Shown: piece by piece, positions 1 through 64,000 of the stretch
How positions within the stretch are numbered: position 1 is the stretch's first letter
How the letters are laid out: every line of letters starts with the position of its first letter
DNA from: a virus
Lineage: Duplodnaviria; Caudoviricetes
Virus record (IMG/VR): IMGVR_UViG_3300042363_001420
Length of the DNA: 64,000 nucleotides
Reading direction: 5' to 3' (one strand)
Made by a program: the position numbers and the translations under genes
The notes under the pieces: model-generated
What the model was told of the DNA's origin: nothing
What the model saw: only the letters and a program-made list of their open reading frames with translations
The model's database searches: none

Positions 1-340
1 TCTGCGGGCGAAGATTTTCTGGAACCTGATCCATGATGTAAGGCAAGCTTTCAATGCCGGGTTGAAACATATCCTCAAAGTAAACAACATCTTGGCTGGT
101 TACTTCGCCGTTGCGCATCATTTGAACCAGATTCATCATCTGACTCATTGAAAAATAGCTGCGGCCGTGTGCGTCTAAAACTTGCCCCACTGAAATGCTT
201 TGACTGTCGTCAATGGTCGAACCCGGCACATATACAACATCAAGTCCCTGTCGATCAAAAACACGACGGTTCCATTCTGTTAGTTGCAGAGTGTATCGAG
301 CTTCGTACGACTCTAGTCCCATGTAAAATAGTTTACGCAT
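1..340 (-). CDS. Probable glycosyltransferase (GT-B type), N-terminal part; runs off the window edge and is not in the supplied ORF track
   Basis: Manual translation from ATG at 340: MRKLFYMGLESYEARYTLQLTEWNRRVF...VVYFEDMFQPGIESLPYI, open to position 1. Resembles the N-terminus of phage glycosyltransferases found next to deazaguanine genes; the catalytic C-terminal half is not visible. Confidence 0.6.
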   Translation of the reverse strand, partial: MRKLFYMGLESYEARYTLQLTEWNRRVFDRQGLDVVYVPGSTIDDSQSISVGQVLDAHGRSYFSMSQMMNLVQMMRNGEVTSQDVVYFEDMFQPGIESLPYIMDQVPENLRPQ

Positions 341-342
341 AA

Positions 343-555
343 TTAGCGAACCCTGGGTGCGTCTTGCATCCACATGTCTTTGACATGTTTACCCTGCAGT
401 CTTTTATTAAACTGTTGGAAAGCATAGCTTTTCCAGTTGTAAAGATCTGCTTCGTTATAGCGATATCCGTAGTCCCGACAAAATTCAAGATACAGTTCAA
501 GGTCATCAAAAATTTGTTGAACTTTAGGATTGGACTTAATAGTTAGCTTAGCCAT
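343..555 (-). CDS. Hypothetical phage protein
   Basis: 70-aa ORF tightly packed between its neighbours. Confidence 0.7.
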   Translation of the reverse strand: MAKLTIKSNPKVQQIFDDLELYLEFCRDYGYRYNEADLYNWKSYAFQQFNKRLQGKHVKDMWMQDAPRVR

Positions 556-1201
556 ATATTTTCCTTGCGTGATTACAATTGTAGTGAGGTAAATTAAAAT
601 TGCTCTCCCACCATAAGGTATGGTAGTGTTGAGCTCGTGTTATATCTATGTTGATATTTAGATAATTGTTCCAGGTATCAATTAATTTTGATTCTGTTAA
701 GTTTGGGTGCCATGCACATTGTATGCTTGTAGTTAGCACATCATTGCTGATAAAGTAAGTATTGTACAAAGGAGGTTGGTAAAGATACGGTTGTTCTTCG
801 TCGAGATAGTATGGATGCCCGCTGGTTCCTCCCAGCCGTTCTTGTCTTTCAAAAAGAAGTTTACGGTCTACATCGGTGTCTATAGTAATAATAATATATT
901 TTTTGTTTTTGATCAAGTTTAATTCGTTGCGAAACGGGGCAAGTTCTCCAAAATGCCCGTGTATGATCCAATTTTTTTCAGGCTCTGCAGAAATATTTTC
1001 AAATAGATATTTGTGTACATTTCTACCGCCGGTGCTATGCACAGTTCCAACTGGCTGAGAATCCGAAACCGGAGCATGCGCATGTTCGTATACTTCAGAA
1101 TTAAGATCTCCGCTGTTGGCAAAGGATTGATCCAGACACAGTAAATTTTTAAAATGATTGCCACCGGCCATTGGTGGATACGATATAATTACAGCTGGCA
1201 T
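548..1201 (-). CDS. Hypothetical protein, possibly sulfotransferase-like
   Basis: N-terminal IISYPPMAGGNHFKNLL resembles a PAPS-binding loop; later IIHGH. Confidence 0.4.
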   Translation of the reverse strand: MPAVIISYPPMAGGNHFKNLLCLDQSFANSGDLNSEVYEHAHAPVSDSQPVGTVHSTGGRNVHKYLFENISAEPEKNWIIHGHFGELAPFRNELNLIKNKKYIIITIDTDVDRKLLFERQERLGGTSGHPYYLDEEQPYLYQPPLYNTYFISNDVLTTSIQCAWHPNLTESKLIDTWNNYLNINIDITRAQHYHTLWWESNFNLPHYNCNHARKIYG

Positions 1202-1662
1202 TATACTGAAACTTTCTGAGATTGATGAGTTTCATATTTAATCAAGCAACCGTTTTCACCATCTTCGGCTACTTCTATCCAGACACTACGTCCAGGATAT
1301 CTGTTGGCAATCTGCAGGTACAGATCGTCGGCAATCATTTCGCATGATTTGAAATCTAAACTTAAAACGGAACTTGTATTATTGGAACCGGTGGCACGGA
1401 AAAGGTTCTCCAGCCAGCGTTTGAATTGGATGAATTCGATATCTCGGTCATTGTGGAATACATCGATCCACACCCGGAAATGAAAGATGTGACGATGAGG
1501 ATAACCCAAAAACGATACATCATATTCATCTCCTGTGGCTAACATGGGGTCTGTCAAGGCCGCAGGATATTTATGGATACCTTCGCGATGAAAAGTTATC
1601 CAAATTTTTCGTTCGGCTCGAGACATAATACGATCGACTTGTTCACGTTCTTGTTGATTCAT
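1201..1662 (-). CDS. QueD-like T-fold protein, DpdL type (predicted 7-carboxy-7-deazaguanine decarboxylase)
   Basis: EGIH, LGYPHRHIF (LxxxHRHxF), DRDIEFIQFK and SCEMIA motifs; lies near a DpdA-like gene. Confidence 0.75.
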   Translation of the reverse strand: MNQQEREQVDRIMSRAERKIWITFHREGIHKYPAALTDPMLATGDEYDVSFLGYPHRHIFHFRVWIDVFHNDRDIEFIQFKRWLENLFRATGSNNTSSVLSLDFKSCEMIADDLYLQIANRYPGRSVWIEVAEDGENGCLIKYETHQSQKVSV

Positions 1663-1671
1663 GTAATTTCC

Positions 1672-2247
1672 TTAATTGAATAATTGTTTAAATGTATCTC
1701 TTGATCCCGAAATGTTATGAATCTTTTTCATGGCAGAGTTAGTAATTCGCATACGATACGAGTTGGGATGACCGTATCCGTCAAATATTACCCATCCGTT
1801 GACAGATTTAATTTCTTTGTCTCGAACATTGTTTAACAGTTGGTTGCGACAATCGTTGTAGCCCTCGGAAAGTTTTTGTTGAATTATATCAATGTCCATA
1901 TCAATCAACTGAACACTTGATACTTCTAAAAAGTCCGGATCGTATGTCACTTGATTTTGATTTTGAACTTTGTGTCGATAACGAGTATCGTTAAAGTTGG
2001 GAGTGTCGATGATATCAACAATGGTCATCGAACCAACAGTGTGATGTGCGTGACTGCCTTTCTTCCTGCTTTTATTGTCGACACCATAATCTGGCATGTC
2101 CACAAGACCAGTTTTGTCAACTTTATGACCCTTTTGCTGCATTAGATAATCAACGAAGTTCCCGACATCGCTATCATTTGACGCCATTGGAACTGATGTT
2201 CCTACAGTTATATTATTTTTAATAGTTTTAACTCGTGGTTTTTTCAT
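1672..2247 (-). CDS. Putative PD-(D/E)xK endonuclease (MutH/type II REase-like); start revised to ATG 2247
   Basis: VGNFVDYLM...VDMPDYGVDNKSR...TVGS pattern; ATGA overlap with the upstream stop. Confidence 0.45.
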   Translation of the reverse strand: MKKPRVKTIKNNITVGTSVPMASNDSDVGNFVDYLMQQKGHKVDKTGLVDMPDYGVDNKSRKKGSHAHHTVGSMTIVDIIDTPNFNDTRYRHKVQNQNQVTYDPDFLEVSSVQLIDMDIDIIQQKLSEGYNDCRNQLLNNVRDKEIKSVNGWVIFDGYGHPNSYRMRITNSAMKKIHNISGSRDTFKQLFN

Positions 2248-2765
2248 TTGATTACTATGTCCTGTTTGTATTGAGACCAATCTGTAAATTTATTTCTATC
2301 CAATAAGTCATGTAGATGATGACACCATACTCCGGGATTAGATTTAGAAAAATCTACATCATCTAATTTAATTGTAGCATTATACCCCAATTGTTGTAAA
2401 TAGGGCAGCTTGACTGAAATCATTGGGATGAACATCGGATGTTCAGTCAAGCCGGACTCTAGCAGCCCTTCAACTTGGTCAACATCGACATCTAATGTGC
2501 ACCAGTATCCTTGATTAAGGCAAGCAAAAATCATACCAGACCACAGATCCCAAATTTGAGCATTGTTGGCTATACCTTTAGGAAAGCTTTGGTTAGCGCC
2601 AAAATACACATGCTGGATACCGTCGGGGTTAAGTCGCAAGTGATATTCAATATCGTCAATGGGCTGCACATCTACCACAAACAAAGTATTCATGTTATAA
2701 GCAGGTGTGTGTTCTACTTCGATTCCGGTAAAGAATCGCACATTTTGGTGGTCTTGTCTATTCAT
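2244..2765 (-). CDS. Hypothetical protein in the deazaguanine cluster
   Basis: 173-aa ORF (FFTGIEVEHTPA, HVYFGANQSF, NPGVWCH) directly downstream of the DpdA-like gene. Confidence 0.7.
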   Translation of the reverse strand: MNRQDHQNVRFFTGIEVEHTPAYNMNTLFVVDVQPIDDIEYHLRLNPDGIQHVYFGANQSFPKGIANNAQIWDLWSGMIFACLNQGYWCTLDVDVDQVEGLLESGLTEHPMFIPMISVKLPYLQQLGYNATIKLDDVDFSKSNPGVWCHHLHDLLDRNKFTDWSQYKQDIVIK

Positions 2766-2772
2766 CAGTATT

Positions 2773-4473
2773 TTAATCGTTGACAGTGTTTTCTAATTGG
2801 TCTAGTAATTCTTCATCGAACTCAGCGGTTTCGATTTCTTCGTCTTCTGTATCAAATAAGTTATTGAACATGACCCGGGAATTTACAGCTCTGGGTCCAG
2901 TAAAACCTCTAGTTCCAATTACTCTTTCCCATACTTTAGCATGATCTTTAATAATTTGCAAGCTGGTCTGGCGATCTTTAGCAGAAAAAACCTTATCAAT
3001 AATTCGTACAATATCTAGATCCGAATCAAGCGGATGTACCATCATGTCCGGACATTGCCCTGAATCAAAAACACGATTTGCACGTTGTACAGCTTCGATA
3101 TGCATCCAAACATTATGTCCCATCAGTAGTGCATAGCTAAAGCTATCCCAAGAAGTTTTTCCTTCTTTTCCTACCTTATTCAGCATGCCAGGAGCATAGT
3201 GACAAATGTCTGAAATTTTCAATCGGCTGCTAATCGGACTGTCTTCAAATCCGGGATGTATAACTGTATTAGCTTTGCTGTTTGCTTTATCTTGTCTAAC
3301 AACATCACCAAACAAACGATTGTCAGTGGCGTACTTTTTGTTATCAGCTGTGGGACTCATTTGATAACTCCACTTTGATCGATTCTCTGTAGTGATGTTA
3401 TGATACAATTGTCCGTTGGCTGTGGCCAAGAATGGACTGGCACAATCAAAGCTAATAGTAAATGTAGGATTGTGATAACGCCTAACGCTGCGTTGAATAG
3501 CAGTCAATAGCACAGCCCATTCAAGTTTACTTGTGCCCAAGAAATGCATCCAATCCTGTACACCGGACTCTAATAATCCATCATGTATTAAATGTACCAA
3601 GCGTTTTAATATCAATTCAACATCGCACATGTTCTGACCTCCCATGCCCCAGCCGTTGAAGTGTTTTTCGTATTTTTTCGGATCGCAATAATCCTTCATT
3701 GTTTGATACCAACGCTCTGCTTCGTCGTGATCACCGCCCTGCAATACATTTAAAATTTTAGTATCGCCATATCTGTTGGCAATCCAATATTCGTTGTTGT
3801 ATTTGGTTGCATTGACAGCATCGTCGTAGCTGGTAATACCAGAAGCTGCAGATGCTTTGGGATCACGGAAAGTCCAAGTTGGAATATCCATTGTCATGCC
3901 ATACGTAGCTATGCCCATTTGCCATTTGAGCACAGTCTCTCTCATTTTTTTTGCAGCATCTAATTTGGCTTGATATTCTTTGACATGATCGATTTTAATA
4001 AATTTTGGCTTGCCATTCTTGTCAAATTTTTGATTGCCAGCATCGTCTAGTAACGGTTTTAATTCAATACCCTTGGCCACAGCTTCTGCCATTAGTGCAG
4101 CAACTTCAGGACTGCTGGGATCCTTCCATTCTCCGGGCCATACTCCTTTGGCAATCTGGAACCCTCCTGAGTCAGCTAACATAATAGTATTGGGATCTCT
4201 ATTACGAATCATATCCTCGCGAGGATCCGGCTTTGCTAAATCCAAGTTAGCATGCCCTGCTGAGTACAGACTCCAACGATATGGGAATAGTCCTTCTTGG
4301 GAATTCAACCAGTTAAGTTGCTCCATGTTAGGAATTCCAGCAGGCATACGAGACTGTTCTACATACTCACTGGTTCGTTGACGTCCTACATAATTGGCAT
4401 AAAAACTACTGAGTGCCGGTAAGAAAATAGCATAGTCTTGTTGCTTGTCTGTTAAGTTATCTTGTTCGTTCAT
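2773..4473 (-). CDS. dpdA: TGT-fold guanine transglycosylase, DpdA-like (DNA 7-deazaguanine insertion); start revised to ATG 4473
   Basis: TGT motifs LADSGGFQI, MTMDIP, LNVLQGG, MHFLGTSK, ISFDCASP; phage context with a QueD-like gene and polB; AGGA before MNEQD. Confidence 0.8.
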   Translation of the reverse strand: MNEQDNLTDKQQDYAIFLPALSSFYANYVGRQRTSEYVEQSRMPAGIPNMEQLNWLNSQEGLFPYRWSLYSAGHANLDLAKPDPREDMIRNRDPNTIMLADSGGFQIAKGVWPGEWKDPSSPEVAALMAEAVAKGIELKPLLDDAGNQKFDKNGKPKFIKIDHVKEYQAKLDAAKKMRETVLKWQMGIATYGMTMDIPTWTFRDPKASAASGITSYDDAVNATKYNNEYWIANRYGDTKILNVLQGGDHDEAERWYQTMKDYCDPKKYEKHFNGWGMGGQNMCDVELILKRLVHLIHDGLLESGVQDWMHFLGTSKLEWAVLLTAIQRSVRRYHNPTFTISFDCASPFLATANGQLYHNITTENRSKWSYQMSPTADNKKYATDNRLFGDVVRQDKANSKANTVIHPGFEDSPISSRLKISDICHYAPGMLNKVGKEGKTSWDSFSYALLMGHNVWMHIEAVQRANRVFDSGQCPDMMVHPLDSDLDIVRIIDKVFSAKDRQTSLQIIKDHAKVWERVIGTRGFTGPRAVNSRVMFNNLFDTEDEEIETAEFDEELLDQLENTVND

Positions 4474-4542
4474 TCGGTTTCCTTTTCCTGCGGGCACAAT
4501 TTCTTTATAATTTCCAACTGTTCCTAAACTGCTCCAGAGATT

Positions 4543-5277
4543 TCACGGTCTAGTACTTGCTGTAGATTCAAACAGCACATCATAAAAAAATGTCAGCGAA
4601 TCTGATTTTTCTACTGTGCGATAAGCATCGATAACTGCTTTATCGATGTACTTAGGATTTGCCCACCAGTCTTCGAAATAAATTTCAAACTCGGGATTAA
4701 ATCTGCGATGCACCGGTAGGGCAATGTCGCCGGCAATCATAACGTAACCAGCTTTTTCTAATAATTCTCTACCGATATTTCTTGCATCCTGGCTTTCGCC
4801 GTTGTTGTCCCAAGCATCATGTTCGTAAGTGATTAATCCAAACTCTTGAGTCTTTAAAACAGATGTCAATACCGAAAGATTAGCACTGGGCGGCGCAATA
4901 TCAATTTGCAAATAATCAAAGTAATCAGGAAGTATAGAATAATCATATTCTGTAGCATTGGCAGTGATTAATTGAGAGTTAGGTCTGTGCATACCCCACA
5001 TTTTAGCATATTCAGCACCGCCTGGTAAATCCATGCTAACGCCAGACCAACCTAGCAATTTTTCCAAAAGCCAGGTATTGTTCTCTCTATAATCGTCATT
5101 ACAGCCGATTTCTAAAAAAGTTCCTTCTCGCTTGCCTTGAGTGAGTGCTATTACAAATAAATCTTGACCTGCTTCGCTTTGTCTACCACACAGCATCTCG
5201 GGATGAAAATTGTTAATAAGATATTTAAATTTTGATCCGCTCACTGTTTCAGTCGCTCCATGGTCAAGATACGACAA
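4543..5277 (-). CDS. FkbM-family SAM methyltransferase-like protein
   Basis: SEAGQDLFV...GTFLEIG...NNTWLLEKLLGWSG...YLQIDI...ITYEHD...EDWW. Confidence 0.75.
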   Translation of the reverse strand: MSYLDHGATETVSGSKFKYLINNFHPEMLCGRQSEAGQDLFVIALTQGKREGTFLEIGCNDDYRENNTWLLEKLLGWSGVSMDLPGGAEYAKMWGMHRPNSQLITANATEYDYSILPDYFDYLQIDIAPPSANLSVLTSVLKTQEFGLITYEHDAWDNNGESQDARNIGRELLEKAGYVMIAGDIALPVHRRFNPEFEIYFEDWWANPKYIDKAVIDAYRTVEKSDSLTFFYDVLFESTASTRP

Positions 5278-5591
5278 AGTTCTTGATCAAAGTCCTGTTC
5301 ATCGGCTACAAGATAACTGGTTACCTGTGGTTCTTCGTAGTTGGTTGCACTTTCCTTGCTGGGATGTCGAATTGTTACAACATATCCACCCATGACTGAT
5401 TTGATGTCAATTCTCAAACCGGTTTCAAGCCTATGTGTGTCAACGGCTGAAGGAAATGGTACTTCATTACCCCCATCTCGATAAAGACGATCTACGGCAT
5501 CTTGTTCAACCTTCCATTCCGGATGTAGAATGTTGGCACGATGCCAACACCAACGAGCTTTATTATAGAACCAACGATCGAACCATCTCAT
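5241..5591 (-). CDS. Hypothetical protein; start revised to MRWFD
   Basis: ATG immediately follows the clamp gene stop. Confidence 0.6.
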   Translation of the reverse strand: MRWFDRWFYNKARWCWHRANILHPEWKVEQDAVDRLYRDGGNEVPFPSAVDTHRLETGLRIDIKSVMGGYVVTIRHPSKESATNYEEPQVTSYLVADEQDFDQELCRILTMERLKQ

Positions 5592-5592
5592 G

Positions 5593-6324
5593 TCATTTGC
5601 TCTGTGCAGGCAAGATATAATTGTACTCAGCAATACCAGAATTAACTGTGATCATTGCAGCACCGTCGTCGCTGATACGTACAATCTTGTCACCGGTGAG
5701 ATCCATAATGCTGATAAATTGTTTGACTGGCCAACTCCACGTGCGTTTTAATGCTCCGGAAACACCGGGCTGAAATACAAATTCACCAGCATGAGTTGAA
5801 TGATCACCAAAAGAAAATTTCAAATCGCCTTTGTCAGTTTTGGCTTGAAATGTATTTTCTTCAGCATTGGCAGATGCTTGCATTTTAAGTCTTTGAATAC
5901 CAGCCACAGTAGGTTCAAATTCCACGTGCCATGTAACGCCTTTGAACTTGGCTGTTTTTAATTTTTCGTTTGCAATTTCGGCAGTCATAAATCTATAGTC
6001 GTTTTCGAAATCTCCAGTTGAGTTTTCGAAATGCAGTCCCGACAGCATATCTATGCCGTTGCGATTTTGCTTTAGTACGTTGATACGAGCATTTTCTCGA
6101 TACTCACCGAGATTAAGCAGAATTTTAAGTTTGTTGAGATTCGGCATTCCAAAAACACCAATAAACTCAGCAACTGGCACTAAAAATTTACCTTCAACTA
6201 CTACCGAAAGATCTTCGGCAACAGAGTTAATCAAAGTTTCATTCTGGTCACCAGTAATTTTAACTATATCGATGCAACCTAAGTCGTATGTGTGTTCTAC
6301 TAAGTCTAATAAGTAATCTTTCAT
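5593..6324 (-). CDS. DNA polymerase sliding clamp (gp45/PCNA-like)
   Basis: 243 aa with FGMPNLNKLKILL and C-terminal GIAEYNYILPA; near polB, with a clamp loader elsewhere in the window. Confidence 0.7.
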   Translation of the reverse strand: MKDYLLDLVEHTYDLGCIDIVKITGDQNETLINSVAEDLSVVVEGKFLVPVAEFIGVFGMPNLNKLKILLNLGEYRENARINVLKQNRNGIDMLSGLHFENSTGDFENDYRFMTAEIANEKLKTAKFKGVTWHVEFEPTVAGIQRLKMQASANAEENTFQAKTDKGDLKFSFGDHSTHAGEFVFQPGVSGALKRTWSWPVKQFISIMDLTGDKIVRISDDGAAMITVNSGIAEYNYILPAQSK

Positions 6325-6368
6325 GAGTTCTCCAAGGAATAATTTGATGTTATTTAGATCAATAATAT

Positions 6369-6397
6369 ATTTTACATTTTTTATTAAGCAGTGTCAA
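6369..6397 (-). promoter_or_regulatory. Sigma70-type early promoter for the clamp gene
   Basis: TTGACA-17 nt-TAAAAT. Confidence 0.7.
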
Positions 6398-6408
6398 CAG
6401 TTACATGC

Positions 6409-7347
6409 TCATTTAGGCATGACTGTGGCCAATGTCTGTCCGCCACGAATGCTGGTTAATTCACCAGGCTTGCGCAATTCTAACCAGGTATTAGCCGAGT
6501 CTATTTTAAAACGCTGCTGCAATTCGAATCCGGCTGACTGTGCGGCTGTTAATACAGCATGCCCTGGTGTGTAGCACATAAAACTTCTTTCGGCTAAGTC
6601 TACTCCGCCGGCTCGATCGCAGTCATTGAATGACATGGCCAACGTACCACCGGGTTTGAGCCTGCTGAAAATTTCCACTATGTAGGCTTGAATAATTTCA
6701 ATAGGTTTAAAATTGAAAAAATAGTAGGCCAGACAAAAAGCAAATTGACCAGTTGGTAAATCTGTCAGTATAGGAGCATCAACTGATTCAGTTACTGCAT
6801 AAGTTCTCAGCCTTCTTTGGTATTGATCGTTGAATCTCAACACAGCAGGATCTAGTAATTTAAGATCAGTATCAACTAGATACAACGGATCGCATCCTAC
6901 CAACAGATTAATCCATTCTTCGTGTCCAGGTCGAATAATCATTCCAGCATGGTGCCAGTCACCGTGTGCTTGTATACGTGCTGTAAGAAATTCTCTAGTT
7001 TCTTTGTCAATTTGGTATCGACGGCTCAATGTGTGTTCTATAGAATCGTACGCAGTCATTTCCTGATATAGTTCAGAGCTTTTGATATAGTAAGACGGTT
7101 CGTGCTGACGAATCATTGTTGTAATATTTTCTTTAACTTCGTCTAATGTTTGATCAATGTCAACTAAACAGTCAAGTACTCGGTTGTACTGTTGTTGTAG
7201 ACGTTCAGTTAAATTAGAGAACTGTAAATCATTGGTCTTGACTGTATGCAATACCGGAGCCAAAGTTTCATGAGCAATAGGCGCAGTATCTAACGGTGTC
7301 ATGTCGTCAAGAATGGCTTTATAAGCAAGAAGAGAACTTAGTTTCAT
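6409..7347 (-). CDS. Class I SAM-dependent methyltransferase-like protein
   Basis: C-terminal FAFCLAYYFFNF...IFSRLKPGGTLAMSFND. Confidence 0.6.
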   Translation of the reverse strand: MKLSSLLAYKAILDDMTPLDTAPIAHETLAPVLHTVKTNDLQFSNLTERLQQQYNRVLDCLVDIDQTLDEVKENITTMIRQHEPSYYIKSSELYQEMTAYDSIEHTLSRRYQIDKETREFLTARIQAHGDWHHAGMIIRPGHEEWINLLVGCDPLYLVDTDLKLLDPAVLRFNDQYQRRLRTYAVTESVDAPILTDLPTGQFAFCLAYYFFNFKPIEIIQAYIVEIFSRLKPGGTLAMSFNDCDRAGGVDLAERSFMCYTPGHAVLTAAQSAGFELQQRFKIDSANTWLELRKPGELTSIRGGQTLATVMPK

Positions 7348-10004
7348 TAGAACTCAAACAATGATTGAAATGTATTGTCGGTATTGGTAGCAGAACCTAA
7401 ATCCCAGTCTAGCACTCCTAGTAAGTTATCTACCTTACCGTCAATTACAGTGGCTTCCATTTCGGCGTCGTTAAACGGCAGTTCACAAAACCATTTGGGT
7501 AAATGTTTTTCATCAGTGGGATAAGCGATACTTGTCCATCCCAATGGATTAGATTTTAATTTACAGACAATAACTTTCATGCCATCAACAATGGACATAG
7601 AATAATTGTCGCTGTTCATCCGGCGTAGATTGTTCCAGTTTAGTGCTGCTCGCACATGTCCTGGCATGTTAGCTTTGCCTTCTTTTGCTTCTTTATTGCC
7701 GTACATGGTCAAGTTATTGACTCTCTTAGGAGAGCCTTTTTCCCACCCCGGTCTTTCTTTGAACAGAATTTTAAAATCTCGAATTTTTTCAATAATATCC
7801 TGTTTGTCAACACCAACTAGAGTGTCTGTCAAAATACCGCTTAAGAATTCTTGTATGACTTTCGGAGTGTCACTACGCTTGAGATCCAACCCCATGGCCT
7901 TAACTTTACCGGGCTTACCGTTACCGTCTAATCTCTTGCCTTCTTTGTCGACGATCATAACAGCATAGCGTTTCTTAGTAATGAACAAACCTTTACTGGC
8001 CACAATTTCTCGTCCGCCGCGAATTACAGCACCCATGTCTCTGGGACAATGAAAGGCCTGTTCCATAAAACCCGGAAAACTTTGATTAACTTGTTCGGCA
8101 ATTGAATCATACAAAGAAATAGCAGTTTCTTTCGACCATTCCATGCGACCTTGCACGATATCGTCTTTGAGTACGGGCCAAGCACTAAAGTAGCAGGAGT
8201 CAGTGTCGCCATAAATGATAGCATCACCCACATGATCGTATTTGCCAGTGATACATTCGTTGACATGTGCGTCCATATGCTTGGCAATACTACGACCAGT
8301 CAACGTAGTTGATTGACCGATTCTTTTGTCAAAGAATCTACACCCTGGATTAAGAATAGCACCATACAAACTGTTTAGATTAATTTTCTTAACTAACTGT
8401 CTTTTATCCCAGTATTCCTCATCTTCTTTAGTTTCACAAGACTTGAGCTTGGCCTGCATCTCCTTACGTTCGGCATACCAGCGTTTGAGTAGTCCGGGAA
8501 TAATACCTTCTTTTTCGTAAGTGAAGATCGTGCCATTGGCACTGAGAATCCAAGGCTTGTTGCTGTCAAAAATCATAGGCCAGACTTCAGCCGCTGAATG
8601 AATTGTTTCAGCGCCATCACTCCAATCTACAGTGATCTCGGTTCCACGCTGCATTTCCATGACAGCATTATACTCGAGTGTAGCAAACAGGCCTTCCCAG
8701 GCGGCCGCAAAACTCATACCTCGTCTGATGCGCTCGTTGATATATTGATCAGTCAGCACTGGTCGTAACTGCCCTACAATAGTTTCAGGACCCATGTTTA
8801 GTGCTCTAATAGCAGACGGATACAAACTGTTGATGTCGATGGATCCGATGTATTGATGTATACCTTTTTTTGGATAAGCAACGTAAGCACCTGCAGCTTG
8901 TGTATCTTCGGAATCACTATACTGCCTTCGATTAGGTACCACCATGCCACGAGCATGAGCTTCGTTAATGATAGCTTGTTCAGTTACGGCTACAGCACCC
9001 ATTGTGGTTGGCAACAACACTGTATTTTCGTGTGCCAGTGTGTTGGCAAGATCCATGAATCTCAGTTTCTTGTCAATCTTGTTTACCAGTGCAACGTCTT
9101 GTCTGTTATACTCAATAAACTTTTTAAAGTCGTTGTTGTAGAGTTGATCCAGTGTGCCTTCGTATGCAGTTTTTGATCCTAATTCTTCATATTCACCAAT
9201 GGCATCTAAACTGTAGCTGTGTCTCTCTTCGTATGTGTACTTGCGATACAGTTGCATATAGTCCATGTGTACTCGGCCTACGATGTCAAATGTAAGACTT
9301 TCTTTACCGTAGCGTTCAAAAGTTCTAGGTTTGGGCAACTGACCCCACAAGCAGAATCTTCTTGTGTCGTCTTTGCTTAGTACCCTGGTGATTCGATTAA
9401 CAGTATAAGGGATGTCATAACCTTCGCTATTCCAGCCAGTTAAGATATCAGCATCGTCGATCAGGTTTAGGAAAGTATCCAGCATTTCTGCTTCATTATT
9501 GAACATGAAAGTGTTACTAAATTCCGCAGCAATCTCATTGGCAGTTTCCATGCTCATGCTGCGAGGTGGAATAGCCAACGTGATCATTTGATCCAACCAA
9601 TCTAAGTAAACTGAGATTGCAGTGATGGGATTAAACGCTTCTTCGGTGCTGCTGAACCCTCTCTCGGCATCGAAATCAGTTTCAATGTCAAAAAACGCTG
9701 TGTGCAGCTTCGGCGCATCGCTGCCTTGATAATTTTCTTCAAGGCAGCGAAAAACCGGATTAATATCACTTTCATAGATATTTTTACCGGAGTGCATGCG
9801 TAGTTCTTTTCGAAACTCTTTGTTGTTGCGACTGGAAAAACGTGACACAGGTGTTCCATAAATGCTGCGAAACTTGCCACGAGGATCGTCGTGATAAAAA
9901 ATATAAGTAGCTGGAAATTCTTGATAGTAACGTTCGCCGTTACGTCGGCCTACAACATGAATTCGATCTTTGTCTCGATCGAAAAGTGCGTCAATATAAC
10001 TCAA
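7347..10004 (-). CDS. polB: Family B DNA polymerase (T4 gp43-like), TTG start
   Basis: Exonuclease motifs FFDIET, GWNSEGYDIPY, YNRQDV; polymerase motifs SIDINSLYPS, KINLNSLYG, YGDTDS, KKRY; SD TAGGAG. Confidence 0.97.
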   Translation of the reverse strand: MSYIDALFDRDKDRIHVVGRRNGERYYQEFPATYIFYHDDPRGKFRSIYGTPVSRFSSRNNKEFRKELRMHSGKNIYESDINPVFRCLEENYQGSDAPKLHTAFFDIETDFDAERGFSSTEEAFNPITAISVYLDWLDQMITLAIPPRSMSMETANEIAAEFSNTFMFNNEAEMLDTFLNLIDDADILTGWNSEGYDIPYTVNRITRVLSKDDTRRFCLWGQLPKPRTFERYGKESLTFDIVGRVHMDYMQLYRKYTYEERHSYSLDAIGEYEELGSKTAYEGTLDQLYNNDFKKFIEYNRQDVALVNKIDKKLRFMDLANTLAHENTVLLPTTMGAVAVTEQAIINEAHARGMVVPNRRQYSDSEDTQAAGAYVAYPKKGIHQYIGSIDINSLYPSAIRALNMGPETIVGQLRPVLTDQYINERIRRGMSFAAAWEGLFATLEYNAVMEMQRGTEITVDWSDGAETIHSAAEVWPMIFDSNKPWILSANGTIFTYEKEGIIPGLLKRWYAERKEMQAKLKSCETKEDEEYWDKRQLVKKINLNSLYGAILNPGCRFFDKRIGQSTTLTGRSIAKHMDAHVNECITGKYDHVGDAIIYGDTDSCYFSAWPVLKDDIVQGRMEWSKETAISLYDSIAEQVNQSFPGFMEQAFHCPRDMGAVIRGGREIVASKGLFITKKRYAVMIVDKEGKRLDGNGKPGKVKAMGLDLKRSDTPKVIQEFLSGILTDTLVGVDKQDIIEKIRDFKILFKERPGWEKGSPKRVNNLTMYGNKEAKEGKANMPGHVRAALNWNNLRRMNSDNYSMSIVDGMKVIVCKLKSNPLGWTSIAYPTDEKHLPKWFCELPFNDAEMEATVIDGKVDNLLGVLDWDLGSATNTDNTFQSLFEF

Positions 10005-10069
10005 AAATTTCTCCTAAATGGATTATGGCCCATTAACCTTCTGCATGTCCTTGAGGCGGACGATTCCTA
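10005..10069 (-). promoter_or_regulatory. Structured leader of polB (two hairpins, possible pseudoknot, next to the SD)
   Basis: GTCC-GCCTCAA-GGAC hairpin whose loop GCCT can pair with downstream AGGT; AATGG-GCCATAAT-CCATT hairpin directly 5' of TAGGAG. Confidence 0.45.
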
Positions 10070-10369
10070 TAACGTGATTAATCTGATCAGTGCTGCTATG
10101 TCGATACTTATTAGCAAAATATAATTGCCTAACATTCCAAGACTTTGTCGTGTCCAAGCTGCCCACGCAAATATTCCGCATTGTACAATAAACATAGGAT
10201 ACAGCAACAAAAATGGTGGATGTGGCAATGTAAAAGCCATTATCAAACTACAGGCAATGCTAGTAGCCCAAGCAACAACTTCTAATATAAATCTCAAAGG
10301 CCATACTCGAAAGTCTTTTTCAGCCCAGTTTAATATATCATGTGCAAAATTGCGTAACCAAACTGTCAC
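10067..10369 (-). CDS. Small membrane protein (about 3 TM helices)
   Basis: Three hydrophobic stretches. Confidence 0.7.
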   Translation of the reverse strand: MTVWLRNFAHDILNWAEKDFRVWPLRFILEVVAWATSIACSLIMAFTLPHPPFLLLYPMFIVQCGIFAWAAWTRQSLGMLGNYILLISIDIAALIRLITL

Positions 10370-10623
10370 AGAGTTTTGCCCACTGTGGTTAGAATAGTTT
10401 CTAGCAATTCGTGATCCTGTTGCTCTTTGCCAAACTCAGCCTTGTGTGCCAATCTAATGGCTTTTTTAAGAATGTTGGGTTTGATTTCTAATTCCTCAGC
10501 TACAGCTTTGATAGTGTCACTGAGCCCGGAGTTGAGAGTTTCAACTTCGTGCATGACTTGCATGCCTTCATTGATCATCTGAGTAAGCTTGGCTTTTTGT
10601 TCGCTGCTGAAAGTACGGTCCAT
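10366..10623 (-). CDS. dsDNA-binding protein, T4 DsbA/GapR-like
   Basis: 85 aa helical, DTIKAVAEELEIKPNILKKAIRLAHK. Confidence 0.7.
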   Translation of the reverse strand: MDRTFSSEQKAKLTQMINEGMQVMHEVETLNSGLSDTIKAVAEELEIKPNILKKAIRLAHKAEFGKEQQDHELLETILTTVGKTL

Positions 10624-10668
10624 TATTATTTCCTTAAAAGTTAAATTATAGAGTGTTTTTTAATAAAT

Positions 10669-11574
10669 TTAAATCTTTTTGAGTAAGTCTGTATCAAAAT
10701 TCACAGACAGTTGGTCTGTGTACTTCTTAATTATACCGCCAATTACTAATTGTCTATTTTGTCTTAATCGGTCTGACATTTGATGTCTTAGATCAGAAAC
10801 ATATAGCAAGTCTGTTAGTAATCGTCGATTTGCATCCAGTGCCTGTTGTATACGTGTTATTGGATCCGACAGATGTTGATAGCTGTGGTCAACTATGTCG
10901 TCAAAAGTATCAAAGCCTATATTCTTCCAGAGGTCAGCTTGTTTCCGACCTCCTAGCCAAATTGGAAAATTTAAACTTAACATAGCCCAAAGAGTTTTTT
11001 CTGTAAACGTCATGTTATCATGCCATTCTGGCTCGATAGTCTCGGTTATCAATGCCACTGCGGATCTGTCAAAAACGTTATCTCTTAAAAAACTATTATA
11101 GTCAGCTACATTATTATACACTAATTGTCTTGCTGGACCAAAGTATTTTGGCTTAACACCATCACTAAAGTCGTTGGTTCCGGAATAGATATAACTGCTA
11201 GTAGTTAAACCTTTGTCTAGCAGTTCTGCTGCTATCATTTGACGCAGCAATCTAGGTTTATAAATCATAAAATTGAAACAATCTATAGTGCTTACGTTGT
11301 TGTTTAATATCGGATGGCCGTAGTTGAAATCACAAAATACACTAAGCCAGACTGGGGCAAATACTGTTTCTCTATGACTACCCACTGGCAACCAAAAAAA
11401 ATCTTGAAATATCTTGGTGTGTTGACAACCGCGCTGATCAAGTAATAGGTCAAGATCGACTGGATTGTAATGGTCTGAGACTCTGACCCAGTCTGTGTTA
11501 CTTGATAGTTCTTGCTTGGCAGTTAATGTGGGTCCGTGTATATTAACAACTGATAGAGTTTTGTGGTCGGCCAT
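10669..11574 (-). CDS. GT10 (fucosyltransferase)-like glycosyltransferase-fold protein, paralog 1
   Basis: ALITET...FTEKTLWAM...FPIWLG...GFDTFDDIVDHSY. Confidence 0.5.
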   Translation of the reverse strand: MADHKTLSVVNIHGPTLTAKQELSSNTDWVRVSDHYNPVDLDLLLDQRGCQHTKIFQDFFWLPVGSHRETVFAPVWLSVFCDFNYGHPILNNNVSTIDCFNFMIYKPRLLRQMIAAELLDKGLTTSSYIYSGTNDFSDGVKPKYFGPARQLVYNNVADYNSFLRDNVFDRSAVALITETIEPEWHDNMTFTEKTLWAMLSLNFPIWLGGRKQADLWKNIGFDTFDDIVDHSYQHLSDPITRIQQALDANRRLLTDLLYVSDLRHQMSDRLRQNRQLVIGGIIKKYTDQLSVNFDTDLLKKI

Positions 11575-12703
11575 TTCTATGCAAGTCGTTGGTTACGCAA
11601 TGAATACCACAGTCCCAGAAATACTTGTGCCTAAACGGAACCACGTGTACTTCGATACCTCGTTTAGCACAAGCTGCTTCAACTTGATCGTTGTGAGTAG
11701 ACACTACAATATTTTTTGGATTTACTATTAAAATGTTAACATCAAAAACAGTTTCCGAAACTTGGCCGACCCACTCATCAAAATAGTGATCTACCATGTT
11801 GATCATGTTGGTATCTTTTTCAAATCCCGGAACAAACCAGCGACCTTTGTTGTGACGCATACTGGATTCAAATTTTCGCATGTGACTGTAATTACTAGGC
11901 GGCAAATAAACAACCTCCCAATCTGGAAATGTGTCAGCATAAGTAGGCACATCATTGAGACTAACAATCAAGCCCGGTGTTATAGGACAATAAACAGCAT
12001 CGCCGTGGCCGCCGGCGTTGACAACATGATTCCGAGTATTGGGGAATAATTCGTTGACCTGATTTAAAATTTCCTGTTTATTGTCGTAGTAGGTTTGTGT
12101 TGCAAAAAATAAATCATTGCCGATCCTGCTAACAAAACAACCGTTGATAAAATCTAGTTCTGTTTTTATAATTTCTGTGCCGCTGTTGTTAATTTTGTCA
12201 AACACATGATTGTAAAAATTTAATTTAGCATCAAGATGCAGTTGATCCATTTGCTTGAATTTTTCAAATTTCTCACTGATTTCCTGCTGAAACTCCGGAT
12301 AGTGATTATAAAAATCCACAGGCCTTACAAAGTCCGGCCACCAGTCCTGTTTGTTCTGACGATAAAATACACTCCAGGCATGGCTGGCATTAGGTACAGA
12401 AGGAATCCAGAATTTGTCTTGAATCATAATAAAATAATCACGCGGAGCCGTTGGTGGCTGCACCCATTTTCCATTGATGTACAGTTCGTTGAGATCGTCT
12501 GGAAACTCCGGTCTCGTGACTTCTACATCAAACTTGTTTAATAATTTTATCAGTGTTTGATAGTCTTCTTCAGTTTCTTCAGCAAGTTTTTCAAATTTTT
12601 TGCGAGTCTTGGAATTCTCTATCCAAGAATAGAATTCAGGAGGGTATGTTTTTCCAACAAGACAAACTTGTAAAGGATCCCAGTGTTGATATACATTATA
12701 CAT
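11543..12703 (-). CDS. Amidinotransferase (glycine/inosamine-phosphate amidinotransferase family)
   Basis: WDPLQVCLVG, PRD, GHGD, FDVNIL and GIHCVTNDL, including the catalytic Cys. Confidence 0.85.
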   Translation of the reverse strand: MYNVYQHWDPLQVCLVGKTYPPEFYSWIENSKTRKKFEKLAEETEEDYQTLIKLLNKFDVEVTRPEFPDDLNELYINGKWVQPPTAPRDYFIMIQDKFWIPSVPNASHAWSVFYRQNKQDWWPDFVRPVDFYNHYPEFQQEISEKFEKFKQMDQLHLDAKLNFYNHVFDKINNSGTEIIKTELDFINGCFVSRIGNDLFFATQTYYDNKQEILNQVNELFPNTRNHVVNAGGHGDAVYCPITPGLIVSLNDVPTYADTFPDWEVVYLPPSNYSHMRKFESSMRHNKGRWFVPGFEKDTNMINMVDHYFDEWVGQVSETVFDVNILIVNPKNIVVSTHNDQVEAACAKRGIEVHVVPFRHKYFWDCGIHCVTNDLHRNGRPQNSISC

Positions 12704-13553
12704 TTTTTATCTTTTTAAAAGTTACAGTAGTTTGATGGTCAACAATGCTTGAGTGATCTTGATTGGTAGGACACTGGCGACACAGTTGATGTGGTTTTCC
12801 GAAATTATTAATAAATTTATTCAAATCTTGCTCAGAACAATTGTTGTCGAGTCCGGCATCGATATAAGGGTTCCATAGGTCATAATTTGGATAATCGTAT
12901 CTTTGCAGCAGCTCCGGCGTAAGACCGACAGTTCCACATTTGTAGATACGACCATTATATAGCAACGGGCAACGCTGTTGTACACAAAAATCAAAAGCTT
13001 CTGCTGGATTATTATTGTGCGGCTGCATATTATGGTACTCGCCTTGAAACGTTTTTAAAAATTGTGTAGGTTTTGCAATTTGAAATCTTAGATTATGTTT
13101 GCGTCCCCACCGCTTAATTCCAAATTCTTCAACCGGTTCCCAATCCCAGGCTGAAAATATCTTCTCTACAACTGAATTGATTCGATCGTCGTTGACATGC
13201 TGACTGATTTTTAATACTGTGTTGCCAAGATCTTGAAGTAGTTCTACAATGTGCCAGTTGCGTTCTAGAAGTAGACCATTGGTGACAAAGCGTATCTGTG
13301 CCGATGGTAATATTTGACGCATACCAATCAACCAATCTGTAATTTGTGGATTAATCAACGGTTCTCCGCCCATTACCCCAATTGCTTGAATTTCTAATCT
13401 CTTAGTCCAAGGTTCAAGCCAATTCTTGCCCTGGTCCCAGGTTGTATACCCGGAATATTTTAAATCTGAAAATGTAGTACATCCCTGGCAACTCAGATTG
13501 CAGGTTCTAATTATCAATATTTCTAAGAAGGGTAGTATAGGAAGTTGATTCAT
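12696..13553 (-). CDS. Radical SAM protein
   Basis: CNLSCQGC (CxxxCxxC), MGGEP, VTNG, C-terminal Cys cluster (GRIYKC, CRQC). Confidence 0.9.
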   Translation of the reverse strand: MNQLPILPFLEILIIRTCNLSCQGCTTFSDLKYSGYTTWDQGKNWLEPWTKRLEIQAIGVMGGEPLINPQITDWLIGMRQILPSAQIRFVTNGLLLERNWHIVELLQDLGNTVLKISQHVNDDRINSVVEKIFSAWDWEPVEEFGIKRWGRKHNLRFQIAKPTQFLKTFQGEYHNMQPHNNNPAEAFDFCVQQRCPLLYNGRIYKCGTVGLTPELLQRYDYPNYDLWNPYIDAGLDNNCSEQDLNKFINNFGKPHQLCRQCPTNQDHSSIVDHQTTVTFKKIKNV

Positions 13554-14651
13554 TTATTCTAATACATTTATCATGATTTCCAGGCTGTTTTTATTAAATT
13601 CTTCAGCGCAGCGATAAAAACCTCCTGAAACAATCCAGTGTTTATTGTGCAAACAAGAATCCCTGGTTTGTTGATAAAGATCGTTGGTAGTAATATTATT
13701 CAAAGATTTTATAGTGTTAGTCAACTTGACAAGACGGTCTAAGTCACCCACTATCAGATCAAAAGAAAGGTCAAGACTGTAGTTAAATTTAAATCCAAAT
13801 TTCTCAAGAGTCTGATATGTATTCGACTGTCCATTGGCCAAAAACGCAGTTTCCCCTAACAAACATTTAAGAGTTTTTTCTGTTATAAAAGGTCCCGGTA
13901 ACTGACGATCTACAAGTAACGAATAGTTCCAACTTTCGTTGGTAATGTTTATTGCAGCACTTTGATAGGCTAAATGATGATAATCGTACAACAAGGTTAT
14001 ATTATTTTTTTCAACAACAAACTTGTTGTCCAGTGTTTTTTGATAAACTTCGAATTTTTCTAAAAAAAGATTTTTGTAAAAATTAACAATTTCATTGTCA
14101 GTATCTTGCCAATTATGAACATTTTTATTTTCAATCCAGTTGTGTAAACTGTAGTAAACATCGTTGTAATCGATGTGTTCGAGCACAGCAGACAATGCAA
14201 CTGATTTGCTATAAGTTACTCGGTTAGTAAGAACACTGACTTTTTTGTCAACGGATTTTACAACATCGGATCCAAACTGTTTTAACATTCGATTCAGCTG
14301 GTAATGCCATTCCACACAGGGTAGAAAATGTATGTTAGTGTAAGATTCAAAATAGTTGTAGCTGTTGGGCAAACAACAAACAAAAATTAAACCATCTACT
14401 AGATTGGCTTGACGTTCTATCCAACCGACATTGGGTCCTTCAGTTTTAATTAAGTAATAAGAATACCCATCGGGTAGATCCTTATGTTGAGTGTACCAAT
14501 TGATGCTGGCCCAAAAAACATTCTTACCGATCAATGGTCTTAGAAAATTCCAGTCGTGAAAATCAGTAGAGTCAGTTATTTCTTCCCAAATTTCTGGAAG
14601 AAAGAAATGATTTGAATTTTTGATCAATTTAAATCCTGTTGTATGTAACAA
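13554..14651 (-). CDS. GT10-like glycosyltransferase-fold protein, paralog 2 (TTG start uncertain)
   Basis: AINITNES...FITEKTLKCLL...TLEKFGF...DLSFD. Confidence 0.5.
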   Translation of the reverse strand: MLHTTGFKLIKNSNHFFLPEIWEEITDSTDFHDWNFLRPLIGKNVFWASINWYTQHKDLPDGYSYYLIKTEGPNVGWIERQANLVDGLIFVCCLPNSYNYFESYTNIHFLPCVEWHYQLNRMLKQFGSDVVKSVDKKVSVLTNRVTYSKSVALSAVLEHIDYNDVYYSLHNWIENKNVHNWQDTDNEIVNFYKNLFLEKFEVYQKTLDNKFVVEKNNITLLYDYHHLAYQSAAINITNESWNYSLLVDRQLPGPFITEKTLKCLLGETAFLANGQSNTYQTLEKFGFKFNYSLDLSFDLIVGDLDRLVKLTNTIKSLNNITTNDLYQQTRDSCLHNKHWIVSGGFYRCAEEFNKNSLEIMINVLE

Positions 14652-14662
14652 TTATAACAGAT

Positions 14663-14770
14663 AAAAAAGAAAAATAAAACCCCCTGTTTTCAAAACAAGG
14701 GTAGCGAATCCTGTTTCGATGGCCGGGGGTGCCAGACGCCTTAGGCTGCTAACGCAGACGGTCCTAAGGG
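14663..14770 (-). ncRNA. Candidate cis-regulatory structured RNA ending in an intrinsic terminator
   Basis: CCTTAGG/CCTAAGG stem enclosing CTGC-GTTA-GCAG; terminator CCCTTGTTT/AAACAGGGG plus T tract; competing helix GAAACAGG/CCTTGTTTT. Confidence 0.55.
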
Positions 14771-15474
14771 GATGTTCTGATTTTAGCTAACTTCAGCCAA
14801 GACAAAGTTTTAATCCAAAACCAACCGATGTCAAATTCCCACCACATGCGACTCAGCTTGGGATTGGCTGCATCCAAATGATGGTTATTATGTAATTCCT
14901 CACCGCCAATGACAATACCCCAGGGTATTAAATTGGTACTGCAATCCTTAGAGTCGCCGTTTCTGTATCCCCACCAATGTCCTAATCCGTTGACTACACC
15001 TGCTGCCCAAAACGGAATCCAAGCCATTTGCATCAGCCACATAACAATACCCCATCCATTAAACAAGGCAGTTTCGATGATCAGCAACAACAAGACACCT
15101 ACTACGCTGTAGCGACTGTAAACGTTGCGTTCCATCCAGTCGTTGGGTGTGGCATAGCCCAGTCGATCAACCATTTCTTGATCTTTAGAAGCTGAATTAT
15201 ACAACCAAGCACCGCCTAGCAACACACGCCAGATGCCGTGTATATGTGGACTATGAGGATCTCCAACTCGTTCACATTTTTGATGGTGTAATCTATGTAC
15301 CGCTACCCACTCTTTAGTGACCATGCCTGTGGTCAACCATAGCCAAAAACGCATCACATGTGATACTGTAGGATGCAGTTCGACTGATCTGTGTGCTTGA
15401 CTACGGTGTAGGAATATAGTCACTGACAATATAGTCAAGTGAGTCATTATTAAAACCAAAATTAATTCTGTCAT
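14764..15474 (-). CDS. Membrane fatty acid desaturase (delta-9 type)
   Basis: His boxes HRSQAH, HRLHH, HNNHH; WEFDIGW. Confidence 0.93.
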   Translation of the reverse strand: MTELILVLIMTHLTILSVTIFLHRSQAHRSVELHPTVSHVMRFWLWLTTGMVTKEWVAVHRLHHQKCERVGDPHSPHIHGIWRVLLGGAWLYNSASKDQEMVDRLGYATPNDWMERNVYSRYSVVGVLLLLIIETALFNGWGIVMWLMQMAWIPFWAAGVVNGLGHWWGYRNGDSKDCSTNLIPWGIVIGGEELHNNHHLDAANPKLSRMWWEFDIGWFWIKTLSWLKLAKIRTSP

Positions 15475-15812
15475 TTTCCGTCCTTGGCTAATCGAGCACC
15501 TTTGTTGAAACTGGGGCTATAGGGACTGTTGCCTTCTACACCGCCACGGGCCTTGCTCCAAGCATAGCCAGCACGATGCCCCGAACAGTCTTTGGTACAC
15601 TGACTGCCCAAGAATTTTAGTTCGTCCAATTGAGCCCGGGTCCACTCGTCGGGAATTGTTCCATGTTTTTCCACAAACAAATCGTGCAATTTTTTAGCAG
15701 TAATACCATGCTCACGAGCAATGGTCTGCATCATGTGATCTATTGCATCATAACCGGTTGGATTTTTTAGATCTTTTTCCAATGCGCCCACTGCAAATTC
15801 TGCAGCTCTCAT
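15471..15812 (-). CDS. Putative internal head protein (MRAAEF leader)
   Basis: Shared N-terminal leader; CTKDCSGHRAGYAW. Confidence 0.6.
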   Translation of the reverse strand: MRAAEFAVGALEKDLKNPTGYDAIDHMMQTIAREHGITAKKLHDLFVEKHGTIPDEWTRAQLDELKFLGSQCTKDCSGHRAGYAWSKARGGVEGNSPYSPSFNKGARLAKDGK

Positions 15813-16036
15813 CTAGCGCCTTTAAACCATAACTTGAACCATTCTTCAGTTCCAGGTTTAATGTTATGCTGGCGTTGTATTACACCGCAGTTGGTGTCTT
15901 TAATATTAGGTAGGCTCATACGTTTAGCTTCTCGTGCTGCTAAATTGTTGTATATAGGATCATCAGGCGGCATCACACAATCGGGCTCTGTGGAATAACT
16001 CAAATCAGTAGTTGAAAAACAAATTCGATCAATCAT
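15809..16036 (-). CDS. Hypothetical protein; start revised to MIDRI
   Basis: ATG follows GAGGA right after the upstream stop; C-terminal NIKPGTEEWFKLWF. Confidence 0.6.
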   Translation of the reverse strand: MIDRICFSTTDLSYSTEPDCVMPPDDPIYNNLAAREAKRMSLPNIKDTNCGVIQRQHNIKPGTEEWFKLWFKGAR

Positions 16037-16037
16037 G

Positions 16038-16445
16038 TTAATCCTCAATAGGGCCACCTTCAACCCAAGCTGAACAAGTGCGCTTGGCAGCACATTTAAA
16101 TTTTAAAAACTTGCAGTAGCCCAAGGTACCAGCGTCGATTGTGTCAGCAGGGTCGCTACTGGGCTCGCTGCCAATACCCTTGGCAATACAGTCCTGCATT
16201 TTCTGCGTGATATCAAATGCTGCACAGTTGCCGCAACGAGCTGACTTAGCTGATTCGGCATCATCCATGTTCCATTCTGCTGCAATTCGACTCCAGTATT
16301 CTTTGTTGGGTTCATTGGGATCAAGAGGGCCATACATATATTCATCTATGGCCTTTTTTCTATTGCGCAGATTCAAATCGATACTCTGAGTTGCCGATGG
16401 ACAACCCTGCTCAACAGCTTCTAACAAATTTAATAAATCTCTCAT
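16038..16445 (-). CDS. Cys-rich putative internal head protein (MRDLLNLLE leader); start revised
   Basis: RCGNCAAF...GYC...FKCAAKRTCSAW; ATGA coupling with the upstream ORF. Confidence 0.65.
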   Translation of the reverse strand: MRDLLNLLEAVEQGCPSATQSIDLNLRNRKKAIDEYMYGPLDPNEPNKEYWSRIAAEWNMDDAESAKSARCGNCAAFDITQKMQDCIAKGIGSEPSSDPADTIDAGTLGYCKFLKFKCAAKRTCSAWVEGGPIED

Positions 16446-16582
16446 TCGGCTCTCACTTGTTTGACGGCATCTGACATCATTTTTCTTGCCTGTGTCCAAC
16501 TTGCAGCAAGAAATGTAAATTCAACAGATTCCGTTACACCCGTCGAATTGGCTACTGGTAACCAAAATTTAAACTGTTTCAT
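16442..16582 (-). CDS. Small hypothetical protein, 46 aa (not in ORF track)
   Basis: MKQFKFWLPVANSTG...QVRAE; AGGAG upstream; stop overlaps the next ATG. Confidence 0.6.
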   Translation of the reverse strand: MKQFKFWLPVANSTGVTESVEFTFLAASWTQARKMMSDAVKQVRAE

Positions 16583-16606
16583 AACCTGCTCCTTTTATTA
16601 TTTTTA

Positions 16607-16678
16607 TTACACAGGGCTATAAGGATTTCTTTTTTGATCTGAATCAATTGGTACTTCCGGATACACTGGATAATCCAT
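16607..16678 (-). CDS. Candidate 23-aa micro-ORF MDYPVYPEVPIDSDQKRNPYSPV
   Basis: TAATG coupling to the upstream stop; fills the gap. Confidence 0.4.
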   Translation of the reverse strand: MDYPVYPEVPIDSDQKRNPYSPV

Positions 16679-16914
16679 TATCGACAAATCCTTACATTAC
16701 GGTAAGTGCGATAATAAGAGTCCCAACGCTGTGTCCAATAGCATGTGGGCTGACGATAGTAAATAGGCGGCGCAGGTCTATAGTACACAGGTGGTGCTAC
16801 ATACACCGGGCGAGGTTGTACATAAACCGGTGCAGATGGCACATAATAAGGTGTGTAAGCTACACAACCCGAAAGGCCAATTGCGGCAACTGCTGCTATC
16901 AGGATTCTTTTCAT
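16678..16914 (-). CDS. Pro/Tyr-rich lipoprotein
   Basis: Signal peptide with lipobox LSGC; PVYV repeats. Confidence 0.75.
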   Translation of the reverse strand: MKRILIAAVAAIGLSGCVAYTPYYVPSAPVYVQPRPVYVAPPVYYRPAPPIYYRQPTCYWTQRWDSYYRTYRNVRICR

Positions 16915-17078
16915 TTGATATTTCGACTCTTTGATCGTTTGGGTGCTGCACTTTCTTTAGGCACACAGTTGGGCACAGTACGGCCACCTTTCTTTTTGGT
17001 GCCTGCTCTTCGATAGCCAATCCAACAGGAATCTGCGGCAACTTCATTCAATGCAGAAAATAGTTGATTTAGTCTCAT
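16911..17078 (-). CDS. 55-aa basic putative internal head protein (not in ORF track)
   Basis: MRLNQLFSALNEVAADSCWIGYRRAGTKKKGGRTVPNCVPKE...; stop overlaps the next ATG. Confidence 0.7.
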   Translation of the reverse strand: MRLNQLFSALNEVAADSCWIGYRRAGTKKKGGRTVPNCVPKESAAPKRSKSRNIK

Positions 17079-17096
17079 AATAGTTTATTATACCAA

Positions 17097-17501
17097 TTAT
17101 TTTGTTTTGCTTGCAACATTTCGTGCAGCACCCTGGCGATCGGGATTCTTGTCTTTGACACGTTTGCGTCGTACTGCTGCTGCTATAGCACTCTTACCAC
17201 CAGACGCACGTAGGCTGGCAGCACGACTCTTGCTTAGACACTTGGGTTTGCCTTCGCCGGGTTTACGATCTCCGCATTTGCCAATTCTTTCGCCTTTGGT
17301 GTTGTATCTATCCCAACCACCGCCTCCAGCACCACCACCTTTGCCTGTACCAAACCAGTCGCGTAGATTTTCTGCTAGGTCTTCGTTTTTGTTGCGACCG
17401 GCACAATGCGCTTTTTGGCTAAAGCCCTTGGGATTGGAGCAGTTGATGCTGCTCTTGTATTTTTTACTCCACGCCTCGGCTACGAATTCATCGGCTCTCA
17501 T
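17097..17501 (-). CDS. Basic putative internal head protein (MRADEFVAE leader); start revised
   Basis: ATGA coupling; modules WSKKYKSSINCSNPKGFSQKAHC and LRDWFG...KPKCL. Confidence 0.7.
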   Translation of the reverse strand: MRADEFVAEAWSKKYKSSINCSNPKGFSQKAHCAGRNKNEDLAENLRDWFGTGKGGGAGGGGWDRYNTKGERIGKCGDRKPGEGKPKCLSKSRAASLRASGGKSAIAAAVRRKRVKDKNPDRQGAARNVASKTK

Positions 17502-18607
17502 TTTTTGCTCTTGTTGCCCCAGTTGGCAGCACCCACCTTTCGGCATTTTACCAAAGCTCCGGATGCATAAGCACTGGGCCAAATCTTGTAGCGACTTTTT
17601 ACTTTGTTATAGCAGGCGTCTTTGCCGGCTTCGTCGAGGTAGTCGGCCGATTCTGTCTGAGTACGACGTCGTGCGCAGTACATTTCACAGGCCATGACAG
17701 CTTCGTCCAAGTTGTTAAACTTGCTGTTGGCTGTTTTGTTTTTGATCGACACACGGAACCCGTCGTCTTCGTTGCCGTGGATCTGTATTTCATGTCCGTC
17801 ATCTGTGGTCACAGTTTTGACTGGTGGACCCATTTGATCACCAGGTGCCTTAGCTGCCAACTTGTCTATCAGATCAGGATCTTTTTTAATCTCTTTGCCG
17901 ATGTCGCTCAAGTAGTCTCCTAATCGAGCTTTTAGTTTAGTGATGATATCTTCTTTGGTGATATCTTCTTTGAATATCCAGCCGGGTGGTGGAGTTTTTG
18001 TTACATAGTGACTAGCTATATTATCACCTTGTATAACAACCACCTTGTACTCGCCTTTGGCATTGGGACCTGTTACGCTTTGAATACGTTTTTGGAAATC
18101 ATGTGAGTCTTTGCTGGGATCTGATCCCATAGTTGTAGTTAAAGTCCGATCACTTTTTATAGAAGTATCATATCCAGATGTTCCCCAGCTGGGATCAAAC
18201 TTGTCAGTGGTTTGAGCTTGGGCGCCGCCGCCGAACGCAGCAGCACCAGCAAGAACGGCACCTGCTACTTTCTGCTTTATACCTTCTTCAACGCTTTCAT
18301 CATAGTGCCCGGGCTGTGCTTGGGCTTCTTCGTAACCGGCCATCCACTGTGCATGCTCAGCTGTGCCGGGCTTGTACGGACATGCAGTTTCGTCTTGCCC
18401 GGCTCGATGACCAGCACGCCAGCCTTGATCATAAGGATCTTTGCTGCTGATACTTTCGTTGGCGCCCACAGCATAACCAGTCATAGGATGACGAGGATCT
18501 GTGGGGCTGTTTAATACGCTTATTTTTTTCGGACGGAACATAGCAGGCAGCTGCGGAACCGAACGTTGTTGTTGATTAAGAGACTCTAAAAGTTGATTTA
18601 TTCTCAT
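17498..18607 (-). CDS. Modular putative internal head protein containing an RMF-like segment
   Basis: MRINQLLES leader; YDQGWRAG...ACPY...WMAGYEEA; C-terminal DACYNKVKSRYKIWPSAYASGALVKCRK. Confidence 0.65.
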   Translation of the reverse strand: MRINQLLESLNQQQRSVPQLPAMFRPKKISVLNSPTDPRHPMTGYAVGANESISSKDPYDQGWRAGHRAGQDETACPYKPGTAEHAQWMAGYEEAQAQPGHYDESVEEGIKQKVAGAVLAGAAAFGGGAQAQTTDKFDPSWGTSGYDTSIKSDRTLTTTMGSDPSKDSHDFQKRIQSVTGPNAKGEYKVVVIQGDNIASHYVTKTPPPGWIFKEDITKEDIITKLKARLGDYLSDIGKEIKKDPDLIDKLAAKAPGDQMGPPVKTVTTDDGHEIQIHGNEDDGFRVSIKNKTANSKFNNLDEAVMACEMYCARRRTQTESADYLDEAGKDACYNKVKSRYKIWPSAYASGALVKCRKVGAANWGNKSKK

Positions 18608-19044
18608 GCTCGATCTTCTTTCAAAAATGATTTCAGCATCCAGCCGTGCTTGCCTTGTGCATCAATGCGTCCAGCTATAAAATCTGCAATGCCCTGTTGG
18701 TTTTCTTGTTCGGCACTGGCAAAACACTGGTTCAACAGGTCAATTAACACCAGATTGTCTTCTAGCAGTTCCTGCAGCATAAGTCTGGCTCGCGGCACTT
18801 TGATTTGCCCCGAAATTAAACTGAGTTCTTGAAAACGTTCAAAAGATCCTGGTGTATATTCTTCTAATATACGAATGTATTCGGCAGTGGCATCAATTGC
18901 TTCGTTTACTTCTTCGTAGATTTTGCCAAAGAACTTGTGAAGCTGGCCAAAGTACATTCCTTCTACATTCCAATGAAAGAATTGAGCTTTGATTACAAAT
19001 GCGTATTGTGTGGCCAATAATGTCTTTAGATCATCTGCGAGCAT
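18604..19044 (-). CDS. dps: Dps / ferritin-like DNA protection protein; start revised to MLADD
   Basis: KAQFFHWNVEGMYFGQLHKFFGKIYEE...DATAEYIR...KHGWML. Confidence 0.92.
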   Translation of the reverse strand: MLADDLKTLLATQYAFVIKAQFFHWNVEGMYFGQLHKFFGKIYEEVNEAIDATAEYIRILEEYTPGSFERFQELSLISGQIKVPRARLMLQELLEDNLVLIDLLNQCFASAEQENQQGIADFIAGRIDAQGKHGWMLKSFLKEDRA

Positions 19045-19201
19045 CAGGATTACTTCCTTTATAGGTATTACGATATTTAGCTGGTCTAACACTTTGTGTT
19101 CTTGTTATTAAACCGCCCAGAGGAACAGCAACAGCAGCAACACTACCACTAGAAGTTGCGCCAGCAGAAGCTGTCTCTCGAATGAATTCACGTGCTCGCA
19201 T
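19031..19201 (-). CDS. 56-aa putative internal head protein (MRAREFIRE leader; not in ORF track)
   Basis: Manual translation MRAREFIRETASAGATSSGSVAAVAVPLGG...DARR. Confidence 0.7.
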   Translation of the reverse strand: MRAREFIRETASAGATSSGSVAAVAVPLGGLITRTQSVRPAKYRNTYKGSNPDARR

Positions 19202-19484
19202 TTGTTATCTCCACTGTTTCATTGTCGATCCAACGGCCTGGACCGTGATCAATAGTGCGATTTTCGACACGAATTTTTCCGGTCTTTTTATGTAGAGGTT
19301 TAAGCTGTATCTTGTATTGACCAGGCGGTGCAGATATCTGCAGCATTTCAGAAAGATATTCGTCTCGCCAAATATAAGTTCGTTCAACAAACAATTCGTC
19401 GTTGACAAAAATCCTGTACACCGGCGGAGTATCACGCCAACTACAGTAAACATCAAATTTAATTTGTACGAATTCTGTTTGCAT
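19188..19484 (-). CDS. Hypothetical protein; start revised to MQTEF
   Basis: PPVYRIFVNDELFVERTY; TAAATA 5 nt upstream of the ATG. Confidence 0.65.
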   Translation of the reverse strand: MQTEFVQIKFDVYCSWRDTPPVYRIFVNDELFVERTYIWRDEYLSEMLQISAPPGQYKIQLKPLHKKTGKIRVENRTIDHGPGRWIDNETVEITNAST

Positions 19485-19530
19485 AGTGATATTTATCAAA
19501 AAGTACGTCTATTAATATCACTGCAACCAA

Positions 19531-19740
19531 TTACTTGATTTTGACTTCGCGCGGTTGTCCGATTATTATACCAGGTACGTTGTATTGAACTTGTACTATC
19601 TTGCGAGCCATTTGCGGATTTACAGCCATGACAGTAGTAAAGGTATTGGTATTACTGCCTCCTAGCACCGGGATACGAATACGTATCTCATAAGTCTTGA
19701 GCTTGGATTTCTTAGGCTGTGCTATTTCTTGTAGTCGCAT
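19531..19740 (-). CDS. Putative internal head protein (MRLQEI leader); start revised
   Basis: TAAATA 4 nt upstream of the ATG; shared leader. Confidence 0.65.
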   Translation of the reverse strand: MRLQEIAQPKKSKLKTYEIRIRIPVLGGSNTNTFTTVMAVNPQMARKIVQVQYNVPGIIIGQPREVKIK

Positions 19741-19751
19741 GATGTATTTAG

Positions 19752-20345
19752 TTATATTACCCAAGGATCCACAATGACTGGAGTTTTGCCACGTCGCATG
19801 ATATTACCAGAATGTAGATCAAAGGACCAACCGTTTCTTTCGCCGGTTAGGTATACTTGTCGAATAGTAGCAAACAATATTTTCATTGCATCTGCTCCTA
19901 ATTGTTCTTTCAGTTTTTGATAATAAAAATAACCCTCGAGCTGTTTATCTAATTGTTTGAAGTTTCGAATACCATTATGTTCCACGGAATCTGCTATTTC
20001 TGACAAGGTATCGCCCATGTAGCCAGCTGGTTTCAGGGCTTCCTGTCTGATTTGTAAATAACGATCACCGTCTAACACAAAGCTCTCGTATCCGCTGAAC
20101 TTTGGCAAGAATGGATTTGTGCTGTTTTTTATGCAGTACTTGGCCCAAGCAAAGAACATCTTATGATCACGACTGAATGATTCACCTCCTTGTGTGCCAA
20201 ACACCTTGAGCACAAGGCCAGTACTGGGTTCTAAATAAGCAGTTTGATCAACACCGGCACCTAGACGTTTGTAACCCTTGTCTTTTAAGATACGGTCGAT
20301 CTTTTTATCAGTTGTACTGAATTCTGTTAGTTCACTTGCTCTCAT
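19752..20345 (-). CDS. Protein kinase-like enzyme with MRASELTE leader
   Basis: Gly loop LGAGVDQTAY, VLKVF, catalytic loop DLHSGNIM, IVDP. Confidence 0.8.
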   Translation of the reverse strand: MRASELTEFSTTDKKIDRILKDKGYKRLGAGVDQTAYLEPSTGLVLKVFGTQGGESFSRDHKMFFAWAKYCIKNSTNPFLPKFSGYESFVLDGDRYLQIRQEALKPAGYMGDTLSEIADSVEHNGIRNFKQLDKQLEGYFYYQKLKEQLGADAMKILFATIRQVYLTGERNGWSFDLHSGNIMRRGKTPVIVDPWVI

Positions 20346-20905
20346 TTCTTTTTACCTGACTTCATATTAGCACACCAATGATACATTCGGGCACGTTCAC
20401 CGCTTGCTGCTTTGGCTCGTTTGCGTAAGCTGGTAACTGATCCGTTGCAACTGGCACCGGCACGTTTCACACGCCCAGGGCGACTTCGACCTTTGACCTT
20501 GCCATCGGCAAAGTTTTCATTCAAAGATGTGTTTAAGAACTGTTCGCCTTTGCCTGTGACATACCAATAACCATCGTCATCTACAATATAACCATTGCTG
20601 CTTAAACTATCAAGCACATGGTCGTAAGCAGCAGTACGCGATTCGTCTTCCTGAAAATCCATACCCAGTTGTGCAGCAGTGTAGATGGCATGTAGCACTA
20701 GAATTTTACCCAGTCCTTGACTTTGAAATTCGGGAATAATCTCGGCAATGCTACGTCCCGTGTCGGCATTGTATTGATATACACCAGCTGGTTTATTGTT
20801 GACAGTTAAAGTAGTGGCAAATTTATTTTTACCTTTTTGTACTTTGAAACTAATCTTGTCTTGACCATCGGCAAAGTTTTCAGTTATAAATTCACTAGCT
20901 CTCAT
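20342..20905 (-). CDS. GNAT acetyltransferase module inside a basic protein with MRASEFITE leader
   Basis: Acetyl-CoA motif IIPEFQSQGLGKILV; ENFADG occurs twice. Confidence 0.7.
   Translation of the reverse strand: MRASEFITENFADGQDKISFKVQKGKNKFATTLTVNNKPAGVYQYNADTGRSIAEIIPEFQSQGLGKILVLHAIYTAAQLGMDFQEDESRTAAYDHVLDSLSSNGYIVDDDGYWYVTGKGEQFLNTSLNENFADGKVKGRSRPGRVKRAGASCNGSVTSLRKRAKAASGERARMYHWCANMKSGKKK
20502..20882. repeat. 18-bp direct repeat CCATCGGCAAAGTTTTCA (20502-20519 and 20865-20882) flanking the GNAT domain
   Basis: Exact match 363 nt (121 codons) apart; encodes ENFADG. Confidence 0.9.
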
Positions 20906-23900
20906 CGTTGTCCCATCTCCGGATATACTTCTACAGTATCATCAAACCTGGTTCGTTGGGCCCAATCACGTGCCACACGATTGGCAGCAGCTTGATCAGT
21001 GCTACGTAACACAAACGTATGTAACACTTCTCCTGTGGCTCCGCTGACAATTTTCCATCGTCCAGTGAACTCGCCGCCAGTTTGTGTAAAGTTCTGTGCT
21101 ACCTGGGGTTCAAGTTCTTCTGGATTTCTAGCAGCTGGAAAATTCTGAGGTTCTGTCTCAATTGGCGGTGTTGCACGTAATTCTTCAGGAGATAACGACT
21201 CTATACTGTCCAAATAAACTGATCTGCGTTCCATACCACGTGCCTCGGTCCAACGACGTGCTGCATTGATTGCGTCTCCGGTGGTTCCGGCACTGAATCT
21301 ATACAGTATAGGACCCACACCTTCGTTGCCTTCTCTACGTCTTAACACAAAATTGCCACGAGGATCGTCTGGTACCGGTGCATTGAGTTGATCAGTTGCC
21401 GGAGTCTGTGTAGCAGGCGCAACTGGTTCTGCACGATAAGCATCATCGGGATTCATAGTATCGTTGTATTCTTGCTTGGCCAGTTTGATAGCTTCTTCTG
21501 CTGTTGTGGCCATGAGTGTAATCGTGGCACGTCTATTGGGGTGCGTTACTTTCCACTGAATCTTTTCCGTCGGTGGATTTTTAGCAACTTCGCGACCGTA
21601 CTGTAGCTGCTTGAGAAAGCCTTTGAGTTCTGACTTGGGCAGGGCACCAGCCACATAACGACTGAAGATACTGATGGCATCATTGTCATTTTTGCCTTTT
21701 ACCTCAGTGCGTTTGCGTCCAGTTTTGGGATCCGTTACTTGTTCAGTTTCCGTACGGGTCAACAGCTTGTACAACTTCTTAGCATACTCAGCCTTTTCTG
21801 CAGCAGGATCCATGGCAATGTCAGTGGCTCTAGCATAGCGCATGAGTGTGTTCTGTATCTTGTCCATGTCCGCAAAATAGTCACTGCCACCAGCTGAACG
21901 GAATTCAATGTAGTTGCTTTTGGGATTGATACTGGTATACTTGCCGAAACCGCCAGGCTGTGCGATGGCTCTGGAAGCAAATTGATTTAAATGGTTGCGC
22001 ATAGCCGACAACACAGCGTCGGCTCGAGTTTCAGTGGCTTCAGTCAAGGACTTGCCCATGCTATCGCGAATCTTGCTGATGGCACTCTTGGCGTAGGTGT
22101 TGGCTTCACGACCAAACTGTTTCAACACATATTCATCACCTAGGAACAGGGCCAACTTGGTATAATCCAGCACATTCTCGCCATGATCCGGCATGCTGAC
22201 ACTCATGTGGAAACCAGTTGAGTCATTGGCATAGGCACCGTTGTCTTTGGCCCAGGCAAAGAATCGAGGCAAGATTTCTAAGGCTTCGCCCAAGGGCATA
22301 GGTGGACTCACAATCTCCACTGGCATGTTGGCATCATCATCGGCTTCTAAACTGCCATCGGGTTCGAAGATCCAAGTACTGGTGTCACGTCGAGCACCGT
22401 GATAACCCGTGCTGACAGTGGTTGTAACATCTAACTTATCTGCCAAGTCATCAGCTAACTGTTGTGCTGCATCTTCGTTAAATCCACCTTCAGAGCTGCC
22501 ACCTGACATGGTCATGTGTGGCCATGTGAAATCAAAGTTATAAGATAAATCGCTCATGTTGCGCCAACCGCGATCACGCAACCAGTCGCTTTCATCCTTG
22601 TCCCAGTTTTCTCTAAATTCGTCTAAAGCACTTTCGTAATCGCTGTTGTGTTCTTCTATGGCCAGTTCTACACGTTCATCCAGTTGTCGCTCAACTTCTC
22701 GTTCGGCACTGACATATTCTTCTACCAATTCAAGATCGGCAGCAGTACCAGTACCCCTGACCCGTCGTTCCATGGCTGCTAATATTTCTTTCACACGGTC
22801 TTCGCTGTATTCATCATCTAACGCACGTTCAATAAGGTCCTCTTCGTCCCAGTCGTTTTCTTGAATCCATTCACGTACAGCAACAGGTGCATCAAACTCA
22901 TCATACAGAGTCTGGTCATACCATTCCATCCAGTCTTCTTCTAATTCGTTTCGTTGACGCCGAGACAAACCCTCGGCAAAATCACCTGAGCCGAAAAATT
23001 CTTCGATGTCGTTGATGCTGTTGGCACGTGGATCATAGCTGTAGTCAGACTCCCATTCGCCTTCTTCCTCGTTGGCTCCAAGTCCAGTAAATATCAACTC
23101 AGCTTCAAATCCAGCCATCATGCTCTGCCCAATATCGCTGGCGGCAAAGGCCTTCAAGGATCCTGGGCTCATGGCCACTTCTTCTAGATCTTGTTCGCTG
23201 ACCAAGGGAAAGCCCAAGCCTTCTTTGACTGCTTGTAGTTTTCGAGTAAGTGCTTCAACAAGTCCATTTGTCTTGGCAGTGGGGGGTGTGCCAGCAGGAT
23301 TGGTCTTCCATCCCATCTTGGCTGCTTGACGTTGATTCTCACCTGGCTTGATATCTACAGTGAGTGCCATGCTATAGCGTGGGTCTCGTGCTTCTCGATT
23401 GTTCACAGGAATGTATCCCGACGCTTCGTTGATCTGTTTACCGAAGTATTCGGGATGCAGTTCTGCAAAATCACGCATGATTACGCCAGCTAAGGCATTG
23501 GCTTCATTTTCGTATTCGCTGCCGGTTTCTCCGGCATTAACTGGCATTGTGGCCTTTTCGGCTTGACGGTGATGTGTTAGTTCATGCGCAGCCGTACGCA
23601 AGATATCTAAGGGATGTCGTCCGGCTACGCTCAATATGAGTGTATCTTCGTCGGGCATGTATCGACCGAATGTGGCATTACGTTCGCTCCAAGCCGGATC
23701 CTGCTTGAGTCGAATTTTAGGAATTGCTTGTAATTGTAATTTTTCAGCGCAAAACAATACAAAATCTTGTACGGTTTGATCGATTGACAGTTCGGCGGAT
23801 TCCCTGACACTTTCGCCACCACCACCGCCATCACCACCGTCGGTGGCAGCATCAGTTTGACCGTAGTAGTGATAGCCGGGAAAGAATACTCCACCAAATG

Positions 23901-24648
23901 AGCCGTAACGCATTTTCTTCTTGCGTTTCTTTTTCTTTTCGGTCAGGCTCAAGGCTTGATTTTTGGCTGCTAATCTAGCTGCACGTAAACGATCCAAGGT
24001 GCCGTTACTGCGCAGCACTTTGAATGCCAGGTTCTCCGGTCCAAATTCTCCTGATGCATCTAGACCTGCTTGTCGAAATGATCGCAACTTCTTACTTACT
24101 GCATCCATCTGTTCGAGGTCGCCCGACTCGATGGCAGCATCAATTCTCTGACCTATATCTTCGTACTTGCTGCGCACACTGATGTCATTGATGTCAGGTT
24201 TACGACGTTTCGGAACACTTATCCATTCATTGTTAATCACACTGTAAATGCCTTGGCTTTTGGGTTGTTCGTTGGCATTTTGAACATATAGTTCTACATC
24301 ATATCCACCAATCTTGAAATTGTGTTGATCGTTGTATTGATATTTTTTAGCATCGAACAGTTCGCGATATACATCACTAACATCAGCTCTGGGTATATCA
24401 GCTACCAAGTGTAGGTCAATATCACTGTGACCCGTGTAGGTGTAAGCAGCATTGCTGCCGCTGATAGTGATGTCTTTGACTTCAAGATCCAGGCCTAGGA
24501 ATTCTTTAAAGTCTTCGGCAATAGCTAGGAGTTTTTCGCGCACTTCGGGCAGCAGATGTTCATCCTGCCCCCAGAGTCTGGGATTCAGTGTTCGGTGGAA
24601 TTTCACGGCGTCGCTGAGACGATAGTTTTGTAATTCTTTGATGTCCAT
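20902..24648 (-). CDS. 1248-aa multidomain protein: Pol-beta-type nucleotidyltransferase, HExxH metallopeptidase and putative amidoligase (COOH-NH2 ligase)
   Basis: ISGSNAAY...SDIDLHLV; AAHELTHHRQ...ENEANA; GFEAE...EPDGSL...EIVSP...STGFHMSVS...KYTSIN...IEFRSAGG. Confidence 0.8.
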   Translation of the reverse strand: MDIKELQNYRLSDAVKFHRTLNPRLWGQDEHLLPEVREKLLAIAEDFKEFLGLDLEVKDITISGSNAAYTYTGHSDIDLHLVADIPRADVSDVYRELFDAKKYQYNDQHNFKIGGYDVELYVQNANEQPKSQGIYSVINNEWISVPKRRKPDINDISVRSKYEDIGQRIDAAIESGDLEQMDAVSKKLRSFRQAGLDASGEFGPENLAFKVLRSNGTLDRLRAARLAAKNQALSLTEKKKKRKKKMRYGSFGGVFFPGYHYYGQTDAATDGGDGGGGGESVRESAELSIDQTVQDFVLFCAEKLQLQAIPKIRLKQDPAWSERNATFGRYMPDEDTLILSVAGRHPLDILRTAAHELTHHRQAEKATMPVNAGETGSEYENEANALAGVIMRDFAELHPEYFGKQINEASGYIPVNNREARDPRYSMALTVDIKPGENQRQAAKMGWKTNPAGTPPTAKTNGLVEALTRKLQAVKEGLGFPLVSEQDLEEVAMSPGSLKAFAASDIGQSMMAGFEAELIFTGLGANEEEGEWESDYSYDPRANSINDIEEFFGSGDFAEGLSRRQRNELEEDWMEWYDQTLYDEFDAPVAVREWIQENDWDEEDLIERALDDEYSEDRVKEILAAMERRVRGTGTAADLELVEEYVSAEREVERQLDERVELAIEEHNSDYESALDEFRENWDKDESDWLRDRGWRNMSDLSYNFDFTWPHMTMSGGSSEGGFNEDAAQQLADDLADKLDVTTTVSTGYHGARRDTSTWIFEPDGSLEADDDANMPVEIVSPPMPLGEALEILPRFFAWAKDNGAYANDSTGFHMSVSMPDHGENVLDYTKLALFLGDEYVLKQFGREANTYAKSAISKIRDSMGKSLTEATETRADAVLSAMRNHLNQFASRAIAQPGGFGKYTSINPKSNYIEFRSAGGSDYFADMDKIQNTLMRYARATDIAMDPAAEKAEYAKKLYKLLTRTETEQVTDPKTGRKRTEVKGKNDNDAISIFSRYVAGALPKSELKGFLKQLQYGREVAKNPPTEKIQWKVTHPNRRATITLMATTAEEAIKLAKQEYNDTMNPDDAYRAEPVAPATQTPATDQLNAPVPDDPRGNFVLRRREGNEGVGPILYRFSAGTTGDAINAARRWTEARGMERRSVYLDSIESLSPEELRATPPIETEPQNFPAARNPEELEPQVAQNFTQTGGEFTGRWKIVSGATGEVLHTFVLRSTDQAAANRVARDWAQRTRFDDTVEVYPEMGQR

Positions 24649-24662
24649 CTTGTATTTACCGG

Positions 24663-24696
24663 AAAAAACAAAAGCCCTATAATAGGGCTTTTTGTT
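24663..24696 (-). terminator. Intrinsic terminator
   Basis: AAAAGCCCTAT/ATAGGGCTTTT stem followed by a T tract. Confidence 0.75.
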
Positions 24697-24710
24697 GTAG
24701 TTCTAATAAT

Positions 24711-25556
24711 TTAAGACTTTTTGTTGCGTGTTTTTTTGTCTGCTGTCTTATTACTAGACAACACAACTGGCTCGGCAGCAGTAACTGGTTCTGCTGTAGG
24801 TGCCGCTGCTTGCGATGCAGCATTTTGTAATGCCATTTCGTGCAAGGCCTTGTACAAGGGTTCCTGCGCTGCATAATCAAAAGTGTAAGTTCCGGTGTGA
24901 CGCAAAAGCACACGCTTGTCGACCCAGATTTTACCACCTAGATCACGCCAGTTTTCGCAAAATGTCCAGTCTTCACTATAGTAGCGATTTTCACGAACAG
25001 CGGTATCATAGTAAGTTTTCAAATGCTTGTCTAGTTCCTTGGGCAGGCCAATGTCGTTGGCAAAGGGTTTGACAGCAGGATGTTCGTTGAGTTTTTCAAA
25101 CACATGACGTTTAACCAACATAAATCCTGTGCCGGTTTTGCTGACTTCTTGCAAACCGTCAGGTCCTGTTTCTGCACCTTCGAACCCGTTGACTACCCAT
25201 TTTACAGGCAATGTCTTCATGGGATACAAACCACCGATCACGTCTACATCGCGATTTAGCAAGGACAACAAGTGCCATGGCTCCCATCCGATATCAGCAT
25301 CAATAAACATCAAGTGTGTGGAATCAGGGTTATTGAGGAATTTAGCTACTAATGTATTTCTTGCTCGGCTGATCAAACTTTCGTTGGTCATAGTTTCCAT
25401 AGTCCAATCAATGCCTAGTTGTCGGCAAGTATTAGCCCATTTAATATAACTCATAAAAGTTTGTTCAGTTAACATGCCTCCGTAACAGGGCATACAAATG
25501 TGAACTCGGGTAGTGCGCAAGTAGTCTACGTTTACTGTAATTTGCTGTTCAGCCAT
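24711..25556 (-). CDS. GT-A fold glycosyltransferase-like protein
   Basis: ICMPCYGG, SLISRARN, LMFIDADI (DxD), GTGFMLV, SEDWTFC, HTG. Confidence 0.8.
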   Translation of the reverse strand: MAEQQITVNVDYLRTTRVHICMPCYGGMLTEQTFMSYIKWANTCRQLGIDWTMETMTNESLISRARNTLVAKFLNNPDSTHLMFIDADIGWEPWHLLSLLNRDVDVIGGLYPMKTLPVKWVVNGFEGAETGPDGLQEVSKTGTGFMLVKRHVFEKLNEHPAVKPFANDIGLPKELDKHLKTYYDTAVRENRYYSEDWTFCENWRDLGGKIWVDKRVLLRHTGTYTFDYAAQEPLYKALHEMALQNAASQAAAPTAEPVTAAEPVVLSSNKTADKKTRNKKS

Positions 25557-25593
25557 AACATCCTCTTAAATTATATGAGTATTTAATGGAGTA

Positions 25594-26433
25594 TTATAGG
25601 CCGACAGATTTTTCTTCGATATAGTCTGAGTCAATAATTACAGAATCTACAGAAGTTGTTGTAGTATTGCCAGCCAAACGATCTACAACATCACGTATTT
25701 CGCCAACAACCAAAGATTGTGCTTGTGCAAAGTCCTTGTTCTTGATACAATCAACTAAAGTTGATAAATGCTTGCTGAGATCAGCTACCATAGAACGTTC
25801 CGAGTCGTTGCTGAACATGCTGCCAGTTTCAACTTCTTCTACAGTTTCTTTGATTTCTAAAACACTGTTAAAAATTTCAATCAGTTTATTGGTGGCTGCT
25901 GCATTATTGGCAGCACTAGGATAAATGGTTTTGATTAAACCGGCCTTTTGTTCCGGTGTCATTTCCGGCCACTTGGCACGTATTTCTGTAGCCGACGTCA
26001 TACCTGGTCCGAACTGCGACACTGGCAAGTAAGCCATATAACCGTGTTGGCTCATTGGTGCCAATCCAGTTCTCTTGTAAGGTTGTAGATACGCAGGTTC
26101 GCCGTTTTTCTTAATGCCACCAGGTTTGGGATTTTGATCTTGATCCTTTTCGCTGCGAACAAAAATTAATTGTGTGTCGGCAGGATCGTAGATCTGAGTA
26201 ATTTCTTCGGCACTAAAAGGACTTTTAACCTGGATGAATCTATTGGCAGGGACACCAGCTGCTTGTGCCAGCATCTTTTTAAGATTGAACGGAAAAGGTC
26301 TTGTGGCTGTGTCGGCAGTGGCTGCAACAAATACATCAGCTGAAGGAAATGCTGCTTGAGCAGCATGATACAATGCAGTGTGTCCTGCATGCCAGGGATG
26401 AAATCCGCCGGGCATAATAACTAATTTTTTCAT
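25594..26433 (-). CDS. HxGH cytidylyl/nucleotidyltransferase-like protein
   Basis: IMPGGFHPWHAGH and SATEIR motifs. Confidence 0.8.
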   Translation of the reverse strand: MKKLVIMPGGFHPWHAGHTALYHAAQAAFPSADVFVAATADTATRPFPFNLKKMLAQAAGVPANRFIQVKSPFSAEEITQIYDPADTQLIFVRSEKDQDQNPKPGGIKKNGEPAYLQPYKRTGLAPMSQHGYMAYLPVSQFGPGMTSATEIRAKWPEMTPEQKAGLIKTIYPSAANNAAATNKLIEIFNSVLEIKETVEEVETGSMFSNDSERSMVADLSKHLSTLVDCIKNKDFAQAQSLVVGEIRDVVDRLAGNTTTTSVDSVIIDSDYIEEKSVGL

Positions 26434-26510
26434 TGGGTTTGACCTGTTTATTTGATGTATTTATTAGCACTACATATTTTCCAATATCCGTATAAACAGG
26501 AAAGTCAGTA

Positions 26511-26879
26511 TCAATAACTTAGTGCAAGTTTGGTAATGGTACCAGCAGAAAAATCTTCTACTCTGGCACGAATCCATACAAAGTTGCCGGTGATGTTGCG
26601 AGAAAAATTTATTGTTCTAGCAGTAGCAACTGCATCAAACGACTCAACTTCAAACCAGCTGGCGTCGTTGATTGGATTTTGGTCCAGTGTAGCTTGTATG
26701 CGTATCAACCCTTGAAAATTCAATAGATAAAATGCCACGGTTTGAAGATCACCAAAACCGCCGTAATAGTTGGCTGCCTGTTGTTGATCTCCTGCCCAGT
26801 CTACGCTGCTGCCGTCATAATTGCCGGACGGAGTTCCGTATGTAGTAGTGGGTAACAGTTGTAGAGTTGTAGTTTTCAT
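26511..26879 (-). CDS. Hypothetical beta-rich protein, possibly structural
   Basis: IRIQATL...NITGNFVWIRA. Confidence 0.6.
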   Translation of the reverse strand: MKTTTLQLLPTTTYGTPSGNYDGSSVDWAGDQQQAANYYGGFGDLQTVAFYLLNFQGLIRIQATLDQNPINDASWFEVESFDAVATARTINFSRNITGNFVWIRARVEDFSAGTITKLALSY

Positions 26880-27043
26880 TGTGCAGATTCGACTTCAACA
26901 ACAATACCAGAGCCGGCCAGCTCTTCGGCTACTGAAGCTAATGCTGCCACAATGTCAACGGTGGCGATGGTAGCAGCATGATCAGAATCTTTGACCAATT
27001 TGCTGAACGTGATTACAACAGATTCTGTGTGTATTTTTGCCAT
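26876..27043 (-). CDS. 55-aa hypothetical protein (not in ORF track)
   Basis: MAKIHTESVVITFSKLVKD...VVEVESAQ; AGGA SD; ATGA coupling. Confidence 0.7.
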   Translation of the reverse strand: MAKIHTESVVITFSKLVKDSDHAATIATVDIVAALASVAEELAGSGIVVEVESAQ

Positions 27044-27044
27044 T

Positions 27045-27812
27045 TTAATTTCCTGAGGAATAGTTAGTTGAATTATTTACCTCTACTATCGGCATAGTTT
27101 TACGTATGATACCCGACTTGATCAATTCCAGCATTACAATCTCAGTAGCGTTATTATGATCAATAAAATGACTTCTCTGCAGCCACGGCAAAGAACTCAG
27201 GCACCATCTTTGTAACGCAGGACTTAATCGCCAGTCAGACTGGGAAAACAAATACTCACTGAGTGAACGATGTTCACTGTCTGTTATGCGACTGTCATTG
27301 AGATATGTTCGATAGCGATGCGAGCTTTTTCGTAGAGATATTGTATTTTTTTGGCGTACAACGTTTGCTTGAAAAATATAATTGGTATTAAGATAAGGTT
27401 TTTTTATTAAGGAATTCAATAAATCAATGTCGTTGCTGTATATATATCCGCTATCTCCTGATACAATTAGCTTGACTTGACGTTTGTATAAAAATAACAG
27501 TTCTGCTAAATCAGCTAAATTTTTAGTGCAGTCATTTATAAAATCATCACAATCAATATCGTTGTCTTTTGGAATCTGCAATGACTGATGAGCAAACCAT
27601 TGTCGCCAACGCATTCTGCGTCCGTAGCGTTTTTTTACTTCGTTGAGAGTTTGAGATAGAGTTAAATTCTCTTTTACTATTGTTCTAAGACACCAAAAAT
27701 GCAACATTCCGAAACTAACGCCGTAAGAATACTGATCATAAAATAATCGATCAGTATTCTTTTGTTTTATTTTAACTTCTGGGTTTAAAGCGATCAATGA
27801 CGATAAATCCAT
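27045..27812 (-). CDS. Hypothetical protein; start revised to MDLSS
   Basis: Long ORF overlapping the clpA end. Confidence 0.6.
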   Translation of the reverse strand: MDLSSLIALNPEVKIKQKNTDRLFYDQYSYGVSFGMLHFWCLRTIVKENLTLSQTLNEVKKRYGRRMRWRQWFAHQSLQIPKDNDIDCDDFINDCTKNLADLAELLFLYKRQVKLIVSGDSGYIYSNDIDLLNSLIKKPYLNTNYIFQANVVRQKNTISLRKSSHRYRTYLNDSRITDSEHRSLSEYLFSQSDWRLSPALQRWCLSSLPWLQRSHFIDHNNATEIVMLELIKSGIIRKTMPIVEVNNSTNYSSGN

Positions 27813-30075
27813 TATTATCCACTGTTGGTAAATTAACAGAAGGAGCTGTAGCAACATCGCTGATCAAGCTCAATTCTCCATCAACTACATCTGCTGAAAT
27901 ACTGCAGTCGTGCAGTTGATTGAACAGAATTTTTTTACTGAGTGGAACTCTAATTAATTGGTCGATTTTACGTCCTAGAGGTCTAGCACCCATCTTGCTG
28001 TCATATCCTTGTTCCGCCAATAGTTCAACGGCTGCTTCTGTAAGATTTAATTTGATATTCTTTGCGTTTAAACTCTGACGCAATTCATCTACAAACTTTA
28101 CAACTACCTTCTTGATACTCAGCATGTCAAGTTTGTTAAACTTACAGACCAAATCAATTCGGTTACGTAATTCTGGTTTAAAGAATTCTTTCATAGCACG
28201 ATCTTCGCTGCCTACACGCTCGAGCTCTTGTCCGAAACCAATGTTGTTGTTTTCGTTGTCTCTGGCACCCAGGTTAGAAGTCATGATCACAATGGTATTT
28301 TTGCAGTCTACAGTTTTGCCGTTACTGCTGGTAATACGTGCTTCGTCTAACAACTGTAATAAAATGTTTGTAACGTCTGGATGAGCCTTTTCGATTTCGT
28401 CAAACAACAAGATGCTGAAAGGATTTTTGCTGATATCGCTGATAAGTTTGCCGCCGCCGAGATTACCGTCTTCGAATCCAACATAACCCGGGGGAGCCCC
28501 AATAAGACTGGAAACTGTGTGACGTTCTTGATATTCGCTCATGTCGTACTTTAACAAAGTCATGTCTAGATTCTGACTCAGTAATTTGGCCATCTCGGTT
28601 TTACCTGTACCAGTAGGGCCAAGAAACAAGAAACTGGCCATGGGACGTTTTTCATTACCGATACCAGCAAAACTGATGTAAACACGTTCTAGAACCTGGT
28701 CGACTACGGCATCTTGTCCGTAAAGTTTTTGTTTGATATTGGTTTCTAGGTCAGCAATTCTATGACTATCATTGCTGTTGCTGGTATTGTTTAAACGATC
28801 CATAGGAACACCAGTGACTCTACTGACTTGCTGCATAATAAGATCTGCTGTGACAGTAATAGTACCAGCATCTTTCACACGTTCTCTAGCACAAGCAGCG
28901 TCAATCAAGTCAATTGACTTGTCGGGATTCTTTTTGTCAGTTAAAAATCTTGTACCAAGTGATACAGCAGTTTCGATTGCATCAGTATCGATCATAACGT
29001 TATGGAACTTCTCTAGCCGCGGACTTAGACCGATTAAGATTTTTTCTGTGGTTTCTGCATCCGGTTCATCTACTGCCAAACGATAAAATCTGCGCATCAG
29101 CGCACGATCCTTTTCAAAACTTTCGTAGTATTCTTCCCAGGTAGTGCTGGCAATGACCTTGAGATAGCCTTTGGTAATAGCCGGCTTCAACATGTTAGCA
29201 AAGTCTAGGGTAGATGATCCAGAAGCTCCGGCACCGCGCATGGTATGTGCTTCGTCAATGAACAACACACAATTTTTCTTAGCTTCTAATGCAGCTAGTA
29301 CTTGTTTAATTTTTTCTTCGAATTCGCCGCGATATTTTGAACCAGCCAACAAACTGCCAATTTCTAAACTCCAAACTTCATTGCCTTTAAGGAATTCTGG
29401 AATTTGGCCAGTGCTAATGCGTTGTGCTAGTCCGTCAATGATGGCAGTTTTACCAACACCGGGTTCACCTACCATCAGCACATTGGCCTTGAATCTACGA
29501 GCCAAAACTGTAACCATTTCTTCAATTTCTGTTTCTCTGCCAATCACTGGTTCTAATCGATCTTCGGCTGCTAAACGGGTAATGTTGGTGCAGTATTCCT
29601 CCAATACTTCATTGGCTTGCTGCGTGTCAAGAGTGTAGCTGTTGGCGCTGTAATTTTTCTCCCAGAAATGTACAAATTCTGCTTTGGTCACTCCATATTT
29701 TAACAAAAAGTATTGAGCATGGCTGTTGCTTTCACCCATAATAGCCAGGTATAGATCAGCAGTAGTTACAATTCTGCGGCCAGTAAACAAGACCTGTGTT
29801 AGAGCACGATTAAACACCCGTTCCAAGGCATTGGTTTTTCTAGGTGTTATATCTTTGTTGGTTTTAGTGAGATGGTCCAAAGAATCTAAATACCTCGAAA
29901 CATCTACTTGCATGTGGGTTATATCAGTACCAAACTTTTCCAGCACAGCTCGAAATGGTGCATGAGTGATCATGGCCATTAACAGATGTTCAGTTAACAC
30001 ATATTCATGCCGACGTTCTTTGGCAATCCTAACTGCGTCTTCGATAATTTTTTCAATCTCAGGGTTGTTCTGCAT
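27772..30075 (-). CDS. clpA: ATP-dependent Clp ATPase, ClpA-like
   Basis: Clp N domain (EHLL), two AAA modules GEPGVGKT/FIDEAH and GPTGTGKT/LFDEIEKAH, IGF ClpP-docking loop. Confidence 0.95.
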   Translation of the reverse strand: MQNNPEIEKIIEDAVRIAKERRHEYVLTEHLLMAMITHAPFRAVLEKFGTDITHMQVDVSRYLDSLDHLTKTNKDITPRKTNALERVFNRALTQVLFTGRRIVTTADLYLAIMGESNSHAQYFLLKYGVTKAEFVHFWEKNYSANSYTLDTQQANEVLEEYCTNITRLAAEDRLEPVIGRETEIEEMVTVLARRFKANVLMVGEPGVGKTAIIDGLAQRISTGQIPEFLKGNEVWSLEIGSLLAGSKYRGEFEEKIKQVLAALEAKKNCVLFIDEAHTMRGAGASGSSTLDFANMLKPAITKGYLKVIASTTWEEYYESFEKDRALMRRFYRLAVDEPDAETTEKILIGLSPRLEKFHNVMIDTDAIETAVSLGTRFLTDKKNPDKSIDLIDAACARERVKDAGTITVTADLIMQQVSRVTGVPMDRLNNTSNSNDSHRIADLETNIKQKLYGQDAVVDQVLERVYISFAGIGNEKRPMASFLFLGPTGTGKTEMAKLLSQNLDMTLLKYDMSEYQERHTVSSLIGAPPGYVGFEDGNLGGGKLISDISKNPFSILLFDEIEKAHPDVTNILLQLLDEARITSSNGKTVDCKNTIVIMTSNLGARDNENNNIGFGQELERVGSEDRAMKEFFKPELRNRIDLVCKFNKLDMLSIKKVVVKFVDELRQSLNAKNIKLNLTEAAVELLAEQGYDSKMGARPLGRKIDQLIRVPLSKKILFNQLHDCSISADVVDGELSLISDVATAPSVNLPTVDNNGFIVIDRFKPRS

Positions 30076-30505
30076 TTTGTTCCTTGTATCGGTCCCACAT
30101 TGTAATACCGTTTAAATGATCTAATTCATGTTGAAAACAACGACTAGCTAATCCTGTTAACTGTTCGACATGCTCACAGTTAACAGCATCCCTGTAACGT
30201 ACTGTTATCAAATCAGGTCGTTTTATTATACACGATTCTCCTTTAAAACTCAAGCAACCTTCTTCGAAATCCACTAGGTCTTGACTCGATTCGATAATTT
30301 CGGGATTGAAACACGACCATTTGCTTTGATCAATTTTCATGACAAAACAACGGTCTCTGAGGCCTACCTGATTCGCAGCCAAACCAATGGCATTTTCGGT
30401 CTGCATCAATCGATGCAGTCTTTCTGCCAAATCTTCATTGTACCAGCAATTGCTGAGATTCATGAGCTTGAGCTTGAGCATGAGTGTTCTGCGAGTTAAA
30501 TGCAT
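30059..30505 (-). CDS. def: Peptide deformylase
   Basis: GLAANQVG, EGCLS, QHELDHLNG. Confidence 0.95.
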   Translation of the reverse strand: MHLTRRTLMLKLKLMNLSNCWYNEDLAERLHRLMQTENAIGLAANQVGLRDRCFVMKIDQSKWSCFNPEIIESSQDLVDFEEGCLSFKGESCIIKRPDLITVRYRDAVNCEHVEQLTGLASRCFQHELDHLNGITMWDRYKEQNAEQP

Positions 30506-30516
30506 ATACTGCCTAT

Positions 30517-31299
30517 TTATTTTGATTTAAATTTGCGTATGGCTTCTATAAGTTCTGCATCAACAGGACGTTGTATTCTTGCGTGTAATCTTACCAAGAG
30601 ATCTCCTGGAGGACGATTTATACGATTTCCGGGTAATGCTCGTTCAGGAAATCCTCGACCTTTGGCTCGCAGTATAGCATTAGGTTGAGTCTGCGGAGGA
30701 ACTGTCAGTATCAACTCATTGCCCTGCAAGTCGCGAACAGTCAACTCTGTACCAAGTACCAGGTCCCAAATATCAATCGTTCGTTCAGTAACAAGATTTA
30801 GTCCATCTCTATACCATCCAGATTCTGGTCTGATTCGAAAGTTAATTATGAGATCTTGGCCGTCGGGCGCAAGTTTATTATAGCGCAGAGTATCGTTGTC
30901 TTGTATGCCAGCCGGAATAGAAATTTCTATATTAGAAACGCTGGGCCCAACTTGTATAGCTACTGTTCTATTGCCGCCAGTTAGGGCATCGTTTAAAGAA
31001 ATCCACAAAGAAATGCGTGGTGTTGACCGTCTTGCGCCTCGGAGATCGGCACCAAACATGTCAAATATAGCATCGAAGTCAAATCCACCACTGCTCGAAA
31101 ATTGCGATCTAGGATTATCGTACTGTTGACGTTTGGCTTCGTCTGATAAAACAGCATAAGCTTCTTGTATCTCTTGAAACTTACCAACATCTCCGCCGCG
31201 ATCAGGATGATGTTTCATGGCCAAAGATCTATATGCCTGCTTGATGTCGGCGGCAGTAGATGTTTTAGGTACTCCAAGTGTTTGATAGTAATCTTTCAC
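30517..31299 (-). CDS. DnaJ/CbpA-type co-chaperone without zinc finger, GTG start
   Basis: DYYQTLGV...HHPDRGG J domain plus C-terminal DnaJ domain. Confidence 0.92.
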
Positions 31300-31305
31300 A
31301 CGTTA

Positions 31306-31334
31306 ATTATAACACAGAATTGTTAATAGTACAA
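31306..31334 (-). promoter_or_regulatory. Sigma70-type promoter, probably giving a leaderless dnaJ mRNA
   Basis: TTGTAC-17-TATAAT, with GTG 6 nt downstream. Confidence 0.6.
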
Positions 31335-31358
31335 CTGTTGCACTTATCCGTATAATTA

Positions 31359-32015
31359 TTAATCTTTTAATTTTTCACGAACCATTGGCAATAATAAATC
31401 AGCTGCTGCTCGATGTGCAGGCTCCAATGGATGCTTATTGGAACTGATTTCAAAATCATTGTCATAACTCCATTCTAAGAATGTTTGTCCATTGAATGTA
31501 TTCATATAAGGCAGTATTTGATCTTGTAAATCCGTTACTGCAGGAGTAGTATGCCATTCTTTTTCAAACAGCAAAGGGTCCATGTAAGTCATTACAAACG
31601 GTATTTGCTTATCAGACAAAACGTCAATGGCTGTTTTTATATAAACAAGCGAAGTTAGTTTGTCTTTGAATTGAGAATGAAAATCTCGATAATAACTACG
31701 AGACTGATCTGTATTATTTCCCGGCAACACAGTTTCCCATGTGTCTGAATGGTCAGTATAATCAAATCGATCTATGTAGGACCATCCGATTATAAAAAGA
31801 TCTTTTTCATTGCAAGCAGCTTGAGTTAGTACTCGTTCCAGTATTCTTAAATTACCAGATCCAGGACGAGCATAACACGAATACTTTAATTCTAATTTGC
31901 GAGACAGCACAGCCGGCCAGGAATACAGACTATAAGTAGCATGTCCTCCGTATCTTCCGTCGTCAGATAAATCGCTTCCAAAAATAAAACTGCACCCAAA
32001 GCTTTTGAGAATCAT
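31359..32015 (-). CDS. SGNH-hydrolase-like hypothetical protein
   Basis: FGCSFIFG, ARPGSGN, IIGWS, HPLEPAH. Confidence 0.55.
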   Translation of the reverse strand: MILKSFGCSFIFGSDLSDDGRYGGHATYSLYSWPAVLSRKLELKYSCYARPGSGNLRILERVLTQAACNEKDLFIIGWSYIDRFDYTDHSDTWETVLPGNNTDQSRSYYRDFHSQFKDKLTSLVYIKTAIDVLSDKQIPFVMTYMDPLLFEKEWHTTPAVTDLQDQILPYMNTFNGQTFLEWSYDNDFEISSNKHPLEPAHRAAADLLLPMVREKLKD

Positions 32016-32043
32016 TGAATTTTAAAATAAAAGTTAGTTGTGT

Positions 32044-32586
32044 TTATATACCGGCTGCAGCCTGAAGTTGTAAAATATCTTTTTCTCGATCGTGAATTTG
32101 AACTGTATCAAGTCCTGCAGCAGCACGCATTTCGTTGAGACCTTTTTCGGTCAGCTGTCGGTAATCTGCTGGGCTTAAAGGTACTGTTTTTTCAAACTCT
32201 TCAACTGAAAAAGGATGTTGTTTTTTGCGGTGTACTAAGGTCCAGTCCTTGGGCGAGTATTCAGTTAATGTTGATAAATCGTCGATTGCTTCTGATAATT
32301 TCCGACCTGCACTGCTACGTCTACGTAATTCGATATACACAAGATATCTTCCAGGTTTGATTTCTCCGGGACTTGTAGCAGCATCCAGCACCCAATCGTA
32401 ACCTTTCTCAAACCAATTTTCAAGATCTCGAGCTGCTTGCAGGCTACGAACATAAAAACTGGCCACAATAATATCGTCATCTTCACCCATCTTGCTGGCA
32501 AATTCATCGATGTGAATAGTTGGCTTCATCATACCAACCAGATCTTTATAATCAAGACCTTCACTGAGCTGTTGTTTCTGTGTCAT
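32044..32586 (-). CDS. Hypothetical phage protein
   Basis: 180-aa ORF coupled to the upstream gene. Confidence 0.75.
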   Translation of the reverse strand: MTQKQQLSEGLDYKDLVGMMKPTIHIDEFASKMGEDDDIIVASFYVRSLQAARDLENWFEKGYDWVLDAATSPGEIKPGRYLVYIELRRRSSAGRKLSEAIDDLSTLTEYSPKDWTLVHRKKQHPFSVEEFEKTVPLSPADYRQLTEKGLNEMRAAAGLDTVQIHDREKDILQLQAAAGI

Positions 32587-33118
32587 CTTGTTTGAATTCC
32601 TGTTGATCTAAATCTTCTTCGTAAGCTGCATCTAAGTCTTCTAGATCAATTGTTTGATCTTCTAGTTCGATACTGCCTGTGCGTATGTCAGCCATTAGAG
32701 ATTTAGGAATAGTAATTTCCACTAACCACACTATTTTATCAACTAGTCGTGCTTTGTGTGTTCCCGGACGAAAGTCATCGGGTTCAGTAATTTTGATAGG
32801 TATTTTGATTGTGGTTTTTTTGTATTTTACTTTACAATCAAACGGCAGCAATCTACGTGCACCACGCGGATCCGGCATTAGCTTTTCGGGCCACATGAAT
32901 ATGCAACTGACTAGATACTTGCCAATTTCGGGGCCAGCAACTAGTTCTCCCAGTTGCCAGTTTTTAAATGCATATAAATCCAATTCATCTAGTACTCGTT
33001 CAAAGTCTAGCAAGGTCAGGAGGCTGCCTTCGGACAGATAGAGTTTTTTGATGTTGTCGGCCACCATCCAGTAATCTTCGTGGTTTTTAAAAATATCAGA
33101 ATCGAGTTTGGAATCCAT
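32561..33118 (-). CDS. Hypothetical phage protein
   Basis: 185-aa ORF preceded by TATAAATA. Confidence 0.75.
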   Translation of the reverse strand: MDSKLDSDIFKNHEDYWMVADNIKKLYLSEGSLLTLLDFERVLDELDLYAFKNWQLGELVAGPEIGKYLVSCIFMWPEKLMPDPRGARRLLPFDCKVKYKKTTIKIPIKITEPDDFRPGTHKARLVDKIVWLVEITIPKSLMADIRTGSIELEDQTIDLEDLDAAYEEDLDQQEFKQDDTETTAQ

Positions 33119-33126
33119 AGTAATGT

Positions 33127-33134
33127 TATTTATA
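33127..33134 (-). promoter_or_regulatory. T4-type late promoter TATAAATA; related TAAATA boxes at 19074, 19490, 19745, 24653, 25580, 26458, 27074, 30514, 39288, 44352, 49448, 49833, 51689 (-) and 33242, 44426, 49872 (+)
   Basis: Exact T4 gp55 consensus here; the hexamer recurs just upstream of gene starts in the correct orientation. Confidence 0.75.
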
Positions 33135-33252
33135 ACAAACTAACGGCTTAGGAGGTTTTGATTTTTGATGAAGAATAGCCTAATACTTATGACTGTCTGC
33201 TAGCAATAACACAGCACATTAAACTGATCGAATACTATGGTTAAATATTTTT

Positions 33253-34014
33253 ATGTTCAGAGGAGAAACTGATTTGAGCAGAGCACGAGGAGCTAAGGCG
33301 CAACGCCGGCAGCAGGATATTGCAGTAGAAAACACCATCAATTTTGATCGAGCAGCAAAACACCGACCCCGAAGCATTGAAGTTGTCCCCAAAAGTCGCG
33401 GACAAGAAACACTTGTTTTGGCATTAAATGACGAAAGTCTGTGTATAACCATAGCAGTGGGGCCAGCAGGTACTGGCAAAACTTATCTGGCTATGCAAGC
33501 AGCAATCAAGGCTTTAAAAACAGGAAAAATTGAAAAAATTGTTCTCACAAGACCAGCAGTTGGTGTTGATGACGAAAAGCATGGTTTTCTTCCGGGTGAC
33601 CTGAATCAGAAAATGGAACCATGGACCCGCCCTTTATTGGATGTCTTACATGAATACTATTCGCCTAAAGATGTTGCCAAAATGCTGGAGGATCAAATTA
33701 TTGAAATATCGCCCTTGGCATTCATGCGGGGTCGTACTTTTAAACACGCCTGGATCGTGGCCGACGAAATGCAAAACGCCACTCCGAACCAAATGAAAAT
33801 GTTGCTGACCAGGATTGGCGAAGGCAGTAGAATTGTAGTAACTGGTGACGTGGAACAGGCTGATCGCAAAAATCCCGACAATGGGTTACTAGATATTGCT
33901 ACACGATTGGAACAGTCACCCACCGACGGACTCAGGGTTTGTCGATTGGGTGCCAAAGATGTTCAAAGACATCCAATCATTACCAGTGTGCTAAAGATCT
34001 ACGGCAGCGATTAG
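33253..34014 (+). CDS. phoH: PhoH-family ATPase
   Basis: GPAGTGKT, LTRPAV, GFLPG, FMRGRTF, DEMQN, VTGD. Confidence 0.96.
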   Translation: MFRGETDLSRARGAKAQRRQQDIAVENTINFDRAAKHRPRSIEVVPKSRGQETLVLALNDESLCITIAVGPAGTGKTYLAMQAAIKALKTGKIEKIVLTRPAVGVDDEKHGFLPGDLNQKMEPWTRPLLDVLHEYYSPKDVAKMLEDQIIEISPLAFMRGRTFKHAWIVADEMQNATPNQMKMLLTRIGEGSRIVVTGDVEQADRKNPDNGLLDIATRLEQSPTDGLRVCRLGAKDVQRHPIITSVLKIYGSD

Positions 34015-34598
34015 GCAGCAGTAATGATCTCGTAAATTTCCCGCCAGTTTCGAACTCGGGGAATTTCGGGATCTGTGTAATCCATGTTGTGACCGTGTTC
34101 CATTAGTAAGGACTTGAGTCCTAGATCACGTCCGACTTGAGCATTAACTATCTTGTCTTCAATCCAGTAGTATCCGCTATCACGATAAGGTTCCAGTGCT
34201 TCGTCTTTGTCAGCACCGGTGTCCAAGAATACAAATCGTTCAAATGCTGTTTTTCCAAACAGCTTTTGCAGATTCATTTTACGTAGTTCGCAGGCGTTGA
34301 TATCTTGGCTCAAGCTGGTGATAGCATGGAACACATATCCGTGTTCTTCGTGCAAGCGTTTGACATAATACATGGCATCACGCAAGGGCGGTAAGAAACC
34401 GATGTGTGCAGATTCGTTAAAAATCTTAATTAATTTACGACCTTGATCGTACTCGATGCCATATCTTTTGCCGATATCGTATTTGAGATTACCTCCTGGC
34501 ACCTTGTTGAATCCGTGTTGCTGTAAGTAAACATCAAAGGCATACTCCCAATCAAGAAGCACACCATCGGCGTCAACTAGAATTATTTTGTTTCTCAT
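34011..34598 (-). CDS. HAD-family phosphatase (5'-nucleotidase-like)
   Basis: DADGVLLD and WIEDK motifs. Confidence 0.85.
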   Translation of the reverse strand: MRNKIILVDADGVLLDWEYAFDVYLQQHGFNKVPGGNLKYDIGKRYGIEYDQGRKLIKIFNESAHIGFLPPLRDAMYYVKRLHEEHGYVFHAITSLSQDINACELRKMNLQKLFGKTAFERFVFLDTGADKDEALEPYRDSGYYWIEDKIVNAQVGRDLGLKSLLMEHGHNMDYTDPEIPRVRNWREIYEIITAA

Positions 34599-34839
34599 AA
34601 GCTTGCTCCAAAATGTCTATGTATTTGTTGTAGTGTTGGTAATAAAAATCTCTAATCTTCTGCCAATCTTTAGGAACATTAGTACCATTCATGCTACATT
34701 TTAACACACTTTGTGTTTTGAAGTCAAGTATAACACTAGCTGTAGCCAATACTGTGGGTTTTATGCTACGTTCCACAGACACCACTTCGTCCATTTGTCC
34801 GTTGTTTTTTTGGTAGTAACTAATTACAAAATATCTCAT
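34573..34839 (-). CDS. Hypothetical protein
   Basis: Tightly packed ORF. Confidence 0.7.
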   Translation of the reverse strand: MRYFVISYYQKNNGQMDEVVSVERSIKPTVLATASVILDFKTQSVLKCSMNGTNVPKDWQKIRDFYYQHYNKYIDILEQAYEKQNNSS

Positions 34840-34841
34840 TT

Positions 34842-35765
34842 CTATCCCAAGTTAGCTAATTCGATTAAACATGCTGATAAATTAATTTCTTGATCGGTTA
34901 CCAAAGGAACATTAGCTAACGCATTTCTTATGACTACAATAGCTCGATCTTGTATTTCGGGATCGGCACTCCAGAGTTCAAGATTGTCGTACATCCATCT
35001 GTACATAGAATCCATATCCTCAACAGACGCTTGACTACAGATAACAGTACGTGCTTCTCGAATTCGTTTTTGTTTAAACAATTCAACTGCTTCCAAACGC
35101 CATTCTCTTGTGCTGGAAGAATTGGCACCTGGTTTAACTAATGTAGCAGTAACACTGTTACTTTGTAGAAGATTAAGGCACTTACGAAGATCTGGGTAGG
35201 TAGCCTTAACAAACGAATCTAGTGTGTCTAAATCAAATTCTACACCCTCGGTTATCAGCACATTGGCTGCACGAGCTGTAAATTCTGTTGCATCAGTTTT
35301 TTCAATGTGAAACCCTTGACAGCGACTATGAATTGCCGGCATGATCTTGTTGGGCATGTTACAGGTCAAGATAAATCTTACGCTTTGACTGTAATCTTCC
35401 ATCAAGTTACGCAAGGCCGGCTGAACGCTGTTGATGTTCATGTAATCAGCTTCGTCGATTAGAACTATTTTGAAACTTCCAAAAGGCATGGTCTGACAGA
35501 AACTGATCAGTTTGTCTACCCACTCAACCTTTCTAGCTTCTTTTGATCCGTTAGCATACATGACATCGTATTCGTCTACACCTAGTGCATTGATTAGTAA
35601 TTTAGCCAAGGTGGTTTTACCTGTGCCGGGGCTACCACTCAACATGAGATGTGGAATACTGCCAGATTTAATCCAAGATTCTACTTCGGTGCGTTGTTGG
35701 GAGTCAGTGAAGACATACCCATCGACTGTGGTGGGTCGATATTTCTCAGTCCAGAGTTCTTTCAT
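34842..35765 (-). CDS. Clamp loader subunit (gp44 / RFC small subunit)
   Basis: WTEKYRP, GSPGTGKT, IDEAD, SRC motifs. Confidence 0.95.
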   Translation of the reverse strand: MKELWTEKYRPTTVDGYVFTDSQQRTEVESWIKSGSIPHLMLSGSPGTGKTTLAKLLINALGVDEYDVMYANGSKEARKVEWVDKLISFCQTMPFGSFKIVLIDEADYMNINSVQPALRNLMEDYSQSVRFILTCNMPNKIMPAIHSRCQGFHIEKTDATEFTARAANVLITEGVEFDLDTLDSFVKATYPDLRKCLNLLQSNSVTATLVKPGANSSSTREWRLEAVELFKQKRIREARTVICSQASVEDMDSMYRWMYDNLELWSADPEIQDRAIVVIRNALANVPLVTDQEINLSACLIELANLG

Positions 35766-35932
35766 TTTTTAGATTTAAAAAGTTGTTTGAAAAAGATTAT
35801 AATATCAGACAGCAAATCTGGGTGCAGAGGACAACGTCCTTGCCGCCAATCACAGGAAGGATTATATGTTTTTCCGCAGCCATGACATTTTACTTGCGTT
35901 TCATTATTTGAACCAGGCGTTGTTGTTCCCAT
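35762..35932 (-). CDS. Possible 56-aa Cys-rich protein (not in ORF track)
   Basis: KCHGCGKTYNPSCDWRQGRCP; stop overlaps the clamp loader ATG. Confidence 0.45.
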   Translation of the reverse strand: MGTTTPGSNNETQVKCHGCGKTYNPSCDWRQGRCPLHPDLLSDIIIFFKQLFKSKK

Positions 35933-36117
35933 TCTGTCTCGTTGATAAATTTAGGAAGATCGGTATATAAGTCTTCTATAAAACATTTTAATTGATATAA
36001 TTCATGTTTGCAACCAGAGGCTGTCCAACCGTCATTGAGAGGATTAGCTGCTTCACAAGCCAAACGTCGAACTGTGACGTAAGCTTCATCAATATTGCGT
36101 ACCTGACGATAACCCAT
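35890..36117 (-). CDS. Hypothetical protein; start revised to MGYRQ
   Basis: ATG right after the groES-like stop. Confidence 0.6.
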   Translation of the reverse strand: MGYRQVRNIDEAYVTVRRLACEAANPLNDGWTASGCKHELYQLKCFIEDLYTDLPKFINETEWEQQRLVQIMKRK

Positions 36118-36118
36118 A

Positions 36119-36499
36119 CTATCGTGTTTTAGCCTGCACCTGAACAGCATCACTAAGGGTATCGTCGGACGGTTGTTCGTCGCTGGCCAACAATACATCT
36201 TTTGGATCAATTTTACGAATAGTAACAGTATCACCATTGGCATCTTCAATGTCAACACCACGTGTCCAGCGTCCGTGAGCCACACATATCCATTGACCTT
36301 CATGAAATTCTGCTTGCTCTGGACCTACTGCATAAACTCGACACCATCTAGGCCTAATCCCGGCAGTAGTACCATTGTCGTTCAATAGTACAATTCCGCT
36401 ATTTAATTTACGTTCTTTGAATACCATGTCTGTTACCAGCACAGAATTCTTTAGAGCTCTTAACTTTAAAACTTTTGTTGGTGCGTATGCGGGTTTCAT
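36119..36499 (-). CDS. GroES-like co-chaperonin; start revised to MKPAY
   Basis: LRALKNSVLV...ERKLNSGIVLL...VYAVGP; GAGGA SD. Confidence 0.8.
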   Translation of the reverse strand: MKPAYAPTKVLKLRALKNSVLVTDMVFKERKLNSGIVLLNDNGTTAGIRPRWCRVYAVGPEQAEFHEGQWICVAHGRWTRGVDIEDANGDTVTIRKIDPKDVLLASDEQPSDDTLSDAVQVQAKTR

Positions 36500-36506
36500 T
36501 AAATCC

Positions 36507-36932
36507 TCAAATCTTTTTAACGCCGGCTTTGGCTTGTGCAACCTGACGTGGAGTTTTTAGTGGTTCTTGTTTGATCTGACGTGCTCGAGCAATAGCAGCA
36601 GCAAGCCCAGTAACGGGTTCTTCGCCGTTGGATGTTTCTTCTACAACATCGAGCTGTTGTGAAATTATCGGCTCTGGAGTCACTTGCACAGATTCTTCTG
36701 CACGACTTTTTTTACTGCTGATAACTGTATCGTCGTTGACGTTGGTTTGTTTTTTGTATTGACGTCCAACTTGTTCGTTTCGTGATGCGATTGGTTGATT
36801 TGAACCGTCAATAAGTTCGCCTCTGGCATTTACACTCATATTACCAACTGCGCGGACGTTTTCATTTTTAAGTTGTAGTGCACCAAGATCTACCACTTTA
36901 CCTTGTGCAGTACGATAAGTTCTTTGTGTCAT
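36507..36932 (-). CDS. Hypothetical protein
   Basis: YRTAQGKVVDL...AVGNMSVNARG. Confidence 0.75.
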   Translation of the reverse strand: MTQRTYRTAQGKVVDLGALQLKNENVRAVGNMSVNARGELIDGSNQPIASRNEQVGRQYKKQTNVNDDTVISSKKSRAEESVQVTPEPIISQQLDVVEETSNGEEPVTGLAAAIARARQIKQEPLKTPRQVAQAKAGVKKI

Positions 36933-36956
36933 AGTTTTTCCTTGAAATTTATTAAA

Positions 36957-37478
36957 TTAGCGCAAAAATTCACCAGGATCGAGCTCGTAGTACATGCTGT
37001 CGATTCGATGTACACCCATTAGATACAGTACATAGCTAGCCAAACTTGAACCTCGACCTACACCCCAGATAATTTGATTTTTTTTCATAGTATCAATTAG
37101 GTATTTAAGATAGCGTAAGAGATTAAAAAGATTTCTTTCTTGATACATCAATAATTCTTGCGCTACTCGTTGTAATTCTGCGTCAGTTTTACACAATTCT
37201 AAGACATATTTGGCAATGTCTAGATGCTGATAATCCTCGGGCATGAACCAATGCTGTTGTCGATCACGATCAAATTGTTCGATAGTCATTGTTTCAATTG
37301 CTGGATCGTATGTAACAAAATCAGGGACTGTTTCTAAAATTTCATCAACGGATGATAAGTCTATAGTGTCGTCTGCTGTTGTACCTGACAATGACGATAT
37401 ATCTTGACCTCGCATGATCATGTCAAACACATCGGAATCACTTAGAATAATTTCTCCGAATTTATTTGTCTTTGTCAT
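36957..37478 (-). CDS. Stand-alone fragment of DNA polymerase III alpha (DnaE)
   Basis: RVAQEL...WGVGRGSSLASYVLYLMGVHRIDS...GEFLR; ends before the PDIDxD catalytic motif. Confidence 0.8.
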   Translation of the reverse strand: MTKTNKFGEIILSDSDVFDMIMRGQDISSLSGTTADDTIDLSSVDEILETVPDFVTYDPAIETMTIEQFDRDRQQHWFMPEDYQHLDIAKYVLELCKTDAELQRVAQELLMYQERNLFNLLRYLKYLIDTMKKNQIIWGVGRGSSLASYVLYLMGVHRIDSMYYELDPGEFLR

Positions 37479-38070
37479 TTTTAAATTCTGTGAATACTAA
37501 AATATTTCCAACCTCGGATTCAACTAAATCATTATTCCACTCTAGTCCAACATCTCTCCAGACAGTGCTGTCGGGTATAATTAATACAGAATCAGATTCT
37601 GAATCTGTTGTACTAAATTCATGAACTGGATCTGGATCCAACCACCACCCAGAACTATTAAACGGTGTTATTTCTTCTGAGTGATCGTGTTCGTAAATTA
37701 TACTATCACCTGCAGTGCTGGACAACAAAACCGACCTTATGATAATTTGTCCTTCCATAACAGCGTTCATTTTGGCAAACAATACCATACCAATAATTTG
37801 ATCCACTGGCTCTTCTGGTAAAACTGCTGTCTTAATACCGGCAGCCTTTAATTTTTTAATTTGAGCTTGTTCGGTTTCACAGATAAAAACCGTATCAGTA
37901 AAACATTGATCAGCCATATAACGCAATCGATCTAATGCAATGTTTTGATTGACATGATCGCTACTGACAGTTAACATTTTAAATGTAACGTCATAGTTGT
38001 TCATTATCAATCTATTGTCCCACCAAATTCCTGCAGTTAGTCTTAGGGAATATCCAAGTTTAACATTCAT
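37462..38070 (-). CDS. Hypothetical protein
   Basis: 202-aa coupled ORF. Confidence 0.7.
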   Translation of the reverse strand: MNVKLGYSLRLTAGIWWDNRLIMNNYDVTFKMLTVSSDHVNQNIALDRLRYMADQCFTDTVFICETEQAQIKKLKAAGIKTAVLPEEPVDQIIGMVLFAKMNAVMEGQIIIRSVLLSSTAGDSIIYEHDHSEEITPFNSSGWWLDPDPVHEFSTTDSESDSVLIIPDSTVWRDVGLEWNNDLVESEVGNILVFTEFKNDKDK

Positions 38071-38306
38071 GATATATCTATTTTGTCCGAGAAATCAGGA
38101 TCGTCTTTGCTTTTCTTAGAGTAAGTGTCAGCAATCTTTTCACGGTATTTGTTGTTGAAGGTTTCTAATGCCATGCGAATTTGATTAGTCAAATGACTAT
38201 TTCCAGATCGATGAGCAATAGATAATTTTTTGTTCAGTTCGCTGATTTTGTTCTGCAACTGATCAATTGTCATGCTGTCAATATTACCAATTAAGGGATG
38301 TTCCAT
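38067..38306 (-). CDS. Hypothetical coiled-coil protein
   Basis: 79-aa ORF. Confidence 0.7.
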   Translation of the reverse strand: MEHPLIGNIDSMTIDQLQNKISELNKKLSIAHRSGNSHLTNQIRMALETFNNKYREKIADTYSKKSKDDPDFSDKIDIS

Positions 38307-38310
38307 AATG

Positions 38311-38360
38311 TAAAAAGGCCTTTGATACTATATTTTAGCATCAAAGGCCTAGCATGTCAA
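38311..38360 (-). terminator. Terminator of the structural operon overlapping a sigma70 promoter
   Basis: AGGCCTTTGATGCTA/TAGTATCAAAGGCCT plus T tract; TTGACA(38355-60)-17-TAAAAT(38332-37). Confidence 0.7.
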
Positions 38361-38370
38361 CTATTTTTGA

Positions 38371-39249
38371 TTAAGCAAATGAAGCACCGTTATTACCAAT
38401 GCAGAACCATTTGCTGTTGATATACTGCAAAGTACAAGCTTGACCAGCAGTGGTGAAAGTAACAGTTCCGGAGCCTCCCCATGCTGGGTTAGCTACAGTA
38501 ATAACCATATCACCCCCTCCGTTAGCTACCATTGCCAAAACTTTAACTTGTCCAGTAACACCAGCTGCTAATGTAGCAGTTTCGGCAGTTGCTGTAGAGA
38601 AATAACTAGTAGTTTTGGTTAAACTAGCAGCAGCCGAAGCAGCTAAATCTTCCGATGACGGCAAATAAATTGGATCGTGGTTACGAGTCAGGTCAAATAC
38701 ACTAACTGTGCCACCGCTGTCGCTGGTTTCAAATTCGAATTCAAAGAAACCAGTTTGATTAAAAGTAATAACATTACTATTGATACCTTGGAGATTACTG
38801 ACACCGATGGTAACAGATGCCGGAAGTGTCACAGTATGTGATACGTTAGTGACATTAATTTGTACTCTCAAGCGGCTAACTGTTCCGGCAACCGATAAGT
38901 TGCTGAAACTTAGACTAACTGGCCCACTGGTACTGAGAGTAAAGTAAGGCCCGGCAGCATAATTTAGTGTGACTGATCCTGATACCGAACCCAAAGATAC
39001 TTTGGTTTCGCTCATGTCCTGTAGTTGTGCATTACTCAATATTGATCCGGCCATGTCGTTATTCAAAGTAGTACCGGTTAAGGCAGCCTTTAATACAACC
39101 TTGTTTTGTAGATCGGTAATTTCAGCAGCAGCATAACTAAAATTCGTCTTAATATTGGTAAAATTATCTCTGAATCCTTGACTGTCATTGTCTTGACCAG
39201 CTACAGGGTAAGATCCGTCGATGTTGTTTGGGTTAATAGTTGACGCCAT
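38371..39249 (-). CDS. Virion structural (tail/baseplate) protein
   Basis: YPVAGQDNDSQGFRDNF N-terminus; S/T/G-rich beta structure; late promoter. Confidence 0.7.
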   Translation of the reverse strand: MASTINPNNIDGSYPVAGQDNDSQGFRDNFTNIKTNFSYAAAEITDLQNKVVLKAALTGTTLNNDMAGSILSNAQLQDMSETKVSLGSVSGSVTLNYAAGPYFTLSTSGPVSLSFSNLSVAGTVSRLRVQINVTNVSHTVTLPASVTIGVSNLQGINSNVITFNQTGFFEFEFETSDSGGTVSVFDLTRNHDPIYLPSSEDLAASAAASLTKTTSYFSTATAETATLAAGVTGQVKVLAMVANGGGDMVITVANPAWGGSGTVTFTTAGQACTLQYINSKWFCIGNNGASFA

Positions 39250-39253
39250 TTTT

Positions 39254-41932
39254 TTATCCTAAAATATTGGTTTTGGGGAACAGCACATATTTATCGAACC
39301 TGTCGGTGGTAGTGGTAGTATTTGCAGGAGTAATAAAGGTAGTGCTGCCGCCATCAAAATATGTTCCTATTGCATTCAAATTAGTGTCAAATGTGGTGGC
39401 AGCCGGCGGAGACGGAATCCAACGTCCTGATTCAACACTATCGTCATATGGTTCCCATGCATAGGTCATTCTTCTATCGATTTCGTAACGATCTGCTTTG
39501 AAATCAACTAGGTTTAGTTGATCCCCAAACTGTTGTTTTATGTTGTAGACTACTCTGGCGCCTTCTCCGGGGTTGACATAAGCAATTACCCAGGCTGGAG
39601 TAAATCCTAAAACACGTCCATCATTTTGTTTACTGATCATCCAGGCCGGTAACATAGGACTAATTTGACCCACAACATCAACTACTTGATCTCGCATGTT
39701 AACCAGACTGTTTGGGTATACTACATCAACTGTTTCTCCCTGATCATTTACAACAGGATAAGGCAGTTTTAATTCTTTACTGACACTTTCTCCCTTGTCA
39801 TTGACTGATTCTCCGATTACTCGACTGTATACAGCTTCGTATATGATTTCTCCGTCGGCATTACGTGCTTGTGCAACTTCGATTTGTCCTAATGTTAATC
39901 TTTTCCAGTAGTGATTGAGATTTAAACTTTCTACGTATGTTTCTAAAGAAGCAGCATTAAGTCCAAAAGCATGATCGTATACCACAGATTTGGCCACACC
40001 AAAATTGGGATCGTCAGCACGATATACTAGATTTTGTGGTATAATGTCTTGATTTTGAATCAATTGACTAATTAATTCTCGATCATTTTCTGGTGGCATT
40101 GCTTTGATATAAAGACCTTGATAAGGTTCGTCAAACACACGATTTACACGAATCGAAAAGGTCCTAAACACTGACACTACATTTACTATATCAACAATTC
40201 TAATCTGCGAAGTTGCAGTGGCGCCCACTCCGCCGCCGCCGGTGATGGTTACGGTAGGAGGAGTAATGTAGCCTCGACCTTGATTTCCCACTGCTATAGA
40301 AATAATTACGCCATCGACTATTGTAATCGGCCCCACGGTTGCTTGAACAGCATCAGCAGTATTTGGAGGTGCAGACAAGGTTATTGTTGGAGTACTGATA
40401 TATCCAGAACCTCCGTTGGCTACTGATATTGACGAAACCTGATAACCGGGTTGTTCTAATGCTGGTGCAAATGCATTGACCGTAAATCGATATTCCATAT
40501 CGAAAGTAGTGGGTTGCGTGATGTTACGTGTGCGAATTTGTTGATCAAAGGTAGTTCTACCCCCATCTAAAGCGAAAGTATTGAAACTGACGCGACCGGT
40601 TATGTCTCCAGTTGATTGTAGAGTTAGACCCTGTGGTAGTCGACTATCAGTGCCTGATGCCAGTCGATATTCTAAAGATCGGCCTCCTGCATTAACAGCA
40701 CGAACTCCCAATGTACTAATTGCACCGTTGTTAATGGTTCCAAGATCAGAATTAGTTAACCAGATAACATCTGTTTCCACAGCACCGATAATTGTAACAG
40801 TGAAGTAGTAGAAATCTGATATTACACTTGGATTCAACGTTTTTTTAACCCGCACCGCAAATCGATAAGTGGACTCAGTGGCCCCTTGATCGGGGATGTA
40901 TCCGTAGAACCATCCTGTTTCGGGATTTATAGTCAAACCAGGCGGCAAGCTAAATGTGCCTCTGTCAAATCCTTCGCCGCTGAAATCGTAACTACCTGGA
41001 GTATTAGGCGATATAGCAGCATCAAAACCGATGCCCGCGCCTACAGTAATTTCGTACTCAATGGAGTCTCCGTCGAAGTCTACGGCATCAAACTTAAAAG
41101 CAAAGAAATTGTCAGAGCGTACTCGTCCTAGGTCACCCGGCGGAGTCAGTAATATTGGTGTTCTCACAGGGGATACATCAGCAGTGATAAAAGTATTGTC
41201 TGCTGTGAAATCATCTGTGTCGGCACTCATGGAATCTTTTGAATAAACAAATATTTCAAATACTCGCACGTCGGATTGTTTGCCGTCGTAGATTTCTAAA
41301 CCAAATTGATAATTTTTACTGGCACTGCGAGTGGCAAAGTCAAAAGGAAACTGTGCGTAAGGAGAATTATCGTAACCAGCATTGGCTGTGTCCGGAACTC
41401 CGGTTAACGGGGCAATAACGCCAGATATCAATCCTGTATTACTTAGTACTAACCCAGGAGGTAACTCTCCTGTCAGCACTCGAATCTGAATTTGTTCATC
41501 TGGATCTCGATCAGTAAACTCGAGTTGAATATTGACTGGAGTACCGTCGTAGTAAGTTCCGATATTTCCGGGAGGAGTAACAAATTCCGGAGCATCCTGC
41601 CCTGTAACAACTATGGTAAATGTTCTATCAGCGAAACGATCAACTACTGTAACACCATTGACTACCTTAGTAGTATAAGCTCGGATAGCAAATTTACTGG
41701 TTATATCTTCTGCTACTTCTTGTGGTACACCTTGTACTGTCAAGATACTTCGAGGTGTACCTTCAACTACACCGTTAGAAGTCACTTGAATACCGGTTGG
41801 TAACTGTCCTGCTATAACACGAAAAAGAACGTTTTCGTCAGCAGCAACAGCTACAACAGGTATTTGATAAAATATACCTTCGGGTATAGTGCCTAAACTA
41901 CCTGCAGGAGTAATCCACTGTGGTTGTGCCAT
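39254..41932 (-). CDS. Baseplate/structural protein with repeated Ig-like domains
   Basis: Repeated GxLPxGLxLxxxGxIxG and PxWxTPxGxLG units. Confidence 0.75.
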   Translation of the reverse strand: MAQPQWITPAGSLGTIPEGIFYQIPVVAVAADENVLFRVIAGQLPTGIQVTSNGVVEGTPRSILTVQGVPQEVAEDITSKFAIRAYTTKVVNGVTVVDRFADRTFTIVVTGQDAPEFVTPPGNIGTYYDGTPVNIQLEFTDRDPDEQIQIRVLTGELPPGLVLSNTGLISGVIAPLTGVPDTANAGYDNSPYAQFPFDFATRSASKNYQFGLEIYDGKQSDVRVFEIFVYSKDSMSADTDDFTADNTFITADVSPVRTPILLTPPGDLGRVRSDNFFAFKFDAVDFDGDSIEYEITVGAGIGFDAAISPNTPGSYDFSGEGFDRGTFSLPPGLTINPETGWFYGYIPDQGATESTYRFAVRVKKTLNPSVISDFYYFTVTIIGAVETDVIWLTNSDLGTINNGAISTLGVRAVNAGGRSLEYRLASGTDSRLPQGLTLQSTGDITGRVSFNTFALDGGRTTFDQQIRTRNITQPTTFDMEYRFTVNAFAPALEQPGYQVSSISVANGGSGYISTPTITLSAPPNTADAVQATVGPITIVDGVIISIAVGNQGRGYITPPTVTITGGGGVGATATSQIRIVDIVNVVSVFRTFSIRVNRVFDEPYQGLYIKAMPPENDRELISQLIQNQDIIPQNLVYRADDPNFGVAKSVVYDHAFGLNAASLETYVESLNLNHYWKRLTLGQIEVAQARNADGEIIYEAVYSRVIGESVNDKGESVSKELKLPYPVVNDQGETVDVVYPNSLVNMRDQVVDVVGQISPMLPAWMISKQNDGRVLGFTPAWVIAYVNPGEGARVVYNIKQQFGDQLNLVDFKADRYEIDRRMTYAWEPYDDSVESGRWIPSPPAATTFDTNLNAIGTYFDGGSTTFITPANTTTTTDRFDKYVLFPKTNILG

Positions 41933-44331
41933 TAAAGTCTTCCTACAACTACCTCAATAATGCCTGTTTCGCCGTCGAAATTTTCCAATGCTTTTCCTAT
42001 TACGGTTCCTATTTCCGGCTTTACAGCAGCTCGACCGTAGCCGTTGCCTGCCGATACAATCATCTGACCTTTTCTAATAGGACCTTGAACTTGGCATGGA
42101 ACACGTCCGGCCAAGGCCACTGCAATTACATATTGACCTATTAACCCAGAATTCATCAGATATGCTGGATTAGAAGAAACAACTCCGGCAATCAGAGGAT
42201 CATTGTCTTGGTCTGCCAGAGTCACTTCTTGAGTCCCACCAAATTTAACTACAGTTCCAGGATTGTAATTGGCGTCAGACAAGTACTGCTCAGCCAAGTC
42301 AGCATACTGCGCTGATGTAGCTTTAGCAAATACAGTATTGAAATAATTTACAGAACTTCCGATATTACCAGTACCATTGGAGCCGGTCTTGGCAATAACT
42401 GGAGTGGAAATTTGTGTGGCAGCAGTAACAGTGTCAACTGTTAAAATTCCAGTTGTTAGATTACCAGACGTGGTGTTACCGGATACCGACAAGCTTGTCA
42501 ACACACCCAGAGATGTAATACTAGGCTGTGCCGATGCCGACACTGTGGCAGCCGAAAAGCTAGTGTTAGCAGATATAACAGAAATATTATATAACCCAGA
42601 TAGTCTGTCTTGAGGCACAGTGCCGGTATCAAGATTACTGGCATTTATTGATGTTAATGCTCGACCGTTGCCTGTGACCGTGGTAAATGCACCAGTAGTA
42701 CCGCTGATATTACCAGTAGTTACATTTCCAGTAACAGACAAAGATGTCAACGTGCCCACTGATGTAATGTTAGGTTGTGCTGCTGTGGTTACTGTGGCTG
42801 CAGTTGAAACAGCTATCGAATAATTGCCTGACAATCGTTCGCTGGCAACTATACCTGTAGACAAGCTACTGGCATCAAGCCCAGTGAGGGAACGTCCATT
42901 GCCGGCTATTGTTGTAAAAGATCCGTCAGCTGCTGCTAGGTTACCACTGACTGATAAACTAGATAGTATACCAACTGATGTGATATTAGTTTGAGATCCA
43001 GTGGTCAACGTGCCAGATATATTAGTGGCCGAAATATTTCCTGTAACTGATATATTTCCAGTTACAGCTAGCCCAGTTAATGTACCAACTGATGTAATGC
43101 TAGGTTGAGCAGCAGTAGACAGTGTTCCGATCAGGTTAGCAGCCGAAACATTTCCGCTGGCAGTAACTGCTGCCACCGAGACGGTGTTTGCAGCAATATT
43201 ACCGTTGACTGTCAACAACTTGGAAGCATTATTGTAAGTAAAATCCGAAGAAGCATCAGCTACTCCAGAACTGTTATAAACTACTTCAGTTGTTGCGCCT
43301 GGAATAACAAAGTTACCAGTAATGTTACCCAATACAGTACCAATAAAAAATCCATCGGCTATGATATTACCAGAAGCAGAGATATCGGTTGTAGTAACCA
43401 TAGAATTGGCCAAAATCACATTACCGACAATGTTTCCTGTGGCCTCAACTCCCCCAAATGATCCAACTGTGTTGGCCGCGCTGTCGCCTGAGATAGTAAA
43501 TTCTGCGCCAGAGCCACTGGACAATGTAATCGACGATTCTGTAGAAGTAATTTCTGCGGATCCGAGATATATTGTGTTCCCGGCCAAATATAACGATCGC
43601 CATTTGTTGCTGGGACTACCTAAGTCATACGTAACATCAGTGCTGGGAATAATATTTCCGGCAGTGGTATCGCCTGTGACTGCTAAGTTTCCAGTAATAA
43701 TTACATTGCTGAAATCAGTGTGTGTTGGGCTGAAAACAGCAACATTACTGACACCGTCAACGGAAATGGTCACATTACTGTCGTCACCGATGCCAACAGT
43801 GCTGTTGGCATAATCGATCTGTTGTGTAACAACACTTTCTACATACAAAGACTGCCACCTGACATTGGCTGTGCCCAAGCTGTAAGTTGCATCGGCTTGC
43901 GGAGTAACATTGCCGACAACAGTATTACCTAAAATTGTTAGATTATTGTGTGTTACTCCAACATTGCTGAAAACAGCAACATTACTGACACCGTCAACGG
44001 AAATGGTCACATTACTGTTGGGCGCAGCTATATCAACACTGCTGGTACCATTGATAATTCTGGGAATAGTAACGTTACCTACGTTAGTAACCTGAGCCCA
44101 TATTTCAGAACTACCGTCGTAATCCTGAAAACAATAGTAGAAATAAGTAGCGTCGTAAGCATACATACCGGCTTGATCGTTAATGCTGCCCACTAACGAT
44201 CCCGGTACACTTTGCTGTGCTCGACTGAATAATTCACCGAAATTGCTGTTGCATTTTTGATAGGCTGTACGTAGCGGATCACCAGTGCCGTCGTTGGGTG
44301 CTGAGCCTACATTAATAACCTCTTGTGCCAT
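41932..44331 (-). CDS. Tail fibre protein
   Basis: N-terminal NDGTGDPLRTA attachment motif; AAQPxITSVGTL repeats; C-terminal YADLAEQY...IGKALE domain. Confidence 0.8.
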   Translation of the reverse strand: MAQEVINVGSAPNDGTGDPLRTAYQKCNSNFGELFSRAQQSVPGSLVGSINDQAGMYAYDATYFYYCFQDYDGSSEIWAQVTNVGNVTIPRIINGTSSVDIAAPNSNVTISVDGVSNVAVFSNVGVTHNNLTILGNTVVGNVTPQADATYSLGTANVRWQSLYVESVVTQQIDYANSTVGIGDDSNVTISVDGVSNVAVFSPTHTDFSNVIITGNLAVTGDTTAGNIIPSTDVTYDLGSPSNKWRSLYLAGNTIYLGSAEITSTESSITLSSGSGAEFTISGDSAANTVGSFGGVEATGNIVGNVILANSMVTTTDISASGNIIADGFFIGTVLGNITGNFVIPGATTEVVYNSSGVADASSDFTYNNASKLLTVNGNIAANTVSVAAVTASGNVSAANLIGTLSTAAQPSITSVGTLTGLAVTGNISVTGNISATNISGTLTTGSQTNITSVGILSSLSVSGNLAAADGSFTTIAGNGRSLTGLDASSLSTGIVASERLSGNYSIAVSTAATVTTAAQPNITSVGTLTSLSVTGNVTTGNISGTTGAFTTVTGNGRALTSINASNLDTGTVPQDRLSGLYNISVISANTSFSAATVSASAQPSITSLGVLTSLSVSGNTTSGNLTTGILTVDTVTAATQISTPVIAKTGSNGTGNIGSSVNYFNTVFAKATSAQYADLAEQYLSDANYNPGTVVKFGGTQEVTLADQDNDPLIAGVVSSNPAYLMNSGLIGQYVIAVALAGRVPCQVQGPIRKGQMIVSAGNGYGRAAVKPEIGTVIGKALENFDGETGIIEVVVGRL
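43729..44018. repeat. Perfect 53-bp direct repeat (43729-43781 and 43966-44018) within the tail fibre gene
   Basis: GCTGAAAACAGCAACATTACTGACACCGTCAACGGAAATGGTCACATTACTGT twice, 237 nt apart. Confidence 0.9.
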
Positions 44332-44473
44332 TGTTTATACCTCGTTTAGAGTATTTATGGCTGTTTATTAATAGCCCAAACCGGAATTGTTAATACACCT
44401 ATACAATTAGCAGTGTATCAGGCCGTAAATAACTCCAATGGGTATAAAGAACCCATTTTTAAAGGAGTCTATT

Positions 44474-44704
44474 ATGGACAAAGCATTTGATATGGTTAGT
44501 GGTTTTCTAGGCCGTGTGTGTGATATCGGCGTCAAGTTAATTGCTGTTGGTGTTGTACTTCAAATCCTATTTGGAGCCGCAGTACCATTCTTAGGCGTTG
44601 ATGTAGTAGCTGGTGTAATCAAACTGGTTACAGCGTTGGGTAGCCAAGGCCTTGTTGGCTTGGTAGCTGTTGCTGTGCTCTACTGGGCATTCAACAAGAA
44701 ATAG
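44474..44704 (+). CDS. Small hydrophobic membrane protein
   Basis: AAAGGAG SD; hydrophobic helices; own TAAATA box and terminator. Confidence 0.75.
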   Translation: MDKAFDMVSGFLGRVCDIGVKLIAVGVVLQILFGAAVPFLGVDVVAGVIKLVTALGSQGLVGLVAVAVLYWAFNKK

Positions 44705-44715
44705 ACTCCTGGTCT

Positions 44716-44748
44716 ATTAAAAAACCCGCCGAGTGCGGGTTTTTTATT
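44716..44748. terminator. Bidirectional intrinsic terminator
   Basis: AAAAAACCCGC-CGAGT-GCGGGTTTTTT between convergent genes. Confidence 0.9.
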
Positions 44749-44751
44749 GAG

Positions 44752-46140
44752 TTATAATCCGTAAATTGTTCGATTGGCGTTGTAGTTTTGCAGCACGTCA
44801 GCCGAAGATAGTGCAGCGTTATACAGTCTGACTATACCAACCCTACCGTCAAACCACTGTGGAAATTCTCCGCCATTGTATGATCCGATATACAAGTTGG
44901 TTGCAGTGTTTAAGATGCTGGCTAGATTATGGCTTACTGTACCTATGCTGGAACCATTGACAAATGTTTGTAATGTTTGAGTGCCGCCGTTGGTGAACAC
45001 ATAAACCAACTGATACCATGTATCAAGTGTGCCCACAAAGGTTGTGCTGTTCACAAACAAAGTAGAACCTGAACCACTGCCGCTACCTATTTGAGCATAA
45101 TAGGAAGTACCGGTAGTTCGTATGCTGTAACTGACATCAACTGTTAGACCTCCTGGATCAAACTTGCCCAGCACAACATCGTTTCCTGATGCAGTTTGAT
45201 TTACCCAGGCTTCCATGGTCCACGAACCTGCTCCGGGTTCCAGCAGAGCATTATCTGCTATGCTGACTTGGCTACTGGTACCGTTGTAGACAAAATATGG
45301 ATCGGTCCATGTGATGTTGCTCATGGTGCCATTTAGGCCATTGTCTGACAGATCATTTAAGGTAGTTCCTGTACCAGTATATCCAGCAACCAGGTTGGGA
45401 TCATAGTAGGCTATCAAGTTGGAAGTGACCACGCTGTTGCTGAATCTTGAGACATTTTCGTTGTAGAGTTCTTGGATCTGTGCTGCAGACAATGCCGAAT
45501 TCCATACACGGAACAAGCCGATATCGGCGGCAAGGAAACTGCCATCTCCCATACTTGTTGGGTCGGCCTGGCACAAAGCATAATACCATTGCGGTGCAGC
45601 CGGATCATTTTCTAAAGTAGTAGAAGCCGGCGTGCCAGCATTGATGTAACCGGTCAATGTGTTGGTAGCATCATTGTAGGTCAACACATATTGTTGCCAC
45701 TCATTTCGAGTAACAGCACCCACAGTGACATTCCCAATACCAGCCTGCCACAGTCCAACCTTGAGGTTGCCGGCCACAATCTCCATCACACTTAGGTGAT
45801 AGCCAGAATTCACAGGTGTGTTACCTTGTTGAGAAATTACTACGCCGTTGTCGCTCGCGGTCTTCACCCATATTTCCAGGGTCTGGCTGTTGTTAGAGGT
45901 AAAACTGGCCTTGAGATTGGCAGTGGTCGCAGACTCGTCAGTGCCATTGAATGAGAAGTAAGTGGGTGCAGGCGCCTCAAAAGTAGGTGCATTGACTAGT
46001 GTTCCATTGCTGCCGGTTTCGGCTGGCCAAGTGGTTCCAGACCCTGTGTAATCAACTGCGTCAAGATACAAGATAGGTGCGGGCACGGTCACAGTGGCTA
46101 AAGCCACGTTGTTCATGACCATCATCTGTATACCGCTCAT
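44752..46140 (-). CDS. Virion protein with two LamG/ConA-like domains (possible receptor binding)
   Basis: Two units YxGxGTT...TxExW...W.Q.V...YN.ALS...N. Confidence 0.8.
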   Translation of the reverse strand: MSGIQMMVMNNVALATVTVPAPILYLDAVDYTGSGTTWPAETGSNGTLVNAPTFEAPAPTYFSFNGTDESATTANLKASFTSNNSQTLEIWVKTASDNGVVISQQGNTPVNSGYHLSVMEIVAGNLKVGLWQAGIGNVTVGAVTRNEWQQYVLTYNDATNTLTGYINAGTPASTTLENDPAAPQWYYALCQADPTSMGDGSFLAADIGLFRVWNSALSAAQIQELYNENVSRFSNSVVTSNLIAYYDPNLVAGYTGTGTTLNDLSDNGLNGTMSNITWTDPYFVYNGTSSQVSIADNALLEPGAGSWTMEAWVNQTASGNDVVLGKFDPGGLTVDVSYSIRTTGTSYYAQIGSGSGSGSTLFVNSTTFVGTLDTWYQLVYVFTNGGTQTLQTFVNGSSIGTVSHNLASILNTATNLYIGSYNGGEFPQWFDGRVGIVRLYNAALSSADVLQNYNANRTIYGL

Positions 46141-49100
46141 TAACTAACTCCTGTGCCGTTGACAAACCAGGTATCGGTGGCCACTTTCATAATAGTTGCC
46201 ATACCAAATGTACTTAAAGTCCTGTTGCCTGAGGTAGCATTGCCTGCAAGGTAAAGTGTAACTCCTGAACCCTGTGCTATGGTGATTGTACCTGTACCTT
46301 GATTCACAACAGTAATGGCCGCACCAACTTGGAAACCTTGGCTGGCGTTGTTGGCAATAGTCAATACATAGTTGGTACTTTCAGTGGAGTAAAAATGTTT
46401 ACCAGCATCAGTTGTGGCAATAGTTGCGTTGCCTGTAAAGCCGACTTGCGGAATATCTCTGTAGCCGATGGCAAAGCCTGCTGTGTTACCTGTGATATTA
46501 CCCGATACTGAGAAATCGCCACCGTAAGTCAAAGGACCAGAGCCGGCACGACCCAAAGCTACGTTACTTGCATTACCAAACACAATGTAAGCATTGGCAG
46601 CATCTTGTTGTCCACGGATACTCAATGTGTTTGATAGATTGATATCGCCTAACCAAGTATCGTCGCCAACTTTAATATTTTGTCCGGTGCCATCGTTGTT
46701 AGTAGACGCAACGACGTTGGCGGTAACATTGCCTGTGGCAATTAAGTTATCACCTGTTATGTTACCTGCCACACTTATGGTATTGCCATAGGTGATTTCT
46801 TTTGATGTAGTGTTGTAGAACAAGATCTCCGCCACATTGGCCACATCATTGCGTATGGGTGCCACTGTGAATGTGTTGGCAGTGGTTTGATCTAATATGC
46901 CACCGGTGGCATTGATGATGATTGAGTTATTGCCTTGATTGGTGTCACCGGCTGCTCGCCCCAGGGCTACCGCATATTCACCTTGGGTAATTCGACCAGC
47001 TCCGTCACCTACAGCCACTGCTGAGACGCCTTGTGTGTCGGTACCGGCCATTTCACCAATGGCCACTGCAGAACCACCTTGGGTGTTGTTACCAGCTTGG
47101 TAGCCTATGGCCACTGCATAGATGTCTTGATTTTCTCCTCCGGCACGGTAACCAATGGCCACTGAATCGCCGCCTTGGTCATTGTTGCCAGCTTCTAAGC
47201 CAATGGCTATAGCACCACTGCTCTGCCCAGCAAATCCGGCTTCTTGACCAATGGCCACTGCGTAGGCACCTTGTGCATTGCCGGCTTCTCGACCAATGGC
47301 CACAGCACCAATGCCTTGTGAGCTTATGGCAGCTTGAAAGCCCATGGCCACTGCATAGTTGCCTTGTGATGTTTCACCAGCTTGTTGTCCAATGGCCACT
47401 GCATCACCTGCAGTGTCTCGTATTTCAGCACCGTTGGGCAGAGTCAGCACACCATCATCACCAAATTGCCATTGATATGCATTTCCACTAGAATCAGTAT
47501 AAATGTTGACCACAGTATTTGCTTCAAGACTGATATTCTCTGCGGCCTGCACTTCAAAGTTATTGGAGTCAGTGTCAATCCTGGGTGTGCCAGGGAAGGT
47601 TAATCTACCATCTGTACCAAAGTTCCAGATCTGTGCTACGCCATTGGCCACTGTGTTGGCCGTGACGTTTAAGCCGCCGGCCACTGTGGAAAGTATATTG
47701 CCGGCCACTGTCAACGGAACGTTTTGTATCAGCACTTCGTTGGGTAATACCACTAGATTGTTGTTGCCGCCAGCTCCAATGTTGACTCCATTGTTGCCCA
47801 CTAAAGCACTGATGTTTTCTACTGTAAAATTAAGACTGTCAAGATTGGTTATGTTTCCTAAAAGGCCAATAAAATTATTTGCTGCGATGTTGCCCGTGGT
47901 ACTGATATTGCCAGCAGCGATGTTGCCGGAGGATGGTTCAACAGTGGCATAGTTATTATACTTTATGGTACCATCATAAAGCATTATACTCATAGCACCA
48001 GTGGAACTGATATCTTGTGTGACTGTGGGAGCTGGTAAGTTGGTCAGTTCACTGCCATTGCCTTTGACATAAGCACCTGACACATTGCCTGTGGCACTGA
48101 CATTTCCTGCTGAAATGTTGCCCGAGAATGTAGGCAAGTAGTTGGCCACATTGGCATTGCCATAACTTGAAACAATACCAGTCAACTGACTGCCATTACC
48201 GACAAAGTAGTTAGCTGTGATGTTGCCGTGAGATTCTATATCACCAGTTACTGTCAGCCCATCTTCTACAGTAACTTCAGTGGAATCTTCGGAACGTATA
48301 CTGCTGGTAATGACATTACCAGCAGTAATTGTACCAGTTGTGGTAATACTTGTGTTAGAGTTGCTACTGAGCACAGGTTGGCCTGCAACAGTCAGCACAT
48401 TACCAGCAGTCAAAGTCAACGGCACATTGTTCATGTAAATGGTAGCGTTTGAAACGTACAGGTCGCTCCACTGATTGGTAACGTTTCCTAGACTATAAGA
48501 TACATCAGTATCAGGAATTAGATTCCCAGGGAAAAAAGTAGTACCATCATCAAAAAATACCCATTCAACAATAGATCCGTTGTGAATTCTGATAATAACT
48601 TCGCCGTGCTGTAGGTTTAATTCAGTGGCTAAGTTGTTGGTTGAATCAATGGAAGTAAAATTTAAATATCCGTCAACAGCACTGGTGATATATTCATCAA
48701 AAGTTTCTATGTCGCTGCGCCAGCTTGCGCCGCTGGGAAAACTTAGAAACCCTCCGTTGGTCTGTAATCCAAAATTCCATCTGTTGTTGATGGTATTGCC
48801 AACGGTGAAATTATTTTGTGCTACAACTGATTTATTAAAAACCCAACTGTTGGTACCGCTTACATAAGTGATTCTAGCATTGGCCCCGTCGACAATGATT
48901 CCGGAATTATCTGCACTGGCAGCATTGGGACTGCCGTTAGCTATCACAATGGTTTTATCTTCAATGGCCAAATTACTGACATTTACAGTAACAGTATCGC
49001 CATTGACTGTGAGATTCCCTTCGATTGTAACATTGTTAGGAAAAACAACTGGACCGGAAAAGGACACATTGGCTGCTGATAAATTCCCAGAAATAGAAAC

Positions 49101-49424
49101 GTTTCCTGCTACACTCAATCCGCCTGATCCGATATACGCCGATCTGTATGTTGAATTAGCTGCGCCTAAGTCATAAGTGTTGGTTAAAGAAGGAACAACA
49201 CGGCTGTTGGTCTGTATTGCACCAACGCCATTGGGCATCAATATTAAATTACCGTTGGTATTTGTGACGCCAACAGTGTTGTTTATAACAGTTATATTGC
49301 TGCCAACTGGACCGGCAGCCCAGATCTGATCAAAGTTGTTGTCGGTTTTGATAAAAGCAGTGCGTAAGGGATCTCCTGTGCCGTCGTTAGCGGCTGCACC
49401 GTAATTGATTATTTCCTGGGCCAT
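46140..49424 (-). CDS. Long tail fibre with YadA-head-like repeats
   Basis: NDGTGDPLRTAF N-terminus; about 11 AVAIGxxAG repeats of about 14 aa (46965-47405); C-terminal KVATDTWFVNG. Confidence 0.8.
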   Translation of the reverse strand: MAQEIINYGAAANDGTGDPLRTAFIKTDNNFDQIWAAGPVGSNITVINNTVGVTNTNGNLILMPNGVGAIQTNSRVVPSLTNTYDLGAANSTYRSAYIGSGGLSVAGNVSISGNLSAANVSFSGPVVFPNNVTIEGNLTVNGDTVTVNVSNLAIEDKTIVIANGSPNAASADNSGIIVDGANARITYVSGTNSWVFNKSVVAQNNFTVGNTINNRWNFGLQTNGGFLSFPSGASWRSDIETFDEYITSAVDGYLNFTSIDSTNNLATELNLQHGEVIIRIHNGSIVEWVFFDDGTTFFPGNLIPDTDVSYSLGNVTNQWSDLYVSNATIYMNNVPLTLTAGNVLTVAGQPVLSSNSNTSITTTGTITAGNVITSSIRSEDSTEVTVEDGLTVTGDIESHGNITANYFVGNGSQLTGIVSSYGNANVANYLPTFSGNISAGNVSATGNVSGAYVKGNGSELTNLPAPTVTQDISSTGAMSIMLYDGTIKYNNYATVEPSSGNIAAGNISTTGNIAANNFIGLLGNITNLDSLNFTVENISALVGNNGVNIGAGGNNNLVVLPNEVLIQNVPLTVAGNILSTVAGGLNVTANTVANGVAQIWNFGTDGRLTFPGTPRIDTDSNNFEVQAAENISLEANTVVNIYTDSSGNAYQWQFGDDGVLTLPNGAEIRDTAGDAVAIGQQAGETSQGNYAVAMGFQAAISSQGIGAVAIGREAGNAQGAYAVAIGQEAGFAGQSSGAIAIGLEAGNNDQGGDSVAIGYRAGGENQDIYAVAIGYQAGNNTQGGSAVAIGEMAGTDTQGVSAVAVGDGAGRITQGEYAVALGRAAGDTNQGNNSIIINATGGILDQTTANTFTVAPIRNDVANVAEILFYNTTSKEITYGNTISVAGNITGDNLIATGNVTANVVASTNNDGTGQNIKVGDDTWLGDINLSNTLSIRGQQDAANAYIVFGNASNVALGRAGSGPLTYGGDFSVSGNITGNTAGFAIGYRDIPQVGFTGNATIATTDAGKHFYSTESTNYVLTIANNASQGFQVGAAITVVNQGTGTITIAQGSGVTLYLAGNATSGNRTLSTFGMATIMKVATDTWFVNGTGVS

Positions 49425-49480
49425 GAACCTGTGTCCTTATTTTCGTGTATTTACCGAAAACTTGCACAGGACCGATTCTG

Positions 49481-49804
49481 CTAATAAGGGTTAAAGCTAG
49501 ATCCACATCCACAGGTGGTTTGAGCATTGGGATTATCTATAACAAAGCTGCTGCCCATTGCTGATTCTTCGTAACGTATATTGGCTCCGCGCAGATATTC
49601 CATGCTCATTGAGTCCACTAGCACTCGAACTTCGTCATAGGAAAAGTCAAAATCGTCTTCGTTCTGATCTTCGTCAAAAGTAAAACCGTAGCTCATGCCG
49701 CTACAACCTCCGCCTTGTATGAACACACGCAGTTTGAGATCAGGATTGTTTTCTTCGGCAATAAGATCTCGTAGTTTTTCCACAGCTGATAAATCTAAAT
49801 TCAT
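49481..49804 (-). CDS. erpA: Fe-S cluster carrier, ErpA/IscA family; start revised to MNLDL
   Basis: [31 protein letters not shown]. Confidence 0.92.
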
Positions 49805-49907
49805 TAAATTCTCCAAGTAACTGCTATTTTAATATTTATTTTTTAATAAATCAATCTCCTGGGCACAAGGTTAAATAACTATTATATACATATAAAATGG
49901 TACCACA

Positions 49908-51146
49908 ATGATAAATCTTTGCTTTGATAATTTACTGTCAGATCGTCCCGACTATCCCTGGCCCAACTTGGTCAATACTCTGGGCAACATTGCAGACGCT
50001 GATCTTTACGAGCATAGAGGATCTTTTAGTAATCTGCATCCAAGGATAGATTTCCCCAGAATTGTCGATTATCTCAGAGATGAAGGTGTTGATCATCAGC
50101 TATTTAAGACTGATTCTGCCCCGCCCAACAGTCTTTATCTAGCAAATGTCTGTTGGTTTGATCATAGTGTAGATTATTTTTCATTGATGCAACCAGAGTC
50201 TCTTGAAAGATTGCAAAAAAGAGAAATAAAATTTGTTTTTATCTACTGTGAATCTGACAGTGCATTAGCTATACAAAAAACAATTTTTAAATTGTGCGGT
50301 CAACATAATGTTAATCCGGTTGATGTGCATGTAATATTGGGAAATGCAAAATCCAACCTTGTGGCTAATTTCCATTATTTTAACGATGCTGAAATACTGT
50401 TTAAACGCAGTCAACAACATAATTTTGATCAGATGTTACAGTGGCACAATCGTCCTAGATCTAAAAAAATGACCATGCTGTCAAGATTGCATAAAAGCTG
50501 GCGTGCTTATTTTTCCAGTTGGTATTGGTATCATAATTTTCATCATGACAGTTACTTCAGTTACAGAATGGTTGATCAAGGAGATGGCATGGATCCCGAA
50601 TCCTGTCCATTAAATTCCACTATTAAACAAAATTCCAAGTATCAAACTGTATTAGATGATTTTTTGAATCTGGCACCTTTTTCGGCCGACACGTTAACCG
50701 ATCAAGATCATAACCAATTTGGCACTAGAGTAGATGCCCATTATCAAGACAGCTATTGGAATTGCATACTAGAAACACACCTGGCTTTGCATCAAAACAT
50801 GCCCGGTACTTTAATAACCGAAAAAACCTGGAAGGTAATTGCACATGCTCAACCGTTTGTAATACTAGGCAATCCTGGCAGTTTAGATCATCTCAAGGAT
50901 CAAGGTTATAGAACGTTTGCAGAGATCGGCATTGATGAAACTTATGATTGTATACTAGATCCAACCGAAAGATTCAAAGCAGTTTTTGAACTAGTTAAAA
51001 ACATACACTCAATGAGTTGGGATCAATTAGCAGAGTTGAACTTACTCTCAAAGGAAATTGTTGAACACAATCAACAACTGTATTGGGCTGATAAAAAAGA
51101 TAGATTAGAATCGGTATTTCTGCAGATACAAAATATTGACTTATAA
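49908..51146 (+). CDS. GT10-like glycosyltransferase-fold protein, paralog 3
   Basis: NCILET...ITEKTWKVI...QPFVILG...GYRTF...IDETYD. Confidence 0.55.
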   Translation: MINLCFDNLLSDRPDYPWPNLVNTLGNIADADLYEHRGSFSNLHPRIDFPRIVDYLRDEGVDHQLFKTDSAPPNSLYLANVCWFDHSVDYFSLMQPESLERLQKREIKFVFIYCESDSALAIQKTIFKLCGQHNVNPVDVHVILGNAKSNLVANFHYFNDAEILFKRSQQHNFDQMLQWHNRPRSKKMTMLSRLHKSWRAYFSSWYWYHNFHHDSYFSYRMVDQGDGMDPESCPLNSTIKQNSKYQTVLDDFLNLAPFSADTLTDQDHNQFGTRVDAHYQDSYWNCILETHLALHQNMPGTLITEKTWKVIAHAQPFVILGNPGSLDHLKDQGYRTFAEIGIDETYDCILDPTERFKAVFELVKNIHSMSWDQLAELNLLSKEIVEHNQQLYWADKKDRLESVFLQIQNIDL

Positions 51147-51683
51147 ACGTTCGTTGCAAACATCCCAGTTAATAATGCGCCAGATATTATCTAGATATTT
51201 TTCCTTATCTGCTTGATAATCCAAGGCCCACGCATGTTCCCACCAGTCTACTAACACGCAGATATCGGTGCGTACCTGATGGTTGGGTATAGTCTTGATC
51301 TCGCCATTGGTACTGAGATATACCCAACCAGATCCTTGTATTTTCATAGCTGCTTCTTTGAATGCTGCCTTGAAGTCATCAAAATCCTGGAACTTTTCTT
51401 CAATTAAGACCAGCACAGCACCTTTGGGTAGATTTCTACCTTGCGGTGCACGTAATTGCGGAAAAAATTTATTGTGTAAAAAACTACCGGCGCGATTAAA
51501 ATCTGCATTGCCTTCACTGGCGTTGTATCTTTTTGCATAGCCCTTGGCCAAATGTTCGTAGTGATAATTTATGGTTTCTTTTGACATGACAGGTTTTAGA
51601 TCACGCTCGCTGTAAGGCAAAGGTGTAGTTTCCAGCTTGGCTGGACGGGTTGTGGCTTCAACTAAATCAATGTGTTCTCTCAT
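51141..51683 (-). CDS. Fe/Mn superoxide dismutase; start revised to MREHID
   Basis: LPYS, HYEH, FLHNKFF, GSGW, DWWEHAW. Confidence 0.9.
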   Translation of the reverse strand: MREHIDLVEATTRPAKLETTPLPYSERDLKPVMSKETINYHYEHLAKGYAKRYNASEGNADFNRAGSFLHNKFFPQLRAPQGRNLPKGAVLVLIEEKFQDFDDFKAAFKEAAMKIQGSGWVYLSTNGEIKTIPNHQVRTDICVLVDWWEHAWALDYQADKEKYLDNIWRIINWDVCNERL

Positions 51684-51687
51684 AATA

Positions 51688-52686
51688 CTATTTAACGAAG
51701 TTTGGCAAAATCCCGATTGGGCAGGTAGCACTAGCCGGACCGTGAGAATTATCGTATAAACACAGACGCTGGTCTTGGGTATAATACCAGACTTGACTTT
51801 TACGAACCATAGGCAACAAAAATTCCAATCGCATGGGTTGTGTTATTTGTCGAATTTCTAATCTGAGTTTATGGTCATCAGCATAGTAGGCAAATTTCTG
51901 AAGAATATGCATAAAACTAAAATCCGGAACTTCTAAGGCAGTGAATTCTACTTTCCAGAGATTTGTATCGTATTCGATTAAATGCTGATTCTGTTCGTCG
52001 CAGCTGACAGTGATACAAATTTGACCAGTTTCTTCGTCTTTAAACTCTTTCCAAAACTCAAAAGCATCATCACCTTCCTTTTCTAAGGCATCTTTTGCTC
52101 CGCCGATCGCTAGGTCATATTTGGAATTTATTAACGAACTGTTGATTACCCGAGGTACGGTATCTGTATCAACAAATCCGATTCTGTACTGTACATCGTC
52201 TAATTTACAAAGTTCTTCGAAATGTTCTGTGGATTCAATTTTTATCGCTGATTCAAATGGCATTGCATGTCCCTGTGGGATTTGCCACACAATGGGAATA
52301 TCTGTTATGTCATTGCCAGTTAAAACTGACGCTATAAAACGAGAGGCTCCACACGACAGCACCGGCATTGCCTGATCAAAAGATGCAAACAAGGGCAGAG
52401 AAAATGGTTTAGTTTGACGTTCTTCAATTAAATTACGCAACAATCCTACGGCTTCTGAGTCTCGATTTTTTAAATATCCAGTCAGACGTGCTGTAACAAC
52501 ATTGCGATAGAAATTTAAAGCTGTTTCTGAGTCGATCGTATTATAAAAATATAAGTCTTGTGTTCTTTGCACATGTTCGACCCAGCCAGTATTGTAATCA
52601 ATAGTAATTAACTCACGACCCGCTTTAATACCTGCATCAGGGCGATCAAATTTTTTATGGTAATAAATTGTAGGTGCTTTGTTCAT
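51688..52686 (-). CDS. Hypothetical protein
   Basis: 332-aa ORF. Confidence 0.75.
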   Translation of the reverse strand: MNKAPTIYYHKKFDRPDAGIKAGRELITIDYNTGWVEHVQRTQDLYFYNTIDSETALNFYRNVVTARLTGYLKNRDSEAVGLLRNLIEERQTKPFSLPLFASFDQAMPVLSCGASRFIASVLTGNDITDIPIVWQIPQGHAMPFESAIKIESTEHFEELCKLDDVQYRIGFVDTDTVPRVINSSLINSKYDLAIGGAKDALEKEGDDAFEFWKEFKDEETGQICITVSCDEQNQHLIEYDTNLWKVEFTALEVPDFSFMHILQKFAYYADDHKLRLEIRQITQPMRLEFLLPMVRKSQVWYYTQDQRLCLYDNSHGPASATCPIGILPNFVK

Positions 52687-52904
52687 TATAGTCTCCGGAC
52701 TATGCGTCCACGTGTAAGATCGTACAAGCTGAATTCGATTTCAACTCGATCACCGGTTAAAATTTTTATTTTATTCTGGCGTATTTTTCCCGATACAACA
52801 CCGATAACCGGATTGGGATTGTTGTCAACTTGTACCCTAAACATAGCATTAGGTAATATGTCTACTACAACTCCTTCTAGTTTTAATGCTTCCTCTTTGG
52901 CCAA
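52686..52904 (-). CDS. infA: Translation initiation factor IF-1
   Basis: MAKEEALKLEGVV...LPNAMFRV...SGKIR...ILTGDRV...YDLTRGRI. Confidence 0.95.
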   Translation of the reverse strand: MAKEEALKLEGVVVDILPNAMFRVQVDNNPNPVIGVVSGKIRQNKIKILTGDRVEIEFSLYDLTRGRIVRRL

Positions 52905-52922
52905 AATTACCAGTTACCTTTG

Positions 52923-53288
52923 TTAAATTTTAAAATCAAGACACCGAACTCGATCCCATCGAAAACTGCGCCACGCACCAGCAGTGATATCCCACACAGC
53001 ACAAGCATCGTCGTTTTTCTTGCGAGGTTTAGCGTCTACGATTTCGGCGGATTCCGAAATCGTTTTATTAGCATATTTAGCGCCGTGTTGTTCACTCAAA
53101 GTACAGGTCATGACGCGAGTCTCACCGTTGACTTTTTCAAACTCAACTGTAACAATACTATTCTGTAATAGACCTCGTACCCAAGTTCTAAAAGCTGATC
53201 GCTCATTGTCGCTAGCTTCAAAATAATAGGTTTTGTATTCGCCTGAATTGGCTAAACGATGCCACACTTGTTCTTTTTCAAATTCCAT
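52923..53288 (-). CDS. WYL_2 / SH3-barrel phage protein
   Basis: FEKVNGETRVMTCTL...VWDI...WRSFR. Confidence 0.75.
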   Translation of the reverse strand: MEFEKEQVWHRLANSGEYKTYYFEASDNERSAFRTWVRGLLQNSIVTVEFEKVNGETRVMTCTLSEQHGAKYANKTISESAEIVDAKPRKKNDDACAVWDITAGAWRSFRWDRVRCLDFKI

Positions 53289-53665
53289 TAGTTTCTCCGC
53301 ATAGTTGAAATTTCTACTGCTTCCTCGTCTGAGAACACAGGCACGGCATTGGATTTATGCATGGTACCAATACCTTTAACTTTGGTGCCGGTGTAGACTT
53401 TGTCGGGTGCTCGTGCTGCTACCCCAATGCCAGTATTAAGACTAGGAATGTGATCTGTTGAGCGTGGAATTGATAATTTAGGCATCTTACTGTTAGTAAA
53501 GTTCTTGTTAAAGACTTTTTTGGTAGGTTGATGCTGTGCCTTTAGCTGCTCCCATTCAGCAGACAGTTGTTCATGCTGACGTTTAGCATCAGCACTGGCA
53601 AATTTAGATTTTGCTTTGCGGCGGCCTGTAGTTGATAGCCAAGGACCTTCAAGATGCATGCTCAT
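53288..53665 (-). CDS. Hypothetical phage protein
   Basis: YTGTKVKGIGTMHKSNAVPVF. Confidence 0.75.
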   Translation of the reverse strand: MSMHLEGPWLSTTGRRKAKSKFASADAKRQHEQLSAEWEQLKAQHQPTKKVFNKNFTNSKMPKLSIPRSTDHIPSLNTGIGVAARAPDKVYTGTKVKGIGTMHKSNAVPVFSDEEAVEISTMRRN

Positions 53666-53694
53666 ATTGACTCCAAAAATATCAGTATAAAAGT

Positions 53695-53723
53695 ATTATA
53701 CAATATACACAATTTCTGGTCAA
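53695..53723 (-). promoter_or_regulatory. Sigma70-type promoter
   Basis: TTGACC-17-TATAAT. Confidence 0.75.
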
Positions 53724-54046
53724 CCGCGATCGAGCCACTGTATTTTGTTGGGTTTTCCGTCCCATTCTTTGGCATCAGATAGTGGATCTTTGGTACGTGT
53801 GATAGCTGGCCAATTCTGAGCTAGTTCAGCATTGATTGCTAAAAATTGCTGTTGATCTTTGGGTAAATCTGTGTCAGCAAAAATAGCACCCGCCGGGCAC
53901 TCGGGTACACAGACCGCACAATCAATACATTCGCTAGGATCAATTACTAGAAAGTTAGGACCTTCTTTAAAGCAATCTACTGGACATACATCTATGCAGT
54001 CAGTATACTTGCACTTGATACAATTTTCGGTTACAACATAAGTCAT
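53720..54046 (-). CDS. fdxA: 7Fe ferredoxin (FdxA type)
   Basis: [18 protein letters not shown]...[12 protein letters not shown]. Confidence 0.93.
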
Positions 54047-54807
54047 GATTTAGGTATTTCACAAACAGGAATAGGTTTCATTTTATGAAGATTTCTTTTT
54101 CGTATACTAAGGAAACGATTTAGTTTTTCTTGATCCTCGAGACTATCGGCAAACAATACACCTTCGTGTTGTAGCATGGCACGTTCCAGTTCAGGATATG
54201 TCATACCCAACTGTTGTTCGTCAGTGCGACCATCTGCCCAAAGTCCGTCAGTTGGCGCAGCAGTGATAATGTTTTCTGGCACACCTAGAACCCGGCCCAT
54301 GGCCCAGACTTCGGTTTTCATACAGTCGCCAATGGGGCTGATGTCTACTCCGCCATCGCCATACTTGGTAAAGAACCCTACTCCAAAATCTTCAACGCGA
54401 TTACCGGTGCCTACTACAATTCCACCGTGTGATTGAGCAATTTGATACAGGCACATCATTCGCAAACGACTGCGACTGTTGGCACTGGCTAACTCGTTGT
54501 CAAATTCTGCAGTGGCCTCTTCGAACTGACGAAACGTGGGCGTGAGATCAACAGTATAAACAGAGACATTGTCGTAGTTGCTGATTAACCATTCACAATG
54601 CTGTTGACTCAAGTCATGTGTAGCTTGACTCTGTTTGATAGGCATGCTGACTGCCACAGTTGGCAAGCCAGTTTGAGCACATAGAGTAGAAACTACAGCT
54701 GAATCAATGCCGCCGGACACACCCACAACTAGTGTCTTGATTTTATGTTCGCAAACATAACCTTTGATCCAACGAACGATATGTTGTGCTTGTTGCTTAG
54801 GTGTCAT
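54043..54807 (-). CDS. nadE: NH3-dependent NAD+ synthetase; start revised to MTPKQ
   Basis: [36 protein letters not shown]. Confidence 0.95.
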
Positions 54808-55157
54808 CGTTGTAAGGTTTCCCACATGCGTTGTTTTTGTAGAATTTCTGACTCCAACGAACGATACTGCTCACCTAGCTCTCGCAGTTGACCCCATTTG
54901 GCTTCTAACTCAGGGTCAACAGTCAAGATGTTCAATCGTTCCTGAATACCTTGCAAGGTAGCAGACAAGCTGACGCCGTTAATCACAACATCGGCATCTT
55001 TTCCGCATATTTCTACGATCCCTGATTTTTCAACTGTCAAATTCGGACTAGTTAAATTAGCACTAGTAATGCTATAGTAACCATTATTAATGCTGGAGGC
55101 CGACACACCGTCGTCAATAACTGGACCAATCATAGTGTTGAACAAATCATTACTCAT
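54804..55157 (-). CDS. Hypothetical protein; start revised to MSNDL
   Basis: Coupled ORF. Confidence 0.65.
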   Translation of the reverse strand: MSNDLFNTMIGPVIDDGVSASSINNGYYSITSANLTSPNLTVEKSGIVEICGKDADVVINGVSLSATLQGIQERLNILTVDPELEAKWGQLRELGEQYRSLESEILQKQRMWETLQR

Positions 55158-55332
55158 GTTTGGGTGCACCTTTTTTGAGAGTAAAGGTACCGTCCTTGTT
55201 GTCGACCCATTCAATTGTGTCGCCTTCCTTCCAGCCTAGGTGTTCGCACAGTTCGTCGCCCAGGTCCAAAATTATTTCGCCTGGGTGTTCGGGGTCCTCT
55301 ACTAGGGTACGAACAAAACTGTAGCGTGTCAT
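55150..55332 (-). CDS. AbrB/MazE-like DNA-binding protein
   Basis: IILDLGDELCEHLGWKEGDTIEW. Confidence 0.7.
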   Translation of the reverse strand: MTRYSFVRTLVEDPEHPGEIILDLGDELCEHLGWKEGDTIEWVDNKDGTFTLKKGAPKHE

Positions 55333-55333
55333 A

Positions 55334-55525
55334 TTACTTGACAGCAGAGAGAGCTTCTTTTTCTGCCGTGATTTCTTTTCTGCGTTCTTTGATGGCCTTG
55401 CTCATTTCCTGCAAGGCTTTACGTGCCCGAGCAGCAGATGCCTTGACACCTTTGGCAGTGAACTTTTCGTTTTCTGCAATGTAGGTTTCAAAAGCGGTTT
55501 TAATTGCGTCGTGATTTGCTGACAT
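55334..55525 (-). CDS. Histone H1-like (Hc1 family) protein
   Basis: KGVKASAARARKALQEM...ERRKEI. Confidence 0.75.
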   Translation of the reverse strand: MSANHDAIKTAFETYIAENEKFTAKGVKASAARARKALQEMSKAIKERRKEITAEKEALSAVK

Positions 55526-55762
55526 TTAGTTCTCCTTGATTATCAGTATTTCAACATGATCAGCCACAGCCTTTTCTAACTGCGCTGAATATGTATAGGG
55601 ATTATAATCAACAACTCGGTAAGATTGCTCACCTAGCCATTGAGTAATTTTAAGATCCTCGGCTAGCTCAGAGTCAGAACAGTCAACACCAGCTAGATTT
55701 TTTATTTCTTGCAACGTGTATTCGAACATACTATACTCCGAATTAACAAAATTGATCTTCAT
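55526..55762 (-). CDS. Hypothetical protein; start revised to MKINF
   Basis: ATG 6 nt after the promoter TTGACA(55792-97)-17-TATACT(55769-74). Confidence 0.55.
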   Translation of the reverse strand: MKINFVNSEYSMFEYTLQEIKNLAGVDCSDSELAEDLKITQWLGEQSYRVVDYNPYTYSAQLEKAVADHVEILIIKEN

Positions 55763-55799
55763 ATGTTTAGTATACATGTTGTCAATGGTGTTGTCAAGC

Positions 55800-56042
55800 T
55801 TAGTCTTGTCCAATATGTCGACGATTCCAACAGTCCCATATGGTTACATTACCCCAGTCATGTGTCCAATTCATTTGAAATAAGGTAAGTCCGCGTTGTT
55901 CAAACAGTTTCATTCGATTGTTTTCAATTGTAACTTGAACATTTTGTTTGCGAGCCCAATCTTTCAGCAATTGCTCTGCATTTTTATCGCGAACAATTAC
56001 CAGGTACATGGCTTCATTTGATCTAAAATTCTTGACCGACAT
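55800..56042 (-). CDS. Hypothetical protein
   Basis: Coupled ORF. Confidence 0.7.
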   Translation of the reverse strand: MSVKNFRSNEAMYLVIVRDKNAEQLLKDWARKQNVQVTIENNRMKLFEQRGLTLFQMNWTHDWGNVTIWDCWNRRHIGQD

Positions 56043-56317
56043 CAGTGTAGTGTTGCATTCGGGGGAGCTGATACATGGCGTAATTTTTGACTGGGCTTTT
56101 TCTTCTTGACCAACTGTTCAAATTCTTCGCCCAACTCATACAGTTCATTATCATGCTGTGCTGCTGTTTCGTCATTGACTCCAATTAAACGCATAATTGC
56201 GCCCACTGGCACTGCTCGGTAACCCCGACTGTACATGATTTCACAGATATCAACAATGAGGTCTTGAAGGGTTTGTTCTAAGTGTTTGTCGGTCGGCATC
56301 AATATAATTATGACCAA
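56042..56317 (-). CDS. Hypothetical protein (true start probably MPTDK)
   Basis: Coupled ORF. Confidence 0.65.
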   Translation of the reverse strand: MVIIILMPTDKHLEQTLQDLIVDICEIMYSRGYRAVPVGAIMRLIGVNDETAAQHDNELYELGEEFEQLVKKKKPSQKLRHVSAPPNATLH

Positions 56318-56331
56318 ACAACAAAAACAAA

Positions 56332-56360
56332 AATAAAAGCGGCTTAAAGCCGCTTTTATT
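56332..56360 (-). terminator. Intrinsic terminator
   Basis: AATAAAAGCGGC/GCCGCTTTTATT perfect inverted repeat. Confidence 0.85.
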
Positions 56361-56376
56361 ATGCTGTAGTCTGCGA

Positions 56377-56718
56377 TTAGACCGGAGTAGAGTCTTTTTC
56401 TGTAGCACGGGCAGACTTGAGTACTGCTGTAGGCTTGACAGCCACACGCACTTCGGCAGCCTTGGCTACCTTGGTCTTTTCAGCCAATTTTGCAGACACA
56501 GCAAAACCAGCATCACCGTTAGTGATACCAACTGACTGCAGATGTTGCAGTGCTTCCAACTTGGTCATCGGACGGGGAAGCTCAACCAGGTTGATGTCGG
56601 TGCAACCAGACTTGTTAAGGATTTTAATGCGAGCAACTAGGTCGTTAGCAAAGCGAGCTTTAGTAACACCGTTTTGTGTTGCAGTACCTGCTACAGTAAA
56701 GAGTTTTTCGTTTGACAT
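56377..56718 (-). CDS. Basic hypothetical protein, monocistronic early gene
   Basis: KARFAND...LVELPRPMTKLEA; K/A-rich tail; own promoter and terminator. Confidence 0.8.
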   Translation of the reverse strand: MSNEKLFTVAGTATQNGVTKARFANDLVARIKILNKSGCTDINLVELPRPMTKLEALQHLQSVGITNGDAGFAVSAKLAEKTKVAKAAEVRVAVKPTAVLKSARATEKDSTPV

Positions 56719-56802
56719 AATATGTTGCCTTTTAAGAGAAGTTTACAAAGAGAAATTTAAAAAGTTTTTACATCTACTACATGCTTTTTACAGCATACTT
56801 CT

Positions 56803-56831
56803 ATTATAGCGAATCGGCTGTTTTGTGTCAA
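56803..56831 (-). promoter_or_regulatory. Consensus sigma70 early promoter
   Basis: TTGACA-17-TATAAT. Confidence 0.9.
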
Positions 56832-56891
56832 CCTATTCTCTACTTTTGGGCTGCTGTATTTGCCCAAAATACTGTTGTTTTTTGGCAACAC

Positions 56892-57113
56892 TTACATGCG
56901 TCCCAAAACATACCAAATCAGTTGGTCAACCTGATGCTCGTACGGTTGACCGGTACAACGAGCTTGATGAATCTGTTCTAACAACATGCGAGCTTCGTCG
57001 CCGTCAACACCCTGAGTGTTATAATCGTGACCGCGACGTTCCAATTCTTCAATTAGATCATCGGTGTCGATACCATCTAAGTCTACATCTACATCTACAG
57101 TAACGTATGGCAT
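56892..57113 (-). CDS. Hypothetical protein
   Basis: GAGG SD; DTDDLIEELERRG. Confidence 0.75.
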   Translation of the reverse strand: MPYVTVDVDVDLDGIDTDDLIEELERRGHDYNTQGVDGDEARMLLEQIHQARCTGQPYEHQVDQLIWYVLGRM

Positions 57114-57130
57114 AATTTTTCCTCTTGAAT

Positions 57131-57559
57131 TTACCAGGATGAGTTATAAAAAACCTTGAGTCCCAAAAACAGTTCGGCTCTAGCAGCTTGGATAAACGCC
57201 AGGTCATTTTCTAAATAATATTCGTCGCTGGAATCACCATAAAAAAAACCTGAGGTTTTAGGCAATTGACCGTGACGTACAGCACGTTCCAAATTGTCGA
57301 GATCCTCCCAAGTCAGTTCTAACTCAACACAATTGAACATATTGTTTGGGTCGTCTGGATCTTCCCGACCAGGACAACCTTTGTCGATCCAAAGTTGTTC
57401 CATCCATCCCTGTAGATTTGGATGCTTACGCCAGTAGGCCAACTCACGCGGTGCCGGTAGCGGACTTGTAAACTCGTTGTTGACAAGCTCGCCGGCATCC
57501 CAGTAACGGTCTCTATCACCGGCTTGAGCTGCTACATAAGCGTATTGATCTAATCCCAT
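57131..57559 (-). CDS. Hypothetical phage protein
   Basis: MGLDQY...YWRKHPNLQGW...GFFYG...YNSSW; AGGAG SD. Confidence 0.8.
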   Translation of the reverse strand: MGLDQYAYVAAQAGDRDRYWDAGELVNNEFTSPLPAPRELAYWRKHPNLQGWMEQLWIDKGCPGREDPDDPNNMFNCVELELTWEDLDNLERAVRHGQLPKTSGFFYGDSSDEYYLENDLAFIQAARAELFLGLKVFYNSSW

Positions 57560-57570
57560 TATTGTTCTCC

Positions 57571-57900
57571 TTAAACAATCTTCACTTGGTTGCTATCAAC
57601 TCGATCGCTGTAATATCGGTGTCCGCGTTCGCGGATTATATCAGCTGCCGACTGCGGATGGCTCTCAAACATGTCACGAATGTCGTCGGCAGTGATACCG
57701 TCGGTAGCATTCACAAGATAAATCTCGTAGTGCCTTTGTGGGTTATAACGGGCACGAAGTTCCAGGTGCATCAAATTCACAAAAGTCTTTTCGGATTTTT
57801 TACCTTGCAAGGCGCTCCACATTCGATCTTGAGCGTAATCAGTCCAGTCACCTACAAACTCGAGACCTGTGTTGTCCCACATCACAACAAACTGATGCAT
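57571..57900 (-). CDS. Hypothetical protein
   Basis: LRARYNPQRHYEIY. Confidence 0.75.
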   Translation of the reverse strand: MHQFVVMWDNTGLEFVGDWTDYAQDRMWSALQGKKSEKTFVNLMHLELRARYNPQRHYEIYLVNATDGITADDIRDMFESHPQSAADIIRERGHRYYSDRVDSNQVKIV

Positions 57901-58619
57901 TATAACACCCGGACACGGTTGAGTTGAGTACAGTCCTCGCGATGTGCTTTGACTGTGCCTCGAATTGTTAACACTGTGTCTGGATCCATGCCTTCACGAT
58001 AGGTAAACATTACAACCTTACGAGTATCTACAGTGACAGCACGGATATAATTTGTGTTGTAATTTTGGCTGTACACAGACTTGACTACTTCGACTTGGAA
58101 TTCAACCTTGGTACCAACAGGTGCTACAGGGCTGGTATCTACACCCCACATGCGCTGTTCATGTGCTGCACCTGTGCGGTAACTGATGATTTGGCTGGCA
58201 ATAATGGCAATTTCTAACTGATTGATTTCTAGGGCAAACTCGTTCATATTAGTAGCCCTAATTAGGGTGTCTTCAAATTCAGTAAGTGGACGCTTGAGTG
58301 CTGTCATCAGCAACTGACCACGATGCCAAGCACGAGCTGCTGCACCGAGTTCGCAATCTGTAGTAGTGTCCTCGCCGCAGTAGCCTTCGGTTAACCAACG
58401 CCGAATCATGAGCTTGTTGGCTTCACGGATCACACACTGGCCGTCTGCAGATCTTTGTGACTCTTTGAGATACTGGCCGCCGTTGATGCGATCTGCTGTG
58501 GCAGCAAAAGTCCAAACTTGCTCGGCAGTAACTAATGTGACTTTGGTAGGAATTTTCTTGGCCATGGGTTTACGATATGCAAAAGGGTTGCTGCGGACTT
58601 GATAACTGTACATCGCCAT
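57900..58619 (-). CDS. Hypothetical protein with a probable C-terminal OB-fold
   Basis: LTIRGTVKAH...TQLNRV. Confidence 0.7.
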   Translation of the reverse strand: MAMYSYQVRSNPFAYRKPMAKKIPTKVTLVTAEQVWTFAATADRINGGQYLKESQRSADGQCVIREANKLMIRRWLTEGYCGEDTTTDCELGAAARAWHRGQLLMTALKRPLTEFEDTLIRATNMNEFALEINQLEIAIIASQIISYRTGAAHEQRMWGVDTSPVAPVGTKVEFQVEVVKSVYSQNYNTNYIRAVTVDTRKVVMFTYREGMDPDTVLTIRGTVKAHREDCTQLNRVRVL

Positions 58620-58625
58620 CTCCGA

Positions 58626-58862
58626 TTAAACAAAGTCGTAAGCGTATTCACCAGTGCTGCCAATGGCAGTAACTCTCACCTGACCAAACGGTAAGCCACC
58701 TACGCCCATGAACAGGTTGCTGTGAATTTTGCGAGCATTTCGCTCGTCGGTTTTTACAAATAAAGTACCGTTGCAGAATTCAGCCACTTCAAAATCGCAA
58801 GCAGAGATCTTTGCCATTACTGCGTTTTCGAACTGCGCTGCTGGGATCTGAGTAGAGTTCAT
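58626..58862 (-). CDS. Hypothetical early protein; start revised to MNSTQ
   Basis: AAGGAG SD. Confidence 0.7.
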   Translation of the reverse strand: MNSTQIPAAQFENAVMAKISACDFEVAEFCNGTLFVKTDERNARKIHSNLFMGVGGLPFGQVRVTAIGSTGEYAYDFV

Positions 58863-58891
58863 TTGTTGCTCCTTGTTTATCACTATAACTT

Positions 58892-58920
58892 ATTATAGTA
58901 CTTTAGGCTTTTTCGGTCAA
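58892..58920 (-). promoter_or_regulatory. Sigma70-type early promoter
   Basis: TTGACC-17-TATAAT. Confidence 0.8.
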
Positions 58921-59037
58921 CCGAACTTGTTGAGCCAGGTCTTTGAGCACACGATAGTCTTCCAAGTCGCTGACAGCCCGGGCAGCTTCTGCCAAGATCA
59001 ATAAACGAGTGTATTTTTTTAATATTGCTGCGCTCAT
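58903..59037 (-). CDS. 44-aa early protein (not in ORF track)
   Basis: MSAAILKKYTRLLILAEAARAV...LTEKA; AGGA SD; follows the promoter at 59069-59097. Confidence 0.6.
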   Translation of the reverse strand: MSAAILKKYTRLLILAEAARAVSDLEDYRVLKDLAQQVRLTEKA

Positions 59038-59068
59038 CTTTTGCTTCCTGTTTTGTTACTGTAAAACT

Positions 59069-59097
59069 AGTATAGCACCTGGGTAGTTTCTGGTCTA
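59069..59097 (-). promoter_or_regulatory. Sigma70-type early promoter
   Basis: TAGACC-17-TATACT. Confidence 0.65.
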
Positions 59098-59120
59098 CCA
59101 AAATCTGTCAAAAATGCCAG

Positions 59121-59148
59121 AAAAAAGCCTCTAAAAAGAGGCTTTTTT
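59121..59148 (-). terminator. Intrinsic terminator
   Basis: AAAAAAGCCTCT/AGAGGCTTTTTT. Confidence 0.85.
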
Positions 59149-59167
59149 GTGTGGCTTTTTCACAACA

Positions 59168-59854
59168 CTATCTTAGGGCATAAAACACATGGCCGCCGAT
59201 CTGCTTGAGTCGAGCATCACTAGTAGCCCACCGAGGTCTTACATAGGTGGCGTGAAAATGCGTGGCTGTAATCAATTTAGATACTCTTGTACCAGCCAAA
59301 AAGTCATCTACCGCAGACTGTACTGCAGCCACTTGAGCACCTGTCAAGGGACGATTACGTCTCACTGGATCCTTTGTCCAAGAAAATTGATTGGGTGCGT
59401 GTATTACCCGACAAAAATCTCGTCCCCACGCACCGCTGCGCAGTCTATTCCAAGTGACCTGAGCCACTGCAATTTTGCCTTCGTAAGGTTCGCCGCCACT
59501 TTCGTAAAAGACATTGCGAATTAAACAATTTTTTTCTTGGGGTGTAATCGAAATTTTTTCGCTGGAAATATGTAAGATTATACCAGGACTAACGTCTGTC
59601 AATATAGTTATTGACGGTGGTTTAATTTTAAATATCTCCACAGGTGTACGAAGATTTTGATCATGTTCCCAATCTACCAAACGTGATTCCGGTATTGGTT
59701 CATAGTCCAACTGTTCCTGTGTAACTTGTACATATGGCAAAGGTTTAATCGACGGAGTTGGGATAAAAAATATCCCGCCCGACACTACCAAAATCAAGGC
59801 AAATATAGTCTTTGCCACACAGCCGGAAACTTGTTGATTATAGTTTTTATACAT
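59168..59854 (-). CDS. SleB-like cell wall hydrolase (Hydrolase_2) with N-terminal TM helix; start revised to MYKNY
   Basis: NVFYESGGEP...AVAQVTWNR...NQFSW...ATHFHATYVRPRW...IGGHVFY; AAGGAG SD. Confidence 0.9.
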   Translation of the reverse strand: MYKNYNQQVSGCVAKTIFALILVVSGGIFFIPTPSIKPLPYVQVTQEQLDYEPIPESRLVDWEHDQNLRTPVEIFKIKPPSITILTDVSPGIILHISSEKISITPQEKNCLIRNVFYESGGEPYEGKIAVAQVTWNRLRSGAWGRDFCRVIHAPNQFSWTKDPVRRNRPLTGAQVAAVQSAVDDFLAGTRVSKLITATHFHATYVRPRWATSDARLKQIGGHVFYALR

Positions 59855-59930
59855 AAGTTTCTCCTTGGGTGGAACAGTTATATATGCCAGTGCAGTCCTA
59901 TAATAAACACAGACAAAGTTAAACTTATTA

Positions 59931-60494
59931 TTATTCAATAATTAAGTGTTTGAAATAACTATAATGCTGTTCTAGTGTCCAGAATTTGGGATCAATTGGA
60001 CAACCGTCGTGTGTCTGAAATTCAGCATCAAAAACCCGACTGTACCTCTCAAATGGTAACCACATGTTGGGTGTAGCACTGGCCCAACCAGCTTCTCCTA
60101 GCAGTTTGTGTTTACTGCGACTGAGACACACAGTTGGGGCATTAAGGGCTTGCTCTACTGTGAGTACGCCGGCCAACAGCAAATCTCTAATTCTAGCAGC
60201 AGGAATTAGATGTTCAAAGTCTGTGTCGTTGTCAGCACCAATTTCATGATAGTGAGCCAGCATGCCATCACGTTGCTTGATACAATATTCGTGATAACGA
60301 CGAAGGTAGTAATCAATGTCATTGCGAATTTCTCGCAACAATTGTTGATTGTTTGTAGTGGATTTATACTCCTCTAGCAGTTGACTAATTTTACTTTGAC
60401 AGCGTTGAGCCACAGTACGGTAAGTTTCGTTCGTACGCTTGGTCTTTCCGTAAACCGGCGGTGTAAACTGGTCAAGAGATTCTTGTAAATTCAT
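59931..60494 (-). CDS. Possible HNH-like nuclease-fold protein
   Basis: DFEHLIP...PTVCLSRSKH...PFERY. Confidence 0.45.
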   Translation of the reverse strand: MNLQESLDQFTPPVYGKTKRTNETYRTVAQRCQSKISQLLEEYKSTTNNQQLLREIRNDIDYYLRRYHEYCIKQRDGMLAHYHEIGADNDTDFEHLIPAARIRDLLLAGVLTVEQALNAPTVCLSRSKHKLLGEAGWASATPNMWLPFERYSRVFDAEFQTHDGCPIDPKFWTLEQHYSYFKHLIIE

Positions 60495-61537
60495 ACACCC
60501 TCCGGAAAGAGTCCTGGTGCTACATTGTTATCGAGCAGACCCATTTTAGCACCTTCACCGTGATAAGGCAAGTTAATTTTTCCACCGTTGAGAATATACA
60601 ACTCTCGCATGAGGTTAGCCATTGCGCTTGGTGCACTCCATGTTGCTCCGGGATTCTTGTGTTCCCACTGTACTTTGGCCTTGCTGTGAATCAAATGCGA
60701 GCTCTTGAAAGAATCTTTGGCTTTAACTAAAACTTCTTTCATCCATCCTGCGGGTAAATTCTTTAATTCAGCGCCAGCAATACGATGAAGCTCGTACAGC
60801 CCAATAAACACACCTTGATCAATTTCTTCTTGCAAAGGGAATGTTTCTACAATAGCTGACAGGATAGACCTGAGTACTTTACCGGATTCGTCAATTTCGA
60901 TGCCCTTCTGAGCATATTTAAAGTGGCTAAAGAAATAGTCTTGATCGCCACGTAAATTATCGCTGGATCGCGATGCCTTGTCTTGAAGGTCTATGCCCAC
61001 TAAGTCGAATTGATCTTGCATGGTACGAGCCAAAACATTTCTACGCTCACGACTACCGTTTTTATATCGCACAAGAGCATTACGATGAAGATCCCCTGGA
61101 CCCAGGCGCTTAACGCCTGTGTCGTTGAGCATCTCAAATGCATAACTGGCAAAATTCTTGTCATTGGTAACCACTACAGCACATGGAATTTCGGTATATC
61201 CAAGTATTGCAGCCGAAATAGTACGATGTTGACCATCGTACGTGTCTACTCGTTCAGTGTTAGTTAATCGACATGCGCTGACAGGACTGCAGATTCGAGC
61301 ATCCCACCGCTTCATAATATTGATAATATGTTTATGCAGCACGTCTCTTTGAACCTCATAATCAATCCAAAGATTAGATATTGGCTGCATACTAGAATTT
61401 GGAAATTCTTTTCCGATCACTCTAGCTCGGGTACGCCAGGAGTCTAGTTCTTTCTGTGTTACATCATAGTGTGTTTTGAGCTGCTGTTCGACTTCGTGTG
61501 CAACATCAGTTAATTTACGGGTAAGGCGCTTGGCCAT
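60491..61537 (-). CDS. ParB/Srx-fold protein with DGQHR motif
   Basis: IDYEVQR...YDGQHRT...IPCAVV...FEMLN. Confidence 0.75.
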   Translation of the reverse strand: MAKRLTRKLTDVAHEVEQQLKTHYDVTQKELDSWRTRARVIGKEFPNSSMQPISNLWIDYEVQRDVLHKHIINIMKRWDARICSPVSACRLTNTERVDTYDGQHRTISAAILGYTEIPCAVVVTNDKNFASYAFEMLNDTGVKRLGPGDLHRNALVRYKNGSRERRNVLARTMQDQFDLVGIDLQDKASRSSDNLRGDQDYFFSHFKYAQKGIEIDESGKVLRSILSAIVETFPLQEEIDQGVFIGLYELHRIAGAELKNLPAGWMKEVLVKAKDSFKSSHLIHSKAKVQWEHKNPGATWSAPSAMANLMRELYILNGGKINLPYHGEGAKMGLLDNNVAPGLFPEGV

Positions 61538-61644
61538 ATAATTCTCCTAGTGGTTTTAAAAGGTAAAATACCATAACACCGATCAACAAGTATATGAGCA
61601 CAATGCCCTGGGTCCTGTTAACCAAGTACTGTCATTGAATAAAA

Positions 61645-61673
61645 AGTATAACAACAAAATCTTTTGTTGTCAA
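61645..61673 (-). promoter_or_regulatory. Sigma70 promoter with a 9-bp inverted repeat across the spacer
   Basis: TTGACA-17-TATACT; ACAACAAAA-GA-TTTTGTTGT at 61651-61670. Confidence 0.75.
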
Positions 61674-61915
61674 CTCCATTGTAGCAAAAAAGCCACACAA
61701 TCACGCTCAGTGTCGAAATAAAATACATATCGACCCGGGCGTTGATCAGTGCTGATTTCAATCAACTGCCAACGCCAATCGCCGGTCAACTGACTTTTGC
61801 ACCAATCAATCATACTGTCCAAAACTCCAAATGGCTGCACAACTTCATGGCTGTAAGAGAAACTATCACTTTCGCGATAATTAATGAGTCGTTGTTGTTC
61901 TTCTGTCAATTGCAT
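61670..61915 (-). CDS. Hypothetical protein
   Basis: Coupled ORF. Confidence 0.7.
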   Translation of the reverse strand: MQLTEEQQRLINYRESDSFSYSHEVVQPFGVLDSMIDWCKSQLTGDWRWQLIEISTDQRPGRYVFYFDTERDCVAFLLQWS

Positions 61916-62316
61916 TCGAGATAGACTTGTTCTCTTGCTCGTTGCAAACTGTCTAACGGTAAACCCCAGTCGCGATAACCTTGTGCAATAGTTTCGTAGT
62001 AGGATTTGGACGGCGGTGCCAGTGGATCATCATTCATAACATACACCATGAATTTTTGATCACCTTGTGTCAAATGCATCTTGGTATACAAGTAAGGAAA
62101 TCCCTCAAACACATCCAGATTGTCTTCGCACTCTTGTGTGATTGACCAAATAGCTCCGGCTACTTGAGCACCGGGTTTAGATTGAATAGTGGCCACACCA
62201 GAAAAAGACAAGCGCCAGTTGTCTAACATCATGGTACTGATGGGCTTGGCTCCGGGGCATCTGAATCGCATGCCTTCTAAATTTAGGTTTGCACCGTAGG
62301 CAAAATATAGTTTCAT
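61906..62316 (-). CDS. Gamma-glutamylcyclotransferase (AIG2-like)
   Basis: YFAYGANLN...RCP...LDVFEG...Y. Confidence 0.9.
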   Translation of the reverse strand: MKLYFAYGANLNLEGMRFRCPGAKPISTMMLDNWRLSFSGVATIQSKPGAQVAGAIWSITQECEDNLDVFEGFPYLYTKMHLTQGDQKFMVYVMNDDPLAPPSKSYYETIAQGYRDWGLPLDSLQRAREQVYLECN

Positions 62317-62543
62317 TTTATATAAGTCCGTTGAATATACTCATTTGCTTCGACCATACTGGTACTGAATCTCAATATGTAATCCACTATACCAAAGTCC
62401 TGACAGAAACACATACCGTACTCTCTGCCTTTGATTGCTTCAAATATGTACTTGCTTTTCCAAACATTGTACTCGTCTTGAGTGATCACGAACGGGTCAC
62501 ATTTTTGAAGTGGTTCCATTTGTCTTACCATTTGTGCAAACAT
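62313..62543 (-). CDS. Hypothetical protein
   Basis: Coupled ORF. Confidence 0.7.
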   Translation of the reverse strand: MFAQMVRQMEPLQKCDPFVITQDEYNVWKSKYIFEAIKGREYGMCFCQDFGIVDYILRFSTSMVEANEYIQRTYIK

Positions 62544-63313
62544 TAGGATATATTTTCTGTGTTGGGTTGATCAAAAACAATGCGTGGACTACCAATCCAA
62601 AAATGTACCAAATCATTTCCTCGACGTTGGCCGGTTTGATAGTATCCATTGACGTAACAATGCGTTTGTGAAAATATTCCTTCCACTACACTGATTAAAG
62701 GATTAGTGAGTTTGACACTCCAACAAACTGGATCATTGAACTCAGTTACAAACCAGTACTCCCATAATTCATTGTTTTTTCTTCCCATGAAAATCTTCTT
62801 CAAAGGCGTCAACCGGTGTGTTGTTGTTTCTTTATGCATGGCGTGAGCTAGATTGATACGGCGTCTAGGCAAAAGATTTACTTGTTGTGCTATTTTCATT
62901 CTATCAAGATCTTCTTGATAAAAGTAAGGCAACCGCATCAACATACCCAACTGCTGATGTGTCACTTGTTTGTCGTTTAATATTTCATACAGATCGTGAT
63001 TGAAATCAGTCATCTTAGAATCTTTCAATGCTCTAATAGCAATTTTGTCTCGATAAAAATTTTTCATTTCCGTAGCACGTATTCGATCCGCATCTGTGGC
63101 GCGGCATTCAGCCAAAGCCATCCATCTAATGACATAGTTGCTTTCAACTGACTTACGCCAACTGGCTACACTGAGAACAAATAAATCGTCGTGCGCTGTA
63201 ACAGGTAAGTTTTCTTTAACGTTGTCAGGAAATGTTTTAAAAAAATCTTTATGAAAAATACTATCTAAAGGATCTGCTGTAACAGTTAATGATGCCATGA
63301 GTTTTAATCCCAA
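62543..63313 (-). CDS. Hypothetical protein
   Basis: 256-aa ORF. Confidence 0.75.
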   Translation of the reverse strand: MGLKLMASLTVTADPLDSIFHKDFFKTFPDNVKENLPVTAHDDLFVLSVASWRKSVESNYVIRWMALAECRATDADRIRATEMKNFYRDKIAIRALKDSKMTDFNHDLYEILNDKQVTHQQLGMLMRLPYFYQEDLDRMKIAQQVNLLPRRRINLAHAMHKETTTHRLTPLKKIFMGRKNNELWEYWFVTEFNDPVCWSVKLTNPLISVVEGIFSQTHCYVNGYYQTGQRRGNDLVHFWIGSPRIVFDQPNTENIS

Positions 63314-64000
63314 AGGTTGCGATAATATTTGCCGAAAAACAACAGACCGCGATTGATACGTTCGTTGACAGCATCAATAGCAGCTTGATCAGACTGGTGA
63401 GTATGGCCGGGACCTTCTACCATTTGATACATCTTGGGTTTGCCATTTTCATCCCACTCTATGGGTTGGCTACGTAGATCGATCTTGCCGGTGTGATACT
63501 GTTCTTCCCAGTCATCGTTGACCAGATGTTCAAAAGCAAAGATCATTTCATCCAATATCCAGTCCCAACGAGCAAAGAACTGTTCGTCAGTATGGCCATT
63601 TCGTCGATACGCGGCCAACTCTTTCTTGGAGGGACGCAGATGTTCTGGAACATCTTTGATGTCTACAGCAGGCGCACCGTGTTTGGTTGCCTTGAGCTGT
63701 TTCAGCATAGGTAGAATGATTGTGGCCAATGTATCACTCATACTCCAAGTATCCCATCGGTCAATGCGCACAACCTCTGTTCGTTTGCGCTTACTGTGTA
63801 TCCAATTTAAGAATCGATACAGTACTGTTTCGGGTCTGTCACGATCCCATAATCGCGGAGCATCTCCGGGCTGGGGATCTGGTTCTACACTGCCGTGAGC
63901 CAACCACTCGCCAAAGTTGTGTACCCAATCAGGCTTGCGTTCGATTCCATACTCGTCCTTGACATCACGTGCCCAAAAGCACAGTTTTTCGGCCAATTGG
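63304..64000 (-). CDS. Hypothetical phage protein, probably 5'-truncated by the window edge
   Basis: VRIDRWDTWSM...WDWILDEMIFAFE...GLLFFGKYYRNLWD. Confidence 0.75.
   Translation of the reverse strand, partial: QLAEKLCFWARDVKDEYGIERKPDWVHNFGEWLAHGSVEPDPQPGDAPRLWDRDRPETVLYRFLNWIHSKRKRTEVVRIDRWDTWSMSDTLATIILPMLKQLKATKHGAPAVDIKDVPEHLRPSKKELAAYRRNGHTDEQFFARWDWILDEMIFAFEHLVNDDWEEQYHTGKIDLRSQPIEWDENGKPKMYQMVEGPGHTHQSDQAAIDAVNERINRGLLFFGKYYRNLWD

Follow-up and report, generated by a model that had tools for sequence, protein, structure and literature searches.

A conserved pseudoknotted phage RNA with loops complementary to the helix 69 region of 23S rRNA

The window analyzed here is a stretch of 64,000 nucleotides from a virus of the Caudoviricetes (IMG/VR record IMGVR_UViG_3300042363_001420). 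Its DNA polymerase (phrog_262; 47–50% identity) places it among the jumbo phages related to Atu_ph07, Phosso and Serratia phage BF. ARAGORN found no tRNA or tmRNA in the whole window. The locus of interest lies on the minus strand, where a gene for a fatty-acid desaturase homologue is followed by an RNA element (14778–14675), a U-rich tract and a gene encoding a protein of 357–365 aa (13554..14627 or 14651), with AGGA at 14637–14634 before a TTG at 14627; a radical SAM gene is located two genes downstream of the element. The desaturase stop codon, TAG at 14766–14764, falls inside both a block antisense to 23S rRNA (block 1) and a 7-bp stem. The features of the locus are the following:

14764..15474, minus strand: upstream open reading frame, fatty-acid desaturase homologue (ORF list; Pfam PF00487, E = 6e-10; more than 590 IMG/VR relatives)
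14758..14769, minus strand: antisense block 1 (motif 1), 12 nt, exact reverse complement of E. coli 23S nt 1919–1930
14769–14763 with 14745–14739, minus strand: 7-bp stem formed by block 1 and its cis mask (read from the sequence)
14746..14757, minus strand: P2 hairpin of 4 bp with a 4-nt loop (fold; P2 covariation, 95.5% of cells paired)
14735..14745, minus strand: cis mask and the bases following it; 7 bases are identical to 23S 1924–1930 and pair with block 1
14720..14734, minus strand: P3 hairpin of 4 bp with a 7-nt C-rich loop at 14730–14724 (P3 covariation; loop and tail covary within the subtype)
14690..14719, minus strand: P4 hairpin, 10 bp (fold; stem covariation)
14679..14689, minus strand: A-rich linker and 3' strand of the pseudoknot, pairing with the P3 loop (core pairs covary family-wide)
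14681..14701, minus strand: alternative 'terminator' hairpin of the P4 3' strand and the tail, window-specific (terminator scan, 9 pairs)
14661..14679, minus strand: U-rich tract, probable intrinsic termination site and RNA 3' end (terminator scan; recurs in the subtype)
14651..14656, minus strand: TATAAT-like hexamer after the U tract, possible promoter of the downstream 357–365-aa gene (read from the sequence; absent from the promoter-scan list)

A cmsearch of the 64-kb window with covariance model R1, described below, identified the element as the sole significant match (22.4 bits, E = 3e-4, model positions 1–100), and the element was recovered also in the pooled search. The minus-strand segment 14780–14660 has a folding energy of −39 kcal/mol (z = −2.85 relative to dinucleotide shuffles), and two of 200 shuffles were equally stable. 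All the parts that the original prediction had described on this strand and at this place are present, namely the stems, the bulge, the hairpins, the C5 and G5 runs and the stop codon within a stem. The bulge (ACCGU, 5 nt) adjoins the P2 hairpin within the 5' domain, in the region down to 14746, and seven bases of block 1 are paired in cis with the mask. The P3 loop forms a pseudoknot with 14686–14679, in which the C5 run at 14729–14725 faces the G5 run at 14684–14680. It is also correct that one strand has two alternative partners, giving either P4 (14719–14690) or a hairpin at 14701–14681 before the U tract, and both can fold. The minimum-energy fold pairs the shared strand with its upstream partner, and in it the C5/G5 helix encloses the 10-bp P4 hairpin, the loop of which (about 10–11 nt, 14710–14700) carries the second antisense block (block 2).

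The first homologue was found at an IMG/VR locus (L001), upstream of a homologue of the downstream gene; it shares with the window the 5' motif at the stop codon and the P4-loop motif. Each of these motifs occurs once in the window, which excludes a phage-polymerase promoter or a repeated terminator. A tRNA-like reading, with block 1 as the anticodon loop and the P4 loop as the T loop, was also dropped, as the T-loop signature is absent and ARAGORN is silent. We then relied on two scans of IMG/VR. Scan 1 used a gapped pattern of the 5' motif and the P4 loop and returned at least 120 loci, with 113 distinct elements among the matches listed. Scan 2 used a pattern of the P3 loop and the pseudoknot tail only, the antisense motifs being left out in order to avoid circularity; it returned at least 120 loci, with 138 usable elements among the matches listed. 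Among prokaryotes (one genome each for about 185,000 species), the two-motif pattern of scan 1 was found only in two MAG contigs; both element-bearing MAGs are without assembled rRNA. In the INPHARED phages, BLASTN gave no match to the locus or to a type-A element. Scans of Rfam 15 by E-value with the window, a type-A relative and a type-C relative yielded chance-level hits only, in agreement with the original statement that the element could not be matched to a known riboswitch or ribozyme class. The family is large, it is absent from Rfam 15, and no description of it was found in the literature searched.

Alignment with MAFFT followed by RNAalifold, without refinement, recovered only P3 and a part of P4, and a hand-structured covariance model was needed. 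Model R1 was built from 24 homogeneous type-A members with a hand-drawn structure; of 100 sources, 97 gave a single element per locus. In the alignment of 97 sequences (A4), which was fitted to the nested helices and hence leans towards those, 89.7% of cells pair compared to 63.8% after shuffling, and compensatory changes on both sides are seen in 23 of 26 pairs. The covariation score is 0.499 against 0.137 for shuffled alignments, it was reached by none of 500 shuffles, and slid controls gave 0.02–0.07. P3 is paired in 99.7% of cells, with 30–47 compensatory sequences per pair. Three core pairs of the pseudoknot, which was added separately and is free of the bias towards nested helices, covary as well.

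The covariation supports four helices and an H-type pseudoknot. The element thus consists of a 5' hairpin domain (P1/P2), an H-type pseudoknot formed by the P3 loop and the 3' tail, and the P4 hairpin nested inside the pseudoknot. G-U pairs are frequent in the folded strand, which identifies the strand of the flanking genes as the transcribed one. The unpaired bases are the most conserved part of the element, and every stem drifts. The search of phage metagenomes and the covariation test suggested along with the original prediction have therefore revealed a large phage family, the helices and the pseudoknot of which covary, and the segment in the window is almost certainly one copy of this conserved phage RNA of about 100 nt, with the same fold, residing in the 3' end of the desaturase transcript.

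The window represents a self-masked subtype (type B), defined by a cis copy of 23S 1924–1930 after P2; a dedicated scan found it at 56 loci with about 39 distinct elements. At least 12 versions of the P3 loop were seen in type B, every one complementary to the tail that goes with it, and the mean longest loop/tail helix is 5.4 bp with the element's own tail vs. 3.8 bp with the tails of other members. Of 19 type B loop/tail types, 11, including that of the window, have a U tract directly after the 3' pseudoknot strand, and both the masked and the pseudoknot-less subtypes end in U tracts. The layout is that of an intrinsic terminator: on the transcribed strand, a U tract comes immediately after a G/C-rich helix. 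Judged from the sequences, the conserved arrangement is a predicted pseudoknot-closed (branched) intrinsic terminator.

All relatives tested share the minimum-energy architecture. The alternative hairpin has an energy of −11.1 kcal/mol in the window and −6.6 kcal/mol in one relative (L179), and it is absent from the folds of four others (L088, L129, L173 and L094); it arises in the window because the tail there resembles the 5' strand of P4. These results do not bear out the mutually exclusive terminator and antiterminator that had been predicted. The supposed antiterminator is the family-wide covarying helix P4, and the supposed terminator hairpin is strong only in the window; in addition, the covarying C5/G5 pseudoknot sits on the U tract, and there is no conserved on/off platform. 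Since in the window a G/C helix adjoins the U tract in either conformation, both conformations would terminate. The former description of the element as an unclassified switch or small RNA therefore holds for an unclassified structured RNA, given the covariation and the lack of an Rfam match, and is not supported for a switch, given that relatives do not share the alternative hairpin.

Complementarity to 23S rRNA, the main feature of the element, was missing from the original prediction. The conserved unpaired bases of the window are antisense to E. coli 23S nt 1919–1937, that is, to the 3' strand of helix 69 and its neighbour (target positions were verified on E. coli rrlH), and an 18-mer spanning both complements has a single occurrence in the E. 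coli operon, at 23S nt 1920–1937. Block 1 is complementary to the 3' strand of helix 69 and the following junction (12/12 in the local alignment). Block 2 includes a 9-nt exact complement to 23S nt 1929–1937, a target that abuts that of block 1. The P4 loop of the window is the exact 11-nt loop of the family, including a 7-nt core complementary to 23S 1930–1936. By a rough count, the chance of a 12-mer and an abutting 9-mer being complementary to one rRNA site is far below 1e-6. The bases after the mask (7 nt, overlapping the mask end) are antisense to 23S 1828–1834, the 5' strand of helix 67. P2, which has diverged in the window, is in many relatives the antisense image of helix 69 itself.

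The same pattern was seen in the 138 listed members from scan 2, which were chosen independently of the antisense motifs. Within the 5' half, the longest exact run antisense to 23S rRNA has 10–15 nt and falls within 1917–1933 in about 127 of the 138, and the 11-nt 5' core is exact in 90. The longest antisense run of the P4 segment maps to 1929–1937 in 82 members and to 1968–1979 in seven; in shuffled P4 segments the longest run has a mean of about 7.7 nt and falls on scattered sites. The P4 loop is exact in 78 of the 138, and its closing pair switches from G-C to A-U in 14. The P4 loops fall into classes that differ in this respect: besides the common one, the seven-member class antisense to 1968–1979 of the same 23S domain (class iii) also has an 11-nt antisense match to 1825–1835, and the loops of class ii, about one quarter of the members, have no rRNA match above background. 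Substitutions in block 1 show no clear bias towards wobble-preserving changes among the listed variants. A complementarity of the P3 hairpin to 16S 519–527 was regarded as unproven: it is imposed by the search pattern, the window lacks it, and the sequence is of low complexity and changes in concert with the tail.

Local alignments show that the 5' half of relatives is antisense to 23S 1906–1933. Many of them have a 5' domain that as a whole mirrors, in antisense, helix 69 with its 3' flank (22/24 to 1910–1933 in L213), and the pseudoknot-less type C matches 18/21 to 1908–1928. Comparison of the 23S segment with the genomes of isolated phages identified a 22/24 antisense copy of helix 69 in the Vibrio phages PWH3a-P1, qdvp001, R16F, 10AMN and P018-4. 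This copy occupies a gap in the annotation, and the loop of a hairpin just after it holds the same 8-nt core; both mismatches of the copy retain G-U pairing. The 33-nt target (1910–1942) is identical in E. coli and in 27 of 27 Bacteroidota genomes with an rRNA match (61 sampled), and this invariance of the target can account for loops that stay constant while stems vary.

Relative to separate folds, cofolding with 23S 1895–1950 was favourable by −8.2 kcal/mol in the window; among relatives that lack the mask, the gain was −15.2 kcal/mol in type A, −12.7 in type C and −28 in PWH3a-P1. These energies leave out the pseudoknot and the ribosome context. The cis mask (7 bp over block 1) roughly halves the computed gain in the window. 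Duplexfold against the whole 23S rRNA produced meaningless long-range structures.

The genomic context was analyzed at the 113 listed loci of scan 1. At about 95 of them, the end of a co-oriented ORF falls either 4 nt into the 5' motif or 5–15 nt ahead of it; the upstream proteins form 66 clusters and the downstream proteins 51 clusters, and the downstream gene is co-oriented at 67 loci and convergent at 23. The commonest downstream neighbours are an 87-aa protein (phrog_12534/phrog_639; 23 loci) and the 357–365-aa ORF family of the window (about ten loci); no conserved protein gene adjoining the element was found among these neighbour clusters. A TTGAC box or an ATAAATA-like box lies within about 10 nt after many elements, and at many type-A loci the next ATG is located 10–13 nt past the element, with no visible Shine-Dalgarno sequence. 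Five contigs of 138–353 kb contain 1, 2, 0, 1 and 1 copies, and the window contains one. The varied neighbours and the copy counts indicate that the element neither serves as a leader for a single class of genes nor is a generic terminator; given the diversity and orientation of its neighbours, it is not tied to the downstream island of glycosyltransferase, radical SAM and amidinotransferase genes. It has the behaviour of a single-copy RNA gene that is carried at the 3' end of whichever ORF comes before it.

These observations are consistent with the following scheme. The U tract after the pseudoknot helix would end transcription and give rise to a 3'-UTR-derived small RNA, the two antisense blocks of which would base-pair with the helix 69/70 region of the host 23S rRNA. 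Since helix 69 is exposed on free 50S subunits but buried in 70S ribosomes, the plausible target would be the free subunit, or else 23S rRNA that is nascent or unfolded. The cis mask may tune or gate the pairing, and the outcome could be blocked subunit joining, blocked 50S assembly, marking of the rRNA for cleavage or shielding of the site. Several points count against the pairing: the two blocks are permuted relative to a contiguous antisense strand, nt 1920–1924 of the mature 50S subunit take part in the pairs of helix 69, and a hairpin loop of 9–11 nt cannot pair over its full length without opening its stem. The mask over block 1 in this subtype, the class ii loops and the absence of a clear wobble bias in block 1 also weigh against it. 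On balance, the complementarity slightly favours the view that the element acts by pairing with 23S rRNA. More tentatively, we propose that large aquatic phages and some cultured Vibrio phages may make a dedicated small RNA that hybridises to helix 69/70 of the host 23S rRNA, on free 50S subunits or nascent rRNA, and controls subunit joining, assembly or decay, the subtype of the window carrying a target mimic that gates it.

An unlikely alternative, though the one that survives best, is a module acting only in cis at the 3' end of the transcript, in which a pseudoknot-closed terminator is combined with an exonuclease barrier and the rRNA complementarity is a relic of captured antisense rDNA. 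It agrees with the U tracts that end two of the subtypes and with the finding that, at about 95 of the 113 listed loci, the element starts no more than about 15 nt from the stop codon of a co-oriented ORF, and the colinearity of the 5' half with an antisense copy of 23S 1906–1945 (including L085 and L112) does indicate an origin by capture. However, a general terminator or stabiliser would recur, and there are only one or two copies per genome in genomes of up to 353 kb. The loops of a functionless relic should have decayed, yet the unpaired bases are the most conserved while the stems drift; furthermore, the second loop class is complementary to another part of the same 23S domain.

It is rather improbable that the element serves in cis as a sensor or tether for rRNA or the 50S subunit, the capture of which at the end of the upstream ORF would alter termination or aid re-initiation, as in the models provided by the T-box and the calicivirus TURBS. 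The stop codon inside or just before block 1 would fit such a function, as would the frequent lack of a Shine-Dalgarno sequence before the next gene and, at many type-A loci, the ATG 10–13 nt after the element; the self-masked design, too, permits strand exchange between the cis mask and 23S rRNA. But the downstream gene is convergent at 23 listed loci, a promoter-like TTGAC box precedes the next gene at many loci, no expression platform is conserved, and the element is single-copy, yet all genes need translation.

Still less probable is that the loops are read by a phage or host protein, or are aimed at rDNA, as a nuclease guide or a mobile element at the homing hot spot of I-CeuI. The two invariant motifs resemble the complement of what we take to be the 23S rDNA site recognised by I-CeuI (the sequence itself was checked on rrlH), and the target boundary 1928/1929 presumably coincides with the top-strand cut of this site, which counts for reading of the rDNA; the two-loop topology also resembles EBS1/EBS2 recognition by group II introns. 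Nevertheless, no conserved protein gene lies beside the element, which is too small for an intron ribozyme and has no Rfam intron or ribozyme match, and the two substitutions in the Vibrio phages keep G-U wobble pairs, useful only for pairing between RNAs.

Finally, a metabolite riboswitch or attenuator, whose ligand would select the P4 'antiterminator' or the terminator hairpin and so control read-through into the glycosyltransferase/radical SAM island, is very improbable: the competing hairpin of −11.1 kcal/mol before the U tract is real in the window, the compact pseudoknotted shape and the unchanging loops are aptamer-like and a radical SAM gene does lie two genes downstream, but the alternative hairpin is not kept in the nearest relatives, the pseudoknot helix itself sits on the U tract so that either fold would terminate, the neighbours are diverse and in 23 of the 113 listed loci convergent, a promoter-like box separates the element from the next gene in many relatives, neither the window nor two relatives match Rfam, and the complementarity of the invariant bases to 23S rRNA would be left unexplained.

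We compared the element, taken as a small RNA pairing with 23S rRNA, with several known systems. CopA/CopT of plasmid R1 and RNA I/RNA II of ColE1 are structured plasmid RNAs that display short exact complements in loops, and their recognition begins by loop contacts. The element likewise exposes exact complements in loops, and helix 69, its presumed target, is also a hairpin, of which P2 in many relatives is the antisense image; in contrast to these RNAs, it is encoded in trans, its presumed target is host rRNA rather than a cognate mRNA or primer encoded opposite, and it has two permuted antisense blocks and a covarying pseudoknot core. Like the 3'-UTR-derived small RNAs CpxQ and SroC, it begins right after a co-oriented stop codon, has no obvious promoter of its own and, in the subtype, ends at a predicted terminator; it is, however, far more elaborately folded, and its conserved seed matches rRNA and not mRNAs.

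U3 and other snoRNAs resemble the element in having several short segments complementary to conserved rRNA that pair with nascent or unfolded rRNA, but they are eukaryotic or archaeal, cell-encoded and protein-dependent and carry C/D or H/ACA boxes, none of which were seen in this phage-encoded RNA, which has no known partner protein. With the T-box it would share two-point pairing with a trans RNA, through an internal loop of a 5' stem and a distal loop, beside a terminator; it differs in the lack of a conserved terminator/antiterminator, of a regulated downstream gene and of an Rfam T-box match, and its partner would be rRNA rather than tRNA. As in the preQ1-II riboswitch, the 3' tail, reached through an A-rich linker, pairs with a hairpin loop, and another hairpin is enclosed between the two, whereas sequence or model similarity, an association with queuosine genes and evidence of a ligand are all missing. 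The element belongs to none of the compared families.

In terms of annotation, an apparent riboswitch becomes a small-RNA gene combined with a terminator. The members in cultured Vibrio phages make the question of its function directly testable. Helix 69, one of the most conserved RNA sequences, forms the central intersubunit bridge and contacts tRNAs, release factors and recycling factors. A phage RNA pairing with helix 69, if true, would be a new viral route to the translation machinery, and it would work in any host because the target never varies. It would also be the first natural antisense RNA against the functional core of the bacterial ribosome.

In about 10 loci, the window among them, the gene downstream of the element is an ORF of one 357-365-aa family, with the upstream gene varying from locus to locus; this ORF family had no match in Pfam or PHROG. 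The commonest downstream neighbor, found in about 23 loci, is a gene for a protein of 86-89 amino acids assigned to phrog_12534 (and, more weakly, to phrog_639, "transcriptional regulator"), which lies about 74 nt past the element; the intervening stretch contains a TTGAC box.

Window 13554-14627, minus strand: downstream ORF of the 357-365-aa family (relatives in loci L141, L147, L158, L172, L187, L197, L199, L200 and L001).
L087:2027-2284: example of the gene for the 86-89-aa neighbor.

Many loci of type A, an unmasked subtype (for example, L084, L153 and L178), often have an ATAAATA(CTA)-like box directly 3' of the element, followed after 2-6 nt by an ATG with no visible Shine-Dalgarno sequence. 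This arrangement looks like a T4-type late promoter that would yield leaderless or near-leaderless mRNAs.

In members with the canonical P3 hairpin, nine nucleotides spanning the loop and the stem ends are an exact complement of positions 519-527 of E. coli 16S rRNA, within the 530 loop.

L145:1576-1675, minus strand: family member with the canonical, 16S-complementary P3.

This complementarity was imposed by the pattern used to collect the members; the P3 sequence concerned, which covaries with the tail of the pseudoknot, is of low complexity, and the C-rich P3 loop of the window lacks the complementarity to 16S 519-527. The match to 16S rRNA may be due to chance.

A possible second ribosome-directed function in the same phage is suggested by a 369-aa ORF, residues 59-96 of which weakly match the ribosome modulation factor family PF04957, below the threshold (E = 5e-5).

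Window 17498-18607, minus strand: 369-aa ORF with the PF04957 match.

A complete jumbo-phage genome (G002; 352,754 bp) carries a second, degenerate copy of the element, which retains the canonical P3, the pseudoknot and the P4 core, while the first antisense block is missing from its 5' domain.

L210:1501-1616 (about 76906-77021 of G002): second, degenerate copy.

The class iii relatives (L217, L226, L248, L251, L258, L272, L278, L254, L287 and L293) have sequences antisense to 23S rRNA 1968-1979 in place of the usual P4 loop and an additional 11-nt block antisense to 1825-1835. Each target is one strand of helix 67, and in the phage RNA the two antisense sequences are base-paired to one another.

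The 46-nt 23S rRNA query segment was also present at 100% identity in about 20 short INPHARED "phage" records (H16-H35). Five of them bear the annotation 23S ribosomal RNA in that database, and most bear none. These records look like phage entries contaminated by host rDNA.

Five cultured Vibrio phages (PWH3a-P1, qdvp001, vB_VpaM_R16F, vB_VibM_10AMN and P018-4) contain a 24-nt stretch antisense to helix 69 of 23S rRNA (22/24 positions matching), followed by a hairpin with the family's 8-nt core in its loop; the element occupies an unannotated gap 3' of a small unannotated ORF.

L297:1493-1606 (NC_020863, about 80879-80992): element of Vibrio phage PWH3a-P1.

These five phages provide a usable laboratory system.

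Follow-up and report, generated by a model that had tools for sequence, protein, structure and literature searches.

The internal proteins of bacteriophage T4, as they are described in PMC5694885 and PMC3012670, have only a tag sequence in common; it brings them onto the scaffolding core, and gp21 then removes it. This capsid targeting sequence is carried by IPI, IPII, IPIII and Alt (Mullaney and Black 1996, cited in PMC5694885 and PMC3012670). In phiKZ-like giant phages such as SPN3US, many head-loaded proteins are trimmed by a gp21-related protease at x-x-Glu (PMC5694885, PMC7411985). The polyvalent proteins of phages and conjugative elements are multi-domain effectors for which transport together with the DNA is known or predicted (Iyer et al. 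2017, PMC5512222). For these, as for the Dar proteins of phage P1, packaging depends on a MuF or portal fusion or on DarA-dependent loading, and not on a short cleavable N-terminal tag.

Here we analysed a gene cluster in a 64-kb stretch of DNA, called the window below. The source of the window is an uncultured jumbo phage of the T4 superfamily. Its PolB was 64-81% identical to PolB of five IMG/VR genomes that were 98-100% complete. These sister genomes were 340-525 kb long, and each had a T4-type portal, a Gp23 capsid protein and one gp21-type (Peptidase_S77) prohead protease. The window itself covers 64 kb only, and the head genes and the protease are known from the sister genomes. One Peptidase_S77 was found in each of the five near-complete genomes and in three more contigs (54-73% complete), and the T4-type head set (S77 protease, portal, scaffold, Gp23) was present in all 8 related genomes with a completeness of 54% or more, as read outside the window's own genome. 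In genome G005, the T4-type portal, the S77 protease, a scaffold-sized gene and Gp23 were arranged in T4 order. When the cluster was compared with 50,697 phage records by megablast, there was no match. The isolates nearest by polymerase, which were more distant (Atu_ph07, Phosso and a Vibrio jumbo phage), had the S77 protease with tag counts at control level, and we rejected them as models for the tag since they showed no excess of it.

The original prediction had named ten minus-strand starts and a leader common to all of them. The ten N-termini were all confirmed, and the leader, called the tag below, was found on nine. Six genes start with MR..E followed by F, L or I in canonical or near-canonical form (15812, 17501, 19201, 19740, 20345 and 20905), and three start with a Leu-rich variant of the MR...L..LxE type (16445, 17078 and 18607). 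The tenth start, MDIKEL at 24648, has only Glu5-Leu6 in common with the tag. The features of the cluster are as follows.

15471-15812, minus strand: 113-aa basic protein; leader and longer propeptide ending A-L-E at residues 10-12
15809-16093, minus strand: 94-aa untagged gene, interleaved in the cluster
16038-16445, minus strand: 135-aa acidic seven-Cys protein, HiPIP-like according to the annotation of its relatives; Leu-rich leader ending L-L-E
16442-16582, minus strand: 46-aa untagged gene, interleaved
16678-16914, minus strand: 78-aa untagged protein with a lipoprotein signal, interleaved
16911-17078, minus strand: 55-aa basic two-Cys module (CW.GY...VPNC type); Leu-rich leader variant
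17097-17501, minus strand: 134-aa basic four-Cys protein; canonical leader ending V-A-E
17498-18607, minus strand: 369-aa multi-module protein; Leu-rich leader, sub-threshold RMF-like stretch, C-terminal basic two-Cys module
18604-19092, minus strand: Dps/ferritin-like gene inside the cluster; leader absent
19031-19201, minus strand: 56-aa protein; canonical leader, copy of the predicted capsid maturation site and mature N-arm, basic tail
19531-19740, minus strand: 69-aa basic protein; first six leader residues, no Glu cut site; TAAATAC 3 nt upstream of the ATG
19752-20345, minus strand: 197-aa protein-kinase-like candidate cargo (T7 gp0.7-type PHROG, E = 1e-7); leader one residue shorter, ending L-T-E
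20342-20905, minus strand: 187-aa protein; canonical leader, GNAT-like domain between two ENFADG joints, basic two-Cys tail
20902-24648, minus strand: 1248-aa NTase/amidoligase polyvalent protein, encoded by the gene that opens the transcription unit; no canonical leader
24652-24692, minus strand: terminator-like hairpin at 24692-24670, then TAAATAC at 24658-24652, 3 nt upstream of the ATG at 24648

The motif was counted at every ATG start with at least 40 codons downstream, in six frames of the window. Inside 15471-20905, the strict motif was found at 6 of 60 starts, compared with 0 of 593 in the rest of the window (Fisher p = 4.8e-7); for the loose motif, the counts were 9 of 60 and 1 of 593, respectively (p = 2.4e-9). 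The six strict and three variant tags were packed into 5.4 kb. The bodies behind the tags had been called unrelated, and this was borne out: after removal of the first 12 residues, no pair among the ten aligned better than E = 0.07. For T4, removal of the leader after (I/L)xE had been noted in the original prediction, and (L/I/V)-x-Glu, the gp21 cleavage motif, was found at the end of the leader in eight of the nine tagged genes, the exception being 19740.

The 1248-aa protein had been counted among the tagged ones, which did not hold, as its N-terminus is the NTase family region. Residues 14-235 matched an NTase family PHROG and residues 729-869 matched Amidoligase_2, and with several unrelated effector domains in one polypeptide the 1248-aa protein is a polyvalent protein as defined by Iyer et al. 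(2017). We considered MDIKEL as a degenerate tag and rejected it, because it lacks Arg2 and hydrophobic-x-Glu, and the region aligned with stand-alone cyanophage NTases. The window's own polyvalent protein has no tag. The tagged proteins resemble polyvalent and P1 Dar proteins in their overlapping domains (ART, ParB, GNAT, peptidase and amidoligase-type modules).

The tagged set had been described as an enzyme arsenal. Only the kinase-like and GNAT proteins looked like enzymes. The other seven of the nine were mostly small basic two-Cys modules; among them were also the HiPIP-like protein, the RMF-like module, which was sub-threshold, and a mimic of the capsid N-arm. The GNAT domain of 20342-20905 was named from close homologues, and the form of this protein in locus L002 was 66 aa long without the enzyme domain. 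Sequence searches of PDB gave no match for the GNAT-like, kinase-like and clamp-like proteins. A presumed replication gene at 5593-6324, for which there was no PDB sequence match, has an N-terminus similar to the Leu-rich variant.

Several bodies were found elsewhere in other arrangements. The body module of 15471-15812 was also present inside cyanomyovirus terS-terL polyproteins, and the first module of 17097-17501 was present behind a T4-like leader in cyanomyoviruses; the L002 orthologue of the latter had an extra insert of about 105 aa. Homology of 16038-16445 with other phages began only from residue 15. The CW.GY module was a separate gene with canonical leader in L003-L005 and part of a polyprotein, behind a GVAE joint, in L002. 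The L002 orthologue of 17498-18607 was 535 aa long, and its added modules were linked through GVAE joints. More generally, GVAE joints stood ahead of modules that follow a tag elsewhere, and ENFADG stood behind the tag and again behind the inserted GNAT domain.

The products of T4 ipII and ipIII, read from NC_000866, begin with MKTYQEFIAE, so the EFIxE core is identical to that of the window tag, in agreement with the resemblance originally proposed. Forms intermediate between the two were found in cyanomyoviruses and in G005 beside a terminase gene. A natural T4-like tag is present on g33 of the cultured cyanophage S-CRM01. As in T4, a 9-12-residue N-terminal tag ending in hydrophobic-x-Glu is present on unrelated, mostly small basic proteins, and the lineage has the Gp20 portal, S77 protease, scaffold and Gp23, as read in sister genomes. 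The cluster lies next to replication and DNA-modification genes, outside the head module, and the T4 ip genes are likewise outside the head genes, in a variable region. Unlike in T4, the tag has Arg2-Ala3 in place of Lys2-Thr3 and is one residue shorter in the window lineage. There are dozens of candidate cargo families, known here from sequence alone (kinase-like, GNAT, NUDIX, NTase, ART, ParB and HiPIP-like among them), as against a handful in T4, and the putative cargo also occurs as chains with repeated cut-site-like joints and a common basic Cys tail at the end. The propeptides of SPN3US differ more, being long, often over 100 residues, with no short common tag, and that lineage is unrelated to the window lineage in polymerase and capsid. 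We consider it likely that the tag is this lineage's form of the T4-type capsid targeting and cleavage leader.

The 56-aa protein provided a second connection to the head. It aligned, tag included, with residues 37-57 of the G005 capsid protein (E = 6e-6; 4e-7 for the L002 orthologue), and in a six-frame search of three sister genomes the capsid N-terminus was its sole other match. The L-x-E right before the aligned segment was kept in 6 of 6 capsid proteins. The capsid cleavage site is a motif prediction; in the BLAST alignment it lies about 11 residues further downstream than the site known for T4 gp23.

We then examined the tag across IMG/VR. The consensus was MRAxEF[ILV]xE, with a Leu-rich variant, and the 27-nt tag pattern was found in at least 120 loci, with 143 of 144 matches open. 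The pattern was specific to viruses, as in 596 Gb of cellular genomes there were only 56 matches, several of them in contigs within MAGs that were clearly of phage origin. The exact tag was found in no cultured phage, as searched in the 50,697 phage records and through isolate relatives of the commonest tagged family, for which there was no relative among isolated phages. This family accounted for 110 of the 229 tagged ORFs in the 120 IMG/VR loci listed, and the 229 fell into at least 61 unrelated body families, with domains such as ART, amidoligase, ParB, deaminase, sigma region 4 and PG-binding. The same body was found under different tag variants or untagged in the case of the HiPIP-like protein and the CW.GY module. 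The earlier view of the leader as a portable unit was thus supported by both the number of bodies and the same bodies with or without it.

Conservation was measured in 86 ORFs, none of which had been used as seeds. Ala3 was kept in 62%, [LIV]7 in 71% and Glu9 in 56%, synonymous codons were mixed, and conservation stopped sharply after Glu9, with none from position 10 on. Pro was absent at position 10 (0 of 187, about 11 expected). Selection on the tag acts at the protein level and has a sharp boundary.

These data bear on whether the shared N-terminus might be a footprint of recombination and translational coupling only, in which short homologous 5' ends (ATGAGAGC...) permit cassette swaps and keep the ATGA coupling, and the peptide has no address function. 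ATGA stop/start overlaps with the upstream gene were indeed present at 6 of the 10 starts, AGA was the most frequent Arg codon in the tag, and cassettes were gained or lost exactly at the tag, as in the 66-aa and 187-aa forms with duplicated ENFADG. However, every tag position varied in synonymous codons (AGA, CGA, CGT and CGC for Arg; GCA, GCC and GCT for Ala; GAA and GAG for Glu) while the residues were fixed, an A at +4 suffices for ATGA coupling, and the likeness of the tag reaches T4 and cyanophages without DNA identity. Such a footprint is compatible with the capsid-targeting reading and not exclusive of it; as the whole explanation we consider it improbable.

Slightly less probable still, in our estimate, is that the tag is recognized by a phage factor other than the prohead, either as a degron or handle for the phage-encoded ClpA-like AAA+ unfoldase (27772-30075) or by an assembly chaperone that would control when or where in the infected cell the tagged proteins act. 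The unfoldase, a 767-aa protein with Clp_N and a double AAA region, is encoded 7 kb from the cluster, and the tag is short, N-terminal and portable, like degrons. The core of the tag is, however, identical to that of the T4 head-targeting tag, its end follows the prohead-protease rule and copies the predicted capsid maturation site, and in G005 the tagged genes were located between the terS-like and terL genes.

Diverged paralogues retaining an ancestral N-terminal helix, or likeness by chance, would be very unlikely sources of the pattern. Amphipathic N-terminal helices are common, and the Leu-rich variant looks like such ordinary helices and is weakly specific. Against this, the bodies differ in fold and in family (kinase-like, GNAT, HiPIP-like, ART, amidoligase, ParB and others), the enrichment in the window had p of about 5e-7, and 7 of 432 genes were tagged in G005 where shuffles gave 1. 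We rejected as scarcely credible a tag that is the recognition and modification site of a radical-SAM enzyme (RiPP-like). In L002, the gene immediately ahead of the first tagged one is radical-SAM-like, and it has a paralogue in the window at 12696-13553. However, a homologue of either protein was found in only 1 of the 120 tag-bearing IMG/VR loci listed, the one syntenic with the window, and an ORF with CxxxCxxC near the N-terminus in only 9 of them. The tag also lacks the pattern of Cys, Ser or Thr that such substrates typically have.

Returning to the capsid-targeting reading, since the tag is close to the T4 capsid-loading signal, the nine tagged proteins are probably packaged and then injected along with the DNA. 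While the head is being assembled, the tag would bind the scaffolding core and bring the attached protein into the prohead, where a gp21-type prohead protease would cut the tag off behind its Glu (position 8-12). After this maturation, the cargo would remain with the DNA and reach the next host cell. It would consist mostly of small basic two-Cys modules, with the kinase-like and GNAT enzymes, the HiPIP-like protein and the capsid N-arm mimic, and we infer that these proteins would act before phage transcription. The mechanism is textbook T4 biology, and the novelty lies in scale, cargo and lineage. With the tag and the cut site united in a single short cassette, cargo genes are split, fused and swapped exactly at the joints, and the tag and joints would show cargo evolution by cassette exchange.

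More tentatively, head cargo may possibly follow a three-part grammar, with an address tag, protease-cuttable joints (tag end, ENFADG and GVAE-G) and a basic two-Cys C-terminal tail tying the cargo to DNA, used by this lineage and many aquatic T4-like phages, with the 56-aa protein as a new kind of head component. This protein could dock where the capsid N-arms dock, or tune the protease. Were this grammar true, injected effectors would number in the thousands among the "hypothetical" proteins of viromes.

Should the tag function as it does in T4, sequence alone would mark the proteins that are brought into the cell by a large group of uncultured giant phages from freshwater and the sea. The marked proteins would act before phage gene expression and would be prime candidates for counter-defence and host takeover. 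One tagged protein alone had 3,564 protein matches, and the tag could give a first functional label to thousands of unlabelled database proteins. As a short peptide of natural origin, it might also be used to load foreign proteins into large capsids. The cargo-loading peptides of encapsulins, by which a short portable peptide sends unrelated enzymes inside an HK97-fold shell, are comparable by analogy only, being C-terminal, uncleaved and bound to the shell protein, with no DNA or injection involved.

Regarding expression, the hairpin and TAAATAC at 24652-24692 form a putative late-type start of the transcription unit. TAAATAC was found 3 nt ahead of the ATG at both 24648 and 19740, and TAAATAT 4 nt ahead of the ATG at 19484. 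Several tagged genes had been placed behind late boxes; this was so for one (19740), and the other two boxes preceded the polyvalent gene and one untagged gene. Over the window as a whole TAAATA was not enriched, as the minus strand had 24 copies where base composition would give about 44, and it was notable only by its placement 3-6 nt ahead of start codons. In G005, TAAATA[CT] 3-6 nt before the ATG preceded the portal and other morphogenesis genes. A sigma-70-like promoter was found ahead of 17078, suggesting that some genes of the cluster may also be expressed early.

Genes at 15471-24648 lie co-oriented in a row, all on the minus strand, and the original prediction had given them a shared N-terminal leader (the tag). 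On re-reading, the N-termini were as predicted, and the tag's consensus is MRAxEF[ILV]xE:

15812, 17501, 19201, 19740, 20345 and 20905 (-): six starts of the form MR..E[FLI]
16445, 17078 and 18607 (-): three starts with a Leu-rich relative of the tag
24648 (-): MDIKEL start of a 1248-aa gene

The 1248-aa protein, which had been counted as a tagged member, does not carry the tag. At six cluster starts, ATGA overlaps the preceding gene's stop. For enrichment, every ATG start with at least 40 codons downstream was taken in six frames, and starts inside 15471-20905 were compared with those outside. In the window, the strict motif was found at 6 of 60 starts inside versus 0 of 593 outside (p = 4.8e-7), bearing out the shared leader, and the loose motif at 9/60 versus 1/593. 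When the first 12 residues were removed and the cluster bodies were compared pairwise, no pair was alike (best E = 0.07), in agreement with the predicted unrelated bodies. A presumed clamp-like replication gene (5593-6324, -), whose protein had no match in a PDB sequence search, also encodes a Leu-rich N-terminus resembling the variant, which cautions against calling the Leu-rich variant by itself a tag.

The term enzyme arsenal, used for these proteins in the prediction, was overstated: it suits the kinase-like and GNAT proteins but not the majority.

19752-20345: kinase-like, T7 gp0.7-type PHROG (E = 1e-7)
20342-20905: GNAT (own Pfam E = 0.011; 85% identical homologues are named GNAT, and some match GNAT models)
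16038-16445: HiPIP-like, from relatives' annotation
17498-18607: RMF-like stretch, sub-threshold (23.7 bits versus a cut-off of 27.9)
other tagged genes, the majority: small basic modules with two Cys; their PHROGs have no known function

Untagged genes are interspersed in the cluster, including a lipoprotein-signal gene and a Dps/ferritin-like gene (18604-19092, -), which lies mid-cluster and is translationally coupled to the tagged 369-aa gene. The HiPIP-like domain of 16038-16445 recurs as the second half of a 244-aa protein in the unrelated Actinomycetia phage DSL-LC01 (locus L191, 1156-1890), encoded directly upstream of its capsid maturation protease gene. Just upstream of the cluster lies an untagged cytidylyltransferase/NMNAT-like gene (25594-26433, -; GGFHP.H.GH start); NMNAT-like proteins are reported from virion proteomes of several cyanophages (PMC9602691).

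The T4 ipII and ipIII products start with MKTYQEFIAE (read from NC_000866) and have the EFIxE core and terminal Glu in common with the window's tag. According to reviews, T4 internal proteins are diverse except for a capsid targeting sequence by which they are loaded onto the scaffolding core, and gp21 cuts 10-20-residue propeptides off internal proteins, Alt, gp23 and gp24. Intermediate tags were found on small cyanomyovirus proteins encoded between terS and terL, on S-CRM01 g33, and on two genes in the terS-terL interval of the sister IMG/VR genome G005, adjoining a conserved gene pair that carries the canonical tag.

The 56-aa protein (tag included) aligned to the capsid protein of G005 at residues 37-57 with E = 6e-6, and its orthologue in L002, a contig syntenic with the window, aligned to the same protein with E = 4e-7. 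In six-frame searches of three sister genomes, the 56-aa protein matched its own orthologue and, beyond that, nothing but the capsid protein N-terminus. Leu-x-Glu stands directly before the aligned segment in all six capsid proteins. The exact capsid cut site in this lineage is a predicted one, which BLAST puts downstream of the T4 gp23 site by about 11 residues. Three parts make up the proteins of this 51-65-aa family: the tag, a segment closely copying the predicted maturation site and mature N-arm of the major capsid protein, and a basic tail. They could serve as docking peptide or protease decoy.

19031-19201 (-), window: family member
9404-9559, L002: family member
13560-14465 (-), locus L164: capsid gene of G005

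On wholly comparative evidence, capsid targeting is the best explanation of the tag, and a probable one. The underlying principle is already known from T4. Much less probably, the tag is a handle for the phage's ClpA-like unfoldase; this would leave both the likeness to the T4 tag and the copy of the capsid site unexplained. The unfoldase, encoded at 27772-30075 (-), is a ClpA/ClpB-like double-AAA+ protein with a Clp_N domain.

On contigs reached via body homology, the same tag was found on orthologues (one in L002 is 88% identical) and on different bodies. A 27-nt degenerate tag pattern matched at least 120 IMG/VR loci, where 143 of 144 matches opened an ORF of 40 codons or more. In 596 Gb of cellular genomes it had 56 matches, several of them plainly phage contigs inside MAGs. 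The 120 IMG/VR loci listed held 229 ORFs with MR..E[FLI] starts, in 61 body families, and Pfam domains among tagged ORFs included ADP-ribosyltransferases, amidoligase, ParB_N, deaminase, sigma-70 region 4 and a peptidoglycan-binding domain. Conservation was counted on 86 ORFs other than the search seeds: unconstrained positions were conserved (Ala3 62%, Leu/Ile/Val7 71%, Glu9 56%), and conservation was absent from position 10 onward. Pro at position 10 occurred in 0 of 187 versus about 11 expected, a number weakened by family redundancy. In G005, 7 of 432 genes carried the generalised tag versus 1 expected from shuffled N-termini. Every tag position in the 86 ORFs had mixed synonymous codons, which contradicts a purely DNA-level or coupling footprint; by these sequence comparisons, the tag is a portable unit under selection at the peptide level.

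Recognition of the tag by a radical-SAM enzyme, to which such a gene in L002 points, fails because only one of the 120 listed tag-bearing loci encodes one. Radical-SAM-like paralogues are placed differently in the syntenic genomes (window 12696-13553, -; L002 7170-8078), the L002 gene separating the polyvalent gene from the first tagged one.

Short repeated joints were found between modules. In the 187-aa protein, ENFADG lies directly behind the tag and again behind the GNAT domain, and the L002 counterpart is 66 aa without the enzyme domain. A database search gave 3,564 relatives, in which the tag is followed by GNAT, NUDIX, NTase, ParB or other domains and then by the same basic Cys tail. 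This two-Cys C-terminal tail (window 20342-20500; ends ...HWCANMKSGKKK) is common to thousands of database proteins, with the middle domain before it swapped (GNAT, NUDIX, NTase, ParB, DUF6934, others). The 369-aa protein has a 535-aa orthologue in L002 (10001-11608), with three GVAE-G/A joints between its modules. One of the joints precedes a module that the window and L003-L005, other contigs with related cluster genes, encode as a tagged gene of its own. The GVAE-G/A joint occurred 24 times in 120 related proteins versus <1 expected. In cyanomyoviruses, the window's small, separately tagged modules are fused in a single long protein whose gene lies between terS and terL:

L176 1841-4015: S-SCSM2R_117
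L177 1862-3412: S-CRM01 g34

No near match to the window was found among isolated phages. Its T4-type DNA polymerase (7347-10004) shared 47-50% identity with the enzymes of Agrobacterium phage Atu_ph07 and Sinorhizobium phage Phosso, and 64-81% with those of five IMG/VR genomes of 340-525 kb (98-100% complete). The gp21-like protease invoked by the original prediction was located in these relatives, and it was there that head genes and protease were read. Each of the five genomes has one Peptidase_S77 (gp21 family), as do three other tag-bearing contigs (54-73% complete); it was missing only from two contigs (27-35% complete). In G005, the closest genome, head genes are ordered as in T4: Gp20 portal, small acidic genes, S77 protease, scaffold-sized gene and Gp23 capsid protein. 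The G005 Gp23 gene (193248-194465, L164) is in two pieces of 301 aa and 89 aa, probably by an assembly frameshift; in five sister genomes it is a single open frame of 391-405 aa.

TAAATA[CT] was found 3 nt before the ATG at 19740 (19744-19750) and at 24648 (24652-24658), the latter behind a strong terminator-like hairpin, with another copy at 19489-19495. In G005, the ATGs of the portal, gp67-position, terS-like and other genes follow it after 3-6 nt, and in the window it also precedes tail-fibre-like genes, at greater distance. As a motif, its placement is consistent with late expression; if it is a late promoter box, the mRNAs would have no leader or almost none. Ahead of 17078 lies a sigma-70-like site.

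Follow-up and report, generated by a model that had tools for sequence, protein, structure and literature searches.

A short repeated joint flanks a GNAT-like module that is present or absent in frame in a putative head-cargo gene of uncultured T4-core jumbo phages

Host defences can be disarmed even before the onset of phage gene expression if a phage injects proteins together with its DNA. To our knowledge, little is known about the evolution of such sets of cargo proteins outside T4. The internal proteins (IPs) of T4 possess a common leader that is cut by gp21 (PMC9026906), and the corresponding loci vary between relatives (PMC2839356). The capsid targeting sequence (CTS) of T4 reads MKTYQEFIAE (PMC8442874). 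Its processing is determined by residues 8 and 10 of the ten, i.e. by a hydrophobic residue and a glutamate (PMC9026906), and prohead proteases of the gp21 kind cut after glutamate (PMC5694885).

Three other systems are of interest with regard to the exchange of protein parts or of whole cargo genes. In the T-even tail-fibre adhesins gp37/gp38, segments are exchanged by recombination at or close to conserved glycine-rich motifs, as summarized from Tetart et al. (1998) in PMC3157838. T4-type phages possess variable IP loci along with mobile regulatory cassettes, termed PeSL (Repoila 1994; Arbiol 2010, PMC2839356). Finally, polyvalent proteins have been described from phages and conjugative elements, and their processing by an in-built MPTase peptidase has been proposed (Iyer et al. 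2017, PMC5512222); the words 'linker' and 'shuffling' do not occur in the text of that publication.

In the present study, we analyzed a 64-kb stretch of phage DNA, which is referred to as the window in the following. It contains a gene encoding a protein of 187 aa, in which a leader, two copies of a short joint, a GNAT-like module and a basic tail can be distinguished. The gene, its parts and its neighbours are listed here.

20342..20905, minus strand: modular gene of 187 aa consisting of leader, joint 1, GNAT-like module, joint 2 and basic tail (from the list of open reading frames and the sequence)
20879..20905, minus strand: N-terminal leader MRASEFITE, residues 1-9, similar to the T4 CTS (from the leader scan and the consensus of 172 relatives)
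20864..20881, minus strand: joint copy 1, codons for ENFADG, residues 9-14 (exact 18-mer at 20865-20882); the homology to contig L085 begins here, and residues 1-14 have a pLDDT below 50
20522..20863, minus strand: minimal GNAT-like module, residues 15-128, with the QxxGxG motif A (from the AF2 model and fold comparison); missing from contigs L090 and L089
20501..20518, minus strand: joint copy 2, codons for ENFADG, residues 130-135, following SLN (exact 18-mer at 20502-20519); the homology to contig L086 stops inside it, and residues 129-142 have a pLDDT below 50
20345..20515, minus strand: tail A, the basic C-terminal tail of 57 aa with three helices (from the alignment and the AF2 model)
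19752..20345, minus strand: kinase-like neighbour gene, also bearing a leader (phrog_15752, 9.6e-8)
20902..24648, minus strand: upstream multidomain (polyvalent-type) gene of 1248 aa, which serves as synteny anchor for the alleles; homologues lie directly upstream in L001, L090, L089 and L095
15471..20905, minus strand: cluster of leader-bearing genes that includes the 187-aa gene (from the leader scan)

The 187-aa gene is the first in a run of leader-bearing open reading frames on the minus strand. Its ATG overlaps the stop codon of the 1248-aa gene, on homologues of which Amidoligase_2 is annotated, and its own stop codon overlaps the ATG of the next gene. The window stems from a large phage with T4-type core genes, and a comparison of its family-B DNA polymerase with the enzymes of the jumbo phages Phosso and Atu_ph07 shows 47-50% identity. 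DNA and protein searches against 50,697 deposited phage records gave no match to the 187-aa gene, no family was found for the protein among the PHROGs, and Pfam gave no match over its tail.

There are several similarities to the IPs of T4. IPI, IPII, IPIII and Alt begin with a short leader that follows the same pattern and ends in a hydrophobic residue, any residue and glutamate. As in T4, small, unrelated and variable genes with a common leader form a cluster, T4-type core genes are present, and proteases of the gp21 family occur in contigs related to the window. The basic tail is also reminiscent of the basic IPs. However, the 187-aa protein does not show sequence homology to any T4 IP. What distinguishes it from the IPs are an additional joint inside the protein, in which the glutamate is followed by a strongly conserved NFADG, and a conserved C-terminal tail that is common to dozens of different cargo modules. 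Moreover, packaging and gp21 cleavage are known for the T4 proteins, whereas both are predicted from the sequence in the present case.

At our locus as well as, according to the above summary, in the T-even adhesins, variable segments are exchanged in frame, and the crossovers are located at or close to short conserved motifs. The motifs of the adhesins, however, form the structural core of one adhesin domain, whereas the joint described here connects independently folded modules of a putative head cargo as a disordered linker and is maybe also a protease site. The variable IP loci resemble our locus in that IP genes are gained, lost and replaced between close relatives at short conserved sequences. 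The kinase-like neighbour gene behaves in this way; it is a whole-gene presence/absence polymorphism that is missing in the syntenic contigs L001 and L002, and L086 carries an unrelated gene of 230 aa in its place. In contrast to the joint, which lies inside a gene and would move protein modules, the PeSL consist of promoter/terminator motifs in intergenic regions, and entire genes are moved by them. Polyvalent proteins are likewise mosaics of small enzymes (GNAT, ParB, NUDIX, nucleotidyltransferase, kinase) that are thought to be delivered with the DNA. They comprise two or more effector domains, whereas the 187-aa gene encodes only one enzyme-like module and the tail. Some of its relatives, such as P0017 (GNAT and ParB-like) and P0064 (two GNAT-like modules), do possess two or more. 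We could not find a description of the combination observed here, namely a disordered, protease-site-like intragenic joint that marks module exchange and, in addition, a conserved tail that does not belong to any known family.

The repeat was initially noticed in a reading of the sequence alone (in the following, the sequence-only reading) as an exact, in-frame repeat of 18 bp with a distance of 121 codons, and the search of the window as well as the frame check agree with this. Exactly two copies of the 18-mer are present in the 64 kb, at 20502-20519 and 20865-20882 (plus-strand coordinates), and a repeat search recovers the same identical pair, the starts of which are 363 nt apart. Both copies are in frame in the minus-strand open reading frame 20342-20905 and encode ENFADG at residues 9-14 and 130-135. 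The residues in front of them are ITE at joint 1 and LNE at joint 2, just as the sequence-only reading had given them. It had also been claimed that removal of one unit leaves a clean short gene. Indeed, the in-silico removal of one 363-bp unit results in a product of 66 aa that is 92% identical from end to end to the natural proteins P0126 and P0130, which have 66-67 aa. The search for further 18-mers that had been proposed at the same time was unsuccessful in the window, where a third copy is absent even if up to three mismatches are allowed (shuffle expectation: 0.08). Among the related contigs, one or two joints each are present in five with lengths of 260-350 kb, four of which have a completeness of at least 92%.

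Judged from the conserved peptide, the repeat is the DNA of a joint between modules, which has the form (V/I/L)-x-E followed by NFADG. Much of the exactness of the 18-bp match is owed to this peptide and its strongly fixed codons. Of the synonymous sites in the joint only three are truly free, two of which are identical in both window copies.

Downstream of a homologue of the polyvalent-type gene, four different layouts were found at one and the same locus. The window, L094-L097 and L001/L002 have the order leader, joint, GNAT module, joint and tail A. L090 carries an empty allele, i.e. a gene of 66 aa that consists of leader, joint and tail A and is located between the same end of the upstream polyvalent gene and the same start of the downstream kinase-like gene. 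According to blastn, positions 41-702 of L090 correspond to window positions 21518-20860 and positions 682-994 to 20518-20206, and the 21 nt by which the two segments overlap are the joint itself. Upstream of its joint L090 resembles copy 1, whereas downstream of it 36 of 43 positions match copy 2, compared to 10 of 43 for copy 1. The same empty form of 66 aa is present in L089, a contig of 39.5 kb that is syntenic as far as the polymerase. In L085 (94.7% nucleotide identity), the homology starts at window position 20885, which is the edge of copy 1, and a different module of 89 aa behind its own leader is found upstream of joint 1. Finally, in L086 (92.4% nucleotide identity) the homology ends at window position 20508 inside copy 2, and joint 2 leads into a ParB-like module, behind which a further joint and tail B are located.

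The GNAT module and one joint, 363 bp in total, are an in-frame presence/absence polymorphism in related uncultured T4-core jumbo phages. Since other modules are moreover joined at the same joints, the joint DNA marks the crossover points at which modules are exchanged or lost in frame. The locus can be regarded as a clean natural experiment with four module layouts at one gene position, in which the crossovers are readable to the nucleotide. The sequence-only reading had made its case dependent on the existence of empty alleles or of other inserts at the repeat, and both exist: the former in L090 and L089, the latter in L085 and L086. Its idea that modules are shuffled in frame at the joint is therefore supported by the alleles of this locus. 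It does not extend to the other mosaic proteins of the cluster, which it was also meant to explain, because the window contains no further copy of the joint. We additionally considered a fusion of two tandem leader genes via a 22-nt deletion between TGA microhomologies as the origin of the open reading frame. This was rejected, since the in-frame layout is conserved and an empty allele was found.

The protein family to which the 187-aa protein belongs is very large. In a collection of 5.8 billion proteins, we identified 3573 relatives of 102-328 aa and 530 short relatives of 30-101 aa, and none among the cultured phages that were searched. Among the best 120 of the 530 short relatives, 27 have the form leader, joint, tail. 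More than 590 loci were obtained by a scan of IMG/VR; 80 of them were retained, and the 81 DNA sources examined contain 82 NFADG sites. Glutamate directly precedes NFADG in 81 of these 82 copies, and V, I, L or M is found three residues before NFADG, i.e. two before the glutamate, in 73. In 62 of the 82 cases the site is located 55-59 residues from the stop codon and opens the conserved basic tail. The joint precedes the GNAT module, tail A, tail B, the ParB-like module and others, and the precomputed Pfam families among the relatives comprise NUDIX, nucleotidyltransferase, GNAT and ParB. Because it is found in front of so many unrelated modules, the joint is module-independent and not a part of any domain. 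A literature search for the motifs of joint and tail did not yield any publication. In many relatives, a QGVAEG linker is located directly upstream of the ENFADG joint.

The codons of the joint are conserved to a different extent. GAA is used in 79 of 81 cases for glutamate, AAC in 73 of 82 for asparagine and TTT in 79 of 82 for phenylalanine, whereas the third positions of the alanine, aspartate and glycine codons vary freely among the 82 copies. GAA and TTT are already the majority codons in the background. AAC, however, accounts for 89% in the joint compared to 44% of the asparagine codons elsewhere in the loci (binomial P of approximately 1e-17, not corrected for shared ancestry). It is possible that this preference instead reflects the avoidance of a slippery A_AAT_TTT run, which is prone to frameshifting. 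Furthermore, joint copies within one open reading frame differ by 0.7 nt on average, compared to 1.92 nt between loci (resampling P = 5e-5); for instance, the alanine codon is GCC in both window copies but GCA in both copies of the orthologues in L001 and L002. Both the codon constraint and the similarity within one open reading frame are compatible with a function of the DNA in recombination, but also with gene conversion between the copies. The latter similarity could also result from a genome-specific codon choice rather than from gene conversion.

Residues 1-9 of the 187-aa protein fit the T4-CTS-like pattern of about ten residues that ends in (L/I/V)-x-Glu, and the consensus of the leaders from 172 relatives is M-R-A-x-E-F-(I/V)-x-E. 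In the window, a leader of the type M-R-(A/L/I)-x-(E/Q)-(F/L) is present in eight open reading frames, all of them on the minus strand within 15471-20905, and none was found elsewhere in the 64 kb. Each of five related contigs of 260-350 kb contains between two and six strict leaders on a single strand, and the reversed-pattern control gave none. By analogy to the T4 proteins, the 187-aa protein is probably packed into the phage head.

A hydrophobic residue two positions before a glutamate ends not only the leader but also the joints. In the AF2 model of the 187-aa protein, which was built on 24 relatives and has a mean pLDDT of 72.8, both joints are located in segments with a pLDDT below 50 (residues 1-14 and 129-142) between confidently folded modules. 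A gene for a prohead protease was not found within the 64-kb window. Peptidase_S77, the family of T4 gp21, exceeds the cut-off in five of ten related contigs, including three of the four that are at least 90% complete, and was found in none of 14 control bacterial genomes. Because of the glutamate pattern, the disordered joints and the presence of gp21-type proteases in related contigs, cleavage at both joints by a protease of this type is plausible and would be the most probable function of the peptide. The conservation of NFADG after the glutamate exceeds what a T4-type site needs, and the motif may thus have a second function.

Considered as a whole, the following explanation seems likely to us: the GNAT module is flanked by joints at which modules are exchanged or lost, the leader targets the protein to the head and the joints are cut by a protease. 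Exchange would occur by recombination between the joints, including the adjacent conserved sequences of leader and tail, of co-infecting relatives, and loss would be a deletion between the two direct repeats inside one genome. Since each of the near-complete related genomes possesses only one or two joints, only loss between the repeats would be possible within a single genome, and gain or exchange would require a second, co-infecting genome. The leader would carry the protein into the prohead, where a gp21-type prohead protease would cut after the glutamate of the leader and of each joint. The enzyme module would in this way be freed from the basic tail, and the cleaved products would exit the virion with the DNA. 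It counts against this mechanism that exact matches of only 11-18 nt are short with regard to homologous recombination. Instead of the 18-mer, the conserved leader and the 171-nt tail could supply most of the homology and be the real arms. In addition, the breakpoints at the joints may reflect nothing but selection for in-frame joins between folded domains.

The sequence-only reading had interpreted the repeat as a snapshot of an insertion, i.e. a GNAT cassette would have recently inserted into a short leader-tail gene and left a fresh target duplication. This would agree with the observations that a filled site has exactly one module and one repeat unit more than an empty one, and that the two copies are identical over 18 nt. 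Nevertheless, a recent insertion is very improbable, since both joints flank the GNAT module in all 13 relatives down to 48% identity, whatever lies outside, and also in other gene contexts. Compared to the syntenic L001, the module is as diverged as the tail (79% and 82% nucleotide identity, respectively), its GC content of 0.40 and GC3 of 0.33 are like those of the neighbours, and we did not find any compositional sign of a foreign cassette in it. The identical 187-aa protein with the same neighbours is found on at least 17 contigs from several samples (ENA, JGI and Logan). Unlike a transposon or homing cassette with target-site duplication, the 363-bp unit consists of 342 nt of GNAT coding sequence and one joint. 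It neither encodes nor adjoins a recombinase, transposase, integrase or homing nuclease, and the genes that flank it are cargo-type. Judged by this divergence and distribution, the window allele is old and stable and not a recent insertion, and the difference between the window and L090 would be explained by a deletion between direct repeats as well as by an insertion. Metagenome assemblies can also be mis-joined at repeats, and the gene might in principle be a chimeric product of such a mis-join at the short repeat. An artefact of this kind is, however, practically ruled out, because the identical protein and its neighbours on these contigs were assembled independently in the ENA, JGI and Logan samples; orthologues with 81-88% identity have the same layout, too.

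Two other explanations concern the role of the joint itself. It might be that the repeat is simply a by-product of the conserved peptide, that illegitimate recombination takes place anywhere and that selection keeps the in-frame joins in linkers, so that the joint DNA would have no role. We regard this as unlikely, even though the joint is short and present in only one or two copies per genome, GAA and TTT are majority codons anyway, and joins are tolerated in disordered linkers such as the joints. Three independent breakpoints in close relatives are located at or within the same 18 nt and not elsewhere in the 14-residue linkers, the strong preference for AAC is found next to third positions that vary freely, and the copies within one gene co-vary. 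All of this speaks against the idea. Alternatively, the protein could stay whole and the joint could be a short binding motif or, at the N-terminus of the modules, their functional part, for example for docking to the head, the portal or the DNA. The fact that NFADG, beyond the putative cut, is far more conserved than the (L/I)xE of a T4-type site demands would favour such a function, and the extreme conservation of the tail suggests a fixed partner. But the modules that follow the motif are unrelated (GNAT, tail A, tail B, ParB-like and others), the glutamate is conserved together with the hydrophobic residue two positions earlier, the latter amid otherwise variable sequence, and the same two-position pattern ends the leader. 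Hence, a protein that is not cleaved seems rather improbable to us, and we prefer the explanation with joints that are both crossover points and putative cleavage sites.

One can go a step further and assume a truly dual nature of the joint, although this is a tentative idea that may well turn out to be wrong. The peptide would be a signal for the prohead protease, and the DNA, fixed even at silent sites, would be a dedicated joint for in-frame recombination. A vast clade of uncultured T4-core phages would thereby swap enzyme modules in a single tail-tagged head-cargo gene and create a combinatorial library of injected effectors, and the 57-aa tail would serve as a new delivery module that binds DNA or the portal. 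Provided that the joint is a protease site as well, one short sequence would solve two tasks at once, the release of independent enzymes from a packaged precursor and their in-frame exchange. The CTS of T4 has already been used for engineered protein delivery by capsids, and the leader and the joint could also serve the engineering of protein delivery by phage capsids.

The sequence-only reading had assigned the enclosed domain to the GNAT superfamily. The fold comparison and motif A agree with this assignment, whereas the Pfam match to Acetyltransf_1 remains below the threshold (E = 0.011; 16.5 bits compared to a gathering cut-off of 20.7 bits). In the AF2 model, residues 15-128 form a confident alpha/beta module with a pLDDT of 80-88. 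The best match in VIA-align is 2ou2, a MYST/GNAT acetyltransferase domain (Z of 9.0, rmsd of 3.2 A, 105 residues aligned). Further matches are 3w6s (Z of 8.3) and 6c30 (Z of 8.1), and enzymes of the GNAT superfamily make up nearly all of the 50 best rows. The leading Foldseek matches are all acetyltransferases, with E-values of 4e-3 or weaker. Motif A is QSQGLG at residues 61-66, and its glycines G64 and G66 are invariant in the relatives (alignments A1 and A2). Because of these fold matches and the invariant glycines of motif A, we accept residues 15-128 as a predicted minimal GNAT fold with putative acyl transfer activity; the N-terminal helices of canonical GNATs are apparently missing from the modelled module. 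Apart from sub-threshold GNAT matches, the only match to Pfam, HTH_45 at residues 96-126, is sub-threshold as well, and this region was taken instead as the C-terminal helix and hairpin of the GNAT fold.

Tail A is highly conserved, with a mean column identity of 79% in alignment A3, and is found behind many unrelated cargo modules in other phages. The 163 proteins that end in this tail show 65 different cargo architectures before it, according to a clustering with 70% mutual coverage. This criterion was used instead of single-linkage clustering, which collapsed all modules to one cluster via shared tails and leaders. The model of the full protein has three helices at residues 143-184, and the same three helices are obtained if the tail is modelled alone, with the first 12 residues, including the joint, disordered. 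A profile search of solved structures with the tail gave a best E-value of 0.78, and an exhaustive fold comparison gave Z-scores of at most 3.9, a level that is common for small helical units. In the ESM Atlas, a feature search found only unnamed small viral clusters. In BFVD, a library of viral models, the tail matched only members of its own family, in which it is fused to a deaminase or an N-acetyltransferase. Tail A thus appears to be a basic helical tail of no known family, with convincing relatives only inside its own family. Tail B differs from tail A in that two cysteines and one histidine are jointly changed to lysine, glutamine and glutamine.

The joint is the conserved ENFADG peptide with its 18-bp DNA. 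Among 82 copies of it from 81 DNA sources, 89% have AAC as the Asn codon, compared with a background of 44%. At this position, AAT would create the frameshift-prone run A_AAT_TTT, so that avoidance of frameshifting rivals a role of the DNA in recombination as the explanation for the AAC preference, and the two readings compete.

In tail A, the basic helical C-terminal tail (window 20345-20515, minus strand), two cysteines and one histidine are nearly invariant in the tail alignment A3 (positions 24, 47 and 49). In the same alignment, all three are switched jointly in the second tail type, tail B, to Lys, Gln and Gln. The sequence pattern suggests that the Cys/Cys/His set of tail A forms a disulfide or metal site, which would have been lost as a unit in tail B. 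Only one or two joints are found in each of the large related contigs G001-G005 (260-350 kb; the records behind L017, L049, L057, L075 and L004), which implies that each genome has a single gene with the tail. The tail may thus label one particular cargo instead of acting as a packaging signal of general use.

Four further genes of the leader-gene cluster were considered:
19752-20345, minus strand, kinase-like leader gene (compared with L001:8555-8563 and L086:1619-2311)
18604-19092, minus strand, Dps/ferritin-like gene (Pfam Ferritin, E=2.9e-21)
17498-18607, minus strand, 369-aa leader protein with a sub-threshold RMF match and a C-terminal phrog_727 match
17100-17501, minus strand, 134-aa ORF, leader plus WSxKYK...CSNPKGFSQ module (compared with L091:3001-3156 and L092:3001-3120)

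The kinase-like leader gene shows a whole-gene presence/absence polymorphism, with the leader start and the stop codon as breakpoints: it is not present in the syntenic loci L001 and L002, and an unrelated 230-aa gene takes its place in L086. In the related locus L089, a radical-SAM gene (5084-5992) is flanked by the polyvalent gene and a 66-aa leader-joint-tail gene, and the window has no gene at the syntenic position.

The Dps/ferritin-like gene does not carry a typical leader, and its placement within the cluster is kept in the relatives L089 and L094-L097. Residues 59-96 of the 369-aa leader protein give a sub-threshold match to Pfam RMF, ribosome modulation factor (E=4.9e-5; 23.7 bits vs a cut-off of 27.9), and the basic, Cys-containing C-terminal end of this protein has hits to function-unknown PHROGs (phrog_727, 3.2e-22).

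For the 134-aa ORF, the leader ATG at 17501 agrees with the gene calls of relatives, and the TTG start in the ORF list, which gives 161 aa, is probably wrong. Cultured T4-like cyanophages also have the module that follows its leader (Bellamy gp122, SynMITS9220M01_096). In them it makes up tiny genes with a T4-CTS-like start, flanked by the genes for the tail fibre and the large terminase.
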